Assembly (NCBI GenBank): GCA_020342155.1 | Contig: CP070842.1 | Span: 1,108,594 to 1,172,593 of the forward strand | DNA: 64,000 bases | Origin: Dehalococcoidales bacterium | Lineage (GTDB): Bacteria; Chloroflexota; Dehalococcoidia; Dehalococcoidales; Fen-1064 | Direction of reading: 5' to 3' | Part shown: positions 1 through 64,000 of the stretch, in pieces | How positions within the stretch are numbered: the stretch's first letter is position 1 | Layout: every line of letters begins with the position of its first letter | Made by a program: the position numbers and the translations under genes | Notes under the pieces: generated by a model | The model's input: the letters and a program-made list of their open reading frames with translations, nothing else | Database searches by the model: none | Told to the model about the DNA's origin: nothing

Positions 1-1
1 C

Positions 2-2422
2 CTGGGATTACTCCAATCACAACAAGCACCACCTATCGACTATATCTTAACTATAATAATTAACGAAATGAGTGAGGTGAATAAAGATTTCGCTCTTGTC
101 CTTGATGACTATCATATGATAGAGGCTCAACCGATTCATGACTTCATGACTTTTTTGCTCAACCATTTGCCGCCACAGGTGCACTTAGTTATCGCCAGCC
201 GAATTGACCCCTCCATATCACTAGCTAGATTGCGTGTACAGAATCAGTTAATGGAGATTCGTGCTGACGACCTGCGTTTCGTCCCTGAAGAAGCAACTGC
301 TTTCCTGAATGACGTTATGAGTCTTGGACTTTCTGATGTAGATGTTGCTAAACTAGAGTCCCGAACTGAGGGATGGATCGCCAGTCTACAGTTGGCCGCA
401 ATCTCGATGCAGGGACGAGAGAATGTCTCCGCTTTCATTACCGAATTTAGCGGCAACAACCGTTACATCATGGACTATCTCATTGAGGAAGTAATCCATA
501 GACAGGAAGAAGGAATTCAAACCTTTTTACTGGAGACTTCAATTCTCAATCGCTTCACCACTTCACTGTGCAATGCCGTTACCGGACATGATGACAGCCG
601 AGAAAGACTGGCTCAATTAGAGGATACAAACCTGTTTCTCGTGCCCATGGATGATGAGCGGCAGTGGTATCGCTATCACCATCTATTCGCTGAACTGCTT
701 CGCAACCAACTTCTACTTTCTCAACAGAAGCGTATGATCGAATTACACCTCAGGGCTAGCTGGTGGTTTGAACAGGAAGGCTTAACAGGAGAGGCTATCC
801 ACCATGCCTTTGGTGCGCAGGATTTTGAGCGGGCGGCAAACCTGGTTGAGTCAGTCGCTTTTACAACGTTCATGAATAGTCAATGCCTCACGGTTTTAGG
901 CTGGTTGGAAAAACTACCCAGCGCTCTGATTACTGATCGCCCGTGGCTCTGTCTTTCCGGTGCTCTTGCCAACCAACTTAGCGGGCACTATGATGCTGTG
1001 GAGCCGCTTCTCCAATCCGCCGAATCAGCAATGTCCAGAGTTGAAAAGAGTCAACCATCCAAGTCTTTTCCGGACCATGCCAAAATACGCAGCTACATAA
1101 TAGCAGCACACAGTACCCGATCTTTAATTGAGGGAAATACTAAACGCACCATTGAGCTCTGTCATGAAGCTTTAAAATACCTACCAGAGGACGACCTGAT
1201 AGCACGTTCATCAGTATTAAAAGACCTCGGGATTACCTACTGGACAATCGGAGATACGTCGTCTACCAGACGTTATTTGGAGGAAGCCAACACACTCGGT
1301 CAATCAGGACGGCATCTGTATATTTCTCTCGCTGTTATGAGCTACCTAGCTAACATTGATCGAGTACAGGGGCATCTCCACCAAGCTGCTGAGAAGTTTC
1401 GAGAGGTAATCCGGCTCGGGTCCCAGTGGGGTGGTGCTGAACCACTACCGGTAACAGGGAATGCACATGTCGGTTTGTCTCAAATACTCTACGAGTGGAA
1501 TGACATCAAAGGAGCGATTTATCATGCAGGTATCGGTACCAAATTAGCTGAAAGAGGCGGAGTAATCAGAACCTTAGTGCTTGGTTACTTATTATTAGCA
1601 TGGCAGAACCAGGCCTTTGGAAACACCAAAGAGATGATGGAAGCACTCCAGCAGCTAAAAGAAATCCCTCCAAAGTCTATTGATGCCTATACTCTCGGCA
1701 AATCAGCAGGCTGGAAGGCTCGCTTATTGCTGGTACAGGGTGACCTGAGCGCCGTAAATAGCTGGGCTACCTCGCAGGAGTCAAAGGTGAACCTGTGGGA
1801 TATACCCGATTTCTATTTGGAGCTATCCCATCTTACTCTCGTACGCTTACACCTCGCTCAGGATAAAGTTGATGAGATACCTGGCCTATTGGAGCGTTTA
1901 AGGCAGAAGGCGGAAGCGGAGCAACGAACAGGCAGCTTGATTGAGATTTTGGTTCTACAATCGATAGCTTTGCATTCGCAAGGGGATGAAAACCAGTCCC
2001 TTACTATTCTTGAACATGCTCTTTCTCTTGCCGAGCCAGAAGGTTACGTGCGAACCTTCATAGACGAAGGCGAGCCGATGGCTAAACTGCTACGCCTGGC
2101 AGCATCACGTGGTATTGCTACGAAATATGTCAGGAAATTGCTGGCTTCATTTCAGAAACCCAATACTAACGCCAGTGCCCAGCCTAAGATTGTATCTGCT
2201 GTGGGTGCAGTAGTTCCCTCACCTCTTGTCGAACCTTTGAGCGAGCGTGAACAAGAGGTACTACAGCTCATTATTGCAGGTATGTCGAATCACGAGATTG
2301 CAGAAAGACTTATTATCGGACAGAGTACGGTTAAGACGCATATCAACAATATTTATAGCAAATTAGATGTAAATAGCCGCTCCCAGGCTATTGCCCAAGC
2401 CAGAGAATTAAAACTGTTCTAG
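2..2422 (+). CDS. LuxR/MalT-family transcriptional regulator (large STAND/TPR-like body + C-terminal LuxR HTH), 5' end cut by window edge
   Basis: The frame is open from nt 2 through the ATG at 68. The body has MalT-like motifs (LVLDDYH, EGWIASLQLAA). The C-terminus LSEREQEVLQLIIAGMSNHEIAERLIIGQSTVKTHINNIYSKL is a canonical LuxR/GerE HTH. Confidence 0.8.
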   Translation: MGLLQSQQAPPIDYILTIIINEMSEVNKDFALVLDDYHMIEAQPIHDFMTFLLNHLPPQVHLVIASRIDPSISLARLRVQNQLMEIRADDLRFVPEEATAFLNDVMSLGLSDVDVAKLESRTEGWIASLQLAAISMQGRENVSAFITEFSGNNRYIMDYLIEEVIHRQEEGIQTFLLETSILNRFTTSLCNAVTGHDDSRERLAQLEDTNLFLVPMDDERQWYRYHHLFAELLRNQLLLSQQKRMIELHLRASWWFEQEGLTGEAIHHAFGAQDFERAANLVESVAFTTFMNSQCLTVLGWLEKLPSALITDRPWLCLSGALANQLSGHYDAVEPLLQSAESAMSRVEKSQPSKSFPDHAKIRSYIIAAHSTRSLIEGNTKRTIELCHEALKYLPEDDLIARSSVLKDLGITYWTIGDTSSTRRYLEEANTLGQSGRHLYISLAVMSYLANIDRVQGHLHQAAEKFREVIRLGSQWGGAEPLPVTGNAHVGLSQILYEWNDIKGAIYHAGIGTKLAERGGVIRTLVLGYLLLAWQNQAFGNTKEMMEALQQLKEIPPKSIDAYTLGKSAGWKARLLLVQGDLSAVNSWATSQESKVNLWDIPDFYLELSHLTLVRLHLAQDKVDEIPGLLERLRQKAEAEQRTGSLIEILVLQSIALHSQGDENQSLTILEHALSLAEPEGYVRTFIDEGEPMAKLLRLAASRGIATKYVRKLLASFQKPNTNASAQPKIVSAVGAVVPSPLVEPLSEREQEVLQLIIAGMSNHEIAERLIIGQSTVKTHINNIYSKLDVNSRSQAIAQARELKLF

Positions 2423-2607
2423 TAAGTCATATTAAAACAACTCACAGCTCCATTTATTCTGAATAACCATACTAGTGGTTATTATTCTCTTTGATCTATC
2501 CCCTCTCCACCCCCCTAATCCACCTTTTGGTTGATAAAATCCTCCCTGATCTGTATGTATTCTTTGTACAGGTACAACAGAAACTAATAAAAGGAGGTAT
2601 CAGGACG

Positions 2608-2754
2608 ATGACAAAATTAGGTGAGGATTTTCGCAGAGCCGACGCGGAAAAGGGCGAAAAAGATGAACGTTCCTGGGGACCATGCAAGTATTGTCCTCTG
2701 TCCCGCATAGGGTGCCCCATGTCAAGCTTCTGTGAGAAATTGTTTCGCAGATAA
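2608..2754 (+). CDS. small Cys-rich hypothetical protein (48 aa)
   Basis: The ATG lies 7 nt after AAGGAGGT. The sequence is MTKLGEDFRRADAEKGEKDERSWGPCKYCPLSRIGCPMSSFCEKLFRR with C-x2-C-x6-C-x5-C spacing. The longer 87-aa ORF-track version has no RBS. Confidence 0.4.
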   Translation: MTKLGEDFRRADAEKGEKDERSWGPCKYCPLSRIGCPMSSFCEKLFRR

Positions 2755-2818
2755 TAAAGCAGATAATAAAAGGGTAATTACCTCAATGGTAAATGGAAAT
2801 AAAGGAGGTGAAAGGAAA

Positions 2819-3262
2819 ATGATCAACGAGGAGAAAACTTCCCAAGAGCAAACCTATTCTCAATTTGAAGATATGACATACGCTAAGACAATGTCAAAGA
2901 CTGCACGGTACAAACGGAGGGGTTGGCGCCTGGGCGACAGCCTCGATGCTTTCGGCTGGGCTGTCTTTTTCATCTGGGGTGCACTGGTGGTAGCAGCTAA
3001 TATAACCGATTTCTCAGAGAGTTACAACTGGTGGGATGGTTGGGGCGTGTTCTTCACAGGCGTAGCGGCGATCGTACTGGTCGGGACTGCCATTCGATGG
3101 CTGGTCCCGAAGTACAGACGCGCGGGTCTAATATGGGGGCTCGTATTCGGACTCATCCTGCTGGGCATCGGCTTGGGTGATATCGCGGTATGGATCTGGC
3201 CGCTTCTCTTAGGTGCCATAGGTATCAGTATCCTTTACCGATTATTTGTCAGAAGGCGTTAA
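2819..3262 (+). CDS. small integral membrane protein, unknown function
   Basis: An internal ATG is preceded by AAAGGAGGTGA. There are about four hydrophobic helices (AVFFIWGALVVAA, GVFFTGVAAIVLVG, LIWGLVFGLILLGIGLG, IWPLLLGAIGISILY). Confidence 0.55.
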   Translation: MINEEKTSQEQTYSQFEDMTYAKTMSKTARYKRRGWRLGDSLDAFGWAVFFIWGALVVAANITDFSESYNWWDGWGVFFTGVAAIVLVGTAIRWLVPKYRRAGLIWGLVFGLILLGIGLGDIAVWIWPLLLGAIGISILYRLFVRRR

Positions 3263-3425
3263 CGGATTGACCGATGTACGTAGATGTTCCACCTTGGGGA
3301 GTTAATATACGCTATACAATTCATAATTTGGAGAATAATAAAACATGTGAATATGGATTACACAATTGCTATTGGGTGACTTGAATACTGCATTAATGCC
3401 CATGTAATGAAAGGAGGCATAATTT

Positions 3426-4262
3426 ATGAGTATATCAGGAAAAACATGTGTGGTTACCGGGGCGAGTTCTGGGTTAGGACTTGCAACAACCAAGCAGTTT
3501 GCCAGATTGGGGGCAAATGTAGTTTTAGTCTGTCGTTCCCCCAAAAAGGGTGAAAATGCTGTTGCTGAAGTCCAAAGAGAAGTACCGAATGCATCGGTTG
3601 AGCTTATGATTTGTGATTTAGCCTCAATAGAATCTGTCAGGAATTTTATTGAAAAGTTTAAAGCGAATCACCCTAAACTGCAAATCCTTTTTAATAATGC
3701 CGCTGTCATGAAGATGCAGCGTACTGTTACCGAGGACGGCTTCGAGACCATGTTTCAAACGAACTATTTGGCACCTTTTATACTTACCATGTCTTTTCTT
3801 AATCTAATGAAGAACAGTTCGCCGGCACAAGTTATCAATATAGCTGTGCCATCGCGTAAACTTCGGCTGGATTTTAATGATTTACAGTCTTCCAACCATT
3901 ATGGAGCCTGGGATTCTTTCTTCAAAACGAAGCTTTGTCTTCTCCTGTTTAGTATCGAGCTTTCACGAAGAGTAGATAGTTCCGGGATTACGGTAGTTAT
4001 TACCGCCCCTGGGTCATTCAAATCTAACCTTGTACGAGAAGCTCGATGGCCGATAGGCCAGATAAAGAATCTATTTTCGGGAACTGTAGAAAAGGCTGCC
4101 GAGAACATTGCTTTCCTTGCCTCTTCGTATGAAGACCATTCACGAAACGGGAAAATATATGTGAAAAAACAGGAAAAACCTATCATCCCATACTGGAATA
4201 ACAGCAGTATCAGTAAGCGTCTCTGGTCAATTACCGAGTCTCTGGTTGGCGAGACTCCCTAG
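3426..4262 (+). CDS. short-chain dehydrogenase/reductase (SDR)
   Basis: It has the TGASSGLG Rossmann motif and the NNAA motif, is of SDR-typical length, and has an AAAGGAGG RBS. Confidence 0.85.
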   Translation: MSISGKTCVVTGASSGLGLATTKQFARLGANVVLVCRSPKKGENAVAEVQREVPNASVELMICDLASIESVRNFIEKFKANHPKLQILFNNAAVMKMQRTVTEDGFETMFQTNYLAPFILTMSFLNLMKNSSPAQVINIAVPSRKLRLDFNDLQSSNHYGAWDSFFKTKLCLLLFSIELSRRVDSSGITVVITAPGSFKSNLVREARWPIGQIKNLFSGTVEKAAENIAFLASSYEDHSRNGKIYVKKQEKPIIPYWNNSSISKRLWSITESLVGETP

Positions 4263-4350
4263 AAAAGACAACTTATACAAGCATGGTTTCAAATAACAAA
4301 GAAAGAGCTTTAGAAAAAGCGGACACATTAAAATAAAAGAGGCGTGCAGG

Positions 4351-4563
4351 ATGACACAGGGTGTATACCAGATTAAAGTCAAAGGCAAACTCGATAGCAG
4401 TCGTTCGGAATGGTTTGAAGGATGGACCATTACACATGAGGAAGATGGCACCACAGTATTGTCCGGCCAAGTAGCCGACCAGTCCGCCCTACACGGAGTG
4501 CTTGTTAGAATTCGCAACCTTAACCTACCTATAGTCTCAGTCCATTGTGTAGAGCCGCAATAG
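4351..4563 (+). CDS. small conserved hypothetical protein (70 aa)
   Basis: The ORF has an upstream purine-rich RBS. The C-terminal half (GQVADQSALHGVLVRIRNLNLPIVSV) resembles a widespread small protein family of unknown function. Confidence 0.5.
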   Translation: MTQGVYQIKVKGKLDSSRSEWFEGWTITHEEDGTTVLSGQVADQSALHGVLVRIRNLNLPIVSVHCVEPQ

Positions 4564-4614
4564 GCAAAAAGCTAAATAATAAAAAGAAAGAGAAATAAAG
4601 TTGAACCACGAATA

Positions 4615-5073
4615 TTGCAACGTATTAAAGGCTTAATAGGCGTAGACACATATCAAAATATTGAGCACGTGTATACTAAAGAACAGGTAAACAAGCTCTT
4701 AGAGGAATACCAGGTTAATTTCCCTGAAGCTATGCATAGAAATGTTAAATCCATGTTCAAGCCTGATTCAAATCCTGATTTAGTTGAAAAAGTTACCGCA
4801 GACATGTCTGCAGTTCTGCCTAGAATAGCATTAGAAATAGCTAGAGCATTCATGGAGCCAAAGCTGAATCTAGCCCAAGTATTGGATAAAGTGAAAACTC
4901 CAATACACTGCATAGCTTCTGATAGGGAGATAATTGATATTGAGGTTACACTTAGACATGTTTCATCTTTCGAAGTGTCATATATGTCAGATGTTGGACA
5001 CTTTGTTATGATTGAGGATCCTGATACATTTAATCGTCTAATTAACGAGATTTTTAATGAATTCGTTAGCTAG
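4615..5073 (+). pseudogene. alpha/beta-hydrolase C-terminal fragment (5'-truncated)
   Basis: Only the cap and C-terminal His region of the fold is present (VGHFVMIEDPDTFNRLINEI). There is no nucleophile-elbow G-x-S-x-G half. The ORF begins with TTG directly after the preceding gene. Confidence 0.4.
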
Positions 5074-5168
5074 GTTTTATTCGGCGGGATAATTTTAAGT
5101 CCAAACGAACTGATATCCCGATGTCTGCCCAGTGGTAACAAAGTAGTAAACTGTGAGGTAACTAACTA

Positions 5169-5696
5169 CTAGGATGTCACTATCGATTTCTGTTCAGCGA
5201 TGTCAGTTGCTGTAATGTCTGCATGATGATATCTTCCGTTTTGGTCAGTATATGATTTTAGCCACCATCTTGACTTAATCTGAATCGATTCTAACTGACA
5301 ATAATTGAAGCATGCAAAACAGCCTTGACACTTGACCGTTTCTTGCCATATTGGCTTGCCATCAGTCATCTGTACTTTCTCAGATAGACAGATGTCTTCA
5401 CATAATCCACAACCTGTGCACTTATCATCGTAGTAGAAATCAAACGTAGTTTCGACTAGCTTGCCAAAGCGTACTAGCAGCGGACTTATAGCACTAATAA
5501 GAGGTAAGAATGGAACCAGGAGTATAGGTGGTGGAGTTCCGTCACCTGTATCTTTTTCGCGACTGATTTCTTGGTCAACGTTTATCGTCTGAATCGAATC
5601 AAGTCTGGCCAGCATCTCGGATTCGAGTTTGCGTATTCTTTCCTCTGTTATCCTGCTGGCATATCGTTTAAGTATTGGGTCACTTCCGCTAGGCAT
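5169..5696 (-). CDS. 4Fe-4S dicluster ferredoxin-domain protein (EFR1-like C-terminal architecture)
   Basis: It has two Cys clusters, CTGCGLCEDIC and CQGCFACFNYC. Confidence 0.7.
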   Translation of the reverse strand: MPSGSDPILKRYASRITEERIRKLESEMLARLDSIQTINVDQEISREKDTGDGTPPPILLVPFLPLISAISPLLVRFGKLVETTFDFYYDDKCTGCGLCEDICLSEKVQMTDGKPIWQETVKCQGCFACFNYCQLESIQIKSRWWLKSYTDQNGRYHHADITATDIAEQKSIVTS

Positions 5697-5734
5697 TGTA
5701 ATGGCAAAAGATGACTAAGATCTAGCCGGTGTTC

Positions 5735-6838
5735 TTAACCGGTCGCATACGGCAGGCCACCGGGTTCAGGGATGTGCTCGGGTGGTCGCACCAGTCTCAT
5801 TTCACGAGCTTCCGTCGGACAGGTGAGCACACAAAGGCCACAACCGATACATTCATCGGTATCGATGTAGGCCCGTTCTTCACCGTACTCGGAATAATGC
5901 TTCATCTGGGCGGCACCGATAGGGCATCTCGAAACACAAATTTTGCAGCCACGGCACTTCTCGGGATCAACGGCAGCAATAAAACGACTCTTAGCCAGCG
6001 TTAACTGATTCAATTGCGCTTTCGTCTTGGCGCTGCTCTGGAATATGCCGCAGCAGCAACTATGGCAGTTGCAAATCAAGGGCGACATGGAATTGGTATT
6101 GCCCGTCAAATGAACAAGCGGATGCTGGTCAAGTTCATCGAACAGCTCCAACAGCTCCTCATAGGAGAGTTGTCTCCCGGCTCCCCTGTTCAAATTATAC
6201 TGGCCAGACCGCCTGTTGGTAACACAGGTCTCGGTAGGTATCGTATCCTGACATTCACGGCTCCTGTCAATCTTCTTACAGGCGCAATTCACCACTACTA
6301 TCGGGTCGGCCCCTTTAAATATCTCCCTGATATCCTCGCAGGGCATTACGCCGGGGATATCCTTGATAGACTTCCATCGCGGTACAACACGCATAATCTG
6401 CCTTACGGCAGACCGTTCTCCCCTTAGAACAGGATCTATCCTGTTCTTTTGATGCGTCTCCTCACTCTTGACAAATGCCAGGTCAAAGAATTCATCATTG
6501 TCATACTTGGGGTTGGAGGAGGCGGCATTATCATGCAGCGATCCCCAGCTACGAGTGAGATGCCAGCCGCTCTTACCGGGCATGACAAGACCCCTCTCGA
6601 ACATGACCTGAATTTGCTTCTCGACCGTCTCTTTATCCAGGCCTAATTTCTCTACTATCTTCTCGATTGGAGATTCTATCATATTGAGTATATTGGCTTC
6701 CTCTAAATCGGCCAAGCTCTTAAATACACGTGGCATAATCGGTGAATCGGCCTCTCCAATCTTGGAGGACAACTCGACATAGACGGGTTCGACCTCTTCC
6801 CGTAATAGCTTCTGGATTTCCTCATCTGTCCTGCGCAT
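5735..6838 (-). CDS. Cys-rich Fe-S protein with C-terminal 2x[4Fe-4S] ferredoxin domain
   Basis: Motifs are CRGCKICVSRCP and CIGCGLCVLTCP plus an additional NCACKK / CNCHSCCC cluster. I prefer the ATG at 6838 (GAGGAG upstream) over the TTG at 6859. Confidence 0.7.
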   Translation of the reverse strand: MRRTDEEIQKLLREEVEPVYVELSSKIGEADSPIMPRVFKSLADLEEANILNMIESPIEKIVEKLGLDKETVEKQIQVMFERGLVMPGKSGWHLTRSWGSLHDNAASSNPKYDNDEFFDLAFVKSEETHQKNRIDPVLRGERSAVRQIMRVVPRWKSIKDIPGVMPCEDIREIFKGADPIVVVNCACKKIDRSRECQDTIPTETCVTNRRSGQYNLNRGAGRQLSYEELLELFDELDQHPLVHLTGNTNSMSPLICNCHSCCCGIFQSSAKTKAQLNQLTLAKSRFIAAVDPEKCRGCKICVSRCPIGAAQMKHYSEYGEERAYIDTDECIGCGLCVLTCPTEAREMRLVRPPEHIPEPGGLPYATG

Positions 6839-7057
6839 TTTCCCAGCTACTCCTCTCAAAAATCAACTATGATTAACGGTAACCTCAACCCATTATATGA
6901 CTATCACATCCAGGCTGGATACTCGGTCAGCCAGCTTTACCTATGCCCAATTGTAGCGGTAATGGCGTAAAGTAACAAGCTTATTCTTTGCTCCGTAGAG
7001 TGAATCCCCCGAATCGGACACGCCACATAAGAAGTATTATGTTGAGAAACCAGAACG

Positions 7058-8683
7058 CTAGCGCCGGCTCGCCACTTCCTGCAACACCTCGGGCTTATGT
7101 ATGACATAGCGTCGGTTCTTCCCGCTCAAAATGTCTGACTTTCGAAAGCTTCGTAATAGCTTCCGTACATCGGCTACGGCAATCCCGGCCATGCCGGCAA
7201 GCTCCGATATAGAAAGAGAAACCGATATTGCCCACCCATCCGGCGTCTCCGTGCCGTGTGCCCGCATCAGCTCTAACAGGGTCCCAGCAAGACGGGCCGG
7301 TGGATTGTGGAAGATAACACTTTCCAGATGATAATTCAGGTCACGGATGCGCTGGGTAAGTACACCGAAGATACCGATAGCCGCCTCAGGATACCACCTC
7401 AGAAACTCAAGGAAGTCCCCACGTTCCAGGATAAATGTCTCCGTTGACTCGACTGCAGTGGCCGAAGCAGAGCGGGGTTTCTCATCCAGGAGCGACATCT
7501 CGCCGAAAAAATCGCCCGGACCAAGGTGGGCCAGCGTCATACTCTGGCCTTCTTTCCCAGGCACGCTTATCCTAACATCACCACTTCTGATTATGTAAAG
7601 AGCTGAGCCGACTTCATCCTTTCGGAATATGGTCTGCCCCTTCCGGTACCGCCTTTCCTGAAGCTTTTCCGAAAGCTCAGCCAGGTCATCGGAAGATATC
7701 GAGGCAAACAGAGGAATGCCTTTCAATGCCTCGGCCTTCCCTCGCAGAATCCGGGTATATGAGACGTGTTCCGGTACGGGAGTGCTCTCTGCATCCACCA
7801 GCTCACGCACAGAGGTCTTCAACTCGGTAAGAACCTCATCGATATCGGACGGACGGTTCGCCGGGTTCTTGGCCAGCATCTTCAGGATCAATGAGCTAAG
7901 GCGTTTCGGAATTCCCGGATTCCGCACATCCGGACTGGCCGGTGTTACCTGAATATGCTGGGAAACGAGGGATATGTCATCACTCAACGAAAAGGGAGGC
8001 TGGCCCGTTAGCGTTTCATACAAGACCACACCGAGGGAGTAGATATCACTCCTCGCGTCCACCTCCCGACCGAGGGCCTGTTCAGGAGCCATGTAAGTCG
8101 GTGTACCTCCGACCGAAGCGCCCGGCATGGTTGACTGGTCCTGCTGCATCCTGGCAATACCGAAGTCCATCAGCTTGACCTCATCGCCAACCACAATGTT
8201 CCCCGGCTTGATATCGCAGTGAATGACGCCGTGCCCGTGAGCATATGAGAGGGCAGCAGCAACCTTCGCGATAATTTCCAGCGCTTCGCTGATAGTGAGC
8301 CTCTTCTTACCATCATAGGCACCCTCTCGTATCTCCAGAATCGTGCTCAGGAGTGTCCCCGAGACGTATTCCATCACGAGATATGCCTGGTCTTCATACC
8401 AACCACAATTGTATAATGTCACTATGTTAGGATGGTTCATCCGTGCCAGTGACCTGGCCTCCCGGTAGAATTGTCCCGGGTTCTGGCGGCTGACCGTCCC
8501 CGGTTTAATTAGCTTTATAGCAACCGACCTGTCAAGCAACTCGTCTGTCGCCAGATAGACAGAGCCCATTCCTCCCTGCCCTAGGAGCTTTTCAACCCCG
8601 TACCGGTCGGCAATTGATTTGCCGACTATGCTCAAGGTTTGTAGCTCATCGTCCATTAACCACGGATTCTCTTCTTCATCCAT
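7058..8683 (-). CDS. Hanks-type Ser/Thr protein kinase fused to a complete Crp/Fnr-type module (cNMP-binding domain + HTH)
   Basis: Kinase motifs are GQGGMGSVYLA, VAIK, HCDIKPGN, DFG and APE. These are followed by a cNMP-binding beta-barrel (GDFFGEMSLLD..RSASA) and a C-terminal Crp-like HTH (ISELAGMAGIAVADVRKLLRSF). The start is taken at the ATG after GAGGAA and remains uncertain up to 8758. Confidence 0.8.
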   Translation of the reverse strand: MDEEENPWLMDDELQTLSIVGKSIADRYGVEKLLGQGGMGSVYLATDELLDRSVAIKLIKPGTVSRQNPGQFYREARSLARMNHPNIVTLYNCGWYEDQAYLVMEYVSGTLLSTILEIREGAYDGKKRLTISEALEIIAKVAAALSYAHGHGVIHCDIKPGNIVVGDEVKLMDFGIARMQQDQSTMPGASVGGTPTYMAPEQALGREVDARSDIYSLGVVLYETLTGQPPFSLSDDISLVSQHIQVTPASPDVRNPGIPKRLSSLILKMLAKNPANRPSDIDEVLTELKTSVRELVDAESTPVPEHVSYTRILRGKAEALKGIPLFASISSDDLAELSEKLQERRYRKGQTIFRKDEVGSALYIIRSGDVRISVPGKEGQSMTLAHLGPGDFFGEMSLLDEKPRSASATAVESTETFILERGDFLEFLRWYPEAAIGIFGVLTQRIRDLNYHLESVIFHNPPARLAGTLLELMRAHGTETPDGWAISVSLSISELAGMAGIAVADVRKLLRSFRKSDILSGKNRRYVIHKPEVLQEVASRR

Positions 8684-8830
8684 ATCCGATTCCTCGGCAA
8701 TTGGGTTATGCAACTTTAACAAAGGGACCATCAGTATGGCAAGACCCAAACAGCCCAAAGGCCAGAGAAAAGCAAAAGACTCCTGAAAAAGTAGGGTGAT
8801 TATCGCTAGGTATTAGCTTCTTTCACCAGA

Positions 8831-9343
8831 TTAACGATTTGTCTTCTGGATTGGTGTTCTGAGTTTGTAACCAAAAACTAAACCGCAAACTGTTCCAAAT
8901 ATCAGGTGAGGGATAGTAGAGAAACCAAGAATTTCCGTAATAGGTACGTCTGTTATGATAGCAAATGGTACACAGCCAACAATCGTTAACGCCCCCGCTA
9001 GAAATCCTAGTATAACGCCCCTTCTAATGGTCGTAATACGCAATATACCGATTTTATATACTGCCATCACAAAGAGAAGGCCTAAGAACAAGCTTAATAG
9101 CATATGTAACACCACGCCTAAAGACACGCCACCTCCCAGAACTGAGCCGATGAGCTCCAGGTAAGTATTTAGTGGTTTTCCTGTTATGAGAAATTCTATA
9201 ACCATCACCAGGTCCATCGCTATCATGCCCGCCAAACCACCGATTGCACCTAATATGATTATTCCGGTGAAACCATTACTCGCTGTTCTTGTGGAATTCA
9301 TTGGATTTTTCCTACCTCTATGCCCTCTACTTATTTCTTCCAT
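8831..9343 (-). CDS. integral membrane protein, unknown function
   Basis: The 170-aa ORF has about four Gly-rich hydrophobic helices. Confidence 0.5.
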   Translation of the reverse strand: MEEISRGHRGRKNPMNSTRTASNGFTGIIILGAIGGLAGMIAMDLVMVIEFLITGKPLNTYLELIGSVLGGGVSLGVVLHMLLSLFLGLLFVMAVYKIGILRITTIRRGVILGFLAGALTIVGCVPFAIITDVPITEILGFSTIPHLIFGTVCGLVFGYKLRTPIQKTNR

Positions 9344-9541
9344 TATCGAGTAGTTGGTATTAATTATGGCCTTGGCAGCAGATTATGGCAAAAAACTTGA
9401 ACCATCGTAATATATTCTCATTATTCAAGTCAATTGCTCTACGTCTCATTCAATAAAATGGGCACTTCTTATTGACCTATATATGAAATCCGTAATATTA
9501 TCGTCAGTAATTGCCATAGTTGAACAATAGGAGGTACTGAT

Positions 9542-9778
9542 ATGGATTGGGGTGTTGTTGCTTCAGTGATAGTGGCCAATATTTTGCTGACCTTTGGACT
9601 ACTGTCGCTCATAGGGTTCATGATATTTCTTATTATCAGTGGCATCAAGAAGAAGGCACAAGTAAGAATATCAACCAGTACAGAATCTACTGACAAAGAA
9701 GCAACGGACAAAGAACAACCAGGGGTTGTAAGGAGTTGCCCGATAGCTTTTTGCCCAATGAACAAGGTCGTAGAGTAG
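9542..9778 (+). CDS. small membrane-anchored protein (78 aa)
   Basis: The RBS is AGGAGGTACTGATATG. It has one or two N-terminal TM helices, then a polar tail ending in CPIAFCP. Confidence 0.5.
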   Translation: MDWGVVASVIVANILLTFGLLSLIGFMIFLIISGIKKKAQVRISTSTESTDKEATDKEQPGVVRSCPIAFCPMNKVVE

Positions 9779-9851
9779 ACCTTGACTGATTGCTAAAATA
9801 AATCCCATTAACCCAGAGACCAGAGAAACCAGGGATTACGTCCATCAATCA

Positions 9852-11189
9852 CTATCCTGTGGGGAACATCATCTCATCAGCCGTAGTGTAGCGGCGAGCC
9901 TTCGGCGGGCGGACGGTCGTCATGAGGAACGCCGCAATCGCGAACAAGCCGGCGATGACCATGAACGCCGGTTTGTAAGAGCCCATTACATCGAATACGA
10001 CATTCATAGCCAGCGGCCCGATAGCGCCGAATCCGAAAGCCATAAAGAAAGCAATCGAGCGGACCAAGCCCAGGCTGAAGCGGCCAAAGTAATCTGCCCA
10101 TATCGTCCCCTGCATCACGCCAACCCCCGACATGCCTATACCGTAGACCGCCACCGCCATCCAGAGAAATGCCGGCTGCTCAGCCACAAGGAAGAGAATC
10201 GCTGCCACGCCCTGGATAGCAAAGGGTGTGATACGAACCAGGATTTTCTGGGAATGCTCGATGAGGAGACCCATGAATGGTAGCGATGTTGCCATGATTG
10301 CAGCACGCACCGTCATTACCGATGCCACCATTGTATCCGCATAGCCCAGGTCCTGAATGTATGGCGCCAGGCTGATATTGATTCCCTGAAAAGCCATGCT
10401 GCATGCTCCGAAGGAAACGGCAAGTATCCAGAACGTCCGCGTGGCCAGCACCTCGCGGCGACTCCATATCGGCTCTCTAAGTGGTGTATAGTTGCTGGTT
10501 GTGTTATCCTCGCTGTGGTCCCCTGCTCTGGCTTGATTGGGGTCGATTCCATCGGGGTATAGTCCCATGTCTTCTGGCCGGCGACGCATTAACAGAAGTG
10601 AAGGGATAAGTACCACCAGCCACGTGATGACCGCAAAGACGACAAACATCGTTCGCCAGCCGTGAGCACCGATTATGAAAACAGTCAAAGGCACGAAGGC
10701 CATATTGCTGATGTTGCTACCAAGGCGGGCAATGGCAACAGCCCGGCCACGCTTCTTTACGAACCAGTTGTTGATGGCCACGTCTGTCACCAGATTGCCC
10801 ATCAGGGTGAACCCAAGGGCCACGACGATACCCCGTAAGAGGTAGAACTGCCAGATGGCATCGATTTGGGTTACGGCGAGCATGGCCAGGCTTACAATGA
10901 CGGCCCCGACAGGCATTAATAGCCGGGAGCCGTACCGGTCGATAAACGGGCCAACGATGGGGGCAACCATCGCCTCGGCCACCCTGGCAATTGTCTGCAC
11001 GGCCGCCAGAGCGCTACGGTTCCAGCCAAACTCATTCTGAAAAGGCCTGAAGAAGAACCCCAGCATGGACGAGTGATGCTCGGCGTAGGCAAGATGAGCC
11101 ATGAAAGAAGCCGCGACCACATTCCAGCCGTAGAAGTAACGAGGCTTTTTCTTAGTGGCATCAACCATCTTGCCAGTCATGACCCACAC
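9852..11189 (-). CDS. MFS transporter
   Basis: It has about 12 hydrophobic segments, a central cytoplasmic loop, and an MFS-like GPFIDRYGSR loop motif. Confidence 0.8.
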   Translation of the reverse strand: MWVMTGKMVDATKKKPRYFYGWNVVAASFMAHLAYAEHHSSMLGFFFRPFQNEFGWNRSALAAVQTIARVAEAMVAPIVGPFIDRYGSRLLMPVGAVIVSLAMLAVTQIDAIWQFYLLRGIVVALGFTLMGNLVTDVAINNWFVKKRGRAVAIARLGSNISNMAFVPLTVFIIGAHGWRTMFVVFAVITWLVVLIPSLLLMRRRPEDMGLYPDGIDPNQARAGDHSEDNTTSNYTPLREPIWSRREVLATRTFWILAVSFGACSMAFQGINISLAPYIQDLGYADTMVASVMTVRAAIMATSLPFMGLLIEHSQKILVRITPFAIQGVAAILFLVAEQPAFLWMAVAVYGIGMSGVGVMQGTIWADYFGRFSLGLVRSIAFFMAFGFGAIGPLAMNVVFDVMGSYKPAFMVIAGLFAIAAFLMTTVRPPKARRYTTADEMMFPTG

Positions 11190-11407
11190 TAGTACCTGTC
11201 AGGATTAACAATTCGGGGAATGCGGCCGGAATTAGGATAGTGGACGCAAGCAATTCTTCAGCGAAGTATGTCTGCCGGAAGGTTATCACACGAGGTATTA
11301 TACACTATGCTGGAATATCGCTACTTACAAAAGGGGGCGGGATTACTCCAAGAAGAAAAAGACGACATCCGTACTATAGCGATTATTAGTCTTTTGCTTC
11401 GTCTATA

Positions 11408-12094
11408 TTACCAAGAAACCATGATGATTCCGCCCAGAAAATGAGTTAATATTGCCCACTGTAAGGTGCCCGTCTTTTTAGTTAAATAACTCAGATACAA
11501 TCCCATTGCTACCGGACCTATCATCATGCCCAACAGATTACCACCAAGTACTGAGACAGGTACAAAATGCCATACGCCGAACCATATGCCCGGCCATATC
11601 ATCCTGTAGAAGATACTATCAGGGAATAGTGTTACATATACACCTCGCCACAGCACTTCTTCGAAGAAACCATTGCCAACAGTTGTCGAAAATATAAGAA
11701 TCAAAATCCATAGGCTTGTTTTCTCGTACCCTGGCATTCCTGGTACAAGCCTGGCACCGACTGCACCTAATAAGGGAATGGCCATCAGTAAGAGCATTTT
11801 CTTACTGAGTTTCTGAGGCTTTAGTAGCGCCTTAATATTTTCTTTACCAATAATCACAAGAGGAAAGACTGCGCCCCAGATTAGCCAGTATATTGCCAGT
11901 CCGAGGTACCACGCTACCCTGTCATTAGCTAGTGCCTCTACTAATAAGTGAAAAACAGGGTACATAGAGGCCATCAATATTAGTGGTGCAATAACAGCAA
12001 TTATTCGTTTTTTGTCAGTAAGACTAACCAGCATATTGGCTTTTATTCGACTCGTACATCTAAATGCAGAGTCAGACATCATTACTGCTTTCAT
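11408..12094 (-). CDS. CPBP-family intramembrane glutamic endopeptidase (CAAX protease-like)
   Basis: It is a polytopic membrane protein with the EEVLWRG motif and downstream FGVWH / HF motifs. Confidence 0.75.
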   Translation of the reverse strand: MKAVMMSDSAFRCTSRIKANMLVSLTDKKRIIAVIAPLILMASMYPVFHLLVEALANDRVAWYLGLAIYWLIWGAVFPLVIIGKENIKALLKPQKLSKKMLLLMAIPLLGAVGARLVPGMPGYEKTSLWILILIFSTTVGNGFFEEVLWRGVYVTLFPDSIFYRMIWPGIWFGVWHFVPVSVLGGNLLGMMIGPVAMGLYLSYLTKKTGTLQWAILTHFLGGIIMVSW

Positions 12095-12106
12095 ACTGCA
12101 CCTCCT

Positions 12107-12559
12107 CTAGCCAACTTTCTCGAAGGCTTTTGTTATATTTTGGTAAGCCTCTTCTAGGAAAGGCAGTACTTTATTCAGTTCATCGGAAGGTGTTTTATTA
12201 AGAACATATTCATACCCAGTTTGAATCAAGTCCATCGCTTGTGCACAGGCATTCCTACCACTATTAGTCAGTATCAACCTATTTACTCTCCGGTCGGTCT
12301 TATCCCGTTTGCGTATAAGCCACTCCTTCTTTTCGAGGGAGTCACAGAGTACCATTGCCGTTGTGGCATCTGTTTCCAGTAGTTCAGCCAATTCTCGCTG
12401 TGTAATGTTGTCCTTCCGAACTAAAGCCATTAGTGCACCGAACTGGGGATAGGTCATTTTGAGCGTTTTAATGCGTCGTTCAGTGAATTTTCTAGTCCTG
12501 ATATGGATACCGGCAATCAGTTGAATGAATTTAAAATAGGGCTCATTCTCGAATAACAT
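12107..12559 (-). CDS. MarR-family transcriptional regulator
   Basis: The winged-HTH core is LTYPQFGALMALVRKDNITQRELAELLETDATTAMVLCDSLEKKEWLIRKRDKTDRRV. It lies immediately upstream of the CPBP gene. Confidence 0.85.
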   Translation of the reverse strand: MLFENEPYFKFIQLIAGIHIRTRKFTERRIKTLKMTYPQFGALMALVRKDNITQRELAELLETDATTAMVLCDSLEKKEWLIRKRDKTDRRVNRLILTNSGRNACAQAMDLIQTGYEYVLNKTPSDELNKVLPFLEEAYQNITKAFEKVG

Positions 12560-12709
12560 TCTAATTCTCCTGTATTATCATACCTGTTATTATTATATAT
12601 ATGATTATCACAATTGTCAATATATTTTGGGGAATATTTTCCTATAATTTCACGATATATATAACGTGGTGGTGAAAGGTCAAGAGCAGAGGATTCTAGC
12701 TTTTTACAG

Positions 12710-12785
12710 TGGTACCCTGGTGCGACTCGGACGCACGACACACGTCTTAGGAAACCGTTGCTCTATCCTACTGAGCTACAGGAGC
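12710..12785 (-). tRNA. degenerate copy of tRNA-Arg(CCT), probable pseudo-tRNA
   Basis: It aligns end to end with the intact gene at 30782-30858. However, it lacks one G in the 3' acceptor strand, has TCCGA instead of TTCGA in the T-loop, and has a broken anticodon stem (ACGGT / GACGT). Confidence 0.6.
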
Positions 12786-12840
12786 ATGTAGCCCGGTTTC
12801 GGGCAACCTCACCAGACACTCGCGTTGTACGTTGTCCACA

Positions 12841-12914
12841 CTCACCGCACAGGTGATTACAGCACGTTCTTTCCTTGTCAGTCACCACCGTTGTTGTTAT
12901 ACTGAAATTCACCC
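12841..12914. repeat. copy of the block upstream of tRNA-Arg (partner at 30866-30940)
   Basis: By manual alignment, ctcaccgcacaggtgattaYagcacgttctttccttgtcagtcaccaccgttgttgYtatact... is shared with only a few substitutions. Confidence 0.8.
12875..12903 (+). promoter_or_regulatory. sigma70-like promoter inside the duplicated block (TTGTCA-17-TATACT), facing the fmdE-like operon
   Basis: The hexamers and 17-nt spacer were read directly. The same sequence is present at 30900-30928. Confidence 0.45.
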
Positions 12915-12956
12915 GAAGCGTTGGCACCGTGACTGGCAGTCAAGTGGGATGAGAGA

Positions 12957-13577
12957 GTGATGAAGAACGTTACCTCCTCTGAAATCACCGTTTGCGGCCA
13001 TACTTATGATGAATACATCGAGATGATAAAAGCCTTCCACGGGCATGTTGCACCGGGAATGGTTATCGGTGGATTCATGGTTGACTTAGCCAACCGAAAT
13101 CTTCCGCAAGGTGAGTATTTTGATGCCATATGTGAGACCCGTGCCTGTCTTCCCGATGCCATTCAACTTCTTACCCCGTGTACGGTAGGTAATGGATGGT
13201 TAAGGGTTGTCGACCTAGGCCGGTTTGCCCTGTCGTTATTCGAAAAATATACGGGGGACGGTGTGCGGGTGTATGTGAATAGTCGGAAGCTCGATGACTG
13301 GCCCGAGATCAAAGCTTTCTTTTTCAAACTGACACCCAAGAAAGAACAGGATTCTGAGGCACTAATTGCTGAAATGAACCGCGCTCATACATCAATCCTT
13401 GGCGTTCAAAAAGTGACGATTGACCTGAATGCCATCAAATCCAGCCGCCGTGATGTTTTTACCACTTGTTGGTTGTGCGGTGAAGGTTATCCCGAAAATG
13501 ACGGCGAAATCTGTTTGGGCTGTCAAGGGAAAGCGCCTTATTCGCATTTTGAAATTCTGAGTTCGGGGGAAGATTAG
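12957..13577 (+). CDS. FmdE-family protein with C-terminal zinc-ribbon
   Basis: It has an FmdE-like core (FHGHVAPGMVIGGFM) and a C-terminal CWLCGE....CLGC. Confidence 0.75.
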   Translation: MMKNVTSSEITVCGHTYDEYIEMIKAFHGHVAPGMVIGGFMVDLANRNLPQGEYFDAICETRACLPDAIQLLTPCTVGNGWLRVVDLGRFALSLFEKYTGDGVRVYVNSRKLDDWPEIKAFFFKLTPKKEQDSEALIAEMNRAHTSILGVQKVTIDLNAIKSSRRDVFTTCWLCGEGYPENDGEICLGCQGKAPYSHFEILSSGED

Positions 13578-13622
13578 AGCTACCGCTCCAGTTACGAAAT
13601 AACTGTAGAGGAGGTACTGAGT

Positions 13623-15869
13623 ATGTTATGGAAGAAAACTGCCTGTGTATTGTGTGGCAATAGTTGCGGTCTGGAAGTCCAGGTTGAAGACAACCGTATC
13701 ATAAAAGTCCGCCCGGACAAGGATGACCCCAGGAGTGAAGGGTATTTATGTCGGAAGGGGATGAACATTGCTTTCCATCAGCACAATGCCGACCGTGTAC
13801 TCTATCCACTGAAGAGGGTGGGAGAGAAATTCGAACGGATTTCCTGGGATCAGGCAATCAGCGAGATTTCAGAAAAGCTCAAGGCGATACTCCAGCAACA
13901 CGGAGTGCGCTCTTTAGCCTCACTGGTCAGTATCGGGGAGTTCGGCTATGGCAACTACGGTCTCCAGTATTGCGCTCGCCTTGTCCGTAGGCTTGGCTCA
14001 CGGTACCAGTATTCAGCCGCCAACCAGGAATTTGCCGGTCGCTATTGGGCGCATGGTCTGACGCTGGGAAGTCAGGGAATGGGTCTGGCATCCGACTTTG
14101 AAAATACCGACATGCTGCTACTTGTCGGGAAGAACCCTCTGATGAGTCACAATTTCCCCCAGGCACGGAGAAGACTGACAAAGATGTCAAAGGACCCGGA
14201 GCGGCTCCTTGTGGTGGTCGACCCACGACTGTCGGAGACCGCTAAGATAGCGGATATTCATCTGGCAATCCGCCCCGGCACCGATGCTCTCCTCATCAAG
14301 TCTATGATTTCCATTATTCTCAGCGATGAGATGCATGACCAGGAATTCATAGGCAAATATACAAACGGATTCAGCGAGATACTACCGTGGTTTGCCGACT
14401 TTGATGTAAAGGCTGCGCTGAAGGTCTGTGAACTTGATTACGACCAGGTCTTCAAGGTCTGCCAGGAGTTCACCAGCCGAAAGTCGTGCCTGATTGATGA
14501 CCTTGGCATACTGATGAACCGGCACAGCGCGCTCGTCTCGTACCTGCTAGTTGTGCTGCTGGCTATCTGTGGTCGTATCAGCGTACCCGGGGGGAACTAC
14601 CTAGTAGGAGGTGGACCCAGCTCAGACCCGAACGACCCGCGGACGTGGCGAACACTGATAACGGATATTCCCGCCATCAATGGTCTGTTCCCTCCTAATG
14701 TGCTACCAGAAGAGATTATGAGTGACCATCCAGACCGTATCAGAGCCGTACTTACCTTTGCATCCAATCCGTTGCGTTCGTATGCCGATACAACTGCATA
14801 CGAAAATGCTTTTCGCCAGCTTGAGCTACTGGTTGTCACTGAAATAGCAATGAGTGAGACGGCCGCCCTGGCCCATTATGTTCTTCCTTCCAAGACAGCC
14901 TACGAATCATGGAGCGGCACTCTTAGCTCGGGTTCCCCGGAAGTTTATGGCTGGATACGGCGACCTGTTGTAGAGGCCGAAGGAGAGCAAAAAGAAGGTG
15001 GCGAGATATTCACGCTTCTGGCCGATGCCATGGGACTGATTCCTGAGCTACCCGAATCGCTCTATCAGGCTGCCAGAAGCGGCAACATCAGGGAATACCG
15101 GGATACGTTCAGGGACTATATGACTGCTAATCCTGAGAGCGGTAGATTCATGCAGTTCATCACCGCGAAAACCCTGGGCAATGCAATGGGTTCCGCTCAT
15201 TTGGCCGGTCTTTTCAGCATGTTGTTTCTACCGAGGCCCCGGGCAAGTCAGGAAGAGGCTGCAAAAGCCGGTTTTGCCGTGGGAGAAGACCAGGGCCTGG
15301 ACATATATAAGGCCATCATCGACCATATAGATGACCAGGAAGGCGTGCTGGTAGGAATACGCAGCCCAGCCGATCCATACAAGAATATCGAGTCAATAGC
15401 TACAGAGAACGGGAAAATCCAGCTTTATAATTCAGAGGTTGACGATTGGGTAAAAAAGATTAATGCGGATGCTGAAGAAAAATCACTAAAGCCCGATGAT
15501 GAATTCCCCCTGATTCTGATGGCAGGACGGCACATGGACATGAACGCCAATACGGAGATGCGAGACCCGGTATGGAACGAGGGCAGAAGGGCATGCACAC
15601 TGGCTATGCACCCGGCGGATGCAGAGGAACTGGGGCTTGCCGACAAACAGATGGTGAAGGTTATGACTGAAGCAGGGGAAGAAACAATAGAGGTCGAAGT
15701 GACCAAAGATACCAGGAAAGGGCAGGTCATCATTCCCCACGGATTTGGCCTAATCTATGATGGGGTGAAATACGGTGCCAATGTCAATCGGTTAACCAAG
15801 AACACCCATCGAGACCATGTCGGAACGCCAATGCATCGTTATATCCCCTGTCGTGTAGAACCGGTATGA
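13623..15869 (+). CDS. molybdopterin-dependent oxidoreductase (MopB superfamily, formate-dehydrogenase-like, cytoplasmic)
   Basis: It has the N-terminal Fe-S motif CVLCGNSCGLEV....CRKG, is 748 aa, and has a C-terminal molybdopterin dinucleotide-binding region. There is no Tat signal and no in-frame TGA. The RBS is GAGGAGGT. Confidence 0.85.
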   Translation: MLWKKTACVLCGNSCGLEVQVEDNRIIKVRPDKDDPRSEGYLCRKGMNIAFHQHNADRVLYPLKRVGEKFERISWDQAISEISEKLKAILQQHGVRSLASLVSIGEFGYGNYGLQYCARLVRRLGSRYQYSAANQEFAGRYWAHGLTLGSQGMGLASDFENTDMLLLVGKNPLMSHNFPQARRRLTKMSKDPERLLVVVDPRLSETAKIADIHLAIRPGTDALLIKSMISIILSDEMHDQEFIGKYTNGFSEILPWFADFDVKAALKVCELDYDQVFKVCQEFTSRKSCLIDDLGILMNRHSALVSYLLVVLLAICGRISVPGGNYLVGGGPSSDPNDPRTWRTLITDIPAINGLFPPNVLPEEIMSDHPDRIRAVLTFASNPLRSYADTTAYENAFRQLELLVVTEIAMSETAALAHYVLPSKTAYESWSGTLSSGSPEVYGWIRRPVVEAEGEQKEGGEIFTLLADAMGLIPELPESLYQAARSGNIREYRDTFRDYMTANPESGRFMQFITAKTLGNAMGSAHLAGLFSMLFLPRPRASQEEAAKAGFAVGEDQGLDIYKAIIDHIDDQEGVLVGIRSPADPYKNIESIATENGKIQLYNSEVDDWVKKINADAEEKSLKPDDEFPLILMAGRHMDMNANTEMRDPVWNEGRRACTLAMHPADAEELGLADKQMVKVMTEAGEETIEVEVTKDTRKGQVIIPHGFGLIYDGVKYGANVNRLTKNTHRDHVGTPMHRYIPCRVEPV

Positions 15870-15917
15870 CGCTAACGACAGGGTATTACTTTATCAGAAG
15901 GTATAAGGAGCAAAACA

Positions 15918-16619
15918 TTGAAAGAAGTGAATCAAAAGAGGCTTGGTAATCTACATTTTTCGGTCCGCCTAATCATCGGGATTCTGGTATTTGGTTCTAT
16001 CTGGGGATTCCTGGAGGCTACTCTGGGCGGATTTCTTCACATGGTTGTATTCCCTAACAAGGGTGCCATTATGAGCGGCATCGGTGTAGCTATTATGGCC
16101 TCGGCTTTAGCCATTTACAGGAAGCCGGTTATGCTGCCGGGAATAGGTATCGTGGCTGCCTCGTTTAAGCTACTCGACGTCTGGTTGTTCTCCTTGCCTA
16201 TTGGCAGCATCCATATAATAAACCCGGCCATGGCCATTGTTTTTGAATCGCTAGCTTTCGGTCTGGTTGCGATAATTATAACGAACAGAATAGCGAGGAA
16301 TGCCTTCATCGGGATTGGAGCAGGAGCTTTAGTAGGTATTATTAGCGCCATTGCCTGGGTCTATTTTGCCATATACGTAATGAATGCCCCTGCCTATGCC
16401 CGTGTGGTGTTTACAGCCGGGGAATTCATCACGAACCAGGGAGTACTACAGGCGGCCTTCTCTGCCATATTCCTGCCTCTGGGCTATCTGGCCAGTGAGA
16501 AGCTGGCGGCAAGGACTCCTCCATTGTTATCACGTCGGCCTGTCTACTTCGCTGTGTCAGCATCCGCAGTGATGTTCTGCTGGGGGATTAGTGCTCTGGC
16601 CATCGCGGCCGAGCTTTAG
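15918..16619 (+). CDS. polytopic membrane protein, unknown function
   Basis: The TTG start lies after AAGGAG. There are about six hydrophobic helices. It is tightly packed between the Mo-enzyme and the NTPase gene. Confidence 0.5.
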   Translation: MKEVNQKRLGNLHFSVRLIIGILVFGSIWGFLEATLGGFLHMVVFPNKGAIMSGIGVAIMASALAIYRKPVMLPGIGIVAASFKLLDVWLFSLPIGSIHIINPAMAIVFESLAFGLVAIIITNRIARNAFIGIGAGALVGIISAIAWVYFAIYVMNAPAYARVVFTAGEFITNQGVLQAAFSAIFLPLGYLASEKLAARTPPLLSRRPVYFAVSASAVMFCWGISALAIAAEL

Positions 16620-16627
16620 TCAAGGCG

Positions 16628-17149
16628 ATGGTTATTGTTATTACCGGTGCCATAGGCATTGGTAAGACTACTGTTTGTGAGAAGGTAATTGAGATAGCCC
16701 GAAGTCAGGGATATAGCTGTGGTGGTGTCATTGCTCATAAAATACAGAATGAGGACATCATCATTGAAGACGTTCAAACCGGCGAAACAAAGGTACTGGC
16801 CAGTACGAGCAACATCTATCAGGGCACTCAGACGCCGAAGTATTCCTTCAACCCTGAGGGTATCGACTTCGGGATTCAGGCAATAGACAGGGGAACTGAC
16901 TTAGACATTCTTCTGGTTGATGAGCTCGGTCATCTGGAACTACGTGGAGAGGGATTTGCCGATGTCGTTGAGAAGATAGCTGCCGGGAAGGTCAAGAACT
17001 GCATTCTGGTGATACGCAAGGAACTGCTTCCTGCTCTCCTACCTCAGCTGGGTGTAGCCACATCAGTCTTTGAGACCACCATTGGTAACCGTAACCAGCT
17101 ACCCCGAGAGATAGGTATGGTATTAAGCCAAGCAGCTACAGCAGACTAG
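16628..17149 (+). CDS. P-loop NTPase (THEP1/DUF2478-like)
   Basis: It has Walker A ITGAIGIGKTT and Walker B LLVDELG, and is 173 aa. Confidence 0.65.
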   Translation: MVIVITGAIGIGKTTVCEKVIEIARSQGYSCGGVIAHKIQNEDIIIEDVQTGETKVLASTSNIYQGTQTPKYSFNPEGIDFGIQAIDRGTDLDILLVDELGHLELRGEGFADVVEKIAAGKVKNCILVIRKELLPALLPQLGVATSVFETTIGNRNQLPREIGMVLSQAATAD

Positions 17150-17190
17150 AGATCAGTAAATTGGGAGATTGTTAAGTCAAAGGTAAAATC

Positions 17191-17233
17191 TGGTACCCCT
17201 AGTGCGACTCGAACGCACGGCACGCGGTTTAGG
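17191..17233 (-). repeat. 43-nt copy of the 3' half of tRNA-Arg(CCT) (att-like direct repeat)
   Basis: tggtacccctagtgcgactcgaacgcacggcacgcggtttagg matches 30782-30824 except at 3 positions. It ends in the anticodon loop. Confidence 0.7.
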
Positions 17234-17416
17234 TAATCACTCTATGGTTTGCCCTCTTCCGCCATTAGTCAAGAGTCTGTATAATGGCGAAGAGATGCCC
17301 AACTACCCGAGAGATATGACTGCATCCAGGGTTCATATTACCACAGCGACGATTTCAACCGGGCAATAATCGCCATAACCGAGTCAGGCAGATATAACCG
17401 AAAAGGAGTTCAGATA

Positions 17417-18211
17417 ATGGATTATGAGGACATCATCTATACCGAAGATGACGGCATCGCCACCATGACCCTTAATCGACCGGATGAAATGAATGCCCTC
17501 ACCCCCGGTATGCGGGAAAGCATGTACCAGGTAATCGAAAATATTACGAAGGATAAAACTGTGAGAGTGCTGATTATCACCGGTGCCGGTCGTGCCTTTT
17601 GCTCCGGTGCCGATGTTAAATCACTGGCTGGGAATGCTAACCGTCCAGTCAGCCAGAGAAGACCCGCTAGAACAGGCAGCGGTCGTGTCTCAGTTCATGT
17701 CCTCATGCAGAAATGTGAGAAACCGATAATTGCGGCAGTTAATGGAGTGGCCGCAGGTGCCGGGCTCGACCTTGCCCTAGCCTGTGACATCAGGATTGCT
17801 TCGGATAACGCCAGGTTCACAGAAGTCTATATACGCCGAGGACTTCTCCCTGTTGAAGGAGGTATTTATTTATTACCAAGAATTGTCGGAGTAGACAAAG
17901 CCTGTCAACTGATCTGGACAGGTGATATGATTGATGCCAGGGAAGCCGAGCGCATAGGGCTTGTAACTACGGTCATTCCCCATGACGAATTGGAAATCGC
18001 TACCAGAGAACTGGCCGAGAAGCTGGCCAAAGCAGCCCCGCTGGCGATTCAAAGGGCTAAACGTGCTATATACGCCGGGTTGGACATGAATCTGGAATCA
18101 AGTATGGAGTACATTCAGCCACTAATGAGAGAAATCATGCATTCGGAGGACCATAAAGAGGGAACGAAAGCATTTCTGGAAAAGAGAGAGCCAATATTCA
18201 GGGGAGAATAG
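17417..18211 (+). CDS. enoyl-CoA hydratase/isomerase (crotonase) family protein
   Basis: It has crotonase motifs (ITGAGRAFCSGADV, AAVNGVAAGAGLDLALACDIRIA) and an AAAAGGAG RBS. Confidence 0.85.
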   Translation: MDYEDIIYTEDDGIATMTLNRPDEMNALTPGMRESMYQVIENITKDKTVRVLIITGAGRAFCSGADVKSLAGNANRPVSQRRPARTGSGRVSVHVLMQKCEKPIIAAVNGVAAGAGLDLALACDIRIASDNARFTEVYIRRGLLPVEGGIYLLPRIVGVDKACQLIWTGDMIDAREAERIGLVTTVIPHDELEIATRELAEKLAKAAPLAIQRAKRAIYAGLDMNLESSMEYIQPLMREIMHSEDHKEGTKAFLEKREPIFRGE

Positions 18212-18263
18212 GCAGCGATACTAAAAAATGCCTACCCCCCCCCACTCAACATTGGAGGGATAA

Positions 18264-18380
18264 TTATCTTCGTCAGGACATGCAACAGTGGCATTTACAC
18301 TTGACACCTACAGTCATGTAGTGCCTGGGTTGTAGGAGGCTGCTGCAAGAGCTTTTGATGAGAATCTCAAAATCATTACT
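18264..18380 (+). pseudogene. relic of the C-terminus of a tyrosine recombinase (phage-type integrase)
   Basis: It translates to SGHATVAFTLDTYSHVVPGL*EAAARAFDENLKI. This is the GH..(x)TLDTYSH catalytic-Tyr box with a TAG where homologues usually have Gln. No upstream part of the gene remains. Confidence 0.6.
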
Positions 18381-18402
18381 CATTCGGGCGGAGGATAGAT
18401 AA

Positions 18403-19101
18403 ATGTCATATAAACGTTTGAATTCATATAAGGGACATCTTGGGCCTGCACAAGTCAGCGAAGGCATGAACCTTGCTCGTAAAAACGCTATTCGTTTGCT
18501 GGAGGATGCCAAAATCCTTTACGAAAATAACCGATATCCGTCCGCCACTGCCTTAGCTATTCTTTCCATTGAAGAATCTGGTAAAACGTCTATTCTCCGT
18601 CAGTTGTCTTTAGTTAAACCAGACGAAGAACTAAAAAATACTTGGAAGGAATATCGTTCTCATACCAAAAAGAACGTGCTGTGGACATTGCTTGATATGG
18701 TAAATAAAGGCGCACAACAATTGGATGACTTTAAACCTATGTTTGACCCTGCATCAGAACACCCTTATGTTTTGGATAATATTAAACAAATCAGTTTTTA
18801 CACTGATTGCTTAGGGCAAGCCCACTGGTCCAATCCATCTGAAATAATAAACAGGAATCTAGCCTCAAGTTTGATATTTGTTGCAGAAGCCTTATCTGTT
18901 GGTTATGAGATAACTACAAAAGAAATCGAGTTATGGATTAAACATCTCGGCAATGCAGATATTTCTTATGAAAGTCAGAAAAAGGCAGTACTTAATTGGT
19001 ATTATGATATGGAAAATAACGGTCTGTTGCCATCTGATTATAGCTTCACAGACGTAATGAAATGGCTTGGTTTCAATATCGACGATATATCCTCGGAATA
19101 G
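18403..19101 (+). CDS. AbiV-like (HEPN-type) abortive-infection family protein
   Basis: The N-terminal pattern NLARKNAIRLLEDAKILYENNRYPSATALAILSIEESGK matches what I recall of AbiV-family proteins. The gene is AT-rich and sits between two att-like repeats. Confidence 0.55.
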   Translation: MSYKRLNSYKGHLGPAQVSEGMNLARKNAIRLLEDAKILYENNRYPSATALAILSIEESGKTSILRQLSLVKPDEELKNTWKEYRSHTKKNVLWTLLDMVNKGAQQLDDFKPMFDPASEHPYVLDNIKQISFYTDCLGQAHWSNPSEIINRNLASSLIFVAEALSVGYEITTKEIELWIKHLGNADISYESQKKAVLNWYYDMENNGLLPSDYSFTDVMKWLGFNIDDISSE

Positions 19102-19121
19102 CAAAAGATTAGCAGAAACAT

Positions 19122-19159
19122 GAAGCCCTCTAAACATCTGTAACAAAGAGGGCTTTTTA
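19122..19159 (+). terminator. Rho-independent terminator after the AbiV-like gene
   Basis: GAAGCCCTCT ... AGAGGGCTT stem followed by a T run. Confidence 0.6.
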
Positions 19160-19171
19160 GCTTTAAAAATC

Positions 19172-19216
19172 TGGTACCCCTGGTGCGACTCGAACGCACG
19201 ACACACGGTTTAGGAA
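19172..19216 (-). repeat. 45-nt copy of the 3' half of tRNA-Arg(CCT) (att-like direct repeat)
   Basis: tggtacccctggtgcgactcgaacgcacgacacacggtttaggaa is identical to 30782-30826. It shares extra flanks (aaaatc on the left, taYggtttRccc on the right) with the copy at 17191. Confidence 0.8.
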
Positions 19217-19446
19217 GTAGTATTACGGTTTACCCACGAAAGCCAGTCAATTTGTGCCCGAGAGACGGTGGATATTGGCACTTTTTTCTTCAGATTAGCG
19301 TGTCAACCTCCCGGTCAATTACGGGAGATTTGCAGAAAAAATTCGGAAATAATTCAACCTTTAACAGCGAAAAAAGGCTTGTACAAAATGATAAGGAAAA
19401 CTTAGTTAGTCTCGCTTACTTAGGGGGGTTTATATTCAGTCTGTAT

Positions 19447-20790
19447 TTACTGTGAATGTCTCGTAGCATATAGGTCGGCATCGAATTTACGCCTTAATCC
19501 TTCAGAACTCATAAACCGGACGTTCCCGAATATAGGCCTTGTTGCCCACGGCCTATCGTGTTTCCCGAAGCACCACGCCACACCAGCAAACCCGTTAGGG
19601 TCTCTTCCATCAAGTTCATATTTGTTATTTAGGTAAAGCGCTGTCTGGTAAGCTTTTTCAGGTTCGGTACTCCACTCAAGGATTTTCTTGCCCCAGTACA
19701 TTCGCATATAACCGTGCATTTTCCCAGTGTTCAACATTTCTTTTTGAGCAGCATTCCAATAGTAGTCGTGGGTAACTGCATTTTCTAGGTCTTGCAGCGA
19801 ATATATATAGGCACGGTTATCATTTTTATGCTCTAGAAGCGTTTTCTTAGCCCACGCAGGAATCCCTTCAAACGACTCATATTTTTGATTGTAGTAGACA
19901 TAGTTGATCGACAATTCTCTTCTTACAATGAGCTCTTCCAAATAAGCGTCCTTTACGCCACTACCTGATTTTATCACTTCAAGGGCGATTTCAAGTGGGG
20001 AAATCTGCCCAAAATGGAGATAAGGGCTCATATTGGAAAGGCCATCTTCATTCGGATCATTTCGTAAATCACCATATCTGTCTAGTTTCTTGCTTATGAA
20101 CTCCTCAAGCCGTTTTTTCGCTTCTGAAGTACCTCCATGGAAACTGGCGACAGGTTTGACGGAGTGGTCAATATTCAGTGCTGATACGGTTCTAGTTGTG
20201 TCTGAAATACCATGACTCTCAAATTCAAGCCGTGATGAATCAATTTTTGGCGTTTCTTCTGATAAAGGAACAAGATATTTGTATAGCATGCGTAGGATTT
20301 TACGTCTTAGCGTGGCAGCAGAATATTCCTCCTTATTTGAAGCTCTCTCGATAGGAACCACAACATCACTCTCTACCTGTAATAATGGGCAATCAATATG
20401 TTCAGCAACATATTTGCGCCATTGCTTCTGTATTTTCAGATAGCCCCGGTCGCACACGACAAGAGACGCATTCTTGGCAAACTTCACAGCTCCTATCTCT
20501 GGAGAAATCTGTTCGATTACACAACCTATGCCTCTTGAATGAAAAGCTTGCTGGACTTCTTTCAAACCCTCAATCATGAAAAAATAATGTCGTTCATTTG
20601 CTTCGGGAAACCCATCAGTAAGGCCAAAATAGACTATTAGAGGCAGCTTTCTCTGGTTCGACTGTTCTATAGCAAATGCCAGTGCGTGATTATATTCTAC
20701 GCGCTGGGATGCCTGCATCCAGTAGAGGACATACTTCCCTTCCGTCAGATGCTTTCTATTGAGTGGCTTAATTCTTGTCTCATCAATCAT
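19447..20790 (-). CDS. class II CPD deoxyribodipyrimidine photolyase
   Basis: The N-terminus YVLYWMQASQRVEYNHAL and the C-terminal FAD-binding region (MHGYMRMYWGKKILEW, NGFAGVAWCFG) are typical of class II photolyases. Confidence 0.85.
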   Translation of the reverse strand: MIDETRIKPLNRKHLTEGKYVLYWMQASQRVEYNHALAFAIEQSNQRKLPLIVYFGLTDGFPEANERHYFFMIEGLKEVQQAFHSRGIGCVIEQISPEIGAVKFAKNASLVVCDRGYLKIQKQWRKYVAEHIDCPLLQVESDVVVPIERASNKEEYSAATLRRKILRMLYKYLVPLSEETPKIDSSRLEFESHGISDTTRTVSALNIDHSVKPVASFHGGTSEAKKRLEEFISKKLDRYGDLRNDPNEDGLSNMSPYLHFGQISPLEIALEVIKSGSGVKDAYLEELIVRRELSINYVYYNQKYESFEGIPAWAKKTLLEHKNDNRAYIYSLQDLENAVTHDYYWNAAQKEMLNTGKMHGYMRMYWGKKILEWSTEPEKAYQTALYLNNKYELDGRDPNGFAGVAWCFGKHDRPWATRPIFGNVRFMSSEGLRRKFDADLYATRHSQ

Positions 20791-20924
20791 TTATTAACCA
20801 ACAAGTATTATTATGTGGTTATAGTATAATAAACTGTGCTAGTCTTGCGAGTTTGAGGCATTCCAGGACGAGTAGTAGAATAATTTATGAACTGTTTCAT
20901 GGTTTTGGAAGTTAATAGACAACA

Positions 20925-21359
20925 ATGATCCAAGCCGAGGAGTTATTAGAAGAAGTATTACATACGCAATACTTCGCCGTGCTAAATACACTGGGTGAGG
21001 GCCTGCCTTATAGTAACCTGGTTTCTTTCGCCGTAACCGAAGATCTGAGATCACTGGTCTTTGTTACCAACCGGAATACCCGTAAATATAGAAACATACA
21101 GGAAAATGGAAGTATTTCATTGTTGATTGACAATAGAACGAACCGACCTTCCGATGTTTCGCATGCAATCGCGATAACGGCAATCGGCACTTCCTGTGAA
21201 GAAATAGCGAATAAAGGCCGCCTTCAAGCTATTTTTCTCTCTAGACATCCAAATCTGAAACAATTTGTAAATGCCCCAGACAATGCCATCATGCTAGTGA
21301 CCGTACATGAATATATCATAGCCGGCTTCGATAAGACGCAGCGCGTTGTTATGACATAA
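20925..21359 (+). CDS. pyridoxamine 5'-phosphate oxidase-family (FMN-binding split-barrel) protein
   Basis: It is 144 aa with the pattern FAVLNTLGEGLPYSNLVSF....FVTNRNTRKYRNI. Confidence 0.65.
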   Translation: MIQAEELLEEVLHTQYFAVLNTLGEGLPYSNLVSFAVTEDLRSLVFVTNRNTRKYRNIQENGSISLLIDNRTNRPSDVSHAIAITAIGTSCEEIANKGRLQAIFLSRHPNLKQFVNAPDNAIMLVTVHEYIIAGFDKTQRVVMT

Positions 21360-21597
21360 TAGTATTCATCTGATTGTTTGCCAGTATTCTTAACACTGAT
21401 ACACATCCTACGGCTGATTTGATATATGATAGGGATATAAAGTCATACTGATCATAATTAGAGGATTTGTGCACCATAATCTTAGAATATACGACGGGAT
21501 AAAAGAATATCGGAGATAAAGGTTGTCGATCGATTTCTTTCACAAAAAACCGTCATAATGGCGGAAGATTAAGGTTCTAATATGGGGAGGCAGGGAA

Positions 21598-22668
21598 ATG
21601 CAATTGTCTTCTCTAAATAAATCTACAAGTGTGATTACTCTTGGTGCTTTTCTAAATACCGAAAGTGAAGAACTTCTCTTTGCGCATCTTAAGGAGGTAT
21701 TGCAAAGCGAAAAAGACAGAGTTATTCTGGATTTTCGTCCAGTAGATCACATGAACAGCGCTGGGGTCAGCGCCCTGGTTAAACTCGCTGCTATGGCAAA
21801 GCAGAATAGAGTAAAGCTCTTTGCATACGGGCTTAATAAGCGCTATGGGGAGATACTGGCTTTAACCGGTCTGTACGAAGGTATTCCGGCACTTGATAGT
21901 GTTTATGAAGAAGTAGAGTCATTGTCCCGGGCTAAGCTTGCCGAGCTTGAGAAGATGGATTTCAAAGCGGGCAAGCAATCTGATGCTGGCTGGGCACCGA
22001 AGGTGCACAGGCTCACGGTCACGGAGAAGCCTGAAGGCGCCTTTGCTAAAAATATGGACGGGCGTAAGATTATCGGTCAGTTTCAGGGATTTGGCCCGAT
22101 GTGGGAGAAAACCTATTGGCTTAACATTAAAAAAGCAGGGATAAGGAAGGAAGACGTGGTTCTGGCTATGCAGGAACACTTCTTAGAGTTTCAGCCATCG
22201 GAAAACTCATTCTATCCGACAAGCAAGGGGATTGCTCCCGGGGAAATTATATTTGTTGATTCTAGGACCCTAGGCGGCATCGTCAGTACCGGCGTAATGG
22301 TGTTGTATATGGATGATAGAAGCTTTACCTTTATCACCCCACATGGCCACCCGGAAGCTGGCTGGGTTACCTTTAGCGTCGATGAGGGGGAAGATTCGAT
22401 TTATGTTCAGATACAGGGGCTGGCTCGTGCATCCGATCCCTTTTTCGAGATCGCCTTTAGAATCGCCGGCTCGAAGTTCCAAGAGACAATTTGGAAACAT
22501 GTATTATCATCACTAGCTAAATATCTAGGTGTGGAAGAAAATGTACAGATGAAGAAGTACTGTCCCGCCACTGATTTGCAATGGAGTAAAGTAAGCAACA
22601 TATTGTACAACTCGCAGATAAGGTCATTCCCACTGAATATAACGACTTTGTTTAAACGGAGCCTTTAA
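21598..22668 (+). CDS. STAS-domain protein with DUF1990-like C-terminal domain
   Basis: The N-terminus is a STAS/anti-sigma-antagonist fold (VILDFRPVDHMNSAGVSALVKL...FAYGLN). The C-terminus has a GHPEAGWVTFSV motif reminiscent of DUF1990. Confidence 0.55.
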   Translation: MQLSSLNKSTSVITLGAFLNTESEELLFAHLKEVLQSEKDRVILDFRPVDHMNSAGVSALVKLAAMAKQNRVKLFAYGLNKRYGEILALTGLYEGIPALDSVYEEVESLSRAKLAELEKMDFKAGKQSDAGWAPKVHRLTVTEKPEGAFAKNMDGRKIIGQFQGFGPMWEKTYWLNIKKAGIRKEDVVLAMQEHFLEFQPSENSFYPTSKGIAPGEIIFVDSRTLGGIVSTGVMVLYMDDRSFTFITPHGHPEAGWVTFSVDEGEDSIYVQIQGLARASDPFFEIAFRIAGSKFQETIWKHVLSSLAKYLGVEENVQMKKYCPATDLQWSKVSNILYNSQIRSFPLNITTLFKRSL

Positions 22669-22669
22669 A

Positions 22670-24097
22670 TTGGTCGTGGGGAAAAAAGAAGCGATCGTAG
22701 TCGGCTCGGGGCCTAACGGACTGGCGGCAGCTATCGCCTTGGCGCAGGCTGGCTTAGAGGTAACCGTTTATGAGAAGCATGAGATAATCGGGGGAGGCTG
22801 CCGTTCCCTTGAACTGATACAAAAAGGTTATATCCATGACGTGTGCTCCACGGTTCATCTACAGGCAAAACTTTCACCATTTTTCCGGAAATTACCACTT
22901 GAAGAGTTCGGACTAAGGTGGGTTACACCCCCCTTTGCCCTAGCCAACCCCTTCAATGATGGCACAGCGGCAGTTGTATCCCAGTCTATGTCTGAGACGA
23001 TGGCAACCCTGGATGGCATCGATGAGGAGACGTATGCAAAACTAATGTCCCCGCTAGTTAATAAATCACAAGAACTCATGGATGAAATCATGCGATTCCC
23101 TAGTATTCCCTGGCGCCACCCGTTCATAATGTTGAATTTTGGCAGAAGAGCTTTGACTTCTACTACCAAGCTTGCCCGAAGTCTTTTTAGAGGAGAGCGG
23201 GCTAGAGCATTGATTGCTGGTATGGGAGCTCATTCGGGGATGGATCTTGATCAGATAGGCAGTTTCGCATCAGGTTTTTTAATGAGCATAACGGCCCACT
23301 CTGACGGCTGGCCCTTCCCAGAGGGTGGCTCACAGAAAACTGTCAATGCCTTGGCAGGTTATCTAACCAAATTGGGTGGCAAAATCATTACCGGCTATGA
23401 AGTCAAATGCCTAGAGCAGTTACCGCCGCACGACGTGGTCTTGCTGGATATAACCCCCCGGCAGTTCCTTCAAATGGCTGAGAACAGACTACCCTACGCT
23501 TATGCCAATAAGATGAGACAGTATAAATACGGATGCGGCGCGTTCAAGTGCGATTGGATTTTAAGCGGACCTGTTCCCTGGAAAGCCAAAGAGTGTTATA
23601 AAGCTAACACCGTGCATATTGGCGGGTATCTTGAAGAAATAGCCGCCGCCGAACGAGAGGTAAATCAGCAGAAGCACCCAGAGAACCCATTTGTTATTCT
23701 AACCCAGCCGAGCCTTTTCGACCATACTCGGGCAAGCGATGATGGTCATATCGTTTATGGGTACTGTCATGTACCTAATGGCTCTACTATTGATATGACA
23801 GAGCGAATCGAAGCTCAGATAGAGCGTTTTGCTCCTGGCTTTAAGGATATGATAATCGGCCGGCATACCATGTCCACCGCAGACTTAGAGAGGTACAATC
23901 CTAACTGTGTAGGGGGGGATTTTCTAGGAGGGGCACAAAGTCTAAAGAAATTGATTCTGCCCCTATTATCCTATGAAACACCAATTAAAAATACTTTCCT
24001 TTGTTCTAGTTCGACACCCCCCAGTCCTGGCGTCCATGGTATGTGCGGTTTCCGTGCTGCACAGACGGCAATAAGAAAACTAGTAACCTCTCACTAG
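22670..24097 (+). CDS. phytoene-desaturase-family FAD-dependent oxidoreductase (CrtI-like)
   Basis: It has the dinucleotide fold VVGSGPNGLAAAIALAQAGLEVTVYEK..IGGG and is 475 aa. Its TTG start abuts the upstream stop codon. Confidence 0.75.
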   Translation: MVVGKKEAIVVGSGPNGLAAAIALAQAGLEVTVYEKHEIIGGGCRSLELIQKGYIHDVCSTVHLQAKLSPFFRKLPLEEFGLRWVTPPFALANPFNDGTAAVVSQSMSETMATLDGIDEETYAKLMSPLVNKSQELMDEIMRFPSIPWRHPFIMLNFGRRALTSTTKLARSLFRGERARALIAGMGAHSGMDLDQIGSFASGFLMSITAHSDGWPFPEGGSQKTVNALAGYLTKLGGKIITGYEVKCLEQLPPHDVVLLDITPRQFLQMAENRLPYAYANKMRQYKYGCGAFKCDWILSGPVPWKAKECYKANTVHIGGYLEEIAAAEREVNQQKHPENPFVILTQPSLFDHTRASDDGHIVYGYCHVPNGSTIDMTERIEAQIERFAPGFKDMIIGRHTMSTADLERYNPNCVGGDFLGGAQSLKKLILPLLSYETPIKNTFLCSSSTPPSPGVHGMCGFRAAQTAIRKLVTSH

Positions 24098-24185
24098 TAG
24101 TTGTACCATTACCGCAAATCATGGAATTTATCATTTTAAGAACAATCCCAAGATTGTAATGCTGAACAGGTTATAGAAATCGATC

Positions 24186-25166
24186 ATGTTAGCTGCAGTA
24201 ACCGGCGCCGCCGGACATCTGGGAGCGAATTTGGTTCGTTCTCTAATAAATAGAGATTGGCAAGTTAGAGCTGTTATCCATCATGATACCAAAGCTCTTG
24301 AGGGGCTTAATATTGAACGTGTTTCAGGAGACATCCTTGAGGAGGAATCTCTTAAGAGAGCATTAAACGGCGTTGATGTGGTCTTTCATCTTGCTGGACG
24401 AATATCAATTGTGAGCTGGGACCGTAAAGAGGTAGAAGCAGTCAATATTACCGGAGTGAAAAACGTGGTGGAAGTTTGTAAGTCCGCTGGAGTGAAAAGG
24501 CTAATACATACGAGTTCCTTTCATGCTCATAAACAGGAACCACTTGATGAACCACTTGACGAATCACGCCCACTCTATGACGGGAAATATCCGCCCTACA
24601 ACCACTCCAAAGCTGAAGGAGAAAAAATAGTTCGGGCAGCAATCGAGCAGGGTCTTGACACAATTATCATCAATCCGGGAGGAATGCTGGGCCCAAATGA
24701 CTTCAAACCTTCTCACTTCGGTTCAACACTACTTTCAATAGCTAAGGGTAAACTGCCGGCCCTGGTCAATGCTGGATTGTGCTGGGTAGATATTCGGGAC
24801 GTTGCTGAGGGTATGATAATTGCCTGCGAACATGCTGAAGCCGGGTCAAAGTTCATATTGAGCGGTAACTGGGTATCACTGGTAGATATAGCTCAAAAAG
24901 TAGCCACCATGATTGGCGTTAAACCACCTCCAATGGTATTACCTATGTGGATAGCCAAATCAAGTGCACCTTTAGCAACACTCCTCGATCAAATAAGAGG
25001 CAAACGTCCCCTGTTTACTCCAATTGCCATGAAAGAACTCGAGAGTAATCATAATATTAGTTATGCGAAGGCTAATAGAGAACTGGACTATGAGCCCCGA
25101 CCATTGGAGCAAACCTTATCTGACACCATAGACTGGTTTCAGAGAAACGGATTTCTAACTACATGA
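24186..25166 (+). CDS. NAD-dependent epimerase/dehydratase family (dihydroflavonol-reductase / HpnA-like)
   Basis: It has the VTGAAGHLGANLV motif and the YxxxK motif (YNHSK). Confidence 0.8.
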   Translation: MLAAVTGAAGHLGANLVRSLINRDWQVRAVIHHDTKALEGLNIERVSGDILEEESLKRALNGVDVVFHLAGRISIVSWDRKEVEAVNITGVKNVVEVCKSAGVKRLIHTSSFHAHKQEPLDEPLDESRPLYDGKYPPYNHSKAEGEKIVRAAIEQGLDTIIINPGGMLGPNDFKPSHFGSTLLSIAKGKLPALVNAGLCWVDIRDVAEGMIIACEHAEAGSKFILSGNWVSLVDIAQKVATMIGVKPPPMVLPMWIAKSSAPLATLLDQIRGKRPLFTPIAMKELESNHNISYAKANRELDYEPRPLEQTLSDTIDWFQRNGFLTT

Positions 25167-25179
25167 TATTGACACAATT

Positions 25180-25938
25180 ATGAATGACTTGGTATTGCGT
25201 TACGTATTGATTGCCTGGATTATCGTCGCGATTCTCGTGTTTATTTCCCTATTCTTCATAGACGCTCCTTACGGACGCTATTTTAGGCGTAGCTTTGGGC
25301 CATCTATCAAGGGAAGGCTCGGCTGGATGATTATGGAAGCACCTGCTCTACTGGTATTTGCTGCCATTTTTGTTGCAGATACTGGAACGGTAACTGTCGT
25401 ACAGATCACTTTCCTCACTATGTGGACAACTCACTACCTAGATAGATCATTCATCTATCCAATCAAACTAAGGATTTCTCCAAAACCATTACCACTAATC
25501 ATACTAATAACCGGTTTTGGATTTAACGTTACGAATGCCTACCTGAACAGTGAATACATTATTATTAATGCCCCAAAATACTCCGAAATCTGGCTATATG
25601 ACGCACGCTTCATCGCCGGTCTCGCCCTCTTTGCATTGGGCTTTATTATGAATCGCCATTCTGATTACATACTGTATCGTATAAGAAAAACGTTACGACA
25701 ACAATATCATATCCCGCAGGGAGGTTTATACCGATGGGTATCCTGTCCAAACTACCTTGGGGAGATTATTATGTGGTCCGGCTGGGCTATTAGTACGTGG
25801 TCGCCAGTAGCCGCCGCGTTTTCATTGTGGACCGTAGCCAATTTAGTACCACGAGCAAGGTCGCATCACCAATGGTACCAGAAACATTTCGTTGATTATC
25901 CCGGTGAAAGGCGTGTCATCATACCCTGGATATGGTAG
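25180..25938 (+). CDS. steroid 5-alpha-reductase-family membrane oxidoreductase
   Basis: It is polytopic. The C-terminal GGLYRWVSCPNYLGEIIMWSGWAI is the family signature. Confidence 0.65.
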   Translation: MNDLVLRYVLIAWIIVAILVFISLFFIDAPYGRYFRRSFGPSIKGRLGWMIMEAPALLVFAAIFVADTGTVTVVQITFLTMWTTHYLDRSFIYPIKLRISPKPLPLIILITGFGFNVTNAYLNSEYIIINAPKYSEIWLYDARFIAGLALFALGFIMNRHSDYILYRIRKTLRQQYHIPQGGLYRWVSCPNYLGEIIMWSGWAISTWSPVAAAFSLWTVANLVPRARSHHQWYQKHFVDYPGERRVIIPWIW

Positions 25939-26008
25939 CTAGCAGTTCACATAAGTCGCAGATTTAGGTATTATTAAGTACAGGTTTTTCTAGGGGAGGT
26001 TCGTTGAA

Positions 26009-26542
26009 ATGGAGACTCAGCATATAATTCTTCTAATTATCAATATCGTAGGAGGTATTGCCGTAATTGGTAGCTATATCGTTGGAATCAAAACACAACC
26101 GGGTGGGGCCAATGCCCTCTGGGGTGGAGTTCCACCGAATGTTAGACCAGTATACGGTGTTTCAATGGTCCTGTCAGCTCTCGGATACTTCGCTTTTCTC
26201 TATTTTATCCTATTCGAAATCGTACCTGACGAAGTATTAATTGGTGGACGATTTGATTTCAGTGTTTTTTACGTGATATTCCTCGTTATTCTCTTGCCCT
26301 CAGCATTATGGATGCCACTTACTAACGTGTATATCGGTAATCATAGAACAGGTATCAAGATCGGAGTTCGTATTATCCTGGCACTGGTAGGCCTGGCTTC
26401 GATAGCCCTTGTGTGGTCGATTCTCAGTCTGGAAACTAGAACTCCAAACGTTCCCTACTGGCTCGCGGTCGCCGGCAGTAGTTATTTTGCTTTCCATACC
26501 GCTATTTTAGACGGTATAATCTGGTCAATACTATTTAAATAG
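26009..26542 (+). CDS. integral membrane protein, unknown function
   Basis: It is 177 aa with about five hydrophobic helices and a GGGGAGG-type RBS. Confidence 0.5.
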   Translation: METQHIILLIINIVGGIAVIGSYIVGIKTQPGGANALWGGVPPNVRPVYGVSMVLSALGYFAFLYFILFEIVPDEVLIGGRFDFSVFYVIFLVILLPSALWMPLTNVYIGNHRTGIKIGVRIILALVGLASIALVWSILSLETRTPNVPYWLAVAGSSYFAFHTAILDGIIWSILFK

Positions 26543-26610
26543 GTTTAACCGAATAACTTGTAGTGAATCGTGAATCGAAAATGTATAGGAAGGAAAATCA
26601 AGAGATAGCC

Positions 26611-26955
26611 ATGAAAGTCGACTTCTATTGCTGGGCAAAATGAAATACCTGTCGTAAGGCGAAGGAGTATCTTTCGCAAAAGAACCTGGAAATCAACGAG
26701 CGTGATTTCTTCAAGAATCCCTTCAACCGGACGGAGATCGAGGAGTTGCTCCAAGGGAAATCTGCTTCTGTGATGTTCAACTTCAGAAGCCCCAGCTTCA
26801 AGCAGCTCGGTCTGGAGCGAGATAAACTTAGCGATAGTGAACTAGTCGATTTTATGTTAAAAGAACCAAGACTTGTCCGCAGGCCTGTGGTTCGTATTGG
26901 TGACAGAGTATATTATAGCGCTGATAAGTCAGTTCTGGAGGGTTTAGTAGGTTAG
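26611..26955 (+). CDS. ArsC/Spx/YffB-family thioredoxin-fold protein with in-frame TGA at codon 11 (candidate selenoprotein, otherwise a pseudogene)
   Basis: The sequence reads MKVDFYCWAK-TGA-NTCRKAKEYL... in a single frame through to the ORF-track fragment 26746-26955. The TGA (26641-26643) aligns with the first Cys of the family CxxC motif. The downstream RSPSFKQLGL and EPRLVRRPVV match the family. Confidence 0.55.
26659..26677 (+). other. hairpin 15 nt downstream of the in-frame TGA (possible bacterial SECIS)
   Basis: GCGAAGGA-GTA-TCTTTCGC forms 8 pairs including one G-U. There is a GU in the apical region. Confidence 0.35.
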
Positions 26956-26956
26956 T

Positions 26957-27418
26957 ATGGAGCGGTTGAACCCGGAGAAACTCCATGTAACGTACTTAAC
27001 CGGCACTACTCCTGAGAGTCTCGTGTTACCCAGACGTTACACGCTGACTCACTCTGATATTTCAGGCAAGCTCTTTCTCTCCATCGGTAGTGATTATGAT
27101 ACACGGAAGACTTCTAAATTATATACCAGACTAATGAGGGATGAAGTATTGGCAGAATTAGTAGACGAGGGAGAAGGTCCTGTATTCAGGGTGCACTGTC
27201 ATGTCAGTGGAGGATTTGTTTTTGGTAGGGCTAAGTGGCGGTATGATATCTTCCAATCTGAACTACCGCTCGTGTTGGAAGCTATAAGATACGGTGATAG
27301 GACACTATTTGAATATAATCCAGAACTCGACAACAGCCTGATATTCATAAAATTCCATTCAACTGATAGCAAGTTTGATAAGGTCGAAAATTGGGGTACC
27401 ATGCTCAGATACAACTGA
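26957..27418 (+). CDS. Staygreen (SGR, Mg-dechelatase) family protein
   Basis: RRYTLTHSDISGKL, RDEVLAE and VHCHVSGG are hallmark SGR motifs. The ATG lies 1 nt after the ArsC-family stop codon. Confidence 0.8.
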   Translation: MERLNPEKLHVTYLTGTTPESLVLPRRYTLTHSDISGKLFLSIGSDYDTRKTSKLYTRLMRDEVLAELVDEGEGPVFRVHCHVSGGFVFGRAKWRYDIFQSELPLVLEAIRYGDRTLFEYNPELDNSLIFIKFHSTDSKFDKVENWGTMLRYN

Positions 27419-27512
27419 GGTAACAAAATAGTAGATTGTTATATAACCCTAATTATCCAGCAACATGTTAGGCGGTTAGGCGAAGAGAAAACGACCGTAT
27501 ATCAGCGTATCA

Positions 27513-27554
27513 GAGCGGGCGCTCAGTCACAAGGAGATTCTGGAGGCGTAGGGT
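27513..27554 (+). repeat. cassette-junction repeat, copy 0 (3' part only)
   Basis: gag cgg gcg ctc agt cac aag gag att ctg gag gcg tag translates to ERALSHKEILEA*, which aligns with copies 1-3. Confidence 0.65.
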
Positions 27555-27576
27555 CTCTCAGTAAAGGAGAAGGACC

Positions 27577-28395
27577 ATGCCATTCGCTAAAGTTCGTGAT
27601 ATTCAGATGTATTATGAAATCCACGGGGCAGGGCCTCGTCTGCTCTGCATCAGTGGTACGGGTGGTGATCTTAGACAAAAGCCAAATGTTTTTGATTCAC
27701 CACTATCAGCCCACTTTGAAATCCTAGCCTATGATCAACGCGGTCTTGGTCAAACAGATAAACCAGACATCCCTTATACTATGACGGACTACGCCTTAGA
27801 TGCCGACAGCCTACTAGATGTCATTGGCTGGGAAGGCTGCTTTGTAATCGGAGCATCGTTCGGTGGCATGGTGGCCCAAGAGTTCGCATTACGCAGTCCC
27901 CAACGGGTGGAGCGGTTGGTACTAGCCTGTACGAGTAGTGGTGGTGCAGGAGGGTCGTCATACCCGATTCACGAATTTGTTGATCTATCTCCACGGGAAA
28001 GGGCACTTCGTTTCCTGCAACTCAGTGACACCCGACTTGATACGGCATGGCAATCCGCAAATCCAGAACGGTTCGCTCAACTGATCGAGCAAATGGTAGA
28101 AGGATATGTGATCGGCGCAAACGAGTCAGGCCAGGAAATAGGTGCTCGCCGCCAGTTAGAAGCGCGTATCGGACACGACACTTATGATCGCCTTCCCAAA
28201 CTCCAGATGCCTGTTTTTATCATTGGTGGCCGCTACGACGGTATAGCTCCAGTCTCAAATCTCGAAGCAATGCACAAGCAGATACCTCATGCCCGTCTAG
28301 AGCTGTTCGAGGGTGGGCATATGTTTATGCTTCAAGATGCCCGGGTGTATAGTCGCATTTCGGCGTTCCTGCATGATGAACTGGACCAAGCATGA
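27577..28395 (+). CDS. alpha/beta hydrolase
   Basis: It has the nucleophile elbow GASFGG, a C-terminal GGHMF His region, and an AAAGGAGAAGG RBS. Confidence 0.85.
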   Translation: MPFAKVRDIQMYYEIHGAGPRLLCISGTGGDLRQKPNVFDSPLSAHFEILAYDQRGLGQTDKPDIPYTMTDYALDADSLLDVIGWEGCFVIGASFGGMVAQEFALRSPQRVERLVLACTSSGGAGGSSYPIHEFVDLSPRERALRFLQLSDTRLDTAWQSANPERFAQLIEQMVEGYVIGANESGQEIGARRQLEARIGHDTYDRLPKLQMPVFIIGGRYDGIAPVSNLEAMHKQIPHARLELFEGGHMFMLQDARVYSRISAFLHDELDQA

Positions 28396-28437
28396 TATAC
28401 GGAATCCCATGTGCTCGGATACCTCGACTTTGTCATC

Positions 28438-28520
28438 AATGAAATCCGCGAGATGGATATGCAGCCCTCACTGGAGAGGGCGCTGAGAGAAAAGGAGACT
28501 CTGGGGGCGTAGAAAGATAC
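28438..28520 (+). repeat. cassette-junction repeat, copy 1
   Basis: It encodes ...NEIREMDMQPSLERALREKETLGA* (micro-ORF 28459-28512) and contains the hairpin GCCCTC-actgga-GAGGGC (28464-28481). Confidence 0.75.
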
Positions 28521-28622
28521 AACAACCGTAATTCTGAAGCTTGTAATCTCCTTGACAACACACCCTTCAAGCCCTACCATTAGCCCTGGTCACATATTAC
28601 TGCTGAATGGGGGGACAATACC

Positions 28623-29693
28623 ATGTCCAGTGGTGCAGCCATCGGACGTATCGGTATACTCTGGCGGGGTGATACAACAAAGCCACCTCCACCTCGCGAA
28701 GAGAACAGGTTAAGAGGCGTTTTCGACGCCTTGGAAGCCCGTCAAATCGTTGGGGAGCCGGTGGTGTATTCGGATGAAGCTGCTGATCAAGTGTACAAAC
28801 AGCTTATCGACTTGGACGGTGTACTCGTTTGGGTGGATCCGATTGTCAGAGGCCAAGACCGGTCACGGCTGGATGCCATACTACGGGACGTGGTGTCGCA
28901 GGGTGTGTGGGTAAGTGCCCATCCCGACATCATCATGACGATGGGCACAAAGGAAGTCCTCCACCGCACACGTGACCTAGGGTGGGGAACGGATACCCAC
29001 CTATATCACACTCCCGACGAGTTGACGGAGGGACTTTTCCGGCTTCTCCCGTCAGGCCCGAGGGTGGTGAAGCAGCATCGCGGTAACGGAGGTAATGGCA
29101 CGTGGAAGGTGGAGTTGATACGCAGTGCCTCCCCTATAAATGAAATCGCCGTGCGGGTACTTCACGCACTGCGCGGTAGCGTGATTGAGGAGATGCGGCT
29201 TGGTGACTTCGTCCAGCGTTGTCAGCCCTACTTCGACAATTCGGGCTGTTTAATCGACCAGCCGTTCATGGAACGTTTGGGAGATGGGATGATTCGCTGC
29301 TATCTTGTACAAGACAGAGTAGCCGGTTTCGGATTTCAGTTTGTCAAAGCGCTTTTAGCTCCGCCACCAGGGGTCAACCCTGAAGATGTGGAAGTCCCGC
29401 CGCGCCTGTACTACGGGCCGCAGAAACCCGAGTTTCAGGTGATAAAAGCCATACTTGAATCGGAGTGGATTCCCCAGATGCAGCGGTTGCTTGATATTGA
29501 CACAGAGTCGCTTCCGGCTATCTGGGATGCCGATTTCCTGTATGGGTTGAAGACCGCGACTGGCGAGGATACCTATGTACTGTGCGAGGTCAACGTTCAG
29601 TCGGTATACCCTTTCCCGGAGGAGGCATTGGAACCGTTGGCACAGGCTGCCATGGAGAGGATGGTCGTCGCCAAGAGTATACGCCAACGCTGA
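28623..29693 (+). CDS. ATP-grasp-like protein, unknown substrate
   Basis: VVKQHRGNGGNGTWKV and a late YVLCEVNV segment resemble ATP-grasp nucleotide-binding elements. The family assignment is tentative. Confidence 0.5.
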   Translation: MSSGAAIGRIGILWRGDTTKPPPPREENRLRGVFDALEARQIVGEPVVYSDEAADQVYKQLIDLDGVLVWVDPIVRGQDRSRLDAILRDVVSQGVWVSAHPDIIMTMGTKEVLHRTRDLGWGTDTHLYHTPDELTEGLFRLLPSGPRVVKQHRGNGGNGTWKVELIRSASPINEIAVRVLHALRGSVIEEMRLGDFVQRCQPYFDNSGCLIDQPFMERLGDGMIRCYLVQDRVAGFGFQFVKALLAPPPGVNPEDVEVPPRLYYGPQKPEFQVIKAILESEWIPQMQRLLDIDTESLPAIWDADFLYGLKTATGEDTYVLCEVNVQSVYPFPEEALEPLAQAAMERMVVAKSIRQR

Positions 29694-29743
29694 GAAAAGT
29701 CACAGGCGCTCGTACCTGATCAACCAATATAATATTGGGATTA

Positions 29744-29802
29744 AGATGCAACCTTCACTGGAGAGGGCACTGAGGCACAAGGAGATACTAGGGACGTAGG
29801 GC
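29744..29802 (+). repeat. cassette-junction repeat, copy 2
   Basis: The micro-ORF 29746-29799 encodes MQPSLERALRHKEILGT*. The hairpin is retained with a U-G pair (CCTTC...GAGGG). Confidence 0.75.
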
Positions 29803-29889
29803 TCCGGTTATATTCAACACCTCTTCCAGATAGTTGCCGTATAGTACTAAAGAAAGAAATATTATCTATAGATATCGGGAGCCTCAACA

Positions 29890-30675
29890 ATGGAGAATCG
29901 ACGAAATAATTCCCAACAAGCCTCCCACCCTGGAGGAGATACCCAGTTCTGGCAAGATGAGAGAGTGCAGAAGTACGACTACCAGCAGCAGCTTCTCTCT
30001 GAGAAAAAGGAAGATGTACAAGCAAATATCACCAGAATAGTAAATTACTTCTGTCAGTTGCATTCGATAGGTGAGCCCAAAATACTCGATGTTGGGTGCG
30101 GCCCGGGAACCCCGATGACCCTATCCTCATATATTCTAGATAGAGTTCCGCGAAGTATCTTGGTTGGAGTAGATTCGTCAGAACAGATGGTTGAAGCTGC
30201 TAAAGGAATCCTCGTACCGAAATATGGTAACAGGTTTTCAAGTTTTGTTAGTGACTTTAACTCCGACAGTTTCTGGATGCCAGAGATTGATAGCAAGTAT
30301 GACTTTATCGTATCGTCTGGCACACTTCACTACCTGTCAGATAAGAGAACACTTCCATTCATGAAGGAAATTTTCAATCATATCAAGGACAGGGGTGTAT
30401 TTGTTAGTTGTATGGGAAGCCACCCCACAATTCAAGAGATTGCTGAAATGGTACATCTCTTTCGTGTAGAGTTTACCTACAATCAGCTTGAAGAAGAGAA
30501 ACGCCCTAGGGAGTTCCCAGAGTTTAAGAAGATATTTGAAGAAACAGATAGAAAGGCAAATGTAAATTGGCGGAGCTCCAAAGATTGGTTAGGCGCTATA
30601 CAGAGTGCCGGATTCAGGAAAGTCGATATTGTCTGGCATCTGTGGGTAAGAAGCATCTATCTGGCGCTAGCCTGA
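29890..30675 (+). CDS. class I SAM-dependent methyltransferase
   Basis: It has motif I ILDVGCGPGTP and the post-I acidic motif VGVDSS. Confidence 0.8.
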   Translation: MENRRNNSQQASHPGGDTQFWQDERVQKYDYQQQLLSEKKEDVQANITRIVNYFCQLHSIGEPKILDVGCGPGTPMTLSSYILDRVPRSILVGVDSSEQMVEAAKGILVPKYGNRFSSFVSDFNSDSFWMPEIDSKYDFIVSSGTLHYLSDKRTLPFMKEIFNHIKDRGVFVSCMGSHPTIQEIAEMVHLFRVEFTYNQLEEEKRPREFPEFKKIFEETDRKANVNWRSSKDWLGAIQSAGFRKVDIVWHLWVRSIYLALA

Positions 30676-30682
30676 TATGTAG

Positions 30683-30765
30683 AACGAGTTCTGCGAGATG
30701 AAGATGCAGCCCTCGCTAGAGAGGGCACGGAGGCACAAGGAGATACTGGGGGCTTAGAAAGGTAC
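30683..30765 (+). repeat. cassette-junction repeat, copy 3, ending about 17 nt from the tRNA 3' end
   Basis: It encodes NEFCEMKMQPSLERARRHKEILGA* (micro-ORF 30704-30757) and contains the hairpin GCCCTC-gctaga-GAGGGC. Confidence 0.75.
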
Positions 30766-30781
30766 CACGAATTTAACAATT

Positions 30782-30858
30782 TGGTACCCCTGGTGCGACT
30801 CGAACGCACGACACACGGTTTAGGAAACCGTTGCTCTATCCTACTGAGCTACAGGGGC
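30782..30858 (-). tRNA. tRNA-Arg (anticodon CCT), CCA encoded
   Basis: The reverse complement folds by hand as a 77-nt cloverleaf. Its parts are acceptor GCCCCTG/CAGGGGT, D-arm GCTC-AGTAGGATA-GAGC, anticodon arm ACGGT-TTCCTAA-ACCGT, T-arm GTGCG-TTCGAGT-CGCAC, and A-CCA. Confidence 0.9.
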
Positions 30859-30865
30859 TTGCAGG

Positions 30866-30940
30866 CTCACCGCACAGGTGATTATAGCACGTTCTTTCCT
30901 TGTCAGTCACCACCGTTGTTGCTATACTAAACTTCACCCC
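30866..30940. repeat. block upstream of tRNA-Arg (partner at 12841-12914)
   Basis: See the partner feature. In this copy the block starts 7 nt from the tRNA 5' end. In the decayed copy, 55 nt intervene. Confidence 0.8.
30900..30928 (+). promoter_or_regulatory. sigma70-like promoter TTGTCA-17-TATACT facing the TolB-like gene
   Basis: Read directly. It is a duplicate of 12875-12903. Confidence 0.45.
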
Positions 30941-31045
30941 GAGTATGCCGCGCGTCTTCCTCATCAATTGCGAACAGAAGGTATCCGTGCGAGGGGAAGG
31001 GAAGACAGATATAGTCTGGCAATCGGTTATTGCCGAACTGAAATA

Positions 31046-32254
31046 ATGAAAATTATTAGAAATACACTGCTCGCGCTCCTGGTTTTAATAATTCTTATCG
31101 GCGGTTGTGTGCCGCAGGAGGACCCGGACACACCCCCAACAGGAGAGAAACAGCCACCACCGGAAATCCCAGAGGGCATTCTGTACAAAGAGTTTCCCGA
31201 AAGCGCCGATATCATCTTCACTTCGATAAGACACGTACTCAGTGACATCGACTGCCTGGACGACAACTATGACTTAAAAGAGAATTTCATCAATGACCCC
31301 GAATGTAACCGGAAGATTTATGCCCCTGATGGCGGGCTGGCTTCACCCCGGCAGCTTTTTGTCATTGACCTGGAAACCGGCCAGGTTATTCAGTTAACCA
31401 ACAACGATTGTTTCTTCATCACCGCTCAGGTGGTGAACGTCACCACCATCATGGCCCTGGCTGCCTGCTCGGACACGGACGGTAACGGCCTGATTAACGA
31501 ACAGGACGAGACGGAGCTCTACCTGCTGGACCTGACGGTTGGAGAGATGGGCTGTCTTACAGACGACCTGGAGCTAGCGGCCATAAACAACCCTGACTAC
31601 TCCCCGGTACATGATAAGATTGTTTTCTCGGCACAGCAGAACGGAATATTCCATAACTATCTTTTTACCATAGACGCGGACAAAGAGCTGGTACAGATAA
31701 CCGATGATGATGACTATATGGACTTTGATTGTGCCTGGTCGGAGGACGGCAGCAAAATTGTCTTCAACCGGTTACCTCTACCGCTATTCTCCAAGCCTTC
31801 GCAGGTGTGGCTGATGGATGCGGGTGGAACCGACGCTGAAAAGATAACCGACGGTGGGCCTGATACGAACCTCGAGAGTACTCACGGGCAGTATCCAATC
31901 GGCACCGATGCCGACCCAGACTTAAGCCCGGATAACAGGCAAATCGTTTTTTCCAGATTGAAAACGGGAGGGCAGAATGAACCTATTGGTGTCTGGGAAC
32001 TTGTCATCGTCGATATCGATACCAAAATAGAAACAGTCCTGGATTCTCAATACGCCAACATGATACCGGAATGGAAATCCGGGGGCATCCTGTTTATCCG
32101 GCAGCAGGGCGTAGCCGATTATATCTCCAATCCTCTGGAAATAAAGCAGAGCCTGTATCAGTATAAGGACGGACAATTCACGGAACTGGAAGAGTATCCT
32201 TATAACGTATTCCCGATTGGAGCCTACGGCGGAAGCTGGATAGATATTGAATGA
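31046..32254 (+). CDS. TolB-like beta-propeller lipoprotein
   Basis: It has a lipoprotein signal MKIIRNTLLALLVLIILIGGC. PD40/WD40-like repeats follow (DYSPVHDKIVFS, AWSEDGSKIVFNR, DLSPDNRQIVFSR). The 56 upstream codons in the ORF track overlap the promoter block and were dropped. Confidence 0.65.
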   Translation: MKIIRNTLLALLVLIILIGGCVPQEDPDTPPTGEKQPPPEIPEGILYKEFPESADIIFTSIRHVLSDIDCLDDNYDLKENFINDPECNRKIYAPDGGLASPRQLFVIDLETGQVIQLTNNDCFFITAQVVNVTTIMALAACSDTDGNGLINEQDETELYLLDLTVGEMGCLTDDLELAAINNPDYSPVHDKIVFSAQQNGIFHNYLFTIDADKELVQITDDDDYMDFDCAWSEDGSKIVFNRLPLPLFSKPSQVWLMDAGGTDAEKITDGGPDTNLESTHGQYPIGTDADPDLSPDNRQIVFSRLKTGGQNEPIGVWELVIVDIDTKIETVLDSQYANMIPEWKSGGILFIRQQGVADYISNPLEIKQSLYQYKDGQFTELEEYPYNVFPIGAYGGSWIDIE

Positions 32255-32317
32255 AAAGCAGGTAACCAATTAGCAGGGATAGAATGCATGGTGTCACATA
32301 GATAAGGGGGAATAAAA

Positions 32318-33868
32318 ATGGTATGGCAACCAGAGATTGACGAATTAAAATACCGAAAGGAACTCGCCGCCCAGATGGGTGGCCCGGAGGGCATCGAGCG
32401 GCAGCGTAAACGGGGCAAGCTTACTGTCCGGGAACGAATCGAGACAGTGGCCGACCCCGGTTCTTTTCAGGAAATAGGTGGCCTGGCTGGTGCCGCCAAG
32501 TATGAGGATGACAAGCTGGCCTCCTTCACCCCGGCCAACTCGGTGCTGGGTCTCTGTACCATCAACGGACGTAAGGTAGTGCTCAGTGGAGGCGACTTTA
32601 CTGTCCGTGGCGGTGCTTCCGATGCTGCCATCGGCGACAAGCGAGGCCGTGCTCAAAAAATGGCCGCAGAGTGGAAATTGCCCTTCGTCCGTCTCCTCGA
32701 TGCTACCGGGGGCAGTGTCCGCACCTTTGAACAGATAGGGCGTACCTACATACCCATCAATCCGGGCACCTATGGCATCCAGCGAGTCCTGTGCCAGGTA
32801 CCGGTCGTCTCGACAGTGCTAGGCTCAGTTGCCGGACTCCCGGCCGTCGAGGCCTGTCTCTCCCATTTCAGTGTAATGGTCAAGGGTATCAGCCAGGTCT
32901 TTCCCGGCGGCCCGCCCGTAGTTAAAGCTGCTCTGGGGTACGATATCACCAAAGAAGAGCTCGGTGACGAGCGGACACAGGCCACCAGCGGGGTGATTGA
33001 CAATGTAGCCGAGACCGAGCAAGAGGCCTTCGACATGGTCCGGTGCTTTCTCAGCTACATGCCGCAAAATGTCTGGGAGTTGCCACCCCGCACCGAGCCG
33101 ACCGATGACCCCAACCGCCGTGATGAGGAATTGCTCTCTATTATTCCACGAAACCGCAGACGAGGCTACGACCCCCGTGCCGTACTAGAGCATGTCCTCG
33201 ACCACGACTCCTTCTTTGAGATAGGTCAGTTCTCAGGACTCTCCCGGCTCACCGGACTGGCACGGGTCAACGGTTACCCGGTAGGCGTGATGATAAACAA
33301 TCCTATGTTCCTCGGTGGCTCGATGGACGTTTCCGCCGGGCTGAAGGTGATTCGTTTCATGCAACTGTGCGACACCTTCCACCTGCCCATGGTCTACTTC
33401 GCTGACGAGCCGGGGTTTCTGGTCGGCATCGAATCACAGAAACAGGGTATCGTTCGCGCCGGAGCCAAAATGGTCTGTGCCACCTACCAGACTAGAATGC
33501 CCTGGATAACGTTCGTTATCCGCCAGATATACGGTGTTGCCGGCCAGTGCCACGACCGGCCTGACGGGATGTTCAAACGCATGGCCTGGCCTTCAGCCAA
33601 CTGGGGCTCGATGCATATCGAGGGCGGCGCCACCGCCGCTTACCGACGAGAGATCGACAGCGCCCCTGACCCGGAGGCAAAGCGTCAGGAGATTGAGCGT
33701 AGACTCCAGGCTTTAGCCTCACCGTTCCGTACCGCCGAGGCATTCAACATCGAGGATATTATTGATCCGCGTGATTCGCGCCCGATATTGTGCGATTTTA
33801 TCGAGATGGCACAGGCGGAACTGAAGACCCAGCTCGGACCCACCAGCGGTCCGAGCTTCATGCCCTAG
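32318..33868 (+). CDS. acyl-CoA carboxylase carboxyltransferase (beta) subunit
   Basis: It is 516 aa with typical propionyl/methylmalonyl-CoA carboxyltransferase patterns (RERIE.L.DPGSF.E, GGDFTVRGGA, ADEPGFLVG). The RBS is AAGGGGGA. Confidence 0.85.
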   Translation: MVWQPEIDELKYRKELAAQMGGPEGIERQRKRGKLTVRERIETVADPGSFQEIGGLAGAAKYEDDKLASFTPANSVLGLCTINGRKVVLSGGDFTVRGGASDAAIGDKRGRAQKMAAEWKLPFVRLLDATGGSVRTFEQIGRTYIPINPGTYGIQRVLCQVPVVSTVLGSVAGLPAVEACLSHFSVMVKGISQVFPGGPPVVKAALGYDITKEELGDERTQATSGVIDNVAETEQEAFDMVRCFLSYMPQNVWELPPRTEPTDDPNRRDEELLSIIPRNRRRGYDPRAVLEHVLDHDSFFEIGQFSGLSRLTGLARVNGYPVGVMINNPMFLGGSMDVSAGLKVIRFMQLCDTFHLPMVYFADEPGFLVGIESQKQGIVRAGAKMVCATYQTRMPWITFVIRQIYGVAGQCHDRPDGMFKRMAWPSANWGSMHIEGGATAAYRREIDSAPDPEAKRQEIERRLQALASPFRTAEAFNIEDIIDPRDSRPILCDFIEMAQAELKTQLGPTSGPSFMP

Positions 33869-33912
33869 TCAGGTTATCACTACTAAAAAAAATAGAAGGA
33901 GGAATTTCAACA

Positions 33913-34200
33913 ATGATAGTTCTCATAGCACAACTAAACGTTGCCGAGGGTAATGGCAACGATGTCATCGAAGCATTCAGTAAGGTCGTACCCCTGATAC
34001 GGCAGGACCCGAGAACGGTCGCCTACAATATCCTCCAGGCGGCGGACAACCCAGACAAGATAACCGTCTACGAAAAGTACGAGGACCGTGAAACTCTTCA
34101 ATATCATGGACAGACGGAGCATTTTAAAGAGTTCGGCCGGAGTACCCGTGATTTATTCGCAGGGCGTGCTGAAATCACGCTATATGAAGAGATCGTCTGA
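33913..34200 (+). CDS. antibiotic-biosynthesis-monooxygenase (ABM) domain protein
   Basis: An internal ATG follows AAGGAGGA. It is 95 aa with the YEKYEDRETLQYHGQTEHFKEF pattern. Confidence 0.7.
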   Translation: MIVLIAQLNVAEGNGNDVIEAFSKVVPLIRQDPRTVAYNILQAADNPDKITVYEKYEDRETLQYHGQTEHFKEFGRSTRDLFAGRAEITLYEEIV

Positions 34201-34256
34201 GAACAGGATATACTATAACCAATAATTAAGTGTTTATCATCTCAGGAGGTAATAAC

Positions 34257-34535
34257 GTGACTGAGAGAAGAATTGGATTTAGAGTAGTTGGTACCATAAA
34301 AGCAGTCAAAGGGACCTGCAATGCCGGGCATAAAGTCGGCGACACAATAGAGCTCAGCGCCCATAACACCGGCGGCTTATGTGGATTCTTGTATCATGAT
34401 GTCTTTCCTTACATCGTAATGCTTCAATTTGGTGGCGCCTTCCCGCCAGAGTGGGGAGACCCGGATAGGGTGGAGCTGGACTGCATGGACAAGTGGAGCC
34501 TGGTCACTATAGAGTTACGCCGTATTAAAGAATAA
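34257..34535 (+). CDS. TIGR04076-family protein
   Basis: The GTG start follows AGGAGGT. The patterns GTCNAGHKVGD...GGLCGFLYHDVFPYIVMLQFGG are as recalled for this family. Confidence 0.65.
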   Translation: MTERRIGFRVVGTIKAVKGTCNAGHKVGDTIELSAHNTGGLCGFLYHDVFPYIVMLQFGGAFPPEWGDPDRVELDCMDKWSLVTIELRRIKE

Positions 34536-34612
34536 AACCGCCATCGTATCCTCATAGCAATCTATCGTCCCGCCTTGTATAATGATGTGGAAAAATCACA
34601 GGAGTACGTAAC

Positions 34613-35578
34613 TTGGAAGACATGACTGTCGGTCGGATACAGGAGATAGGGGCCAGGGTCAAGGAGAATGTCGAGAGGGTAATCGTTGGTAAGGGCGAGG
34701 TTGTTGAGCTGGCGATAGTAACACTGCTCTGTGAAGGGCACCTTCTCCTCGAAGATGTGCCTGGCATCGGCAAGACGATGCTGGCCAAGTCGGTCGCCCG
34801 GTCACTCGGTTGCAGCTTCCGGCGTATCCAGTGCACCCCTGACCTGCTTCCCTCCGATGTTACCGGGACATATATCTACAACCAGAAAACAGCGGACTTC
34901 GAGTACCGGCCGGGACCAATTATGGCCCAGGTTATCCTAGTCGACGAAATAAATCGGGCGACCCCACGCACCCAGTCCGCCCTGCTCGAAGCGATGCAGG
35001 AACTCCAGGTCACCGCCGAGGGCGAGACCAGGCCACTGCCACGGCCTTTCATGCTGCTGGCTACCCAGAACCCGATAGAGCTCGAGGGTACCTTCCCTCT
35101 GCCCGAGGCCCAGCTCGACCGCTTTCTCCTCAAGGTCAGCATCGGCTACCCATCAGCCGAAGATGACCGGCTTATCCTGTCCCGCTTTCGAGGGGCCGAC
35201 CCGCTGGAGGAACTGACACCGGTGGTCTCCTCCGAAGAGCTCCTCCAGATACAGTCGGATTGCCACATGGTCCACGTCGCCGATGACGTGGAAGACTATG
35301 TTATACGCCTTATCCATGCCACCAGGGAGCATGAGTCGCTCCAACTCGGAGCCAGCCCGCGGGCGATGCTGGCGCTGTACCGGACAGCCCAGGCTCTGGC
35401 AGCGCTTAGAGGGAGATCGTTCGTCGTCCCGGATGACGTCAAGTACCTCACCCCCTTCGTCCTGATCCACCGGATTATTCCCCGAGCCGAGAGCCACCTA
35501 CGCGGCCACACCGTTGAGGAGGCGCTGAGAGAAGTTATCGACTCAGTACCGGTACCTGTCGAAGAAGAAGTCAGCTGA
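34613..35578 (+). CDS. MoxR-family AAA+ ATPase
   Basis: It has Walker A GHLLLEDVPGIGKT, Walker B ILVDEINRA and ATQNPIE.EGT.PLPEAQLDRF. Confidence 0.9.
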   Translation: MEDMTVGRIQEIGARVKENVERVIVGKGEVVELAIVTLLCEGHLLLEDVPGIGKTMLAKSVARSLGCSFRRIQCTPDLLPSDVTGTYIYNQKTADFEYRPGPIMAQVILVDEINRATPRTQSALLEAMQELQVTAEGETRPLPRPFMLLATQNPIELEGTFPLPEAQLDRFLLKVSIGYPSAEDDRLILSRFRGADPLEELTPVVSSEELLQIQSDCHMVHVADDVEDYVIRLIHATREHESLQLGASPRAMLALYRTAQALAALRGRSFVVPDDVKYLTPFVLIHRIIPRAESHLRGHTVEEALREVIDSVPVPVEEEVS

Positions 35579-35591
35579 GGAAGGGTGAGGA

Positions 35592-36824
35592 ATGCGAGGC
35601 AGTTACTGGCCGTGGCTAGGTGGAGGCCTTTTTCTCATCGGCGTAATTCTGAACCAGATACCACTAATGCTGGTGGCGCTGTTGCTCTTTCTGGTGTGGG
35701 GTGCTACCCGACTTTGGGAACGCTATGCCCTGATACGAATTGAGTACCACCGCCATCTCAGTGCCAGGCGCGCCTTCTTCGGAGAGGAGTTACTGCTAGA
35801 ACTGGAGGTAGCCAACCGGAAGCTCCTGCCACTACCCTGGGTAGAAATCGATGACGAGATGCCGGAGGAAATAACCTTCCTCAAAGGCAAGACAAGCTCG
35901 TCACACAAGACTGCTCGCGTACACCTGACCAGTCTCCTTTCCCTTAGCTGGTACCACCGCGTGACACGACGCTACCCGATATACTGCGACCAGCGGGGCT
36001 ATTTCACCTTCGGGCCAGCACGTATTCGCTCTGGCGACCTGTTCGGTTTCTCCAGGCAAGAGATTGAGGTTACCGACATCAACCGTCTCATCGTCTATCC
36101 CAAGATGGTACCGCTGGAGCAACCGGGCATACCCTCAAAGCAACCACTCGGCGACATTCTCGTTAAAAGGTATATCTTCCAGGACCCGATTCTCACCATG
36201 GGCGTCCGGGACTATCATTTCGGTGACAGCCTGAAGCGGATACACTGGAAGACCACCGCCCGCCTTGGGAAGTTACAGACCAAAGTCTACGAGCCGACCA
36301 CCTCGGTAGATATGGGTATTTTCTTTGATGTCCGTACCGTAAAACCACCTATGTGGGGAACGATATCACAGCGCCTCGAACTGGGTGTTATGGCAGCAGC
36401 ATCAATCGCCAATCATGCTATGACCGCCGGTTACCGCGTGGGCTTGTATGCTAATCAGCGGCGACAACCCATCGGCGAGTCGGTGAGGATACCTCCCAGC
36501 CAGCACACCGAGCAGATGGTGAATATACTCGAAGCACTGGCCCAGATTCACTCGGCGGCTGAGTCCATGCCAATATCGCGGTTCATCTCATTGGAAAGCC
36601 GGAACCTGCCGTGGGGAAGTACCCTGGTACTGATAACCGCCATGCCGACAGAGACCCTGCTGGCTACCCTGCACAGGATGAAGCGGGCTGGACGTCGGGT
36701 GGCACTGGTTATTATAGGCGGGCCAGAAACACCCAGTCTAGATGGCCTGCCTACGTACCGTATTTCTGATGACGTACCCTGGCGTGAAGTGGAAACACTG
36801 ATCTTGCAGAGGGCGATACAATGA
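35592..36824 (+). CDS. DUF58-domain protein (vWA-like MoxR partner)
   Basis: It has two N-terminal TM helices and the RDYHFGDSLKRIHWKTTAR motif. Confidence 0.8.
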   Translation: MRGSYWPWLGGGLFLIGVILNQIPLMLVALLLFLVWGATRLWERYALIRIEYHRHLSARRAFFGEELLLELEVANRKLLPLPWVEIDDEMPEEITFLKGKTSSSHKTARVHLTSLLSLSWYHRVTRRYPIYCDQRGYFTFGPARIRSGDLFGFSRQEIEVTDINRLIVYPKMVPLEQPGIPSKQPLGDILVKRYIFQDPILTMGVRDYHFGDSLKRIHWKTTARLGKLQTKVYEPTTSVDMGIFFDVRTVKPPMWGTISQRLELGVMAAASIANHAMTAGYRVGLYANQRRQPIGESVRIPPSQHTEQMVNILEALAQIHSAAESMPISRFISLESRNLPWGSTLVLITAMPTETLLATLHRMKRAGRRVALVIIGGPETPSLDGLPTYRISDDVPWREVETLILQRAIQ

Positions 36825-38359
36825 ACGTCATAGCACGACGACTGACGAGGCTGAACTGGATAGCTACTGTCGTTATCCCCGTGGCGGTCATCCTCATGGA
36901 GGTGTACTGGTTCTATCCCTGGTTCCTCTGGTTGGGAAAAACGGAACTGTTCTCAGAGCCGCGTGCGCCGTTCAGTATCGGGGGTGTTATCTTCCTGCTT
37001 GGCGGTGGCTTTGTCGCTACCCGATACCTGCTCAGTCGGGAATGGTCCCTCAACCGGATTCGCTGGGGCGTCATCCTCTGCAGTCTGGTAGTGGTCTTCA
37101 CCGTAGTCCGCAGCGAATACCACGCTGGGTACGGGCTGCTCGACGGCGGGTGGTTTGTCTATGCCTCAGGAGTACTGCTCGACTTCAGTCAGGCCCACGC
37201 GTTGATGGTCGCACTACCGGCCGGTGCCTACCTGTGGTGGCGAGGCATTAGATACGGACGGGCCCCCCTTTATACGACCAGTGTTTACCGCACCTTCATG
37301 GTTGGTATCGTCTCCTTCGTCCTTCTTGTTATCGTCTGGCGGGTAAGCATGGGGGAGGGCTCCCTGGAAGAGCTTGCCACAACTGTCGCTCCCCACGTAG
37401 CTGCCTTTTTCTTCTTCGCCCTGGTCTCGCTGGCCCTCATCAACCTGCAATCAATCCGGCAGCAAATGACACCTGAGGACATGGGACCATCATTCAACCG
37501 TCGCTGGTTGCCCATCCTGATAGCCGTCATTGGTGGAATCGTCCTTATCGGCATCGGCATCGCTAGCATCTTCTCACCTGAGTTCGTTGCCTTCTTATCA
37601 CGCCTGCTCGGCTCTATTGGTGACGTTGTTCGCACAGTAATCGGTTTTATATTAGTACCCTTCGCATTCATCGCTGCCGGCTTGTACTGGGTAATCGAGC
37701 TGATAATAAACCTTATCCGTAGCAAAAATATCCCTGAATTCATGGGGCCGGACTTCGAATTCGAAGAAGAAGCCGCAGCCGAGGTCACACCGGGACAGCC
37801 CATCTCCGAGGTCATCATCGTGGCGCTGAAGTGGATACTCTTCGCTGCCGTCGCCATCGTTATCATCTACCTGCTCGCCAGGGCGGTATCGCGTTTCCGT
37901 GCTTCCCGGGCAAGGATTGACATCGAAGAGGTCAACGAATCACTATGGAGCTGGGGGAGCCTTATGGCGGACGTTCGTCTCTTCCTGAGTGCAATCTGGC
38001 AACGTCTCTGGCGAAGGCGAAAAGAAGCCACGCCAACCGGCACTGTACCACGCCGGTATTTGGAAGAGGATGAAACAGACACACTCGACATCCGCACGAT
38101 ATACCGGCGGATGCTGCGACAGGCATCCCGCTTTGGCATGGGACGCCGGGACCCCGAAACGCCTTACGAGTACCGGGGGCGGTTGGGGCAGATAGCGCCC
38201 GATAGCCATGAGCCTCTGGCGGAACTCACCGACCTCTACGTAACTGTCCGCTACGGTGAAACTGAGCCCCAACAGAGGCAGGTAAGTCGGGCTAACAGCC
38301 TGTGGCAAGTCCTGAAAAGGCTACTGAGACCACCGGCACGAAGTCAACCGCAGATATAA
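36821..38359 (+). CDS. polytopic membrane protein with C-terminal DUF4129-like domain (TgpA-like without the transglutaminase core)
   Basis: The start overlaps the upstream stop in ATGA. There are many TM helices, then IYRRMLRQASRFGMGRRDPETPYEY. Confidence 0.6.
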   Translation: MNVIARRLTRLNWIATVVIPVAVILMEVYWFYPWFLWLGKTELFSEPRAPFSIGGVIFLLGGGFVATRYLLSREWSLNRIRWGVILCSLVVVFTVVRSEYHAGYGLLDGGWFVYASGVLLDFSQAHALMVALPAGAYLWWRGIRYGRAPLYTTSVYRTFMVGIVSFVLLVIVWRVSMGEGSLEELATTVAPHVAAFFFFALVSLALINLQSIRQQMTPEDMGPSFNRRWLPILIAVIGGIVLIGIGIASIFSPEFVAFLSRLLGSIGDVVRTVIGFILVPFAFIAAGLYWVIELIINLIRSKNIPEFMGPDFEFEEEAAAEVTPGQPISEVIIVALKWILFAAVAIVIIYLLARAVSRFRASRARIDIEEVNESLWSWGSLMADVRLFLSAIWQRLWRRRKEATPTGTVPRRYLEEDETDTLDIRTIYRRMLRQASRFGMGRRDPETPYEYRGRLGQIAPDSHEPLAELTDLYVTVRYGETEPQQRQVSRANSLWQVLKRLLRPPARSQPQI

Positions 38360-38382
38360 GGAAAGCCGTTCCAGATAAAGCC

Positions 38383-38994
38383 ATGAAAGACAAATTGACA
38401 CCAACCACGGACACACTACTCGAGGAGACATTCCAGCACTGGACGGGCGGAAAGGACGCCATCCAGTCACGAATCAGTATCTACGAGAAGATTCGAGATA
38501 TCCCCTATGCAGTTCTCCCCGAGCTGGTCGATGCCGAAAGGTACACAGATATTCTTACTCTAGGTCGGGGCTCCTGCACGCCGAAGCACTTCCTGCTATG
38601 CAACCTGTTCCAGAGACTGGGACTGCTGGTCCTCTTCGCTGTCTATCCCTTTCGGTGGATTGATAACGCCGAGGTTGTGGACAGCTACCCACAGCCGCTC
38701 AAAAAACTGACCGGGGGACTACCGATGAGCCATCACCTCGCCTGCAGGGTGGAGATAGGCGGCAGGCTCGTCCTGGTGGATGCCACCCTGGACTCACCTC
38801 TGGGGAAAGCAGGCTTGCCGGTCAACCACCACTGGGATGGCTTCAGCGACACGTTGCTGCCGATGATGCCCTGCGGGGAGGAGCAGCTTTACCACCCATC
38901 CGAGGCATACCTCATGGAGCCCCGTTCCGGCAAGCCATGGCTTGAGTTCTATACCGGGCTTAACGCCTTTCTGGAAAAAGTGAGACAGTCCTGA
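38383..38994 (+). CDS. transglutaminase-like cysteine-protease-fold protein
   Basis: It has the GRGSCTPKHFL catalytic-Cys context and a later H..D region (SHHLACRVEIGGRLVLVDAT). The start is chosen after the upstream stop codon. Confidence 0.55.
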   Translation: MKDKLTPTTDTLLEETFQHWTGGKDAIQSRISIYEKIRDIPYAVLPELVDAERYTDILTLGRGSCTPKHFLLCNLFQRLGLLVLFAVYPFRWIDNAEVVDSYPQPLKKLTGGLPMSHHLACRVEIGGRLVLVDATLDSPLGKAGLPVNHHWDGFSDTLLPMMPCGEEQLYHPSEAYLMEPRSGKPWLEFYTGLNAFLEKVRQS

Positions 38995-39029
38995 AACCCC
39001 AAATAGTCCAGAATATCGCATAACTACGT

Positions 39030-39227
39030 TCACCATTCCTCCCTGGGAACCTTCCTCATACCACGGGAATCGGTGAAAGCATAGGCGAATACCGCATCCT
39101 GTGGAGCTGCCTTGAGGATGCTCTCCTTGACATCTTCGTATCGGCCGTGGTACTCAGGTAATCGGTCGCCACGACTATCAAATGTCATAACCATATTATC
39201 CTGAAAGCGTATAACGGCTCTAATCAT
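39030..39227 (-). CDS. small hypothetical protein (65 aa)
   Basis: The sequence is MIRAVIRFQDNMVMTFDSRGDRLPEYHGRYEDVKESILKAAPQDAVF.... The upstream 37 codons of the ORF-track version look like read-through of the intergenic region. Confidence 0.4.
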   Translation of the reverse strand: MIRAVIRFQDNMVMTFDSRGDRLPEYHGRYEDVKESILKAAPQDAVFAYAFTDSRGMRKVPREEW

Positions 39228-39319
39228 AGCGTTGCCTGCCTCTTCTCGTTCCGCACACGGTCTTTCCTGGCTAGGCAACACCCTTCGGCAACCCCTTTTA
39301 GTCAGCACCTGCCGTCGCC

Positions 39320-39714
39320 TCAACTCGCCTGGTACCAAACGGATGCAGCCTGTGCAGTACGTCTCAACTTCGCCTTTATTCGAGCGACCAGTTCGACGGC
39401 ACTGAAGGGCTTGGTCACGTAGTCATCAGCACCGAGATTCAGCGCCTTTCGCAGAGTAGGCCCTTCGCATCGTCCTGTAACCATAACTACAGGGATATTA
39501 CTGTGCTCACGGATGAGGTCGAGCACCTGAAATCCATCTAGGTCATTCATTACGATATCGAGCAGCACTAGGTCCGGTTGCCACTCGTCTATCTCTGCCT
39601 CCGCCCTACCGAGACCCTGATAATGAAATCACGCGAAAATCCCCGTCACGTCTGCACACATGATTTACTGCGCAGACAATTCCGGAGGAATCTCCTGTCG
39701 ATTACACCCTCCAT
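39320..39714 (-). pseudogene. decayed stand-alone response-regulator receiver gene
   Basis: The C-terminal two thirds are intact (PDLVLLDIVMNDLDGF...VVMVTG...GADDYVTKPF). The N-terminal third is interrupted by in-frame TAA and TGA and is out of frame with the only upstream ATG (39714). The acidic DD pocket is unrecognisable. Confidence 0.55.
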
Positions 39715-39923
39715 TGCTACCCGCCGGAGACTGACTGGCATGCGCCAGAACTGTTCTCACCTATCATCAAGATAACTCAGTCTGGCAGAGTGTGCCATTG
39801 GTAGGTATACCTAATTAGATTCGAGACAGTTCCCTAGTTCTAACACGAAGGCTTCTGGAGATGGCCTGCCACCTAAGAATTGGAGTCCAGCTAGTCTCAT
39901 CTTTCCTTTTGCAAGCAGGGTGT

Positions 39924-40140
39924 AAACCAAGGGGGACACCCCCTTGAATTCCCGTTCCAAAGGGGTTACACCCCTCTGGACTCCCCAAAACGGTGTGGGA
40001 TCAATTCTCTAGCAGGGACCATTCGCATCTAAAAAAGAGCCCGAAGCCGGGGGCACAAATGCACTTCCCTAGAGACAAGGTCTCCAAATGCTGCTAAAGG
40101 GTAGTCAAAGAGGGGCTGTACCCTATCTGAACGAGCACAT
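39924..40140. repeat. hairpin-rich inverted repeat, copy 1 (partner 43515-43707, inverted)
   Basis: By manual alignment, its reverse complement matches copy 2 with a handful of substitutions and small indels. Nested palindromes are CAAGGGGGACACCCCCTTG, CCAAAGGGGTTACACCCCTCTGG and TAGAGACAAGGTCTCC. Confidence 0.8.
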
Positions 40141-40144
40141 TTCC

Positions 40145-40174
40145 TTGACACTCGACTGGCAAAGGACTTACAAT
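40145..40174 (+). promoter_or_regulatory. sigma70-like promoter TTGACA-18-TACAAT for the CoA-transferase operon
   Basis: Read directly. It is preceded by ccctatctgaacgagcaca, which is also found before the dsrE-like promoter. Confidence 0.55.
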
Positions 40175-40256
40175 CACCGCATCAAACTACCGAGGTTCGT
40201 GGCTATCGGTAGAAACCGACCCTGTATTGGAATTTTGATTGGAGCAGGAGAAGAAC

Positions 40257-41471
40257 ATGGAGCAAGCGTTATCTGATATCAAGGTGTTGGACCTCACACA
40301 TTACATAGCCGGTCCTTACTGTACCAAGCTTCTGGCTGACTATGGTGCCGATGTCCTCAAGGTAGAGAGGCCTGATGGCGGAGACTGGGCAAGAAGGATG
40401 GGTCCGTTCCTCGGGAATGAACCTCATCCTGACAAGAGCGGACTCTTTCTTCATCTTAATACTAGCAAGAGAGGCATCACTCTTAACCTGAAGGCACAAG
40501 ACGGGAAGAAGATTTTCCGGGAGCTGGTGAGAGATGTTGACATCCTCGTGGAGAACTTCAGTCCCAGGGTAATGCCGTCGTTGGGGCTGTCCTACGAAGA
40601 GCTGGAGAAGATAAACCCGAAGTTGGTAATGACGTCAATATCCAATTTCGGCCAGTCGGGCCCCTACAGGGACTTCAAGGCTTCGGAGCTGATTATCTAT
40701 GGGATGGGTGGTGCCATGAATGAGACCGGTATGTTCGACCGCTATCCCCTGAAGAAAGCAGGCAACGTTATACAGTACCAGGTAGGGACGATGGCAGCGG
40801 TATCAACCATGGTGGCTCTCTTTGCTAGCCAGGCTCAGAGCGCCGGTCAACACGTTGATTTGTCCATGTTTGAAAGCCAGGCAGGCACTATCGACCGCCG
40901 GATGAGCCACTTCATCACCTATCAATATAACAATGAGACCAGCTACAGACCGGACCCGGAGATAGACCCACCCGGATTTCCCTATGGAATCTATGCCTGC
41001 CAGGACGGTTTCTTCCAGCTTACCGGGGGCTTTGTTTTCTGGGACCGAATCTGCAAGATGATGGATAGGCCTGACCTGGTAGATGACCCCGGGTTCAGCA
41101 CTCAGGAAGGGCAGCGTGACCCCGAAAACCTAGAGCGGTTCAGCATCATCTGGTACCCCTGGATTGCCGAACGCACTAAGCTGGAGATTATTACCGCCGG
41201 TCAGGCGGCCGGCGTGCTCTGCGGACCGATAAACGATCCCGGTGATCTGGTGAATGATCCCCACTGGAAGGCAAGGGGATTCTGGGAGGAAATAGAGCAC
41301 TCCGTAGCTGGGAGACTTACCTACCCCGGAGCGCCTTTTAAGATGGACGAGACTCCCTGGCGGGCGAGCCGGCCGGCTCCCCGATTAGGTGAGCACAATA
41401 ATGAGGTCTATGGTGAGTTAGGGTACTCTGGTGAAGATCTGGAGAGATTGAAGGAGCAAGGGGTAATCTGA
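40257..41471 (+). CDS. family III CoA-transferase (CaiB/BaiF)
   Basis: The N-terminus LSDIKVLDLTHYIAGPYCTKLLADYGADVLKVERP is the family signature. The ATG follows GGAGCAGGAG. Confidence 0.85.
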   Translation: MEQALSDIKVLDLTHYIAGPYCTKLLADYGADVLKVERPDGGDWARRMGPFLGNEPHPDKSGLFLHLNTSKRGITLNLKAQDGKKIFRELVRDVDILVENFSPRVMPSLGLSYEELEKINPKLVMTSISNFGQSGPYRDFKASELIIYGMGGAMNETGMFDRYPLKKAGNVIQYQVGTMAAVSTMVALFASQAQSAGQHVDLSMFESQAGTIDRRMSHFITYQYNNETSYRPDPEIDPPGFPYGIYACQDGFFQLTGGFVFWDRICKMMDRPDLVDDPGFSTQEGQRDPENLERFSIIWYPWIAERTKLEIITAGQAAGVLCGPINDPGDLVNDPHWKARGFWEEIEHSVAGRLTYPGAPFKMDETPWRASRPAPRLGEHNNEVYGELGYSGEDLERLKEQGVI

Positions 41472-41513
41472 GGTTGTTGTGGATAGTATTACGCTTTTAG
41501 AAGAGAGGAGCTA

Positions 41514-42824
41514 GTGATGGTTAAGTTGCCTTTAGAAGGAATTAGAGTTGTTGATATTACGGTAATCTATGCTGGGCCGTTTGCTACCATGAACCTGGCT
41601 GACTGGGGGGCTGAGGTTATTCGCGTAGAATCAATCAAGCACTTTCAGGTCCTTACCAGGGGAGGTACCGCGCACCCCAACCAGGATATAGTGTCTGATC
41701 CGGTCAGGACTGGAGGAATAGCCACTTATTGTGGTCGAGATGTTAGCTTTCGGCCGTGGAACCGTTGGACTCTTTTTAACGCCCATGCCCGGAACAAGCT
41801 TGGCTGCACCATGGACATGACACAACCGAAGGGCATTGAGATTTTCAAACGGCTTATTGCGATGAGTGATGTCTTCCTTGAGAGTAATGCTCCCCATGTC
41901 AAGGAAAACCTTGGTCTGACCTACGACGTTTTAAAAGAAATAAATCCTAAGCTGATAATGCTCTCCATGCCCGGCTTCGGTGGCTCCGGACCCTATAAGT
42001 ACTACCGGGCGCTGGGTGTCCACCAGGAAGGTTTTATCGGCCACACCGCTCTCAGGGGTTATCCCGATAGCGACCCGTCGACCACGTCTACCGTTTATCA
42101 TGCCGACGAAGCTGCCGGGGCAACCGCCGCCCTGGCAGTGCTGATGGCCCTGCACTATCGTAACCGCACCGGTAAGGGACAGCACATCGACATGGCCCAG
42201 GCTGAGGCCACTATGCCCCATCTCGGTGAGGCTATCATGGACTATACGATGAATAATCGTGTCCAGGAAAGTATGGCAAACCGCATGCCTGGAGCAGCCC
42301 CCTGTGGCTGCTACCGCTGTACGGGAGAAGACCGTTGGGTAAACATCACCGTTACCTCCGATGAGGAGTGGCAGGGACTACGCCGCGCTATGGGCGACCC
42401 GGAATGGGCTAAGGATGAGAAGTTTACTGACAGCCTCAGCCGCGAGAATAATCAGGACGAGCTAGACGAACATATCAGCAAGTGGACCACAAACCACAAC
42501 CACTACGACCTGATGCACATGCTGCAGAAAGAGGGAGTCCCCGCCGGGCCGATAATATTCGAAGATGATGCCTATACCGACCCTCATCTCAAGGAGCGAG
42601 GGTTCTTCCAGGAAGTTACCCAAGAGGAGTGCGGCACTCATATCTACCCGGGGTACGGTTTCAAGATTTCGGGAGTGCCGAACAGTATTCGCCGGCCACC
42701 GGTCCGACTCGGTGAGCACAACGAATACGTCTATAAAGAAGTCCTTGGGGTATCCGACGAAGAGTACCAGCAGCTTGAGGAAGAAGGCCACATCGGCATG
42801 GACTTCTTGCCAGAGGTTCGTTAA
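41514..42824 (+). CDS. family III CoA-transferase (CaiB/BaiF), second paralogue
   Basis: It has LEGIRVVDITVIYAGPFATMNLADWGAEVIRVES and is 436 aa. Confidence 0.85.
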   Translation: MMVKLPLEGIRVVDITVIYAGPFATMNLADWGAEVIRVESIKHFQVLTRGGTAHPNQDIVSDPVRTGGIATYCGRDVSFRPWNRWTLFNAHARNKLGCTMDMTQPKGIEIFKRLIAMSDVFLESNAPHVKENLGLTYDVLKEINPKLIMLSMPGFGGSGPYKYYRALGVHQEGFIGHTALRGYPDSDPSTTSTVYHADEAAGATAALAVLMALHYRNRTGKGQHIDMAQAEATMPHLGEAIMDYTMNNRVQESMANRMPGAAPCGCYRCTGEDRWVNITVTSDEEWQGLRRAMGDPEWAKDEKFTDSLSRENNQDELDEHISKWTTNHNHYDLMHMLQKEGVPAGPIIFEDDAYTDPHLKERGFFQEVTQEECGTHIYPGYGFKISGVPNSIRRPPVRLGEHNEYVYKEVLGVSDEEYQQLEEEGHIGMDFLPEVR

Positions 42825-42854
42825 AACTAACTGGCATTATTGCTGCATAGTTTG

Positions 42855-42890
42855 AAGGGGATTTCGTTTGAAACGAAATCCCCATTTTTA
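42855..42890. terminator. bidirectional terminator between convergent genes
   Basis: GGGGATTTCGTTT/AAACGAAATCCCC is a perfect palindrome flanked by A/T runs on both sides. Confidence 0.7.
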
Positions 42891-42894
42891 TTAG

Positions 42895-43317
42895 CTATAC
42901 ATACCAGTTCACGACGGCAGTTCGGGCAATCTCAAGGAATGTTCCCAGGCCGATGTCCCCATCCACTTCAGGAATAAGGTCTTCGCGCCGGATATTAAAG
43001 GCAGACATGACGCCAACACAGGCATACAGGTTCAGTCCCAGCTCCTTGGCATCGGCAAGCAGCTTTCCCAGAGGGTTGAGGGCACCTGTCATCAGACCGA
43101 ACTCGATGTCTTTCCTGGATTGTGCTGTGGTCTCTTCACCCATTTCCTCAAGGTGGCCGAGGGTAAACCGTCTCAGGCCGCCGTGGGTCAATAGCATGTG
43201 TGCCTCCATACCTGTGGCCAGGGCAACTAAAGCCATTGTCAGGGCATAGCTGGTACGGTCGTAGCTGTCACTGTGCAGGATAATAGTCACCTTTTCCGAG
43301 TCACGTTTTATGGTCAC
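42895..43317 (-). CDS. DsrE/DsrF-like family protein
   Basis: It is 140 aa. KVTIILHSDSYDRTSYALTMALVALATGMEAHMLLTHGG is typical of the DsrE-like fold. The GTG start follows GGGGGAGGGAAA. Confidence 0.55.
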   Translation of the reverse strand: MTIKRDSEKVTIILHSDSYDRTSYALTMALVALATGMEAHMLLTHGGLRRFTLGHLEEMGEETTAQSRKDIEFGLMTGALNPLGKLLADAKELGLNLYACVGVMSAFNIRREDLIPEVDGDIGLGTFLEIARTAVVNWYV

Positions 43318-43374
43318 GGTTTCCCTCCCCCTGTGGACTGCATCATATTGTCGTACCTAAGGTGGTGGTCGTCT

Positions 43375-43404
43375 ATGATACCCAATGTTTGGCGGGACGG
43401 TCAA
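43375..43404 (-). promoter_or_regulatory. sigma70-like promoter TTGACC-18-TATCAT for the dsrE-like gene
   Basis: Read on the minus strand. It is preceded by ccctatctgaacgggcaca, homologous to the sequence before the CoA-transferase promoter. Confidence 0.5.
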
Positions 43405-43493
43405 GTACGTGTGCCCGTTCAGATAGGGCTCTGCCCCTGCTTAGTGGTGGTAGCCCTATCCCCCTGTATCCCCCTTCCCTAGCGGGGAAGGGG

Positions 43494-43525
43494 GAATAAA
43501 CTAAAAAGAGGGGCACAGCCCCTCT
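43494..43525 (-). terminator. terminator-like hairpin (minus strand) inside the extra segment of repeat copy 2
   Basis: AGAGGGGC-tgt-GCCCCTCT followed by TTTTTAGTTTATT on the minus strand. Confidence 0.45.
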
Positions 43526-43707
43526 TTGACTCCCCTTCAGCAGCATTTAGAGACCTTGTCTCTAGGGAAGTGCGTACCCCCGGCTTCCGGCTCTTTTTTA
43601 GGTGCGAATGGTCCCTGCTGGAGAATTGCCCCCACACCGTTTTGGGGAGTCCAGAGGGGTGTAACCCCTTTGGAACGGGGTTTCAAGGGGGTGTCCCCCT
43701 TTGGTTT
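43515..43707. repeat. hairpin-rich inverted repeat, copy 2
   Basis: See copy 1. Weaker homology continues on both sides (about 43360-43428 and 43716-43790). Confidence 0.8.
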
Positions 43708-43827
43708 CCCATTCATCTCGAAAAGATAGTGAGATAGCCAGGGAAAGAAAGCTATAATACTCTTGCTTGTTCCTGCTTGCCTGCACATGATACTATCAGG
43801 TGAAATACGGTTAGAACAGGCGGTGTC

Positions 43828-44490
43828 GTGAAGGGGGATAAGCTCGTAATAAACGAGGGGCATATCAGGGCAGCGCATCGGGCGCTGGAATTGCTCCTTC
43901 CCGGAATAACCAGCAGTCAGGGACGATTTGTTATTACCATCGCTGGTGAGTCCGGTAGTGGGAAATCGGAAATCGCTGCGGCTTTATCAGAGGCACTCTC
44001 ACAGAAAGACATTAAAAGCATCATCCTCCAGCAGGACGACTACTTCGTTTACCCGCCGAAGACAAACGAGAACATGCGGCGTAAAGACATTGGTCACGTC
44101 GGGATGTCCGAGGTACGCCTCGATCTGATTGACCAGAACCTCAAGGTTGCCATCACAGGTCAGAGAACTATCAGCAAGCCTCTGGTAATCTTCGATGAAG
44201 ACCGCATCACAGAGGAAACGGCCAACCTCGAAGGAATCAAGGTGGTCGTCGTTGAAGGGACTTACACTACGACGCTGAAACATGCTCACCAGCACATTTT
44301 TATTGACCGGAACTATATTGATACCATGGAGGCACGCCGACAGAGGGCCAGGGAAACCCAGGATGACTTTCTCAAAAAAGTACTCGAAATCGAGCATGGT
44401 ATCATCCAGCCCCAGAAGAAGCGAGCCAGTATTATCATAACCAGAGACTACGAAGCAAAATGGAATGAATCAGAAGACAAGCAGTCTTAA
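43828..44490 (+). CDS. uridine-kinase/phosphoribulokinase-family P-loop kinase
   Basis: It has Walker A IAGESGSGKSE and the QQDDYF motif. The start is GTG. Confidence 0.6.
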   Translation: MKGDKLVINEGHIRAAHRALELLLPGITSSQGRFVITIAGESGSGKSEIAAALSEALSQKDIKSIILQQDDYFVYPPKTNENMRRKDIGHVGMSEVRLDLIDQNLKVAITGQRTISKPLVIFDEDRITEETANLEGIKVVVVEGTYTTTLKHAHQHIFIDRNYIDTMEARRQRARETQDDFLKKVLEIEHGIIQPQKKRASIIITRDYEAKWNESEDKQS

Positions 44491-45745
44491 GAACATCTGC
44501 ATGCTGAGCACCCACGGTTACTTCGACCCGGTCCCCCAGCTTGGCAGGACCGACACCGGCGGTCAAGTTGTCTACGTGCTGCAACTGGCCAAAGCCCTGA
44601 CCACACACGGAATTAAGGTCGATATCTATACCCGGTGGTTCGACCGGGACAAGCCCCAGATCGACCCAGTCCCTGATAATGTCGACGTCAGGATTGTCCG
44701 GATACCAGCCGGACCGTGGGAGTTTATCCCCAAGGAGGAAATTTACAATGTCCTGCCGGAACTGGCCGGGAACATGACAGGCTTCATCCGTGAGCACAAT
44801 CTGGACTACAACCTTTTTCACGGCCACTATGTTGACGCCGGGATTGTCACGCTCGATGTCGCCAGAGCACTTAACAGGCCGGCCTTCTTCACAGCCCATT
44901 CCCTAGGAGCCTGGAAGAAAGAACAGATGGGCGGCGACCCGGTAGAAATGGAAAAGAAGTTCAGGTTCAGTCACCGAATAGCCGAAGAACTCCGAGTCTT
45001 CAGGTCGGTGAGGGCACAAACAGTCACTACCGACGTACAGAGAGAAAAACTCCGAGAGCTGTACGGGTTCACATCCGATGATATCACCGTTATCCCGCCA
45101 GGAGTAGACATTCATACTTTCCGCCCAATGGAAAGCGAGGAAGCAAGTATGGACATCGGGCTGGTGGACAGATATATCCTCTGCCTGAGCCGGATAGACT
45201 CCAATAAGGGGCACGACCTCCTTCTTAACGCCTTCGACCTCGTGTGTAAATCAGTCCCGGACATCCATCTTGTTATCGGCGGCGGTTCAACGAGTAAGGC
45301 CGGACCGACCGAGCTTGAGGTCCTAGCCGACATGAAAAGAATCATCGCTGAGAAAGACATGGGGCACCGTGTCCACATCACAGGTTATATCCCGGATGAA
45401 CACCTGGTAGCGACCTACCGCCAGGCGGCGATGTTTGTCCTGCCATCTCTCTTCGAACCGTTCGGTATGACCGCCCTGGAGGCGATGGCCTGCGGCAGGC
45501 CGGTAGTGGCCTCCCGACTAGGCGGCATACGGGAGGTCGTTACCTCGGAAGAAAGCAGCCTGCTGGTTGACCCCGCCGACCCCAGGGAATTCTCCGCCGC
45601 CATCATAAGGCTCCTGAACGATGAGCAGCTTTCCCAGCGTATTGGTGAACAGGGACGCTACATCGTGCGCGAAAGATACAGCTGGGCTGCGATAGCAGCC
45701 CAGCACATCGAGTTCTACGAGCAATACCTGAACAGGCAAATGTAG
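44465..45745 (+). CDS. GT4 glycosyltransferase of the sucrose-phosphate-synthase type
   Basis: STHGYFDPVPQLGRTDTGGQVVYVLQLAKAL is the SPS-type N-terminal signature. The C-terminal E-x7-E region is PSLFEPFGMTALEAMACG. It overlaps the kinase gene by 26 nt. Confidence 0.75.
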   Translation: MNQKTSSLKNICMLSTHGYFDPVPQLGRTDTGGQVVYVLQLAKALTTHGIKVDIYTRWFDRDKPQIDPVPDNVDVRIVRIPAGPWEFIPKEEIYNVLPELAGNMTGFIREHNLDYNLFHGHYVDAGIVTLDVARALNRPAFFTAHSLGAWKKEQMGGDPVEMEKKFRFSHRIAEELRVFRSVRAQTVTTDVQREKLRELYGFTSDDITVIPPGVDIHTFRPMESEEASMDIGLVDRYILCLSRIDSNKGHDLLLNAFDLVCKSVPDIHLVIGGGSTSKAGPTELEVLADMKRIIAEKDMGHRVHITGYIPDEHLVATYRQAAMFVLPSLFEPFGMTALEAMACGRPVVASRLGGIREVVTSEESSLLVDPADPREFSAAIIRLLNDEQLSQRIGEQGRYIVRERYSWAAIAAQHIEFYEQYLNRQM

Positions 45746-45846
45746 CCGCATTCGGCTCTCCCTGCAATGACCTCAAACCCCCACTATTTGCGTAGAGTAA
45801 CATCCAACGTGTAACATCTAATAAGTACGTGAGTATCGGAGGCGGT

Positions 45847-46995
45847 ATGGAAGAAATACCCTTTACAAGACCCCTTATCGGCGAAGAGGAGGAAGCAGAA
45901 GTCGTCGCTACCCTGCGTTCCGGTCTGATTGGTACCGGAGTAAAGACCGAGCATCTGGAGCGGGAGTTTGCTGCCTACCAGGGAACCAGACACGGCATTG
46001 GTACCAACTCCTGCACGGCGGCGTTGCACCTCAGCCTCCACGCTCTTGGTATCGGTCCGGGTGACGAGGTAATAACTACCGCGATGACGTTCGTGTCAAC
46101 GGCAAGCTCAATAGTATACACCGGGGCTAAACCTGTATTTGCCGATGTCGAGCCGGATACACTATGTATCGACCCGGCCCGTATCGAAGCCGCCGTAACG
46201 GAACGCACCAGGGCAATCATACCCGTACACATCTACGGACAGCCCTGCGACATGGACGGGATACTGGATATTGCCCAACGCCATAACCTGAAGGTGGTCA
46301 GCGACTGCGCCCATGCCATCGAGGCTGAATACAGGGGCAAGAAGGTCGGCAGCCTCGGGGATACTGCCTGTTACTCCTTCTATGCCACCAAGAATATGAC
46401 GGCTGGTAACGGCGGGATGCTGGTGACCGATGATGACAATCTGACACAGCTTATTCAGTCACAGCGGGACCACGGGATGGCCTCCGGGGCCTGGACGCGG
46501 TACCAGACGGGAGAGTTCCAGGAGTACCCGATGATACAGCTCGGTTTCAAGTACATCTTGTGGGACCTCCCCGCTTCCATAGGGCTACACCAGCTACGAA
46601 AGATTGAACAAAGGCACCAGAAGCGTCTCGAAGTGGCTAACCGGTACGGTGCGGCGCTCAAATCCCTGTCTGACCACGTAGAGGTATTAAAGACCCGAGA
46701 AGGTGTACGGCATGCCCACCACCTTTACGTTATCAAGCTCAAGGGAGTGGATCGAAACCAGGTAGCTGCCGGAATGGAGAAAAGGGGCATCGGTGTCGGT
46801 ATCCACTACCGGCCCGTTCACCTTGAACCGTACCACCGGGAGGAACACGGGCACGCCCCGGGTGAGTGTCCGGTCGCTGAGGATGCCGGAGGACGAGTGC
46901 TGTCACTACCATTCTGGCCGGAGATAAGCGAAGAGGAAGTCCTCAGGGTGGTCGAGACACTCGGAGAAGTAATCACTGAGTGCCGGGAGAGTTAA
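45847..46995 (+). CDS. DegT/DnrJ/EryC1/StrS-family PLP aminotransferase
   Basis: It has FTRPLIGEEE, a DCAHA context, and the SFYATKNMTAGNGG Lys motif. The ATG follows GGAGG. Confidence 0.85.
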   Translation: MEEIPFTRPLIGEEEEAEVVATLRSGLIGTGVKTEHLEREFAAYQGTRHGIGTNSCTAALHLSLHALGIGPGDEVITTAMTFVSTASSIVYTGAKPVFADVEPDTLCIDPARIEAAVTERTRAIIPVHIYGQPCDMDGILDIAQRHNLKVVSDCAHAIEAEYRGKKVGSLGDTACYSFYATKNMTAGNGGMLVTDDDNLTQLIQSQRDHGMASGAWTRYQTGEFQEYPMIQLGFKYILWDLPASIGLHQLRKIEQRHQKRLEVANRYGAALKSLSDHVEVLKTREGVRHAHHLYVIKLKGVDRNQVAAGMEKRGIGVGIHYRPVHLEPYHREEHGHAPGECPVAEDAGGRVLSLPFWPEISEEEVLRVVETLGEVITECRES

Positions 46996-47005
46996 GAGGA
47001 AAGAA

Positions 47006-48010
47006 TTGGCAGACTCAGGAAAGTTATTGAGGGTGGCTGTCATCGGCTTCGGCACGATGGGTCGTAAACATACGGGAAATTGCTCACGAATCGAGGGGGT
47101 TGAGGTGGCGGCGGTGGTCGGTGTCGACGAGGCCGAGGCAGAAATAATTAAAGCTGAGGCAAAAGTCCCTGCCTATACCGACGCAGACATGATGCTGGCT
47201 GAGGTTCCGTTGGATGCATTAATTCTGGCCACGCCACCGGGGGTACGCCGCGAGACCGTGATGGCGGCTGCCAATATGGGCAAGGCCCTCTTTCTGGAAA
47301 AACCGATTGCCCTTAACCTGCCGACCGCCAGAGAGTATTGCGACATCGTTAAGAAGCAGTCACTGGTGAACGCCGTCGGCTTCCAGCTACGGTACTCTCC
47401 GCTAACGGAGCAGGCCAGACAGATGATTAAAGGTCGGACGGTAACCCATGTCCGTACCGCCTGCACGACCTCTTACTACCTGAAGCGGGACGTGCCGGAC
47501 TGGTTCCTGCAGCGTAAACACAGTGGCGGGCCGCTGCTGGAGCAGGCTATACACCCCTTCGACATTGCACGTTTGCTGGTAGGCGAGATTACTAATGTCT
47601 TCGCCCGTGCCGAGCGGTTGCTTTTCGCCGATACCGGTGAGCTTGACTCGGAGGACACGATTGTGCTGGCATACCGGTTTGCCAGTGGTACCCTCGGGAC
47701 GCACGTCGATAGCTGCGCCATGACCGAGTTCAACTGGGAGGTCGAGTTACTCGGGTCGGACTGGCGACTGCTGGTTGACTATGCCCGGAAACGGCTCACC
47801 GGACACATTGGCGAGGAGACAATCGAGCAGGACTTCCCCGATATCGACCTGCACCTGTTGGAGATGCAGGCATTCATAGAAGCGGTGCGTAGCCACAAGC
47901 CGGACATGGTACGTTCCGATTTCGCCGATGCCACCAGGACACTGGCCGTCGTCCTCGCGGGCGACCGCTCCATCAAGACCGGTGCCTGGGAAGCCGTCGA
48001 GGAGGTGTGA
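47006..48010 (+). CDS. Gfo/Idh/MocA-family NAD(P)-dependent oxidoreductase
   Basis: It has the N-terminal LRVAVIGFGTMGRKH Rossmann motif and the EKP motif (LFLEKPIA). Confidence 0.85.
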   Translation: MADSGKLLRVAVIGFGTMGRKHTGNCSRIEGVEVAAVVGVDEAEAEIIKAEAKVPAYTDADMMLAEVPLDALILATPPGVRRETVMAAANMGKALFLEKPIALNLPTAREYCDIVKKQSLVNAVGFQLRYSPLTEQARQMIKGRTVTHVRTACTTSYYLKRDVPDWFLQRKHSGGPLLEQAIHPFDIARLLVGEITNVFARAERLLFADTGELDSEDTIVLAYRFASGTLGTHVDSCAMTEFNWEVELLGSDWRLLVDYARKRLTGHIGEETIEQDFPDIDLHLLEMQAFIEAVRSHKPDMVRSDFADATRTLAVVLAGDRSIKTGAWEAVEEV

Positions 48011-49029
48011 AAAAGATGGCCGATTGGAAGTCCGCATTGAATGCCGACCCGACCAACTGGCTCCTGGAACAGGATAACCCTTCGGCGCGTTACTTCACCC
48101 TGGTCGACTTGATGGACACGCCCGAGGATGACCCAGAGGTGCAGCAGGCAAGACAGGCCATCATGGAATCCGGCGTGGTGCCCCGAATACTGGCAAAACA
48201 GGAAGAAGGCGGCAACTGGGAGCCACCTCACCGTTTTTACACAGGCAAGTACCGCAGCACCGTCTGGCAGCTTATCATCCTGGCGGAGCTGGCCGCCGAC
48301 GGAAATGACGAGAGAATACGAAAGTCCTGCGACTTTATTCTTGAGATAAGCCAGGACAGGACCAGCGGGGGTTTTTCCACGCGGGGAAGTGTCCAAGACG
48401 GCGGAGACCCTTCCCGTGTTATCCCCTGCCTCACCGGGAACATGGTGTGGAGTCTGATGAGACTGGGTTGCCGGGATGCACGGGTAGAGCATGGCATCGA
48501 ATGGATTGCCCGCTATCAGAGGTTCGATGACGCCGAAGGCAAACCGCCAAAGGGCTGGCCCTACGATAATCACGAGCGGTGCTGGGGACGCCATACCTGC
48601 TCGATGGGAGTAATTAAGGCGCTCAAGGCCCTCGCCGAGATACCGCCGAACACCCGCAGTACGGAGGTTGTTGCCACGATTGAGAATGGCGCTGAATATT
48701 TCCTGCGCCACCATGTACATAAACGGAGCCACAATCTGAACAGGGTCTGCAAACCAGAGTGGCGTAGGTTCAGCTTTCCCCGGATGTGGCATACAGACGC
48801 CCTGGAAATTCTACGGGTTCTCACTCGACTTGGCTATCACGACCCCCGCATGCAGGAAGCCATAGACCTGGTCATCTCGAAGCAGGACGACCAGGGGAGA
48901 TGGACGCTGGATGACACCTTCAATGGAAGCTTCCAGGTAAACATCGAAATCAAGGGCCAGTCAAGCAAGTGGGTCACGCTCAATGCCCTGAGGGTGCTGA
49001 AGCGGGTACACGAACTGGCTGGTAGATAA
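48007..49029 (+). CDS. hypothetical protein, possibly alpha/alpha-toroid (prenyltransferase/terpene-cyclase-like repeats)
   Basis: It is 340 aa and overlaps the upstream stop codon. Recurrent GGW/GGF-type turns (EEGGNWE, SGGFS, DDQGRWT) support the fold. The assignment is weak. Confidence 0.35.
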   Translation: MKKMADWKSALNADPTNWLLEQDNPSARYFTLVDLMDTPEDDPEVQQARQAIMESGVVPRILAKQEEGGNWEPPHRFYTGKYRSTVWQLIILAELAADGNDERIRKSCDFILEISQDRTSGGFSTRGSVQDGGDPSRVIPCLTGNMVWSLMRLGCRDARVEHGIEWIARYQRFDDAEGKPPKGWPYDNHERCWGRHTCSMGVIKALKALAEIPPNTRSTEVVATIENGAEYFLRHHVHKRSHNLNRVCKPEWRRFSFPRMWHTDALEILRVLTRLGYHDPRMQEAIDLVISKQDDQGRWTLDDTFNGSFQVNIEIKGQSSKWVTLNALRVLKRVHELAGR

Positions 49030-49163
49030 CGGGAGACGGCTGTATTAAGGCCGGCACCTTCAACCTTCCCGCTTCCCAATCATCCCGTGATGCTGTATAT
49101 TCTGAATAACTATTTGGTTTGATTTGATACAGACTTAACCGGCGGAGAGACAAGGAGGTAGCT

Positions 49164-49823
49164 ATGGCAATTACACTGATGCTGGCGGGGGTGGTCTTGT
49201 GGCTGGCCATTTTCTGGATAGGCTCTATTGCCCTGGAGGCCACCGGCCTGGAGCGTACCAAGGCCCGCTTCCAGGTGCTGTCGGCCATCACGGGGACAGG
49301 CTTCACCACCAGCGAGTCCGAGGCTATCGTCAATCACCCCAGGCGGCGCCGGATAGCTACCTGGTTGATATTCATCGGTAATACGGGTGTTATCGGTTGT
49401 ATTATCGTGCTACTCGTCTTCTTGCGAGTCGGTATTAAAGCCCCAAGCCCGGTGCAAGTCATAGTAATCGTCGCCGTTGTCTTGGCCATAGTACTGTTTA
49501 TCACGCTGGGGCCTATGAACAAACTCACCAATACTATCATCAGGCTGATACGCAAAGGGCGGGCCAAGTCTTACCTGCTGGCCGAAGAAGTCCTCCACCG
49601 GTCGGGTGAATACGGCGTAACCCGCGTGGCGATAGGCCAAAAGGACCTGCCGTCGGGTCTGACCGCAAAGGACACCGGTCTCGGCGAGCGGGGGGTGGTA
49701 GTCCTCGCCATCGAGAGGGGAGACACGGTACTCCCCTTCCCCATGGGCGAAGAGACTTTGTCGGCAGGGGACTACCTGCTGTGCTACGGTAAGATTTCAG
49801 GGATGCCCGGTGACACATCATAG
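49164..49823 (+). CDS. membrane protein with C-terminal TrkA-C (RCK_C) domain
   Basis: The RBS is AAGGAGGT. It has three TM helices with a TGTGFTT loop and a C-terminal VVLAIERGDTVLPFP....GDYLLCYG. Confidence 0.55.
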   Translation: MAITLMLAGVVLWLAIFWIGSIALEATGLERTKARFQVLSAITGTGFTTSESEAIVNHPRRRRIATWLIFIGNTGVIGCIIVLLVFLRVGIKAPSPVQVIVIVAVVLAIVLFITLGPMNKLTNTIIRLIRKGRAKSYLLAEEVLHRSGEYGVTRVAIGQKDLPSGLTAKDTGLGERGVVVLAIERGDTVLPFPMGEETLSAGDYLLCYGKISGMPGDTS

Positions 49824-49933
49824 CTGGAAGCAGGTTAACCTCAAAGACAACACGTTTACAGAAGGCAACTCATTGGATACAATGATATATCGTTATGTCG
49901 AATGGTGCTATCATGCCAGTTAGGGAGTCCTGA

Positions 49934-51172
49934 ATGATTCGGCGTTTTTCTCTGTACGGCTTCCTGAAGAACCAGCGGTACTTTGAGCCGTTTATTATCC
50001 TGTTTTTTCTCCAGCAGGGGCTTTCCTTCACCCAGATAGGTTTCCTCATCGCCTTCCGGGAGCTTTTTATCAACCTCATGGAAATCCCCAGCGGTGCCGT
50101 TGCCGATTTATTTGGCCGTCGGCGCAGCATGATGCTGTCATTTGTTTCCTACATCATTTCATTTACCATCTTCGGCTTCAGCCAGGACTACTGGCACATG
50201 TTCCCTGCCATGTTTTTCTTCGCTATCGGCGAGGCGTTCCGCACCGGCACACACAAAGCGATGATATTCACCTGGCTCCGCATCGAAGGAAGGCTCGACG
50301 AAAAGACTAAAATCTACGGCTACACCCGCTCCTGGTCCAAGATAGGGTCAGCGGTTTCCACCGTGCTGGCAGTCGCTATTGTTTTGCTGGCCAATGACTA
50401 CTCCTGGGTCTTCTTCTTCGCCATTGTCCCGTATGTTGCAGGGCTGGTTAATTTCATGTTCTATCCCAAAGAGTTGGAGGGCCAACCCGACCCCGAAGCA
50501 GGCGTCCGTGAAGTCGTGGCACATCTCTGGGAATGCATCCGTCTGGCAGTGGCAGTCCGCGAACTTCGCCGCCTAATCATAGAGTCAATGTCTTTCGAGG
50601 GAGTGTATAAGGCAGTCCATGACTATCTCCAGCCCATAGTGCAGAATATGGCGCTGTTGATTCCTCTTTTCGTCGGATTGGAGGATATAGGCCGCGGCGC
50701 TATTATGATAGGGGTTGTTTTCGTGGTTTTAAACCTCCTGTCTGCCTACGCAAGCCGGAGCTCCCATCGGCTGGCCAGTTATGCCGGAGGGGAGGAGGGA
50801 GGAAGCCGCCTGCTCTGGAAAGTGGTCTCCGTTCTCTATCTGGCACTCATTCCGCTGCTGGTGTTCGAGTATTACTACGCGGCAATAATCGGCTTCATCG
50901 TCCTTTCTCTCATCCAGAATCTCTGGCGGCCTATTTTAGTAAGTCGCTTCGACGCCTTCGCCAGCGAGACACAGGGCGCCACCATACTATCTATCGAAAG
51001 CCAGGCAAAATCAGTCGCCACAATGATAGTAGCGCCAATCCTGGGGGTGGCGGTGGACTTTATCCGGAGTCAGGGTGAAAGCTGGGGTGGAGAGTTCTGG
51101 CCGGTAGCTACAATTGCGGCAGTAATCTCACTGATTATCCTGTTTACGCCGCTTAAAGAAAAAGATAAATGA
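49934..51172 (+). CDS. MFS-type transporter
   Basis: It has about 12 TM segments and an ADLFGRRRS loop motif. Confidence 0.7.
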   Translation: MIRRFSLYGFLKNQRYFEPFIILFFLQQGLSFTQIGFLIAFRELFINLMEIPSGAVADLFGRRRSMMLSFVSYIISFTIFGFSQDYWHMFPAMFFFAIGEAFRTGTHKAMIFTWLRIEGRLDEKTKIYGYTRSWSKIGSAVSTVLAVAIVLLANDYSWVFFFAIVPYVAGLVNFMFYPKELEGQPDPEAGVREVVAHLWECIRLAVAVRELRRLIIESMSFEGVYKAVHDYLQPIVQNMALLIPLFVGLEDIGRGAIMIGVVFVVLNLLSAYASRSSHRLASYAGGEEGGSRLLWKVVSVLYLALIPLLVFEYYYAAIIGFIVLSLIQNLWRPILVSRFDAFASETQGATILSIESQAKSVATMIVAPILGVAVDFIRSQGESWGGEFWPVATIAAVISLIILFTPLKEKDK

Positions 51173-51294
51173 GAGACTTCGCACTTCAAGGCAAGTGTTG
51201 CAGGCGCGAAACCCACACGGGTACGCCACACACATACTGAATCTCTGCGGTGTATTCCGAGGGGATTGATTGAGCAGGGAACAGGACTGGGCTC

Positions 51295-51999
51295 CTAGCC
51301 AACGAGGGCGCAATCCGTCAGGACAATGTTTGTCACAAAACCTTCGTACCTGCCCTCGACCGTGAGCTCCTGGCCTACAGTGAGACGGTTAAGCTCAGCC
51401 GCATCATCCTTGCCAAACTTGCAGTAGACTTCTCCAAGGGGATGCGGTTCGTTGTCGGTCAGAGCAACACGGTACTGGCCAACAACATCCTTGTTTACCA
51501 CGCTGTCGACCATGCCTCTTACCCGGAAAACACTGTCCTTGAATTCATCGTGCCCCGCCATGCCGTAGCTCTGGTAAGAGGAGCACAACTCGGCGACGGT
51601 TACTTCCTGTACCGGCTCAGGTTCCTTATCTGCTTTCGGTTCGGGCTCTTCTTCCGAGGTGGGCTCTTGCTCCATGACTGGCTCGGGTTCAGGCTCTTCC
51701 TCTAGAGCAGGTTCCGATACAGCCGTGTCATCGGTAGTCTCCTGCGCTGGTTCGGGTTCTGGTTCCGTGCTTGCCTCGATTTCGGCAACCTGATTCGTTT
51801 CTGGTTCAGGCTCTGTGGCTGGTTCGGATTCAATGAGCAGGGCGGTAGTGATCGCCTCGCCCTCTCTCTCGTGCTTAAGCTCGGCGAATGTTTTCGATGT
51901 CTTCCCGTAAATCCCTGAGACCAGCGGGTAACCACACCACTGGCAAGCCCAGTCCTTGGTCCGCACAGTAGACAGACCACAGTTTGGACAATTTGCCAT
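51295..51999 (-). CDS. zinc-ribbon / Glu-Pro-rich linker / OB-fold-like protein
   Basis: The ATG at 51999 follows GGAGGTG. The zinc-ribbon is CPNCG...CQWCG. A long EPEPEP acidic low-complexity region follows, then a C-terminal beta-rich domain. Confidence 0.5.
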   Translation of the reverse strand: MANCPNCGLSTVRTKDWACQWCGYPLVSGIYGKTSKTFAELKHEREGEAITTALLIESEPATEPEPETNQVAEIEASTEPEPEPAQETTDDTAVSEPALEEEPEPEPVMEQEPTSEEEPEPKADKEPEPVQEVTVAELCSSYQSYGMAGHDEFKDSVFRVRGMVDSVVNKDVVGQYRVALTDNEPHPLGEVYCKFGKDDAAELNRLTVGQELTVEGRYEGFVTNIVLTDCALVG

Positions 52000-52336
52000 T
52001 AAACACCTCCGTACGCCCCCCCTAACTGGCTCGGGAAAAACTCCCTTAGCCGGCGATGTAGTCGCACCGTCCCCCGGCACGTATCTTATTATAACATAAC
52101 ATTGCAATACCTGCCGTCGGCGCCAGTAACCCCACCACCGTATCGCACCTGTAGGGGCTGTAGATGTTGAATAATTGTGACTCTATTGTCAGCACCGGGG
52201 AAGTACCAAAAGTACCAATCTACTGGACAAGAGGGCCAGTTTAGTGGAACTTACATTACCTCCATAGGTTCAGGTTGCTTCTGCTTTATCAGATGGCTAT
52301 ACTGGACGTAATTTAATAGGCGGGGGGTGCAGGCCT

Positions 52337-52759
52337 ATGAGAACAGCGATTATATACCGGTCTTTTCTCGGTTCGACGCGCAAGTATGCAGAGTGGATGC
52401 ATGACTCTATCGAGTCCTCGGACCTTTTCAAACCACGCCAGGCACGTGATAAAAAGCTGATAGAGTACGATATCGTAATAATCTGCTCTGGCACGTATGC
52501 GGGCTGGATAAGCCTTCGGGGATATTTGAAGAAAAAATGGCCTATTCTACAGGAAAAGAAGGTTATCTTACTCGTAGTGGGCCTGGTACCCCCAGAGGAC
52601 GCCGAGAGCGTAGCCGCCTATATGAAGATTCCTGAAAATATCAGGCAAGAAATCCAGTACTTCAAGGTGCCGGGTAGATGGGGGTCCAGGAATCGGGATG
52701 CCGTAAAGAAAGAAAACCTGCAGCCTGTCCTCGAATATATTCAGGGACTGGCGTCATAG
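52337..52759 (+). CDS. flavodoxin-like domain protein
   Basis: MRTAIIYRSFLGSTRKYAEWM... with later IICSGTYAG, as in the flavodoxin_4/5-like fold. Confidence 0.55.
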   Translation: MRTAIIYRSFLGSTRKYAEWMHDSIESSDLFKPRQARDKKLIEYDIVIICSGTYAGWISLRGYLKKKWPILQEKKVILLVVGLVPPEDAESVAAYMKIPENIRQEIQYFKVPGRWGSRNRDAVKKENLQPVLEYIQGLAS

Positions 52760-52796
52760 AAGAAAGGTAACACCGAAATAATCCCTTCTTTCTCGT

Positions 52797-53917
52797 TTAA
52801 GACATCGCTAGGGCGGTCTTTATCTCTCCAATCACGTATTCAGATGTTTCCCGGGACAGGTTCGATTCCAGGGCCCTTTTTGCCTGGCTGCCACCAATCC
52901 TGCCCAGTGCCCAAGCAGCACGTCCCCGAATCAGCTCATCGGGGTCCTGCATTGCCTCAGTCAGTGCTGGCACAGCCTCCTGGCTGCCCTGATTCCCCAG
53001 AGACACCGCCGCATTTCTACGAAAGTAGCGTTTGTCACTGATGTAGTTCATCATCAGTAAATTGGACACTTTGCTAAACTGCTCATCAGTCATATTCAGT
53101 ATTTTCTCCAATTGGAAATCATCAGCCATATATTCGAGAAACGCATTCGGTGGCAGCTCTGCTTTGAGCTTAGCCTGATTGCGGGGGCATACCTGCTGAC
53201 AGACATCACAGCCATAAACCCAGGTACCCATGCTCTCTCTCAGCTCAAGGGGTAACACCTCTGGCCCCTCGATGGCAATTGACCCCGGCGTAGCATACGC
53301 ATTGTATGCTATACAGAGGTGAGGGTTCATCCTCAGTGGCTCGTAAAGTGCTCCGGTCGGGCAGGAATCGATACAGAGAGTACACTCTTCAGGACAATTA
53401 ACGTCTAATGCCGGTGTATCGTATTCAAGCTCTTTGTCTATCACCAGTGAAACGACGCTGACAAAGGAGCCGATACCTTCGACAAAGGCGAAGCAGTTTT
53501 TACCATAGTTGGTTACTCCGGCGCGGGCAGCCGAGGGGCGGCTTGGTAATCCCCACCCCACACGGCAACCCTGATTCGTTAAGAACTCAATCAGTAGGAC
53601 ATTGCGTGCCCGATGAATAGGATAAGGTGGATTGCCACTGCCCCAAGAGAGGTAGTACCGTCCGACCTTACCTGTCATCTCCTCGGGCAAGAGTGCCTGA
53701 AGTAGTCATAGACAAACGCCATTACCGAACGGGCCTCAGGTAGTACGTTTGTGGGGTCAGCGTTCCGCAGTAGTAGTGATACTACCCAGTCATACATATC
53801 TGAACGGTCGTTCAATTCTCTTTGTAGAACAGGAAAGCTGTCAGCGGTGGTAAAACCTACCCGGTCGTAGCCAAGGCTCAGGGCGTATTCTTTGATGTCA
53901 GTGCTTAGTGACAGTGT
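52797..53917 (-). pseudogene. queG: tRNA epoxyqueuosine reductase QueG, interrupted by a frameshift near 53690
   Basis: The downstream part carries Fe-S motifs (CTLCIDSCP, CDVCQQVCP) and C-terminal HEAT repeats. An upstream 76-codon open frame (LSTDIKEYALSLGYDRVGFTTADSF...ARSVMAFVYDYF) is the QueG N-terminus in a different frame and ends at a TGA overlapping the downstream ATG. No canonical start codon was found. Confidence 0.65.
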
Positions 53918-53975
53918 CTACTTACCTCCCGGATTTTACTGAACTACTGGCTTCTGTGCCTGTAATTGAACCCGC

Positions 53976-54662
53976 TTAAATCTTCTCAAAGGCGCTCTTA
54001 GCGGCCCCGCAGACCGGGCACACCCAATCATCCGGTACTTTATCGAACGGAGTCCCCGGAGCAATACCACCGTTCGGGTCTCCCAACTCAGGATCGTAGA
54101 CCCACCCACAAACAGTGCATCGGTACTTCTCCAAGCCTGGTGCCTCTACCCTCTTCTCCTCGGCAACATAGCTGGGGGCGGTCTTGGGTGTAGTCCCACG
54201 CTTGATTTGATGATAGTAATCGTAGGTCATGCAGACATCATCGGTGAGGACTTCGGCGTCAACAACCCGACCGGCAAAGACAGTGTGGGTACCCATATCC
54301 ATCTTATTAACTACTTCGGCTTCAAGGTATGAGACGGCATTATCGATAACAATCGGCGCTTTCGTCTGGCCTGTCTTATGGTTGATGCCTTCGAGTTTAT
54401 CAATATCCCTGCCCGACTTGAACCCGAAGCGCCCGATGAAGTCAAGCGGCGTGTCCTGGCAGAGGACGGATACGGCAAAGACACCGCTCTCATTGATATA
54501 CTCCCAGGTCAGGTTGCTCTTGTTGATGCTCACAGCGACCGTCGGCGGCTCGGAGGTTATCTGAAACACCGTATTAGCTATCTGTCCGTTGAGCTTTTCT
54601 CCCTTTCTCGAAGTAACTACATAGAGACCATAACCTATCTTGTGTAAGGCTTTAGGATCCAT
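53976..54662 (-). CDS. flavin-reductase-domain / rubredoxin fusion protein (high-molecular-weight rubredoxin type)
   Basis: The N-terminus is flavin reductase-like (GLYVVTS...[16 protein letters not shown]). The C-terminus is a rubredoxin, [12 protein letters not shown]....WVCPVCGA. Confidence 0.8.
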
Positions 54663-54682
54663 AATTCTTACCCCCTCGGGTA

Positions 54683-55219
54683 TTAGTCCAGCACAGGCTG
54701 GATTAAGCCGTAGTTGCCATCTTTCCGCAGGTAAACGACGTTGAGTTCGCCGCTATCCGCGTTAGCAAACAGGAAAAACTGATGACCGAGCAGTTCCATC
54801 TGGCTTGCCGCCTCCTCAGGGGACATAGACTGGACCGGAAAGCGTTTTGTCCGGACCAGCGTGGTCGGGATTTCTTTGGACGCGAGAACCTCCTTCTTGG
54901 AACGGTTGACACGCCTCTTTGTATCGTATCTTCTGCCCTTATACCGTTCGACCTGACCCTCCATCGCATCCACAGAAGAGTTAATCGCTGTGTACAGGTC
55001 GGCGGCTCGTTGCTCGGTTCTGAGAAGGGTGTCACGTACACTGGCCGTTACCTGAGCGACGAACCTTTTATCAGCTTCCCTGGTTGGTTCGGAGGTTATC
55101 TCGACCTTCACCATATCAATGCTCCGTAGCCGTCGGGAAAGTTTCCCGACCTTCTTCTGAATGTAGCTTGAAGTTACCTCGGAAATCTCGCAATTCCTGC
55201 CTTCTACGAACACCTCCAA
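54683..55219 (-). CDS. hpf: ribosome hibernation promoting factor, long form
   Basis: The N-terminal RaiA/HPF fold ([17 protein letters not shown]) is joined to a C-terminal dimerisation domain ([49 protein letters not shown]). The TTG start follows AAGGAGGT. Confidence 0.85.
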
Positions 55220-55266
55220 GACCTTACCTCCTTGTACCTGATACAGTACCCAGCCTGTCTGCCACC

Positions 55267-55300
55267 ATTATACCACTATCCCACGGTAGACTAATGGACA
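55267..55300 (-). promoter_or_regulatory. possible extended -10 promoter (TGgTATAAT) for hpf
   Basis: Read on the minus strand. The -35 element is poor. Confidence 0.35.
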
Positions 55301-55417
55301 CGGTGTTTGCTTTACAAAGCTCTTAACCCGATTTCATGGCAGGGTGGTACCTTTGGCCATCGGCGTTGGGTCGAAAGTACTATTCAAATTCGGTGTGACC
55401 AGACCTAGAATACAAGT

Positions 55418-56659
55418 ATGGGTATATTAGGTTCAAAAGATAAAAACAATTCATCCAATGCGCCAGAGGAAGTAAAACAGGCACGACGTAAGCACATCGA
55501 ATTACTTGGCCGGGAATTCAGTATCGTCAAGGACGGACTCGACCCGGAAGAGGTCGCCAATTTCCTGGAGACGACTGCTGGCTCAAGCGAAGCTGCCTTC
55601 AAGCGACTGAACCAATTCACTGCCTTCCAGTCAGTTGCCAAAACGATGGAGGAATCGATACAGGAGGCCAGACAGCTGGCAGAGCATGCCAAGGCACAGG
55701 CTAAACTAGAAGTTCAGCGTGAGAGGACCAAAGCAACCGAGGAGGTAAGGCAGCAGGTTTCCGCGATTCTGGACCAAACAACGAGGAGCTGCGTTGCCTC
55801 TGTTGATGATATCCATTCGGTCCTTCTGGAAGCTATCGCCAGGACCGAAGAAATCCAGCGGGAAGCTTTCCAAAGAACCAGAGAAATGGTCGCTACCAAT
55901 CTGGCGGAAATTCATCAGAATATCCAGGATGCAGTGGATGGAAATAACTATCAGGTAGACTCGGGTATTGAAGTTCGCGAGGAAGTGTCCGAACTGCCGG
56001 TTGAGGTGGCTGACACCATTGACACTGCCGACGAAAGTGAGATCGAAGATGCTGAGTCTGAGGAGGAACCAGCTTTCGATTTGGCAAATCTGCAAGAGAG
56101 CCTGATGAGCCTTGAGGCGAGCCTGTCAAATCTGAGCGAGAGCAAGAACGCGTTTGAGCAGACTCCTGAGATAACAACCGCAGTCCTGGAAGAATCAGAC
56201 GAACAGGAACTGGATGACGTTGAGGATGGCGAAGAGGATAGTGTAGAGAGTGAAAATGATAGTCTGTTGGATACCATCCATCCATACAGCGGTGAAGTAA
56301 CTGTGGAAATCACCGGTGGCGCTGAGGAATCATGGATGCAGGAACTAAGGCAGCGAATGAGTGACATACCTGGTGCCCGGATTCGGGCAGAATCCGGTGT
56401 AGATGAGAAGACAACTATGGTGAGTCTCTCGTTGGATGAGCCCATTAAGCTGTTCCCGATACTGCTGTCGCTACCAAGAGTTAACAGGGTGATACCGGGT
56501 CGGCTAAACGGGGGGTCTGCAGACAAGACAAAATTGAGGCTATGGCCAAAAGCTAAGAAGAATTCTCAACAGAACACCATTACAGTAGAGCTCACCGCGA
56601 ATGGCCTCACCGAACCCTCCATGGTGGAGTCAGAGGATGACATGATAGCAGCGAGCTGA
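55418..56659 (+). CDS. acidic coiled-coil protein with DivIVA-like N-terminal motif
   Basis: LGREFSIVKDGLDPEEVANFLE resembles the DivIVA F..x.RGY..eEVd.FL motif. A long Glu/Asp-rich helical region follows. Confidence 0.45.
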   Translation: MGILGSKDKNNSSNAPEEVKQARRKHIELLGREFSIVKDGLDPEEVANFLETTAGSSEAAFKRLNQFTAFQSVAKTMEESIQEARQLAEHAKAQAKLEVQRERTKATEEVRQQVSAILDQTTRSCVASVDDIHSVLLEAIARTEEIQREAFQRTREMVATNLAEIHQNIQDAVDGNNYQVDSGIEVREEVSELPVEVADTIDTADESEIEDAESEEEPAFDLANLQESLMSLEASLSNLSESKNAFEQTPEITTAVLEESDEQELDDVEDGEEDSVESENDSLLDTIHPYSGEVTVEITGGAEESWMQELRQRMSDIPGARIRAESGVDEKTTMVSLSLDEPIKLFPILLSLPRVNRVIPGRLNGGSADKTKLRLWPKAKKNSQQNTITVELTANGLTEPSMVESEDDMIAAS

Positions 56660-56798
56660 ACTATCTATTTGTTTTGACATCAGGTTTTGAACCGACAGGG
56701 CCTGGCAGAAATCTGTCAGGCCTTTTAACGTTGACAACCGGACGTACAATGACTAGACTGTGAATCTGCCGGACAACGTAATCCTGGAGGAGGCTACT

Positions 56799-57260
56799 AT
56801 GAATAATCTGGTGAAAACGTTGATTATACCCTTGGTTCTATTGGTTATCGTATTTGTAGCATGTAAATTTGAACCGATGACCTTCGACGACGAACCCGAG
56901 GACGAACCGCTTGACTTTGAGAATATAGAGTGGGTTCTGGAGTCCTTTGGCGAGCCAGGGAATATCCGGCTGGTAATAGAGGGTTCCGCAATCACAGCAT
57001 CTTTTAGTAGTGCCACACACGAAGTAAGTGGGTCGGCAGGATGCAACTACTATTCCGGTGATTATGAGGCTGATAACAGCGAGCTTTCCATTCCAGCAGT
57101 GGGGAACACAGAGATGGCCTGCATGGAGCCGGAAGGTGTCATGGAGCAGGAACAACAGTATTTACGATTGCTGATATTGGTCGAGAGCTATGAAACCGAT
57201 GACGGTCAATTACGCATTACATGTTCCGACGGCAGTGTAATGGTCTTTGCAGGCGACTAA
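56799..57260 (+). CDS. META-domain (HslJ-like) lipoprotein
   Basis: The ATG follows GGAGGAGG. The signal has a lipobox-like VFVAC. META patterns are WVLESF....GSAGCNYYSG.Y.....L.I....T.MAC. Confidence 0.7.
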   Translation: MNNLVKTLIIPLVLLVIVFVACKFEPMTFDDEPEDEPLDFENIEWVLESFGEPGNIRLVIEGSAITASFSSATHEVSGSAGCNYYSGDYEADNSELSIPAVGNTEMACMEPEGVMEQEQQYLRLLILVESYETDDGQLRITCSDGSVMVFAGD

Positions 57261-57271
57261 AGGAGTGTATC

Positions 57272-57682
57272 GTGATATACCGTTTTAGCATCAGGACCGG
57301 TGGCGGGATTGAATTCCAGGATATCACCGGGACGGTCCGCGATACGATTTCGTCCAGCGGTGTCAAAAACGGTGTCTGCCACGTTTTTGTACCGCATACC
57401 ACCGCCGGAATCACCATAAACGAGCATGCCGACCCATCGGTTGTCGACGATATTGTGGCACAACTGGACAAAATGGTGCCTCAGCACGGTGGTTACCGTC
57501 ATCTGGAGGGTAATTCTCCCGCTCATATCAAAGCAAGCTTGACTGGTAGCTCCCAGACCCTGTTTGTGGAGGACGGCCGACTGGTACTGGGTACGTGGCA
57601 GGGAGTATTCTTCTGCGAGTTTGACGGCCCGAGAAACCGGTCGCTGCTCATCAAGATTGTGCCTGACAGCACACCTGGATGA
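57272..57682 (+). CDS. YjbQ/UPF0047-family protein (secondary thiamine-phosphate synthase type)
   Basis: The GTG start follows AAGGAG. Family motifs are FQDITGTV, HVFVPHTTAGITINEHADPSV, and GNSPAHIKASLTGSS....DGRLVLGTWQG. Confidence 0.8.
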   Translation: MIYRFSIRTGGGIEFQDITGTVRDTISSSGVKNGVCHVFVPHTTAGITINEHADPSVVDDIVAQLDKMVPQHGGYRHLEGNSPAHIKASLTGSSQTLFVEDGRLVLGTWQGVFFCEFDGPRNRSLLIKIVPDSTPG

Positions 57683-57716
57683 CACTGACTGCACGAGTCC
57701 TGATTAACCTCAAGGA

Positions 57717-59408
57717 TTACTTGTCTTCGTAAGGCAGCACTACAATCCCGCCCACCGTGATCGCCAGCATAATCTTATCACCAGGAGCTGTCTGTATATC
57801 GCTGACCAGCTTATCAATCTCCCCATCAGACAGGACAGGCACAGGTGATTCCCCAAGTTGGCGTAGTAGGCGTATGCGAGTATTAAGCCTAGCTTCAATC
57901 CTGGAGACCACGTCCGCTGCCGACTCATCGGCTATCATAGTAACTCTCTTGCGCAGCTGAACTGTCTCGGCCCCGGAACGTCTATCCTGCTGTAAAATAC
58001 GCCAGTGGTAGACAAGCACGGGGAGCGGTATGACAAGTGTTTGCAGACTCCACTTGGCACCTCGCAGGACTTCTACGCCAAACGTCCCCTGGAGCAGGCC
58101 ATTAATTAACTGATAGACAATGTTTACCAAGTCTGCAGCCAGTGTTATCATGGCTATCCCCAAAACCACATACAGAAAAACGCGCCGTGACCTCGCTCCC
58201 CGCTCCGCCACTCCCCCTTCATCCGTCAGCCGCAGCACACCTCTCCAGTAATACATCCAGATAGGCATACCAACCAATATCAACGCCAGGGAAAGACTGA
58301 GCTGGCTCTGCCACCATTGTGACGTGACCACGGCTGGACCGCTGGCTGCCCTGATCCAGAGGTCGAGGAGTATCCCTATCAACAGTATCAGTCCCGTAAT
58401 CAGCGCACCCAGGCTGAGGAAAGACATAAGATAGTGAAGAACCCGTCGGGCTGAAAGCCGCTGCTGCTGCACCTGAGCTACCTCTTCCTGCACTGCCCGC
58501 TGGTGATAGACCCAGATAACAGCCATTACAACCATGGTGGGAATTGTCCAGCTCAGGAAGAAGAAATCAGTACTAGCAATATCAACCACCCCACCGAAAG
58601 CCATTTCGAATAAGGCGAACAGGATGGTTATCAGTGCTGCCAGCCCGGCGATCGTGCTACCGGTTATGACCAGCAGATACAAGTAGACCTGGCGTAGAGT
58701 AGAATCTGCGTCACCTCTGGCCATGCGGAACCAGTGAAAATACCAACTAGAACCACCGACTAATATCCAGACCAGGGGTCCCTGGACACCCCCATCCCAG
58801 AATTCACCTATACTCCTATGTCCCCACACCGGCAGGTGATAGATGGCAGCATCGAGAAATTGGATTAGACACATGGCTAACGCCCCCAAGCTGAAAGCCG
58901 ACAACCCATACACATACCAGCGCCTCAATGTCCTGGCAGCGGCTGAAGGCTGTCCTTCCTGCTCCTGGACCCGCCAGTGGTAGTACCACATGCCACCAGC
59001 TACAATCAACACGGTCAGTACCCCCGACGGGAACCCTCTGAGCGGCACACCGGCCATAATCCAGTCCAAGAAACCGGCAGCGCCGGATAGGCCTATCGGT
59101 GCTGCCACCAACAGAATTATATTCAGGTATAGCTTGCGTATCGCTGAACCTATCTCAGCGGAGTTACCGGAGACCTGTTTCTGGATGGCCCTCCAGAACA
59201 GGAACCAGAGGACTCCACCTATGATCAGCATAGCCAGACCAAGGCTGAGCTGCCCCCTGTCAAAGCTCCACCTCCCAGCCAGCGTTAAGGTGCTCTCTCT
59301 GACGATTATGTCGAGGCAGAGGCGCAGTAGGATGCCGACACCGGCGGCAAACATACCCAGAGTAACCAGGGAGACCGTATAGAAAAAGACCCTCCTGACA
59401 GTGCTCAT
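57717..59408 (-). CDS. large polytopic membrane protein with a repeated helix-pair architecture
   Basis: It is 563 aa. W/Y-rich paired TM helices recur (…WYYHWRV…, …WYFHWFRM…, …VYHQRAV…, …YYWRGV…, …VYHWRIL…). The soluble C-terminal tail is about 80 aa. Confidence 0.55.
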   Translation of the reverse strand: MSTVRRVFFYTVSLVTLGMFAAGVGILLRLCLDIIVRESTLTLAGRWSFDRGQLSLGLAMLIIGGVLWFLFWRAIQKQVSGNSAEIGSAIRKLYLNIILLVAAPIGLSGAAGFLDWIMAGVPLRGFPSGVLTVLIVAGGMWYYHWRVQEQEGQPSAAARTLRRWYVYGLSAFSLGALAMCLIQFLDAAIYHLPVWGHRSIGEFWDGGVQGPLVWILVGGSSWYFHWFRMARGDADSTLRQVYLYLLVITGSTIAGLAALITILFALFEMAFGGVVDIASTDFFFLSWTIPTMVVMAVIWVYHQRAVQEEVAQVQQQRLSARRVLHYLMSFLSLGALITGLILLIGILLDLWIRAASGPAVVTSQWWQSQLSLSLALILVGMPIWMYYWRGVLRLTDEGGVAERGARSRRVFLYVVLGIAMITLAADLVNIVYQLINGLLQGTFGVEVLRGAKWSLQTLVIPLPVLVYHWRILQQDRRSGAETVQLRKRVTMIADESAADVVSRIEARLNTRIRLLRQLGESPVPVLSDGEIDKLVSDIQTAPGDKIMLAITVGGIVVLPYEDK

Positions 59409-59444
59409 CTGACTCTCCTTATTCTGCCATTAGATATTTAATTA

Positions 59445-59912
59445 TTAGAAGAGGAACCACAAACCAGTAGGCGATATTATACCCCATGAGTCTCCTTCTT
59501 GCTGCAAGTGGAAAATGAGTTGTCGAGTACGTATCGGATCTACAAGGTCTAAAATAGGAGTACTGGGGTAGAAACGAGTGTATGTAACCTCCACTGTGGC
59601 CCCATAGCTCACCACCGAAGATTCTCCCAATGTGACTGTCCACGCAGGCTCTTCCTGGTACCAGCTCATCGATGGAACCCATAATTGATAGGACCTCTCT
59701 GCACGAACTGTCGAGTGTAGATAGCTGTATGCCTCCTCGTAGTCTTCGTCTTCGAGGGCCAGGAAAAATCTCTGCACCACGCCCTCGGGCGTATCTTCCG
59801 GTAACAGAGTGGTGCTTCCCCCACCCACAGTCAGGACCAACACTACGGCCACCACTACCAGAATCCCGATGGCACTCCCAGAAATGATTACAAACCGATT
59901 GGAAGCTTTCAT
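59445..59912 (-). CDS. membrane-anchored hypothetical protein
   Basis: It has one N-terminal TM helix followed by a soluble domain. It lies immediately upstream of, and co-oriented with, the 563-aa membrane protein. Confidence 0.45.
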   Translation of the reverse strand: MKASNRFVIISGSAIGILVVVAVVLVLTVGGGSTTLLPEDTPEGVVQRFFLALEDEDYEEAYSYLHSTVRAERSYQLWVPSMSWYQEEPAWTVTLGESSVVSYGATVEVTYTRFYPSTPILDLVDPIRTRQLIFHLQQEGDSWGIISPTGLWFLF

Positions 59913-60149
59913 AATCCTACTAACTCCGAGGACATCTCATGAGGAACGTCTCCGTGCTGAATCGGTGCCCATAGTCTATGGTGCAAGTCCTGGATTGTCA
60001 AGTTACCATGGTACCATGGGTAGCTGGTCTAGGTTCCTTGACAATCTCCGAGTAAGGACTTAACATAGCCAGTGGGAAACCGGTACACGCGAGCGTAGAC
60101 ATGAAGGTAGCTTGGCCGCTACCACAGGAGATTAAGGAAACTTTATACA

Positions 60150-60872
60150 ATGCCCGAACCCATCGTCATTGAGAACCTGAGCAAGTACTACAACAAATTC
60201 CTCGCTGTTGATAGCCTGAGCCTGAGTGTAACCGAGAATAGTAATGTCGGACTCCTCGGCCCCAACGGTGCTGGCAAGAGCACCACCCTCAAGATAATGT
60301 GCGGCCTTATTCGTGCCTCCTCCGGTACGGTCTATATCGATGGTATCAGTGTCTCCGAGAAGCCGGTGCAGGCCCTTTCCCGAATAGGGGCCATCATCGA
60401 GACGCCGGAGTTCTATACTTACCTCACGCCTGAAGAAACACTCAGCTACCTCGGCAGACTTCGGGGAATGAATGGTGACGAGTTAAGACAGCGGATAGCG
60501 GAAGTAATCAGGCTTGTCAGGTTGGAAGAATGGAGCGCCGTAAGGATAGAGAAATTTTCGCGGGGGATGAAGCAGCGCCTTGCCCTGGCGCAGACCCTGC
60601 TGCATGACCCGCCGGTCCTTATCCTGGATGAACCGGCTTTGGGGCTCGACCCCAGGGGAGTGGTCGAATTCCGGGAGCTTATCGAAGAAGTAGGCAGGGA
60701 GAAGACGGTATTCTTTGCCTCGCATCAGCTCGTCGAGGTTGCCCAGATTTGTGAAGAGGTCGCCATTATAGACCGCGGTCATCTGCTTGCCTACGACAAG
60801 ATTACCCAGCTGGAAGAGAAATACCAGTCGCTGGAGAGCGCCTACCTGCAGCTGACGGGAGAGGTTCTTTGA
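60150..60872 (+). CDS. ABC transporter ATP-binding protein
   Basis: It has Walker A GPNGAGKST, the signature FSRGMKQR, and Walker B LILDEP. Confidence 0.9.
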   Translation: MPEPIVIENLSKYYNKFLAVDSLSLSVTENSNVGLLGPNGAGKSTTLKIMCGLIRASSGTVYIDGISVSEKPVQALSRIGAIIETPEFYTYLTPEETLSYLGRLRGMNGDELRQRIAEVIRLVRLEEWSAVRIEKFSRGMKQRLALAQTLLHDPPVLILDEPALGLDPRGVVEFRELIEEVGREKTVFFASHQLVEVAQICEEVAIIDRGHLLAYDKITQLEEKYQSLESAYLQLTGEVL

Positions 60873-61672
60873 GCGAGTTCGAAAAGCTGAGGGTGGTTAC
60901 CGGCTACGAATTCCTGAAACACATTCGGAGAAGACGGCTGTACATCATTCTTGGGCTTACGATTCTAGTGGAGGCGGCCGTCCTTATCGCTGTGCCACTG
61001 TTGATGGAGGAAGGCTACCCGGACAACGTCATGGTAATGGCTGCCATGCTTTCAATCGGGCCGAGCCTGGCGACGATCGGGGCTGTCTTCTTCGCCGGAG
61101 ACGCTATCGCCGGTGAGTTTGAAGGTAAGACCGGCTTCATACTTTTCACAAATCCGGTGAGGCGAATCACGCTGGTGACAGGCAAGTATCTCGCCGGCCT
61201 GGCAGCGGTGGCATTGCTCATCGTTCTGGGATACGTGATTGTATCTATTTCCCTCCTGATAATATACGGCACTGTCCCGGTAGAGACAGCCAAGTCATTT
61301 GGACTGTGCCTCCTCTATGGTGGCAGCGTGCTGTCGGTGACCTTTTTCTTCAGTTCGATATCTAAGGGGGCAATGGGTGCTACCGTTATCACGCTCGTCT
61401 TCATCATGGTCGTCTCTGCGATTGTCGACAGTATCCTCATTATGGCCGATAAGCCACACTGGTTTCTCCTGTCGACCAACGGGGACAGCATCGCCACCGT
61501 CTACGGCGGATACGAGCTGTTCCTGGAAGGATTCCCGATGGCAGGCATGAATATCCCATCCCAATGGTTCAAAAGTCCCGATATCAGTCTTATGATTGTC
61601 TCCATGATAATCTACCTGGTGGTGGGTTTCGTCCTGAGCGTCTGGATAAGCAGAAGGCGACAGTTAGCTTAG
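60869..61672 (+). CDS. ABC-2-type permease
   Basis: The start overlaps the ATPase stop codon. There are about six TM helices. Confidence 0.7.
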   Translation: MSEFEKLRVVTGYEFLKHIRRRRLYIILGLTILVEAAVLIAVPLLMEEGYPDNVMVMAAMLSIGPSLATIGAVFFAGDAIAGEFEGKTGFILFTNPVRRITLVTGKYLAGLAAVALLIVLGYVIVSISLLIIYGTVPVETAKSFGLCLLYGGSVLSVTFFFSSISKGAMGATVITLVFIMVVSAIVDSILIMADKPHWFLLSTNGDSIATVYGGYELFLEGFPMAGMNIPSQWFKSPDISLMIVSMIIYLVVGFVLSVWISRRRQLA

Positions 61673-61783
61673 CCCGGAATAGGCATCACCTCCCCTAAAC
61701 AACAAAAAGAGCACCAGTTAAAGCCATTCACTCTGACAATTCCGGTACCCTTTACGTAATTCTCCACGCCCTCATAATCCTCA

Positions 61784-62371
61784 TCAATAATTTATTAACC
61801 GCGAATCGAGTAAGTGCTGTGCCATCGTTTGGCAACACCCCCATAATGAGTTCAAGTCTGCAGTGTCTCTCTTGAGTATATCGTGTTGATTGTACATCAC
61901 TATTACCCAACACATGTGGTCGCTGTTGGTATATATATTAATATTGTCAACTAGCGCCTTATTATATGCTAGCGAAAGGTCACCATTTAGACGGTCAATC
62001 AGTCCTGAACCCATGTCATTTCCTTTCCAACACGTCTCAGTGACAGCGCCGAATATTGGGAATGTCTTCTTGTAAAATGATTTCACTCTCAGCTTTAAGA
62101 AATCCGACGTGAGCCTGAGATCAGGCACTCCAAAGATGAAGTAGTGACTACCGCCGGGTCCCCCTTCTCCCCCACGATAAGCTACGCAGATCCACTTAAT
62201 AGGGCCTTTCGAAATATCAATTATCCCTTTAGACCCACGCCCGAAGACCTTCTCTTCTGTTCGTCCTCGCTCTGATAAGCTAGCCTGTACCCCCAAAGAC
62301 TGCAGCATAGTACACAAGTCTTCCCTCGTAGTGTCCCGAAGAGTCTCCTTTGCTTTTCTTAAGAGTTCCAT
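61784..62371 (-). CDS. hypothetical protein (195 aa), AT-rich orphan
   Basis: The RBS is GACGGAGGTAAC. I recognise no motif. The composition is visibly AT-richer than its neighbours. Confidence 0.45.
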   Translation of the reverse strand: MELLRKAKETLRDTTREDLCTMLQSLGVQASLSERGRTEEKVFGRGSKGIIDISKGPIKWICVAYRGGEGGPGGSHYFIFGVPDLRLTSDFLKLRVKSFYKKTFPIFGAVTETCWKGNDMGSGLIDRLNGDLSLAYNKALVDNINIYTNSDHMCWVIVMYNQHDILKRDTADLNSLWGCCQTMAQHLLDSRLINY

Positions 62372-62558
62372 GACAGTTACCTCCGTCTAACCAAATGTCA
62401 TAACGAGGCTCTACAACAATAAGAAAAGCATTAGTCACCGTAACCAAACGGTTAACCAATGCCCTTTAATCTTCCACCACCCACCTCCCGACTTATATTC
62501 AGAGGTCGGGCATGGTCGGGTATTAGTGATGTATGTTAAGAATTGTACTGGGGGATTG

Positions 62559-62587
62559 ATTGTAGTCCTTTGGAGGGCTGTTGTCAA
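62559..62587 (-). promoter_or_regulatory. near-consensus sigma70 promoter TTGACA-17-TACAAT
   Basis: Read on the minus strand. It lies about 190 nt upstream of the ATG at 62371. Confidence 0.55.
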
Positions 62588-62703
62588 TACCTTATCCGGC
62601 ATGACCCTAGGTGATCTTTCGGCGTGATGGCGGCCGTACGGGTATACGGCAAAAAGGCAACGCCCGAATGCCTTATGGGCTGAGCTACGAGTATCAAAAA
62701 AGG

Positions 62704-64000
62704 CTATGTAGTTAGCCACCCATAGAGGGTTGGAAGGCATGCTGGTAGTGACTCGATGTCAGCCAGCACCTCGTACTGCATATCACCGCATATTGTCCCG
62801 AGATAGTCGTGCCCTTCCTGGTCGAAAGTGAGACACAGGGAGGTTACCCCCTTCTGCCTGGCCTCCAGCAGTGCCATCCTCGTATCGTGGATGGCATATT
62901 CTTTCTCAAGCCCTTCCCGACCATAGCTGTGGTCCTCGGGTCGGCCGTCGCTAATGAGGAAAAGGAACTTGCCCTTGGACTCCTGCTGCTCAAGTTTCCA
63001 GGTAGCATGCCGGATAGCCGGTCCCATCCTCGTTCCCCGCTGTGGAATAATGCTGTCAATCCGGCTCTTTACCCGGTCGGAGAAGTCCTCCTCAAGGTCC
63101 TTAATCATGTAGAGTTCTACGTTTTCCCGCCCGTGACTGGAGAAACCGTAGATTCCGTAGCTGTCACCGATTGTCTCCAATGCCCTTATCAGCAGAACGA
63201 TACTCTCCTTCTCGAGGTCGATGATGCGTTTGAACTCTTTTGGCCTGAGCTTACCCTGATGGTCGGACTGGAGCCACTCGAAATAGGTCCGGTAGTCGCT
63301 GGCAAATACCGGACCGATAGAATCTCTCTGTAGCCTATTGATGTATTCGACTGTGGAGGAACTCATATCCAGAAGGAAAGCCACCGATACATCCCGCTCT
63401 ATCTTATTCCTCCGCCAGTAAATTTTGGCATCCGAGCCATGCCCGGCTTTCTTCCCGATAACGAAGTCCACCAACGCATCGAGGTCGAAATCCTCACCGT
63501 CGTGGAGTCGTTTAACCTTGCGACGAGCCCGGGGATTCAGTTGCTCAAATCGCCCTCTGATTTCGGCGACCAACCGGGCATACTCATCGAGGGTAGCCTC
63601 GAAAAAGTCGGGAGTACCTTCCGCTAACGGCATCTCCCGTACCCGGCACCACCTTAACCGATAATCGCTGGCCCTGAAGTCCCACTCGTCATAAAGGTAA
63701 GAGAGAGGGCTATCGACCGTAAGGGATTCACCCTCGTTACTGTCATCTTCCTGCTCTGGCTGAGCCTCACTAAATGGGGTATCCTGCTCACTCAATGCGT
63801 TCATCCCGAAGACATGAGTCTCTTCCGGATCATCAGTCGCGGCTGCCAGCTCGCCGATATCAAGAACGTCATTCATCTCTACCGTTTCCGTCGACGCCGG
63901 CCACGGTGAAGACGCATATTTTGTCTCTTCTTCTTCTACACCTGTCGACTCCGCTTCTCTGATTTCGTGAGCAGGCTCAAGCCTGAAAATGCCCCGGTAC
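62704..64000 (-). CDS. vWA-domain protein of the NorD/CobT type, 5' end beyond the window
   Basis: The frame is open to nt 64000. The C-terminal vWA has a MIDAS-like FLLDMSSST, and later FLISDGRPED. Confidence 0.7.
   Translation of the reverse strand, partial: YRGIFRLEPAHEIREAESTGVEEEETKYASSPWPASTETVEMNDVLDIGELAAATDDPEETHVFGMNALSEQDTPFSEAQPEQEDDSNEGESLTVDSPLSYLYDEWDFRASDYRLRWCRVREMPLAEGTPDFFEATLDEYARLVAEIRGRFEQLNPRARRKVKRLHDGEDFDLDALVDFVIGKKAGHGSDAKIYWRRNKIERDVSVAFLLDMSSSTVEYINRLQRDSIGPVFASDYRTYFEWLQSDHQGKLRPKEFKRIIDLEKESIVLLIRALETIGDSYGIYGFSSHGRENVELYMIKDLEEDFSDRVKSRIDSIIPQRGTRMGPAIRHATWKLEQQESKGKFLFLISDGRPEDHSYGREGLEKEYAIHDTRMALLEARQKGVTSLCLTFDQEGHDYLGTICGDMQYEVLADIESLPACLPTLYGWLTT

Follow-up and report, generated by a model that had tools for sequence, protein, structure and literature searches.

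Inverted copies of a dispersed, probably REP/BIME-like repeat flank a CoA-transferase/DsrE module that is flipped relative to its relatives in a Dehalococcoidales genome assembly

The locus described here lies in a 64,000-nucleotide stretch of the Dehalococcoidales contig CP070842.1 (the window, to which all coordinates refer) and comprises two family-III CoA-transferase genes that converge on a DsrE/DsrF-like gene, a gene content proposed in a first-pass annotation made from the letters alone and now corroborated by Pfam (Table 1). The promoters assigned there to the two units likewise stand, with 11/12 consensus positions matched by that of the CoA-transferase pair and 10/12 by that of the DsrE-like gene. 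The flank with a further promoter-like site at 43729-43758 is conserved in the related contigs L002 and L040, and the response-regulator fragment near the opposite end falls within a stretch of about 900 nt (38995-39870) that is missing from the relatives L042/L043.

Table 1. Features of the bracketed module, its arms and its flanks
Feature	Coordinates	Strand	Remarks
Truncated response-regulator receiver fragment	39320..39568	-	profile positions 46-111 only; stops upstream
Left arm	39901..40149	- (family orientation)	m3, linker, truncated m5 remnant, box and -35
m3, left copy (AGATGCGAA...)	39927..40033	-	hpC 39957-39979, hpD 39928-39946; nhmmer E 1.2e-31
Left linker	40034..40123	-	GGAGAC-ctt-GTCTC hairpin and surviving half of hpB
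Promoter-proximal box (CCCTATCTGAACGAGCACA) and -35 TTGAC of CoA-transferase promoter	40111..40149	+
CoA-transferase pair promoter	40145..40174	+	TTGACA-18-TACAAT, sigma-70-like; kept in L002, L040, L004
Segment between arms	40150..43399		reversed relative to seven related contigs
Family-III CoA-transferase 1	40257..41471	+	Pfam PF02515, E 8.5e-102; exact protein on L001
Family-III CoA-transferase 2	41514..42824	+	Pfam PF02515, E 6.2e-96
Bidirectional intrinsic terminator	42857..42883		separates the convergent units
DsrE/DsrF-like gene	42895..43317	-	Pfam PF13686; homologues found
DsrE-like gene promoter	43375..43404	-	TTGACC-18-TATCAT, sigma-70-like; orthologous promoters in L040, L041, L042
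Right arm	43400..43729	+ (family orientation)	repeat finder, BLASTN
m5 (CTGCTTAGTGGTGG...)	43437..43521	+	hpA 43471-43493, hpB 43505-43527; nhmmer E 1.9e-20
Right linker, m5 to m3	43522..43596	+	TAGAGAC-ctt-GTCTCTA and CCGG-ctt-CCGG hairpins
m3, right copy	43597..43702	+	hpC 43651-43673, hpD 43684-43702; nhmmer E 3.4e-32
Promoter-like site	43729..43758	+	GTGAGA-18-TATAAT; for PRK/uridine-kinase-like gene 43828-44490

The module is bracketed by two inverted arms of 250-330 bp that are 87-94% identical and in which a repeat finder recovered three collinear inverted blocks, namely 39901-40056 with 43574-43729 (156 nt, 87%), 40061-40123 with 43511-43573 (63 nt, 94%) and 40111-40149 with 43400-43438 (39 nt, 82%), the last containing the -35 element and the sequence ccctatctgaacgRgcaca that had been noted as common to both arms. 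BLASTN aligned 39924-40123 with 43707-43511 (91.5% over 201 columns, E 1.6e-78), in agreement with the match described earlier between 39924-40140 and the reverse complement of 43515-43707, and the weaker homology said to continue outward amounts to about 70% similarity over some 45 nt. One 49-nt run, 39951-39999, is identical in both arms and contains the hairpin hpC. BLASTN found no third arm copy in the window, and matches there to three hairpin patterns with up to three mismatches are confined to the arms, against a chance expectation of 0-0.03.

The arms are built of two modules: m5 (83 nt), which contains the hairpins hpA and hpB, and m3 (108 nt), in which a conserved AGGTGCGAA...CACCGTTTTGGGG stretch is followed by hpC and hpD; the m5-m3 linker is variable among family members. 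Some 75 nt of the right arm (43439-43513) are absent from the left, which has lost this part of m5, comprising hpA and half of hpB, between GGGCnCnGCCCCT micro-repeats. On the minus strand, hpB at 43505-43527 is terminator-like. The stacked palindromes named in the first-pass annotation were all located in the sequence, and both arms show the asymmetry it described, by which an imperfect position reads G.U on the outward strand and A.C on the inward one, at CCAGAGGGG/CCCCTTTGG; the left arm shows it at TGGAGAC/GTCTCTA as well.

Membership of the arms in a dispersed family lay beyond what a reading of this stretch alone could see, and the search for homologues that it had suggested does carry the element beyond the locus. 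Further copies of m5 and m3 were located between genes in at least six Dehalococcoidia/Chloroflexota MAGs and in many sediment metagenome contigs, with the exact hpC 23-mer present at 12 loci in six MAGs (five in W589, two each in W156 and SRP214966_co4_511, and one each in E14, B41T1B8 and the chromosome OZ253478) and at a further 22 metagenome loci. They stand together, alone, clustered (nhmmer) or in tandem arrays, such as those of 137, 130 and 93 nt in OZ253478, where the hairpins are differently oriented relative to each other. All copies are intergenic, their neighbors being ordinary genes such as those for RpiB, MFS, GNAT and OMP decarboxylase; on the 5' side 12 genes point away from the element and six towards it, and on the 3' side 11 and eight, a tally that yields no orientation rule. 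The family is found in several genomes as a modular intergenic repeat without fixed orientation to neighboring genes, although for a REP-like family its copies are sparse (two in 64 kb, and at least five exact-hairpin matches in one MAG). The hpD loop is reversed (ACA versus TGT) in L009 and L017, a flip typical of DNA palindromes, and the relative orientation of the modules is altered in L012. Neither module matched phage records, viral contigs or Rfam, and in the plasmid collection relatives exist for the short hpC hairpin only. We found no earlier description of this hairpin-rich intergenic repeat family of uncultured Dehalococcoidia.

The sharp ends of the conserved m3 core of about 108 nt, the variable stretch inside it and the conservation of its non-palindromic part would all suit a structured non-coding RNA, such that m3, or the entire m5-linker-m3 unit, would be a gene read from the family strand (outward in the window), several copies would occur per genome, and the inverted pair would represent two genes. 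About 30 G.U cells that the family strand shows, and that its complement would show as A.C, point the same way, as do a compensatory GGTG/CACC to GGCG/CGCC change in L021, one more in the hpC stem of L024, and the independence of copies from neighboring gene orientation, which is expected of free-standing genes. Pairing is seen in 97% of the cells and drops to 48-65% once the 3' partners are shifted; however, the stems are almost invariant (two compensatory cells in 24 pairs), and since the sequences were collected with the hairpin itself as bait, covariation is almost without power. Similarly, the family strand folds with z = -4.4, but its complement does so just as well (z = -4.1). No Rfam family was matched even at E up to 10, the first-pass annotation having likewise recognized none; m3 has neither a conserved promoter ahead of it nor a U-tract terminator behind it, and the inverted hpD loops, the reoriented modules of L012 and the presence of the same hpC core in plasmid origin regions (see below) further speak against an RNA gene, which we consider unlikely.

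Upstream of the two promoters, the box of about 31 nt, the -35 element and the end of m5 are present at both the CoA-transferase and the DsrE units in L040, L041, L042 and L002, so the duplication is old. Within the window the boxes match each other at 25/31 positions but their orthologs at only 19-22/31, whereas the adjoining 12 nt with the -35 element match the orthologs at 10-12/12 and the paralog at only 7/12. The window arms therefore look to have been homogenized by gene conversion, a signal that comes from few sites. Of the earlier suggestion of a duplicated enhancer or operator, the part that stands is this old upstream duplication common to both promoters in all close relatives, which may possibly be regulatory.

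A comparison with relatives revealed a feature of the bracketed segment that could not be seen from the window itself. In all seven related contigs recovered, representing five lineages, the DsrE-CoA-transferase segment is oriented oppositely to its flanks as compared with the window, and the breakpoints coincide with the two arms. Against L040, window positions 40121-43454 align on the minus strand and 43760-45985 on the plus strand; against L042/L043, 37367-38999 align on the plus and 40750-43451 on the minus strand; and L002/L003, L044 and L004 show the same pattern. As assembled, then, the 3.25-kb segment is inverted with respect to all related contigs, with breakpoints in the arms. This orientation depends on one assembly path across the 49-nt stretch identical in both arms, and the independent contigs of the same population (L001, L053-L055) all end within that stretch, leaving the inversion without independent confirmation. 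Wrong arm halves might have been joined across the identical core, the true genome having the ancestral orientation, as would fit two observations, namely that every k=31 Logan contig assembled from the same samples stops in this run and that every relative has the other orientation. Yet ordinary reads, like the larger k-mers that common metagenome assemblers use, exceed 49 nt in length, the arms differ on either side of the core, and their apparently exchanged or converted boxes imply that the arms have interacted; an assembly artefact accordingly seems rather improbable to us.

Inverted arms around a small metabolic module had also suggested a composite transposon, since decayed, that imported this module and had the arms as its terminal inverted repeats, and the truncated response-regulator fragment beside the left arm does attest a past rearrangement. 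However, no transposase or recombinase, nor any remnant of a transposase, was found in or near the arms, no terminal inverted repeats were found, and no direct repeat of at least 7 nt lies outside the arms as a target-site duplication would; Pfam detected no mobile-element genes among 20 ORFs at 22.7-33.9 and 47.0-56.7 kb or among ten genes tested between 34.6 and 47.0 kb. The -35 and box of the promoters moreover form part of the arms and are ancestral in both cases, in close relatives the module occupies this locus with the same genes on either side, differing only in being flipped, and family members elsewhere are single intergenic copies that bracket no cargo. On these grounds the composite-transposon reading fails and can be given hardly any credence, and the flipped state of the module relative to every related contig points to rearrangement through the repeats, not to a transposon or a proven RNA gene.

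In two contig groups unrelated to each other, with 45% and 36% GC, the exact 25-30 nt hpC core stands 81 and 136 nt upstream of Mob_Pre genes and on the strand opposite to them, and a variant with one compensatory stem change and an unchanged G.T position precedes the annotated mobV of Bacteroides uniformis pBUN1 by 74 nt; this region upstream of MOBV genes is the putative oriT. Similar hairpins flank oriV of IncP-1 plasmids (klcA-oriV-trfA interval); as these plasmids use a MOBP relaxase, the hairpin is not specific to MOBV. In both kinds of plasmid region the core GGGG(A/T)GTCCAGAGGGG-loop-CCCCT(T/C)TGG matches that of hpC fully or at 90% identity or more, with the G.T at the same stem position, but the plasmid hairpins are single-copy and followed by a different second hairpin, whereas the Dehalococcoidia hpC is multi-copy and chromosomal, is followed by hpD and adjoins no relaxase. 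For pMV158, the prototype of MOBV, oriT is made up of inverted repeats that immediately precede mobM, and single-stranded or supercoiled DNA is required by its relaxase (PMC5863519). These parallels, together with the inclusion of hpC in the identical core of the arms, could mean that a strand-specific HUH-type nuclease, for instance a RAYT-like enzyme or a MobV/Pre-like relaxase, recognizes the hairpins and hpC in particular, that the modules spread and recombine via single-stranded DNA, and that the inversion was site-specific at hpC. Against this stand the IncP-1 hairpins, the lack of any Mob_Pre homolog (tblastn) in the window or any Dehalococcoidia locus fetched and of any known nick site for these elements, and the ability of arms of 250-330 nt to recombine without a special enzyme, and we deem such a nuclease quite improbable.

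Taken together, we propose that the arms are probably inverted copies of a REP/BIME-like dispersed two-module repeat and that the module was flipped by repeat-mediated inversion. REP and BIME elements are repetitive extragenic palindromes and their mosaic clusters, and REPINs are moved by RAYT transposases. The present family shares with them short GC-rich imperfect palindromes that are strictly intergenic and multi-copy, the single, paired, clustered and tandem arrangements with varying module orientation, the one-strand G.T bias and the terminator-like character of some hairpins; it differs in that the foot of the hairpins bears neither a GTAG nor a CGTC tag, in the 108-nt m3 with its conserved non-palindromic part and in its low copy density. 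MITE-like and modular repeats (Correia/NEMIS, RUP, ERIC and the pneumococcal BOX) are comparable as composite units of 100-330 nt beside promoters or terminators, able to bring such signals to genes, and the build resembles the boxA-boxB-boxC of BOX; but the family lacks terminal inverted repeats and target-site duplications, and because the inter-module linkers are unalignable between copies, its unit is not copied as a whole. Inversions between inverted repeats, whether recA-type or of the kind of Hin/Gin, fimS and invertons, likewise reverse a flanked segment among relatives with breakpoints in the repeats. Unlike site-specific invertible segments, however, the window has arms of 250-330 nt instead of 14-30 nt, neither an invertase nor a tyrosine recombinase was found near them, their -35 and box mean that a flip should not switch expression, and, as opposed to invertons, the window population is known here in one orientation only, as assembled.

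Each of the paralogous promoters of the CoA-transferase and DsrE units has, in this clade, one repeat copy immediately upstream. In the scenario that we favor, the two arms, as long inverted homologies kept alike by gene conversion, would have recombined and flipped the module, with general homologous recombination as the simplest agent. Since the -35 and box belong to each arm and the -10, the leader and the gene travel with the flipped segment, the promoters should be complete in either orientation, and expression is thus probably unaffected by the inversion. Some insulation of the promoters against read-through may come from the hairpins, chiefly hpB. It is most likely in the form of single-stranded DNA or of DNA palindromes, and not as an RNA gene, that the modules act or spread, and the hpC core beside MOBV relaxase genes and IncP-1 oriV is an unexpected lead.

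The first-pass annotation had described inverted, hairpin-rich repeats bracketing a CoA-transferase/DsrE module, and a repeat finder bears this out with three collinear inverted blocks (see table), the two arms being 91.5% identical over 201 columns in BLASTN. No third copy of the arm was found by BLASTN within the 64-kb window, and a search of the window allowing up to three mismatches confines the three main hairpins to the two arms, against a chance expectation of 0-0.03. The two promoters named in that annotation, TTGACA-18-TACAAT at 40145 on the plus strand and TTGACC-18-TATCAT at 43404 on the minus strand, are the top scorers of a consensus scan, which also places a bidirectional terminator (42857-42883) between the convergent units, and its gene content of two family-III CoA-transferases and a DsrE/DsrF-like gene was recovered by Pfam. 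Upstream of the module lies a MoxR/DUF58/DUF4129/transglutaminase-like gene cluster, and downstream are genes for a PRK-like kinase, a GT4 glycosyltransferase and a DegT aminotransferase. The gap separating the left arm from the transglutaminase-like gene holds a truncated response-regulator receiver fragment with stop codons in place of its N-terminus; as the ~900-nt stretch that holds it (38995-39870) is missing from the related contigs L042 and L043 (L handles denote the related loci, contigs and plasmid records compared with the window), this fragment is a remnant of another rearrangement beside the left arm. A perfect 15-nt inverted match just outside both arms, joining this fragment (39502-39516) to the glycosyltransferase gene (44784-44798; TGTGCTCACGGATGA / TCATCCGTGAGCACA), is probably due to chance. 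Farther away, the window encodes a homologue of Staygreen (SGR, Mg-dechelatase-like; 26957-27418, plus strand; PF12638, E 4.7e-50) adjoining steroid-5-alpha-reductase-like, epimerase and FAD-oxidoreductase genes, which is unusual for an anaerobic sediment bacterium.

Coordinates of the features of the window and of hpC-like hairpins in plasmid records
Feature	Sequence	Position	Strand	Extent, score or remark	Source
Inverted block 1 (left / right)	window	39901-40056 / 43574-43729		156 nt, 87%	repeat finder
Inverted block 2 (left / right)	window	40061-40123 / 43511-43573		63 nt, 94%	repeat finder
Inverted block 3 (left / right)	window	40111-40149 / 43400-43438		39 nt, 82%	repeat finder
Family-III CoA-transferase 1	window	40257-41471	plus		Pfam
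Family-III CoA-transferase 2	window	41514-42824	plus		Pfam
DsrE/DsrF-like gene	window	42895-43317	minus		Pfam
Truncated response-regulator receiver fragment	window	39320-39568	minus	profile positions 46-111 only	Pfam
tRNA gene	window	30785-30858	minus	65.2 bits; sole Rfam match in window	Rfam
hpC-like hairpin	L047 (pKJK5)	254-286
hpC-like hairpin	L049 (RP4)	1501-1530 (record 11997-12026)
hpC-like hairpin	L050, L051

Homologues of the arms in relatives establish that they are not unique to this locus and belong to a dispersed repeat family, whose members were collected with the hairpin sequence itself, as an exact 23-nt word and as a degenerate 25-mer. In a scan of one genome per species the 23-nt hairpin CCAAAGGGGTTACACCCCTCTGG was found at 12 loci in six Dehalococcoidia/Chloroflexota metagenome-assembled genomes (MAGs), five of these loci lying in MAG W589, and the slightly degenerate 25-mer at 22 metagenome loci, several of them from sulfate-methane transition zone sediments. 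Alignment of the loci resolves two conserved modules on one strand, corresponding to the right arm's plus strand. The first, m5 (~83 nt), runs from cTGTtcAGTGGTGGaGGCCCCATCCCCT through hairpin hpA (CCCCTTCCCC/GGGGAAGGGG) to hairpin hpB (AAAGAGGGGC/GCCCCTCTTT); the second, m3 (~108 nt), runs from TAAGGTGCGAA through a variable stretch and CACCGTTTTGGGG to hairpin hpC (CCAGAGGGG-TGTAA-CCCCTTTGG), AACGGGGGTT and hairpin hpD (CAAGGGGGTGTCCCCCTTG), where it ends in a sharp 3' edge. Pairwise alignment of the arms shows ~75 nt of the right arm (43439-43513) to be absent from the left, a deletion between GGGCnCnGCCCCT micro-repeats that took out hpA and half of hpB.

Searches with nhmmer profiles give the layout of the family as m5, 50-120 nt and m3, the linker being unalignable between loci. 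Solitary m3 or m5 units also occur, as do clusters, the 1.8-kb contig L023 holding m3 four times and contigs L026, L034 and L037 having pairs; two m3 copies in direct orientation lie on either side of a GNAT gene in L034. On the chromosome OZ253478.1 (L012), which is of the 60%-GC Dehalococcoidia type, the family hairpins are arranged in tandem arrays, of period 137, 130 and 93 nt, that flank a gene at 3242-4474 (arrays at 2372-3081, 4577-4977 and 6904-7185). Their units are built from hpC, hpD-like and hpA-like hairpins; hpD is replaced in the 93-nt units by another hairpin (ATGGAGG...CCTCCAT), and hpA is oriented relative to hpC and hpD opposite to the arrangement in the window. All family copies are intergenic. 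Ordinary genes, such as those for RpiB, an MFS transporter, a GNAT protein and OMP decarboxylase, adjoin them, and mobile-element genes do so only occasionally. The 5'-side neighbors read away from the element in 12 cases and towards it in six, and those on the 3' side in 11 and eight cases respectively; the orientation of the element follows no rule with respect to neighboring genes. The whole arm had no BLAST match in phage or plasmid records, a scan of viral contigs yielded no member of the family, and a literature search on REP or MITE elements in Dehalococcoidia/Chloroflexi and on the hairpin sequence returned nothing specific. As far as these searches show, the repeat family is undescribed.

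The first-pass annotation had been unable to match the arms to an RNA family, and searches with the Rfam covariance models agree with it: at the gathering threshold only a tRNA was detected in the window, nothing relevant emerged from 39500-44000 at E-values up to 10, and nothing relevant from ten related loci at gathering and permissive thresholds. The best match in the related loci, to the Clostridiales-2 sRNA motif (L010, 3712-3827; 26.7 bits, the gathering score being 58.6; E 0.025), covers a unit of hpC with hpD-like and hpA-like hairpins and is probably fortuitous. It is possible, if less likely, that m3 or the entire element is a structured RNA gene. Some ~30 G.U cells on the family strand, which would be A.C on the other, and the replacement of a GGTG/CACC stem by GGCG/CGCC in locus L021 speak for a single-stranded function of the family strand, and 97% of cells are paired by RNAalifold and explicit pair counting. 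Pointing to DNA instead, the hpD loop is inverted in loci L009 and L017, the relative orientation of the modules is changed in L012, neither a conserved promoter nor a U-tract terminator was seen in the family alignments, and the element has no fixed relation to neighboring genes. The 266-nt right element folds far better than shuffles on either strand (z = -4.4 and -4.1), as the element is palindromic, and covariation amounts to two compensatory cells in 24 pairs, most of them invariant, in a low-power set collected with the hairpin itself. A 5'-UTR or riboswitch was rejected given the varying orientation and distance of the element to genes, and a TnpB/IscB omega-RNA given that no nuclease is encoded among the Pfam-scanned genes ending just upstream of the elements.

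We compared the element with known repeat and mobile-element classes. Its reading as the terminal repeats of a decayed composite transposon, raised in the first-pass annotation, did not survive: no transposase was found in or near the arms, no direct repeat of at least 7 nt that could be a target-site duplication lies outside them, and the module sits between the same flanks in relatives. A MITE was likewise rejected, since CTGTtcAGTGGTGG at the 5' end is not an inverted copy of CAAGGGGGTGTCCCCCTTG at the 3' end and the flanks lack a duplication; a CTGT conserved at the 5' edge is a candidate target preference. With regard to invertons, inverted repeats flank a segment whose orientation, as assembled, is opposite to that in related contigs, the contigs of the same population breaking in the arms; the segment has no dedicated recombinase gene nearby, with no recombinase domain found in the ten genes at 34.6-47.0 kb or the 20 ORFs at 22.7-33.9 and 47.0-56.7 kb. 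As for REP/BIME repeats, the family hairpins are 19-23 nt long, imperfect and intergenic, but the numbers found are small, at least five exact-hairpin loci in one MAG and two copies in the 64-kb window. Mosaic clusters with alternating unit orientation occur in L012, and L023, L026, L034 and L037 have clusters too. A GTAG or CGTC tetranucleotide is conserved at one end of RAYT-associated REP palindromes (PMC3733652); in our alignments neither tag is present at the foot of hpA, hpB, hpC or hpD. Neither a RAYT (Y1 HUH transposase) gene nor any consistent autonomous-element partner was found among the scanned neighbors of family copies in the 8-kb loci around the matches, which are housekeeping genes save for a serine recombinase at L007 and IstB and HNH genes at L013; a 171-aa ORF between m5 and m3 at L031 had no Pfam match.

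Integron attC sites consist of a single long imperfect hairpin bounded by RYYYAAC ... GTTRRRY core sites, and were rejected as a match, the m3 ends (TAAGGTGCGAA ... CCCCCTTGG) being non-complementary and misfitting the core-site consensus. CRISPR repeats were dismissed on the grounds that the array units are conserved over their full length and lack unique spacers, and a sigma-54 promoter at locus L006 on account of its wrong spacing. The closest known kinds are REP/BIME-type repeats, modular MITE-like intergenic repeats and inversions between inverted repeats. Each class nevertheless lacks a defining feature here: the GTAG or CGTC tag of REPs, the terminal inverted repeats and target-site duplication of MITEs, the nearby recombinase of invertons, the transposase of composite transposons and a matching Rfam model. 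We therefore leave the element outside the named families and describe it as one that works like a REP/BIME-type repeat.

Comparison with related contigs, which were reached via homologues of CoA-transferase 1 and the DsrE-like protein, indicates what befell the module between the arms. The window reads DUF4129(+), transglutaminase-like(+); CoA-transferase 1(+), CoA-transferase 2(+), DsrE(-); PRK(+), GT(+). In L002 and L003 (90% protein identity) the order is GT(-), PRK(-); CoA-transferase 1(+), CoA-transferase 2(+) ... DsrE(-); in L040 it is DsrE(+), CoA-transferase 2(-), CoA-transferase 1(-); PRK(+), GT(+); and in L042 and L043 it is DUF4129(+), transglutaminase-like(+); DsrE(+), CoA-transferase 2(-). 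The gene orders of L044 and L004 agree with these. BLASTN aligns L040 to 40121-43454 of the window on the minus strand and to 43760-45985 on the plus strand, and L042/L043 to 37367-38999 on the plus and 40750-43451 on the minus strand, with a corresponding pattern for L002/L003, L044 and L004; both arms fall inside the breakpoint intervals, 38999-40121 and 43454-43760. As assembled in the window, the module is therefore inverted relative to the related contigs. The arms share a 49-nt identical run, and all four contigs from the same population (L001, L053, L054 and L055; 99.9-100% identical to the window) end inside it, so that the orientation of the module rests on the window's own assembly. 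Another contig of this population, the public Logan contig L052 (SRR14739668), consists of Illumina adapter sequence at both ends (1-22 and 1446-1468), and adapters were thus incompletely trimmed from that assembly. GNAT genes lie between CoA-transferase 2 and DsrE in L002 (one, 5011-5907) and L003 (two, 3883-5750), whose CoA-transferases are 90% identical, and are missing from the window and L040.

The age of the promoter-upstream duplication can be gauged from the related contigs. In close relatives the CoA-transferase and DsrE promoters share a -35 of TTGAC, a box of ~31 nt just upstream of it and an adjoining m5 terminus, implying that the inverted duplication predates the clade; no similarity to the box was found in the more distant contigs L004 and L044. 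Upstream of DsrE, m5 is full in L041 and interrupted by ~110 nt in L042; upstream of CoA-transferase 1, m5 and a degenerate remnant occur in L002 and only ~15 nt of m5 are retained in L040. None of these four contigs has an m3 detectable by nhmmer. The duplication is thus in decay among the relatives, whereas the window arms are both complete and 91-94% alike. The two window boxes agree with one another at 25 of 31 positions and with their orthologues at 19-22, and the adjoining 12 nt with the -35 match the orthologues at 10-12 positions and the paralogue at seven. This contrast, though drawn from few informative sites, is the pattern that would be expected from gene conversion or crossing-over ending a few bases before the -35. 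The insertion that splits the DsrE-upstream m5 of L042 (1140-1250) has its own palindrome, TCAGAAGTCATTCTGA, and may belong to another small repeat family.

We posit that such long inverted homologies, 3.25 kb apart, would serve as substrates for homologous recombination that could both homogenize the arms and flip the segment between them. As each arm holds the -35 and the box, and the flipped segment contains the -10, the leader and the gene, a full promoter is retained by each unit in either orientation. A flip would change only the outside neighbor faced by each promoter, namely the divergent PRK promoter or the response-regulator remnant. Hairpin hpB, which scores as an intrinsic terminator when the right arm is read on its minus strand, could protect the DsrE promoter against read-through. 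The first-pass annotation had also entertained a duplicated operator; a promoter-proximal sequence common to both units is indeed present, and the box may be an operator co-regulating them.

A separate line of evidence concerns hpC. Among the 22 metagenome loci, five do not resemble Dehalococcoidia (L020/L032, 36% GC; L027, L030 and L039, 44-45% GC). They have the identical hpC core upstream of a Mob_Pre (MOBV relaxase) gene and on the strand opposite to it, with a second long hairpin after the core. The core lies 136 nt from the Mob_Pre start codon in L020 (1145-1180) and 81 nt in L027 (2051-2081), the latter also encoding an integrase and a primase-helicase-like gene; by BLAST, the L020 region matches the mobC-mob interval of a Nostoc plasmid. 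In Bacteroides uniformis pBUN1 (L045, 2999-3032) BLAST finds a near-exact hpC at the corresponding place, 74 nt ahead of the gene annotated as mobV; this hairpin, CCAGAGAGG-TGCAA-CCTCTTTGG, has a single compensatory change in its stem and keeps the G.T position. Sites of this kind are where one would look for an oriT. In pMV158, the MOBV prototype, the oriT consists of inverted repeats immediately preceding mobM, whose relaxase requires single-stranded or supercoiled DNA (PMC5863519).

Against plasmids, m5 gave only chance-level matches and the 71-nt hpC+hpD stretch one weak match; a 32-nt hpC query retrieved 144 plasmid records at 80% or more. The five of these that were examined are all IncP-1 replicons or carriers of an IncP-1-like oriV segment, and their hairpin, GGGGAGTCCAGAGGGGCG(G)(T/C)AGCCCCTTTGG, occupies the klcA-trfA interval towards oriV. 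The IncP-1 hairpin (GGGGAGTCCAGAGGGG..CCCCTTTGG) keeps the same G.T position, and in pKJK5 an hpD-like palindrome, non-significant on its own, lies ~170 nt from it. The Dehalococcoidia copies share the hpC core with regions upstream of MOBV relaxase genes but differ in lacking the relaxase, no Mob_Pre homologue having been found in the window or any Dehalococcoidia locus. We regard the plasmid link as a lead rather than an explanation. One scenario, which we consider decidedly improbable, is that the m3 modules, with their hpC and hpD, are chromosomal and multi-copy and descend from a plasmid-origin hairpin like those upstream of MOBV relaxase genes and beside IncP-1 oriV. An HUH-type relaxase or Pre-like recombination enzyme would read this hairpin as single-stranded DNA, would scatter the modules through Dehalococcoidia genomes and could catalyze recombination between copies, including the inversion of the present module.

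The non-coding DNA of uncultured Dehalococcoidia from anoxic sediments is unexplored, and the searchable m5/m3 consensus aids its annotation, helps explain assembly breaks and flags places of genome rearrangement. The window offers a worked case in which copies upstream of paralogous promoters have apparently been homogenized and have flipped a metabolic module with neither promoter dismantled. Finally, the hpC core is common to plasmid origin regions across phyla; were this link functional, it would tie chromosomal repeats to the conjugation or replication machinery, and descent from a plasmid-origin hairpin, if true, would make this a class of REP-like repeats that arose from origins of conjugation or replication.
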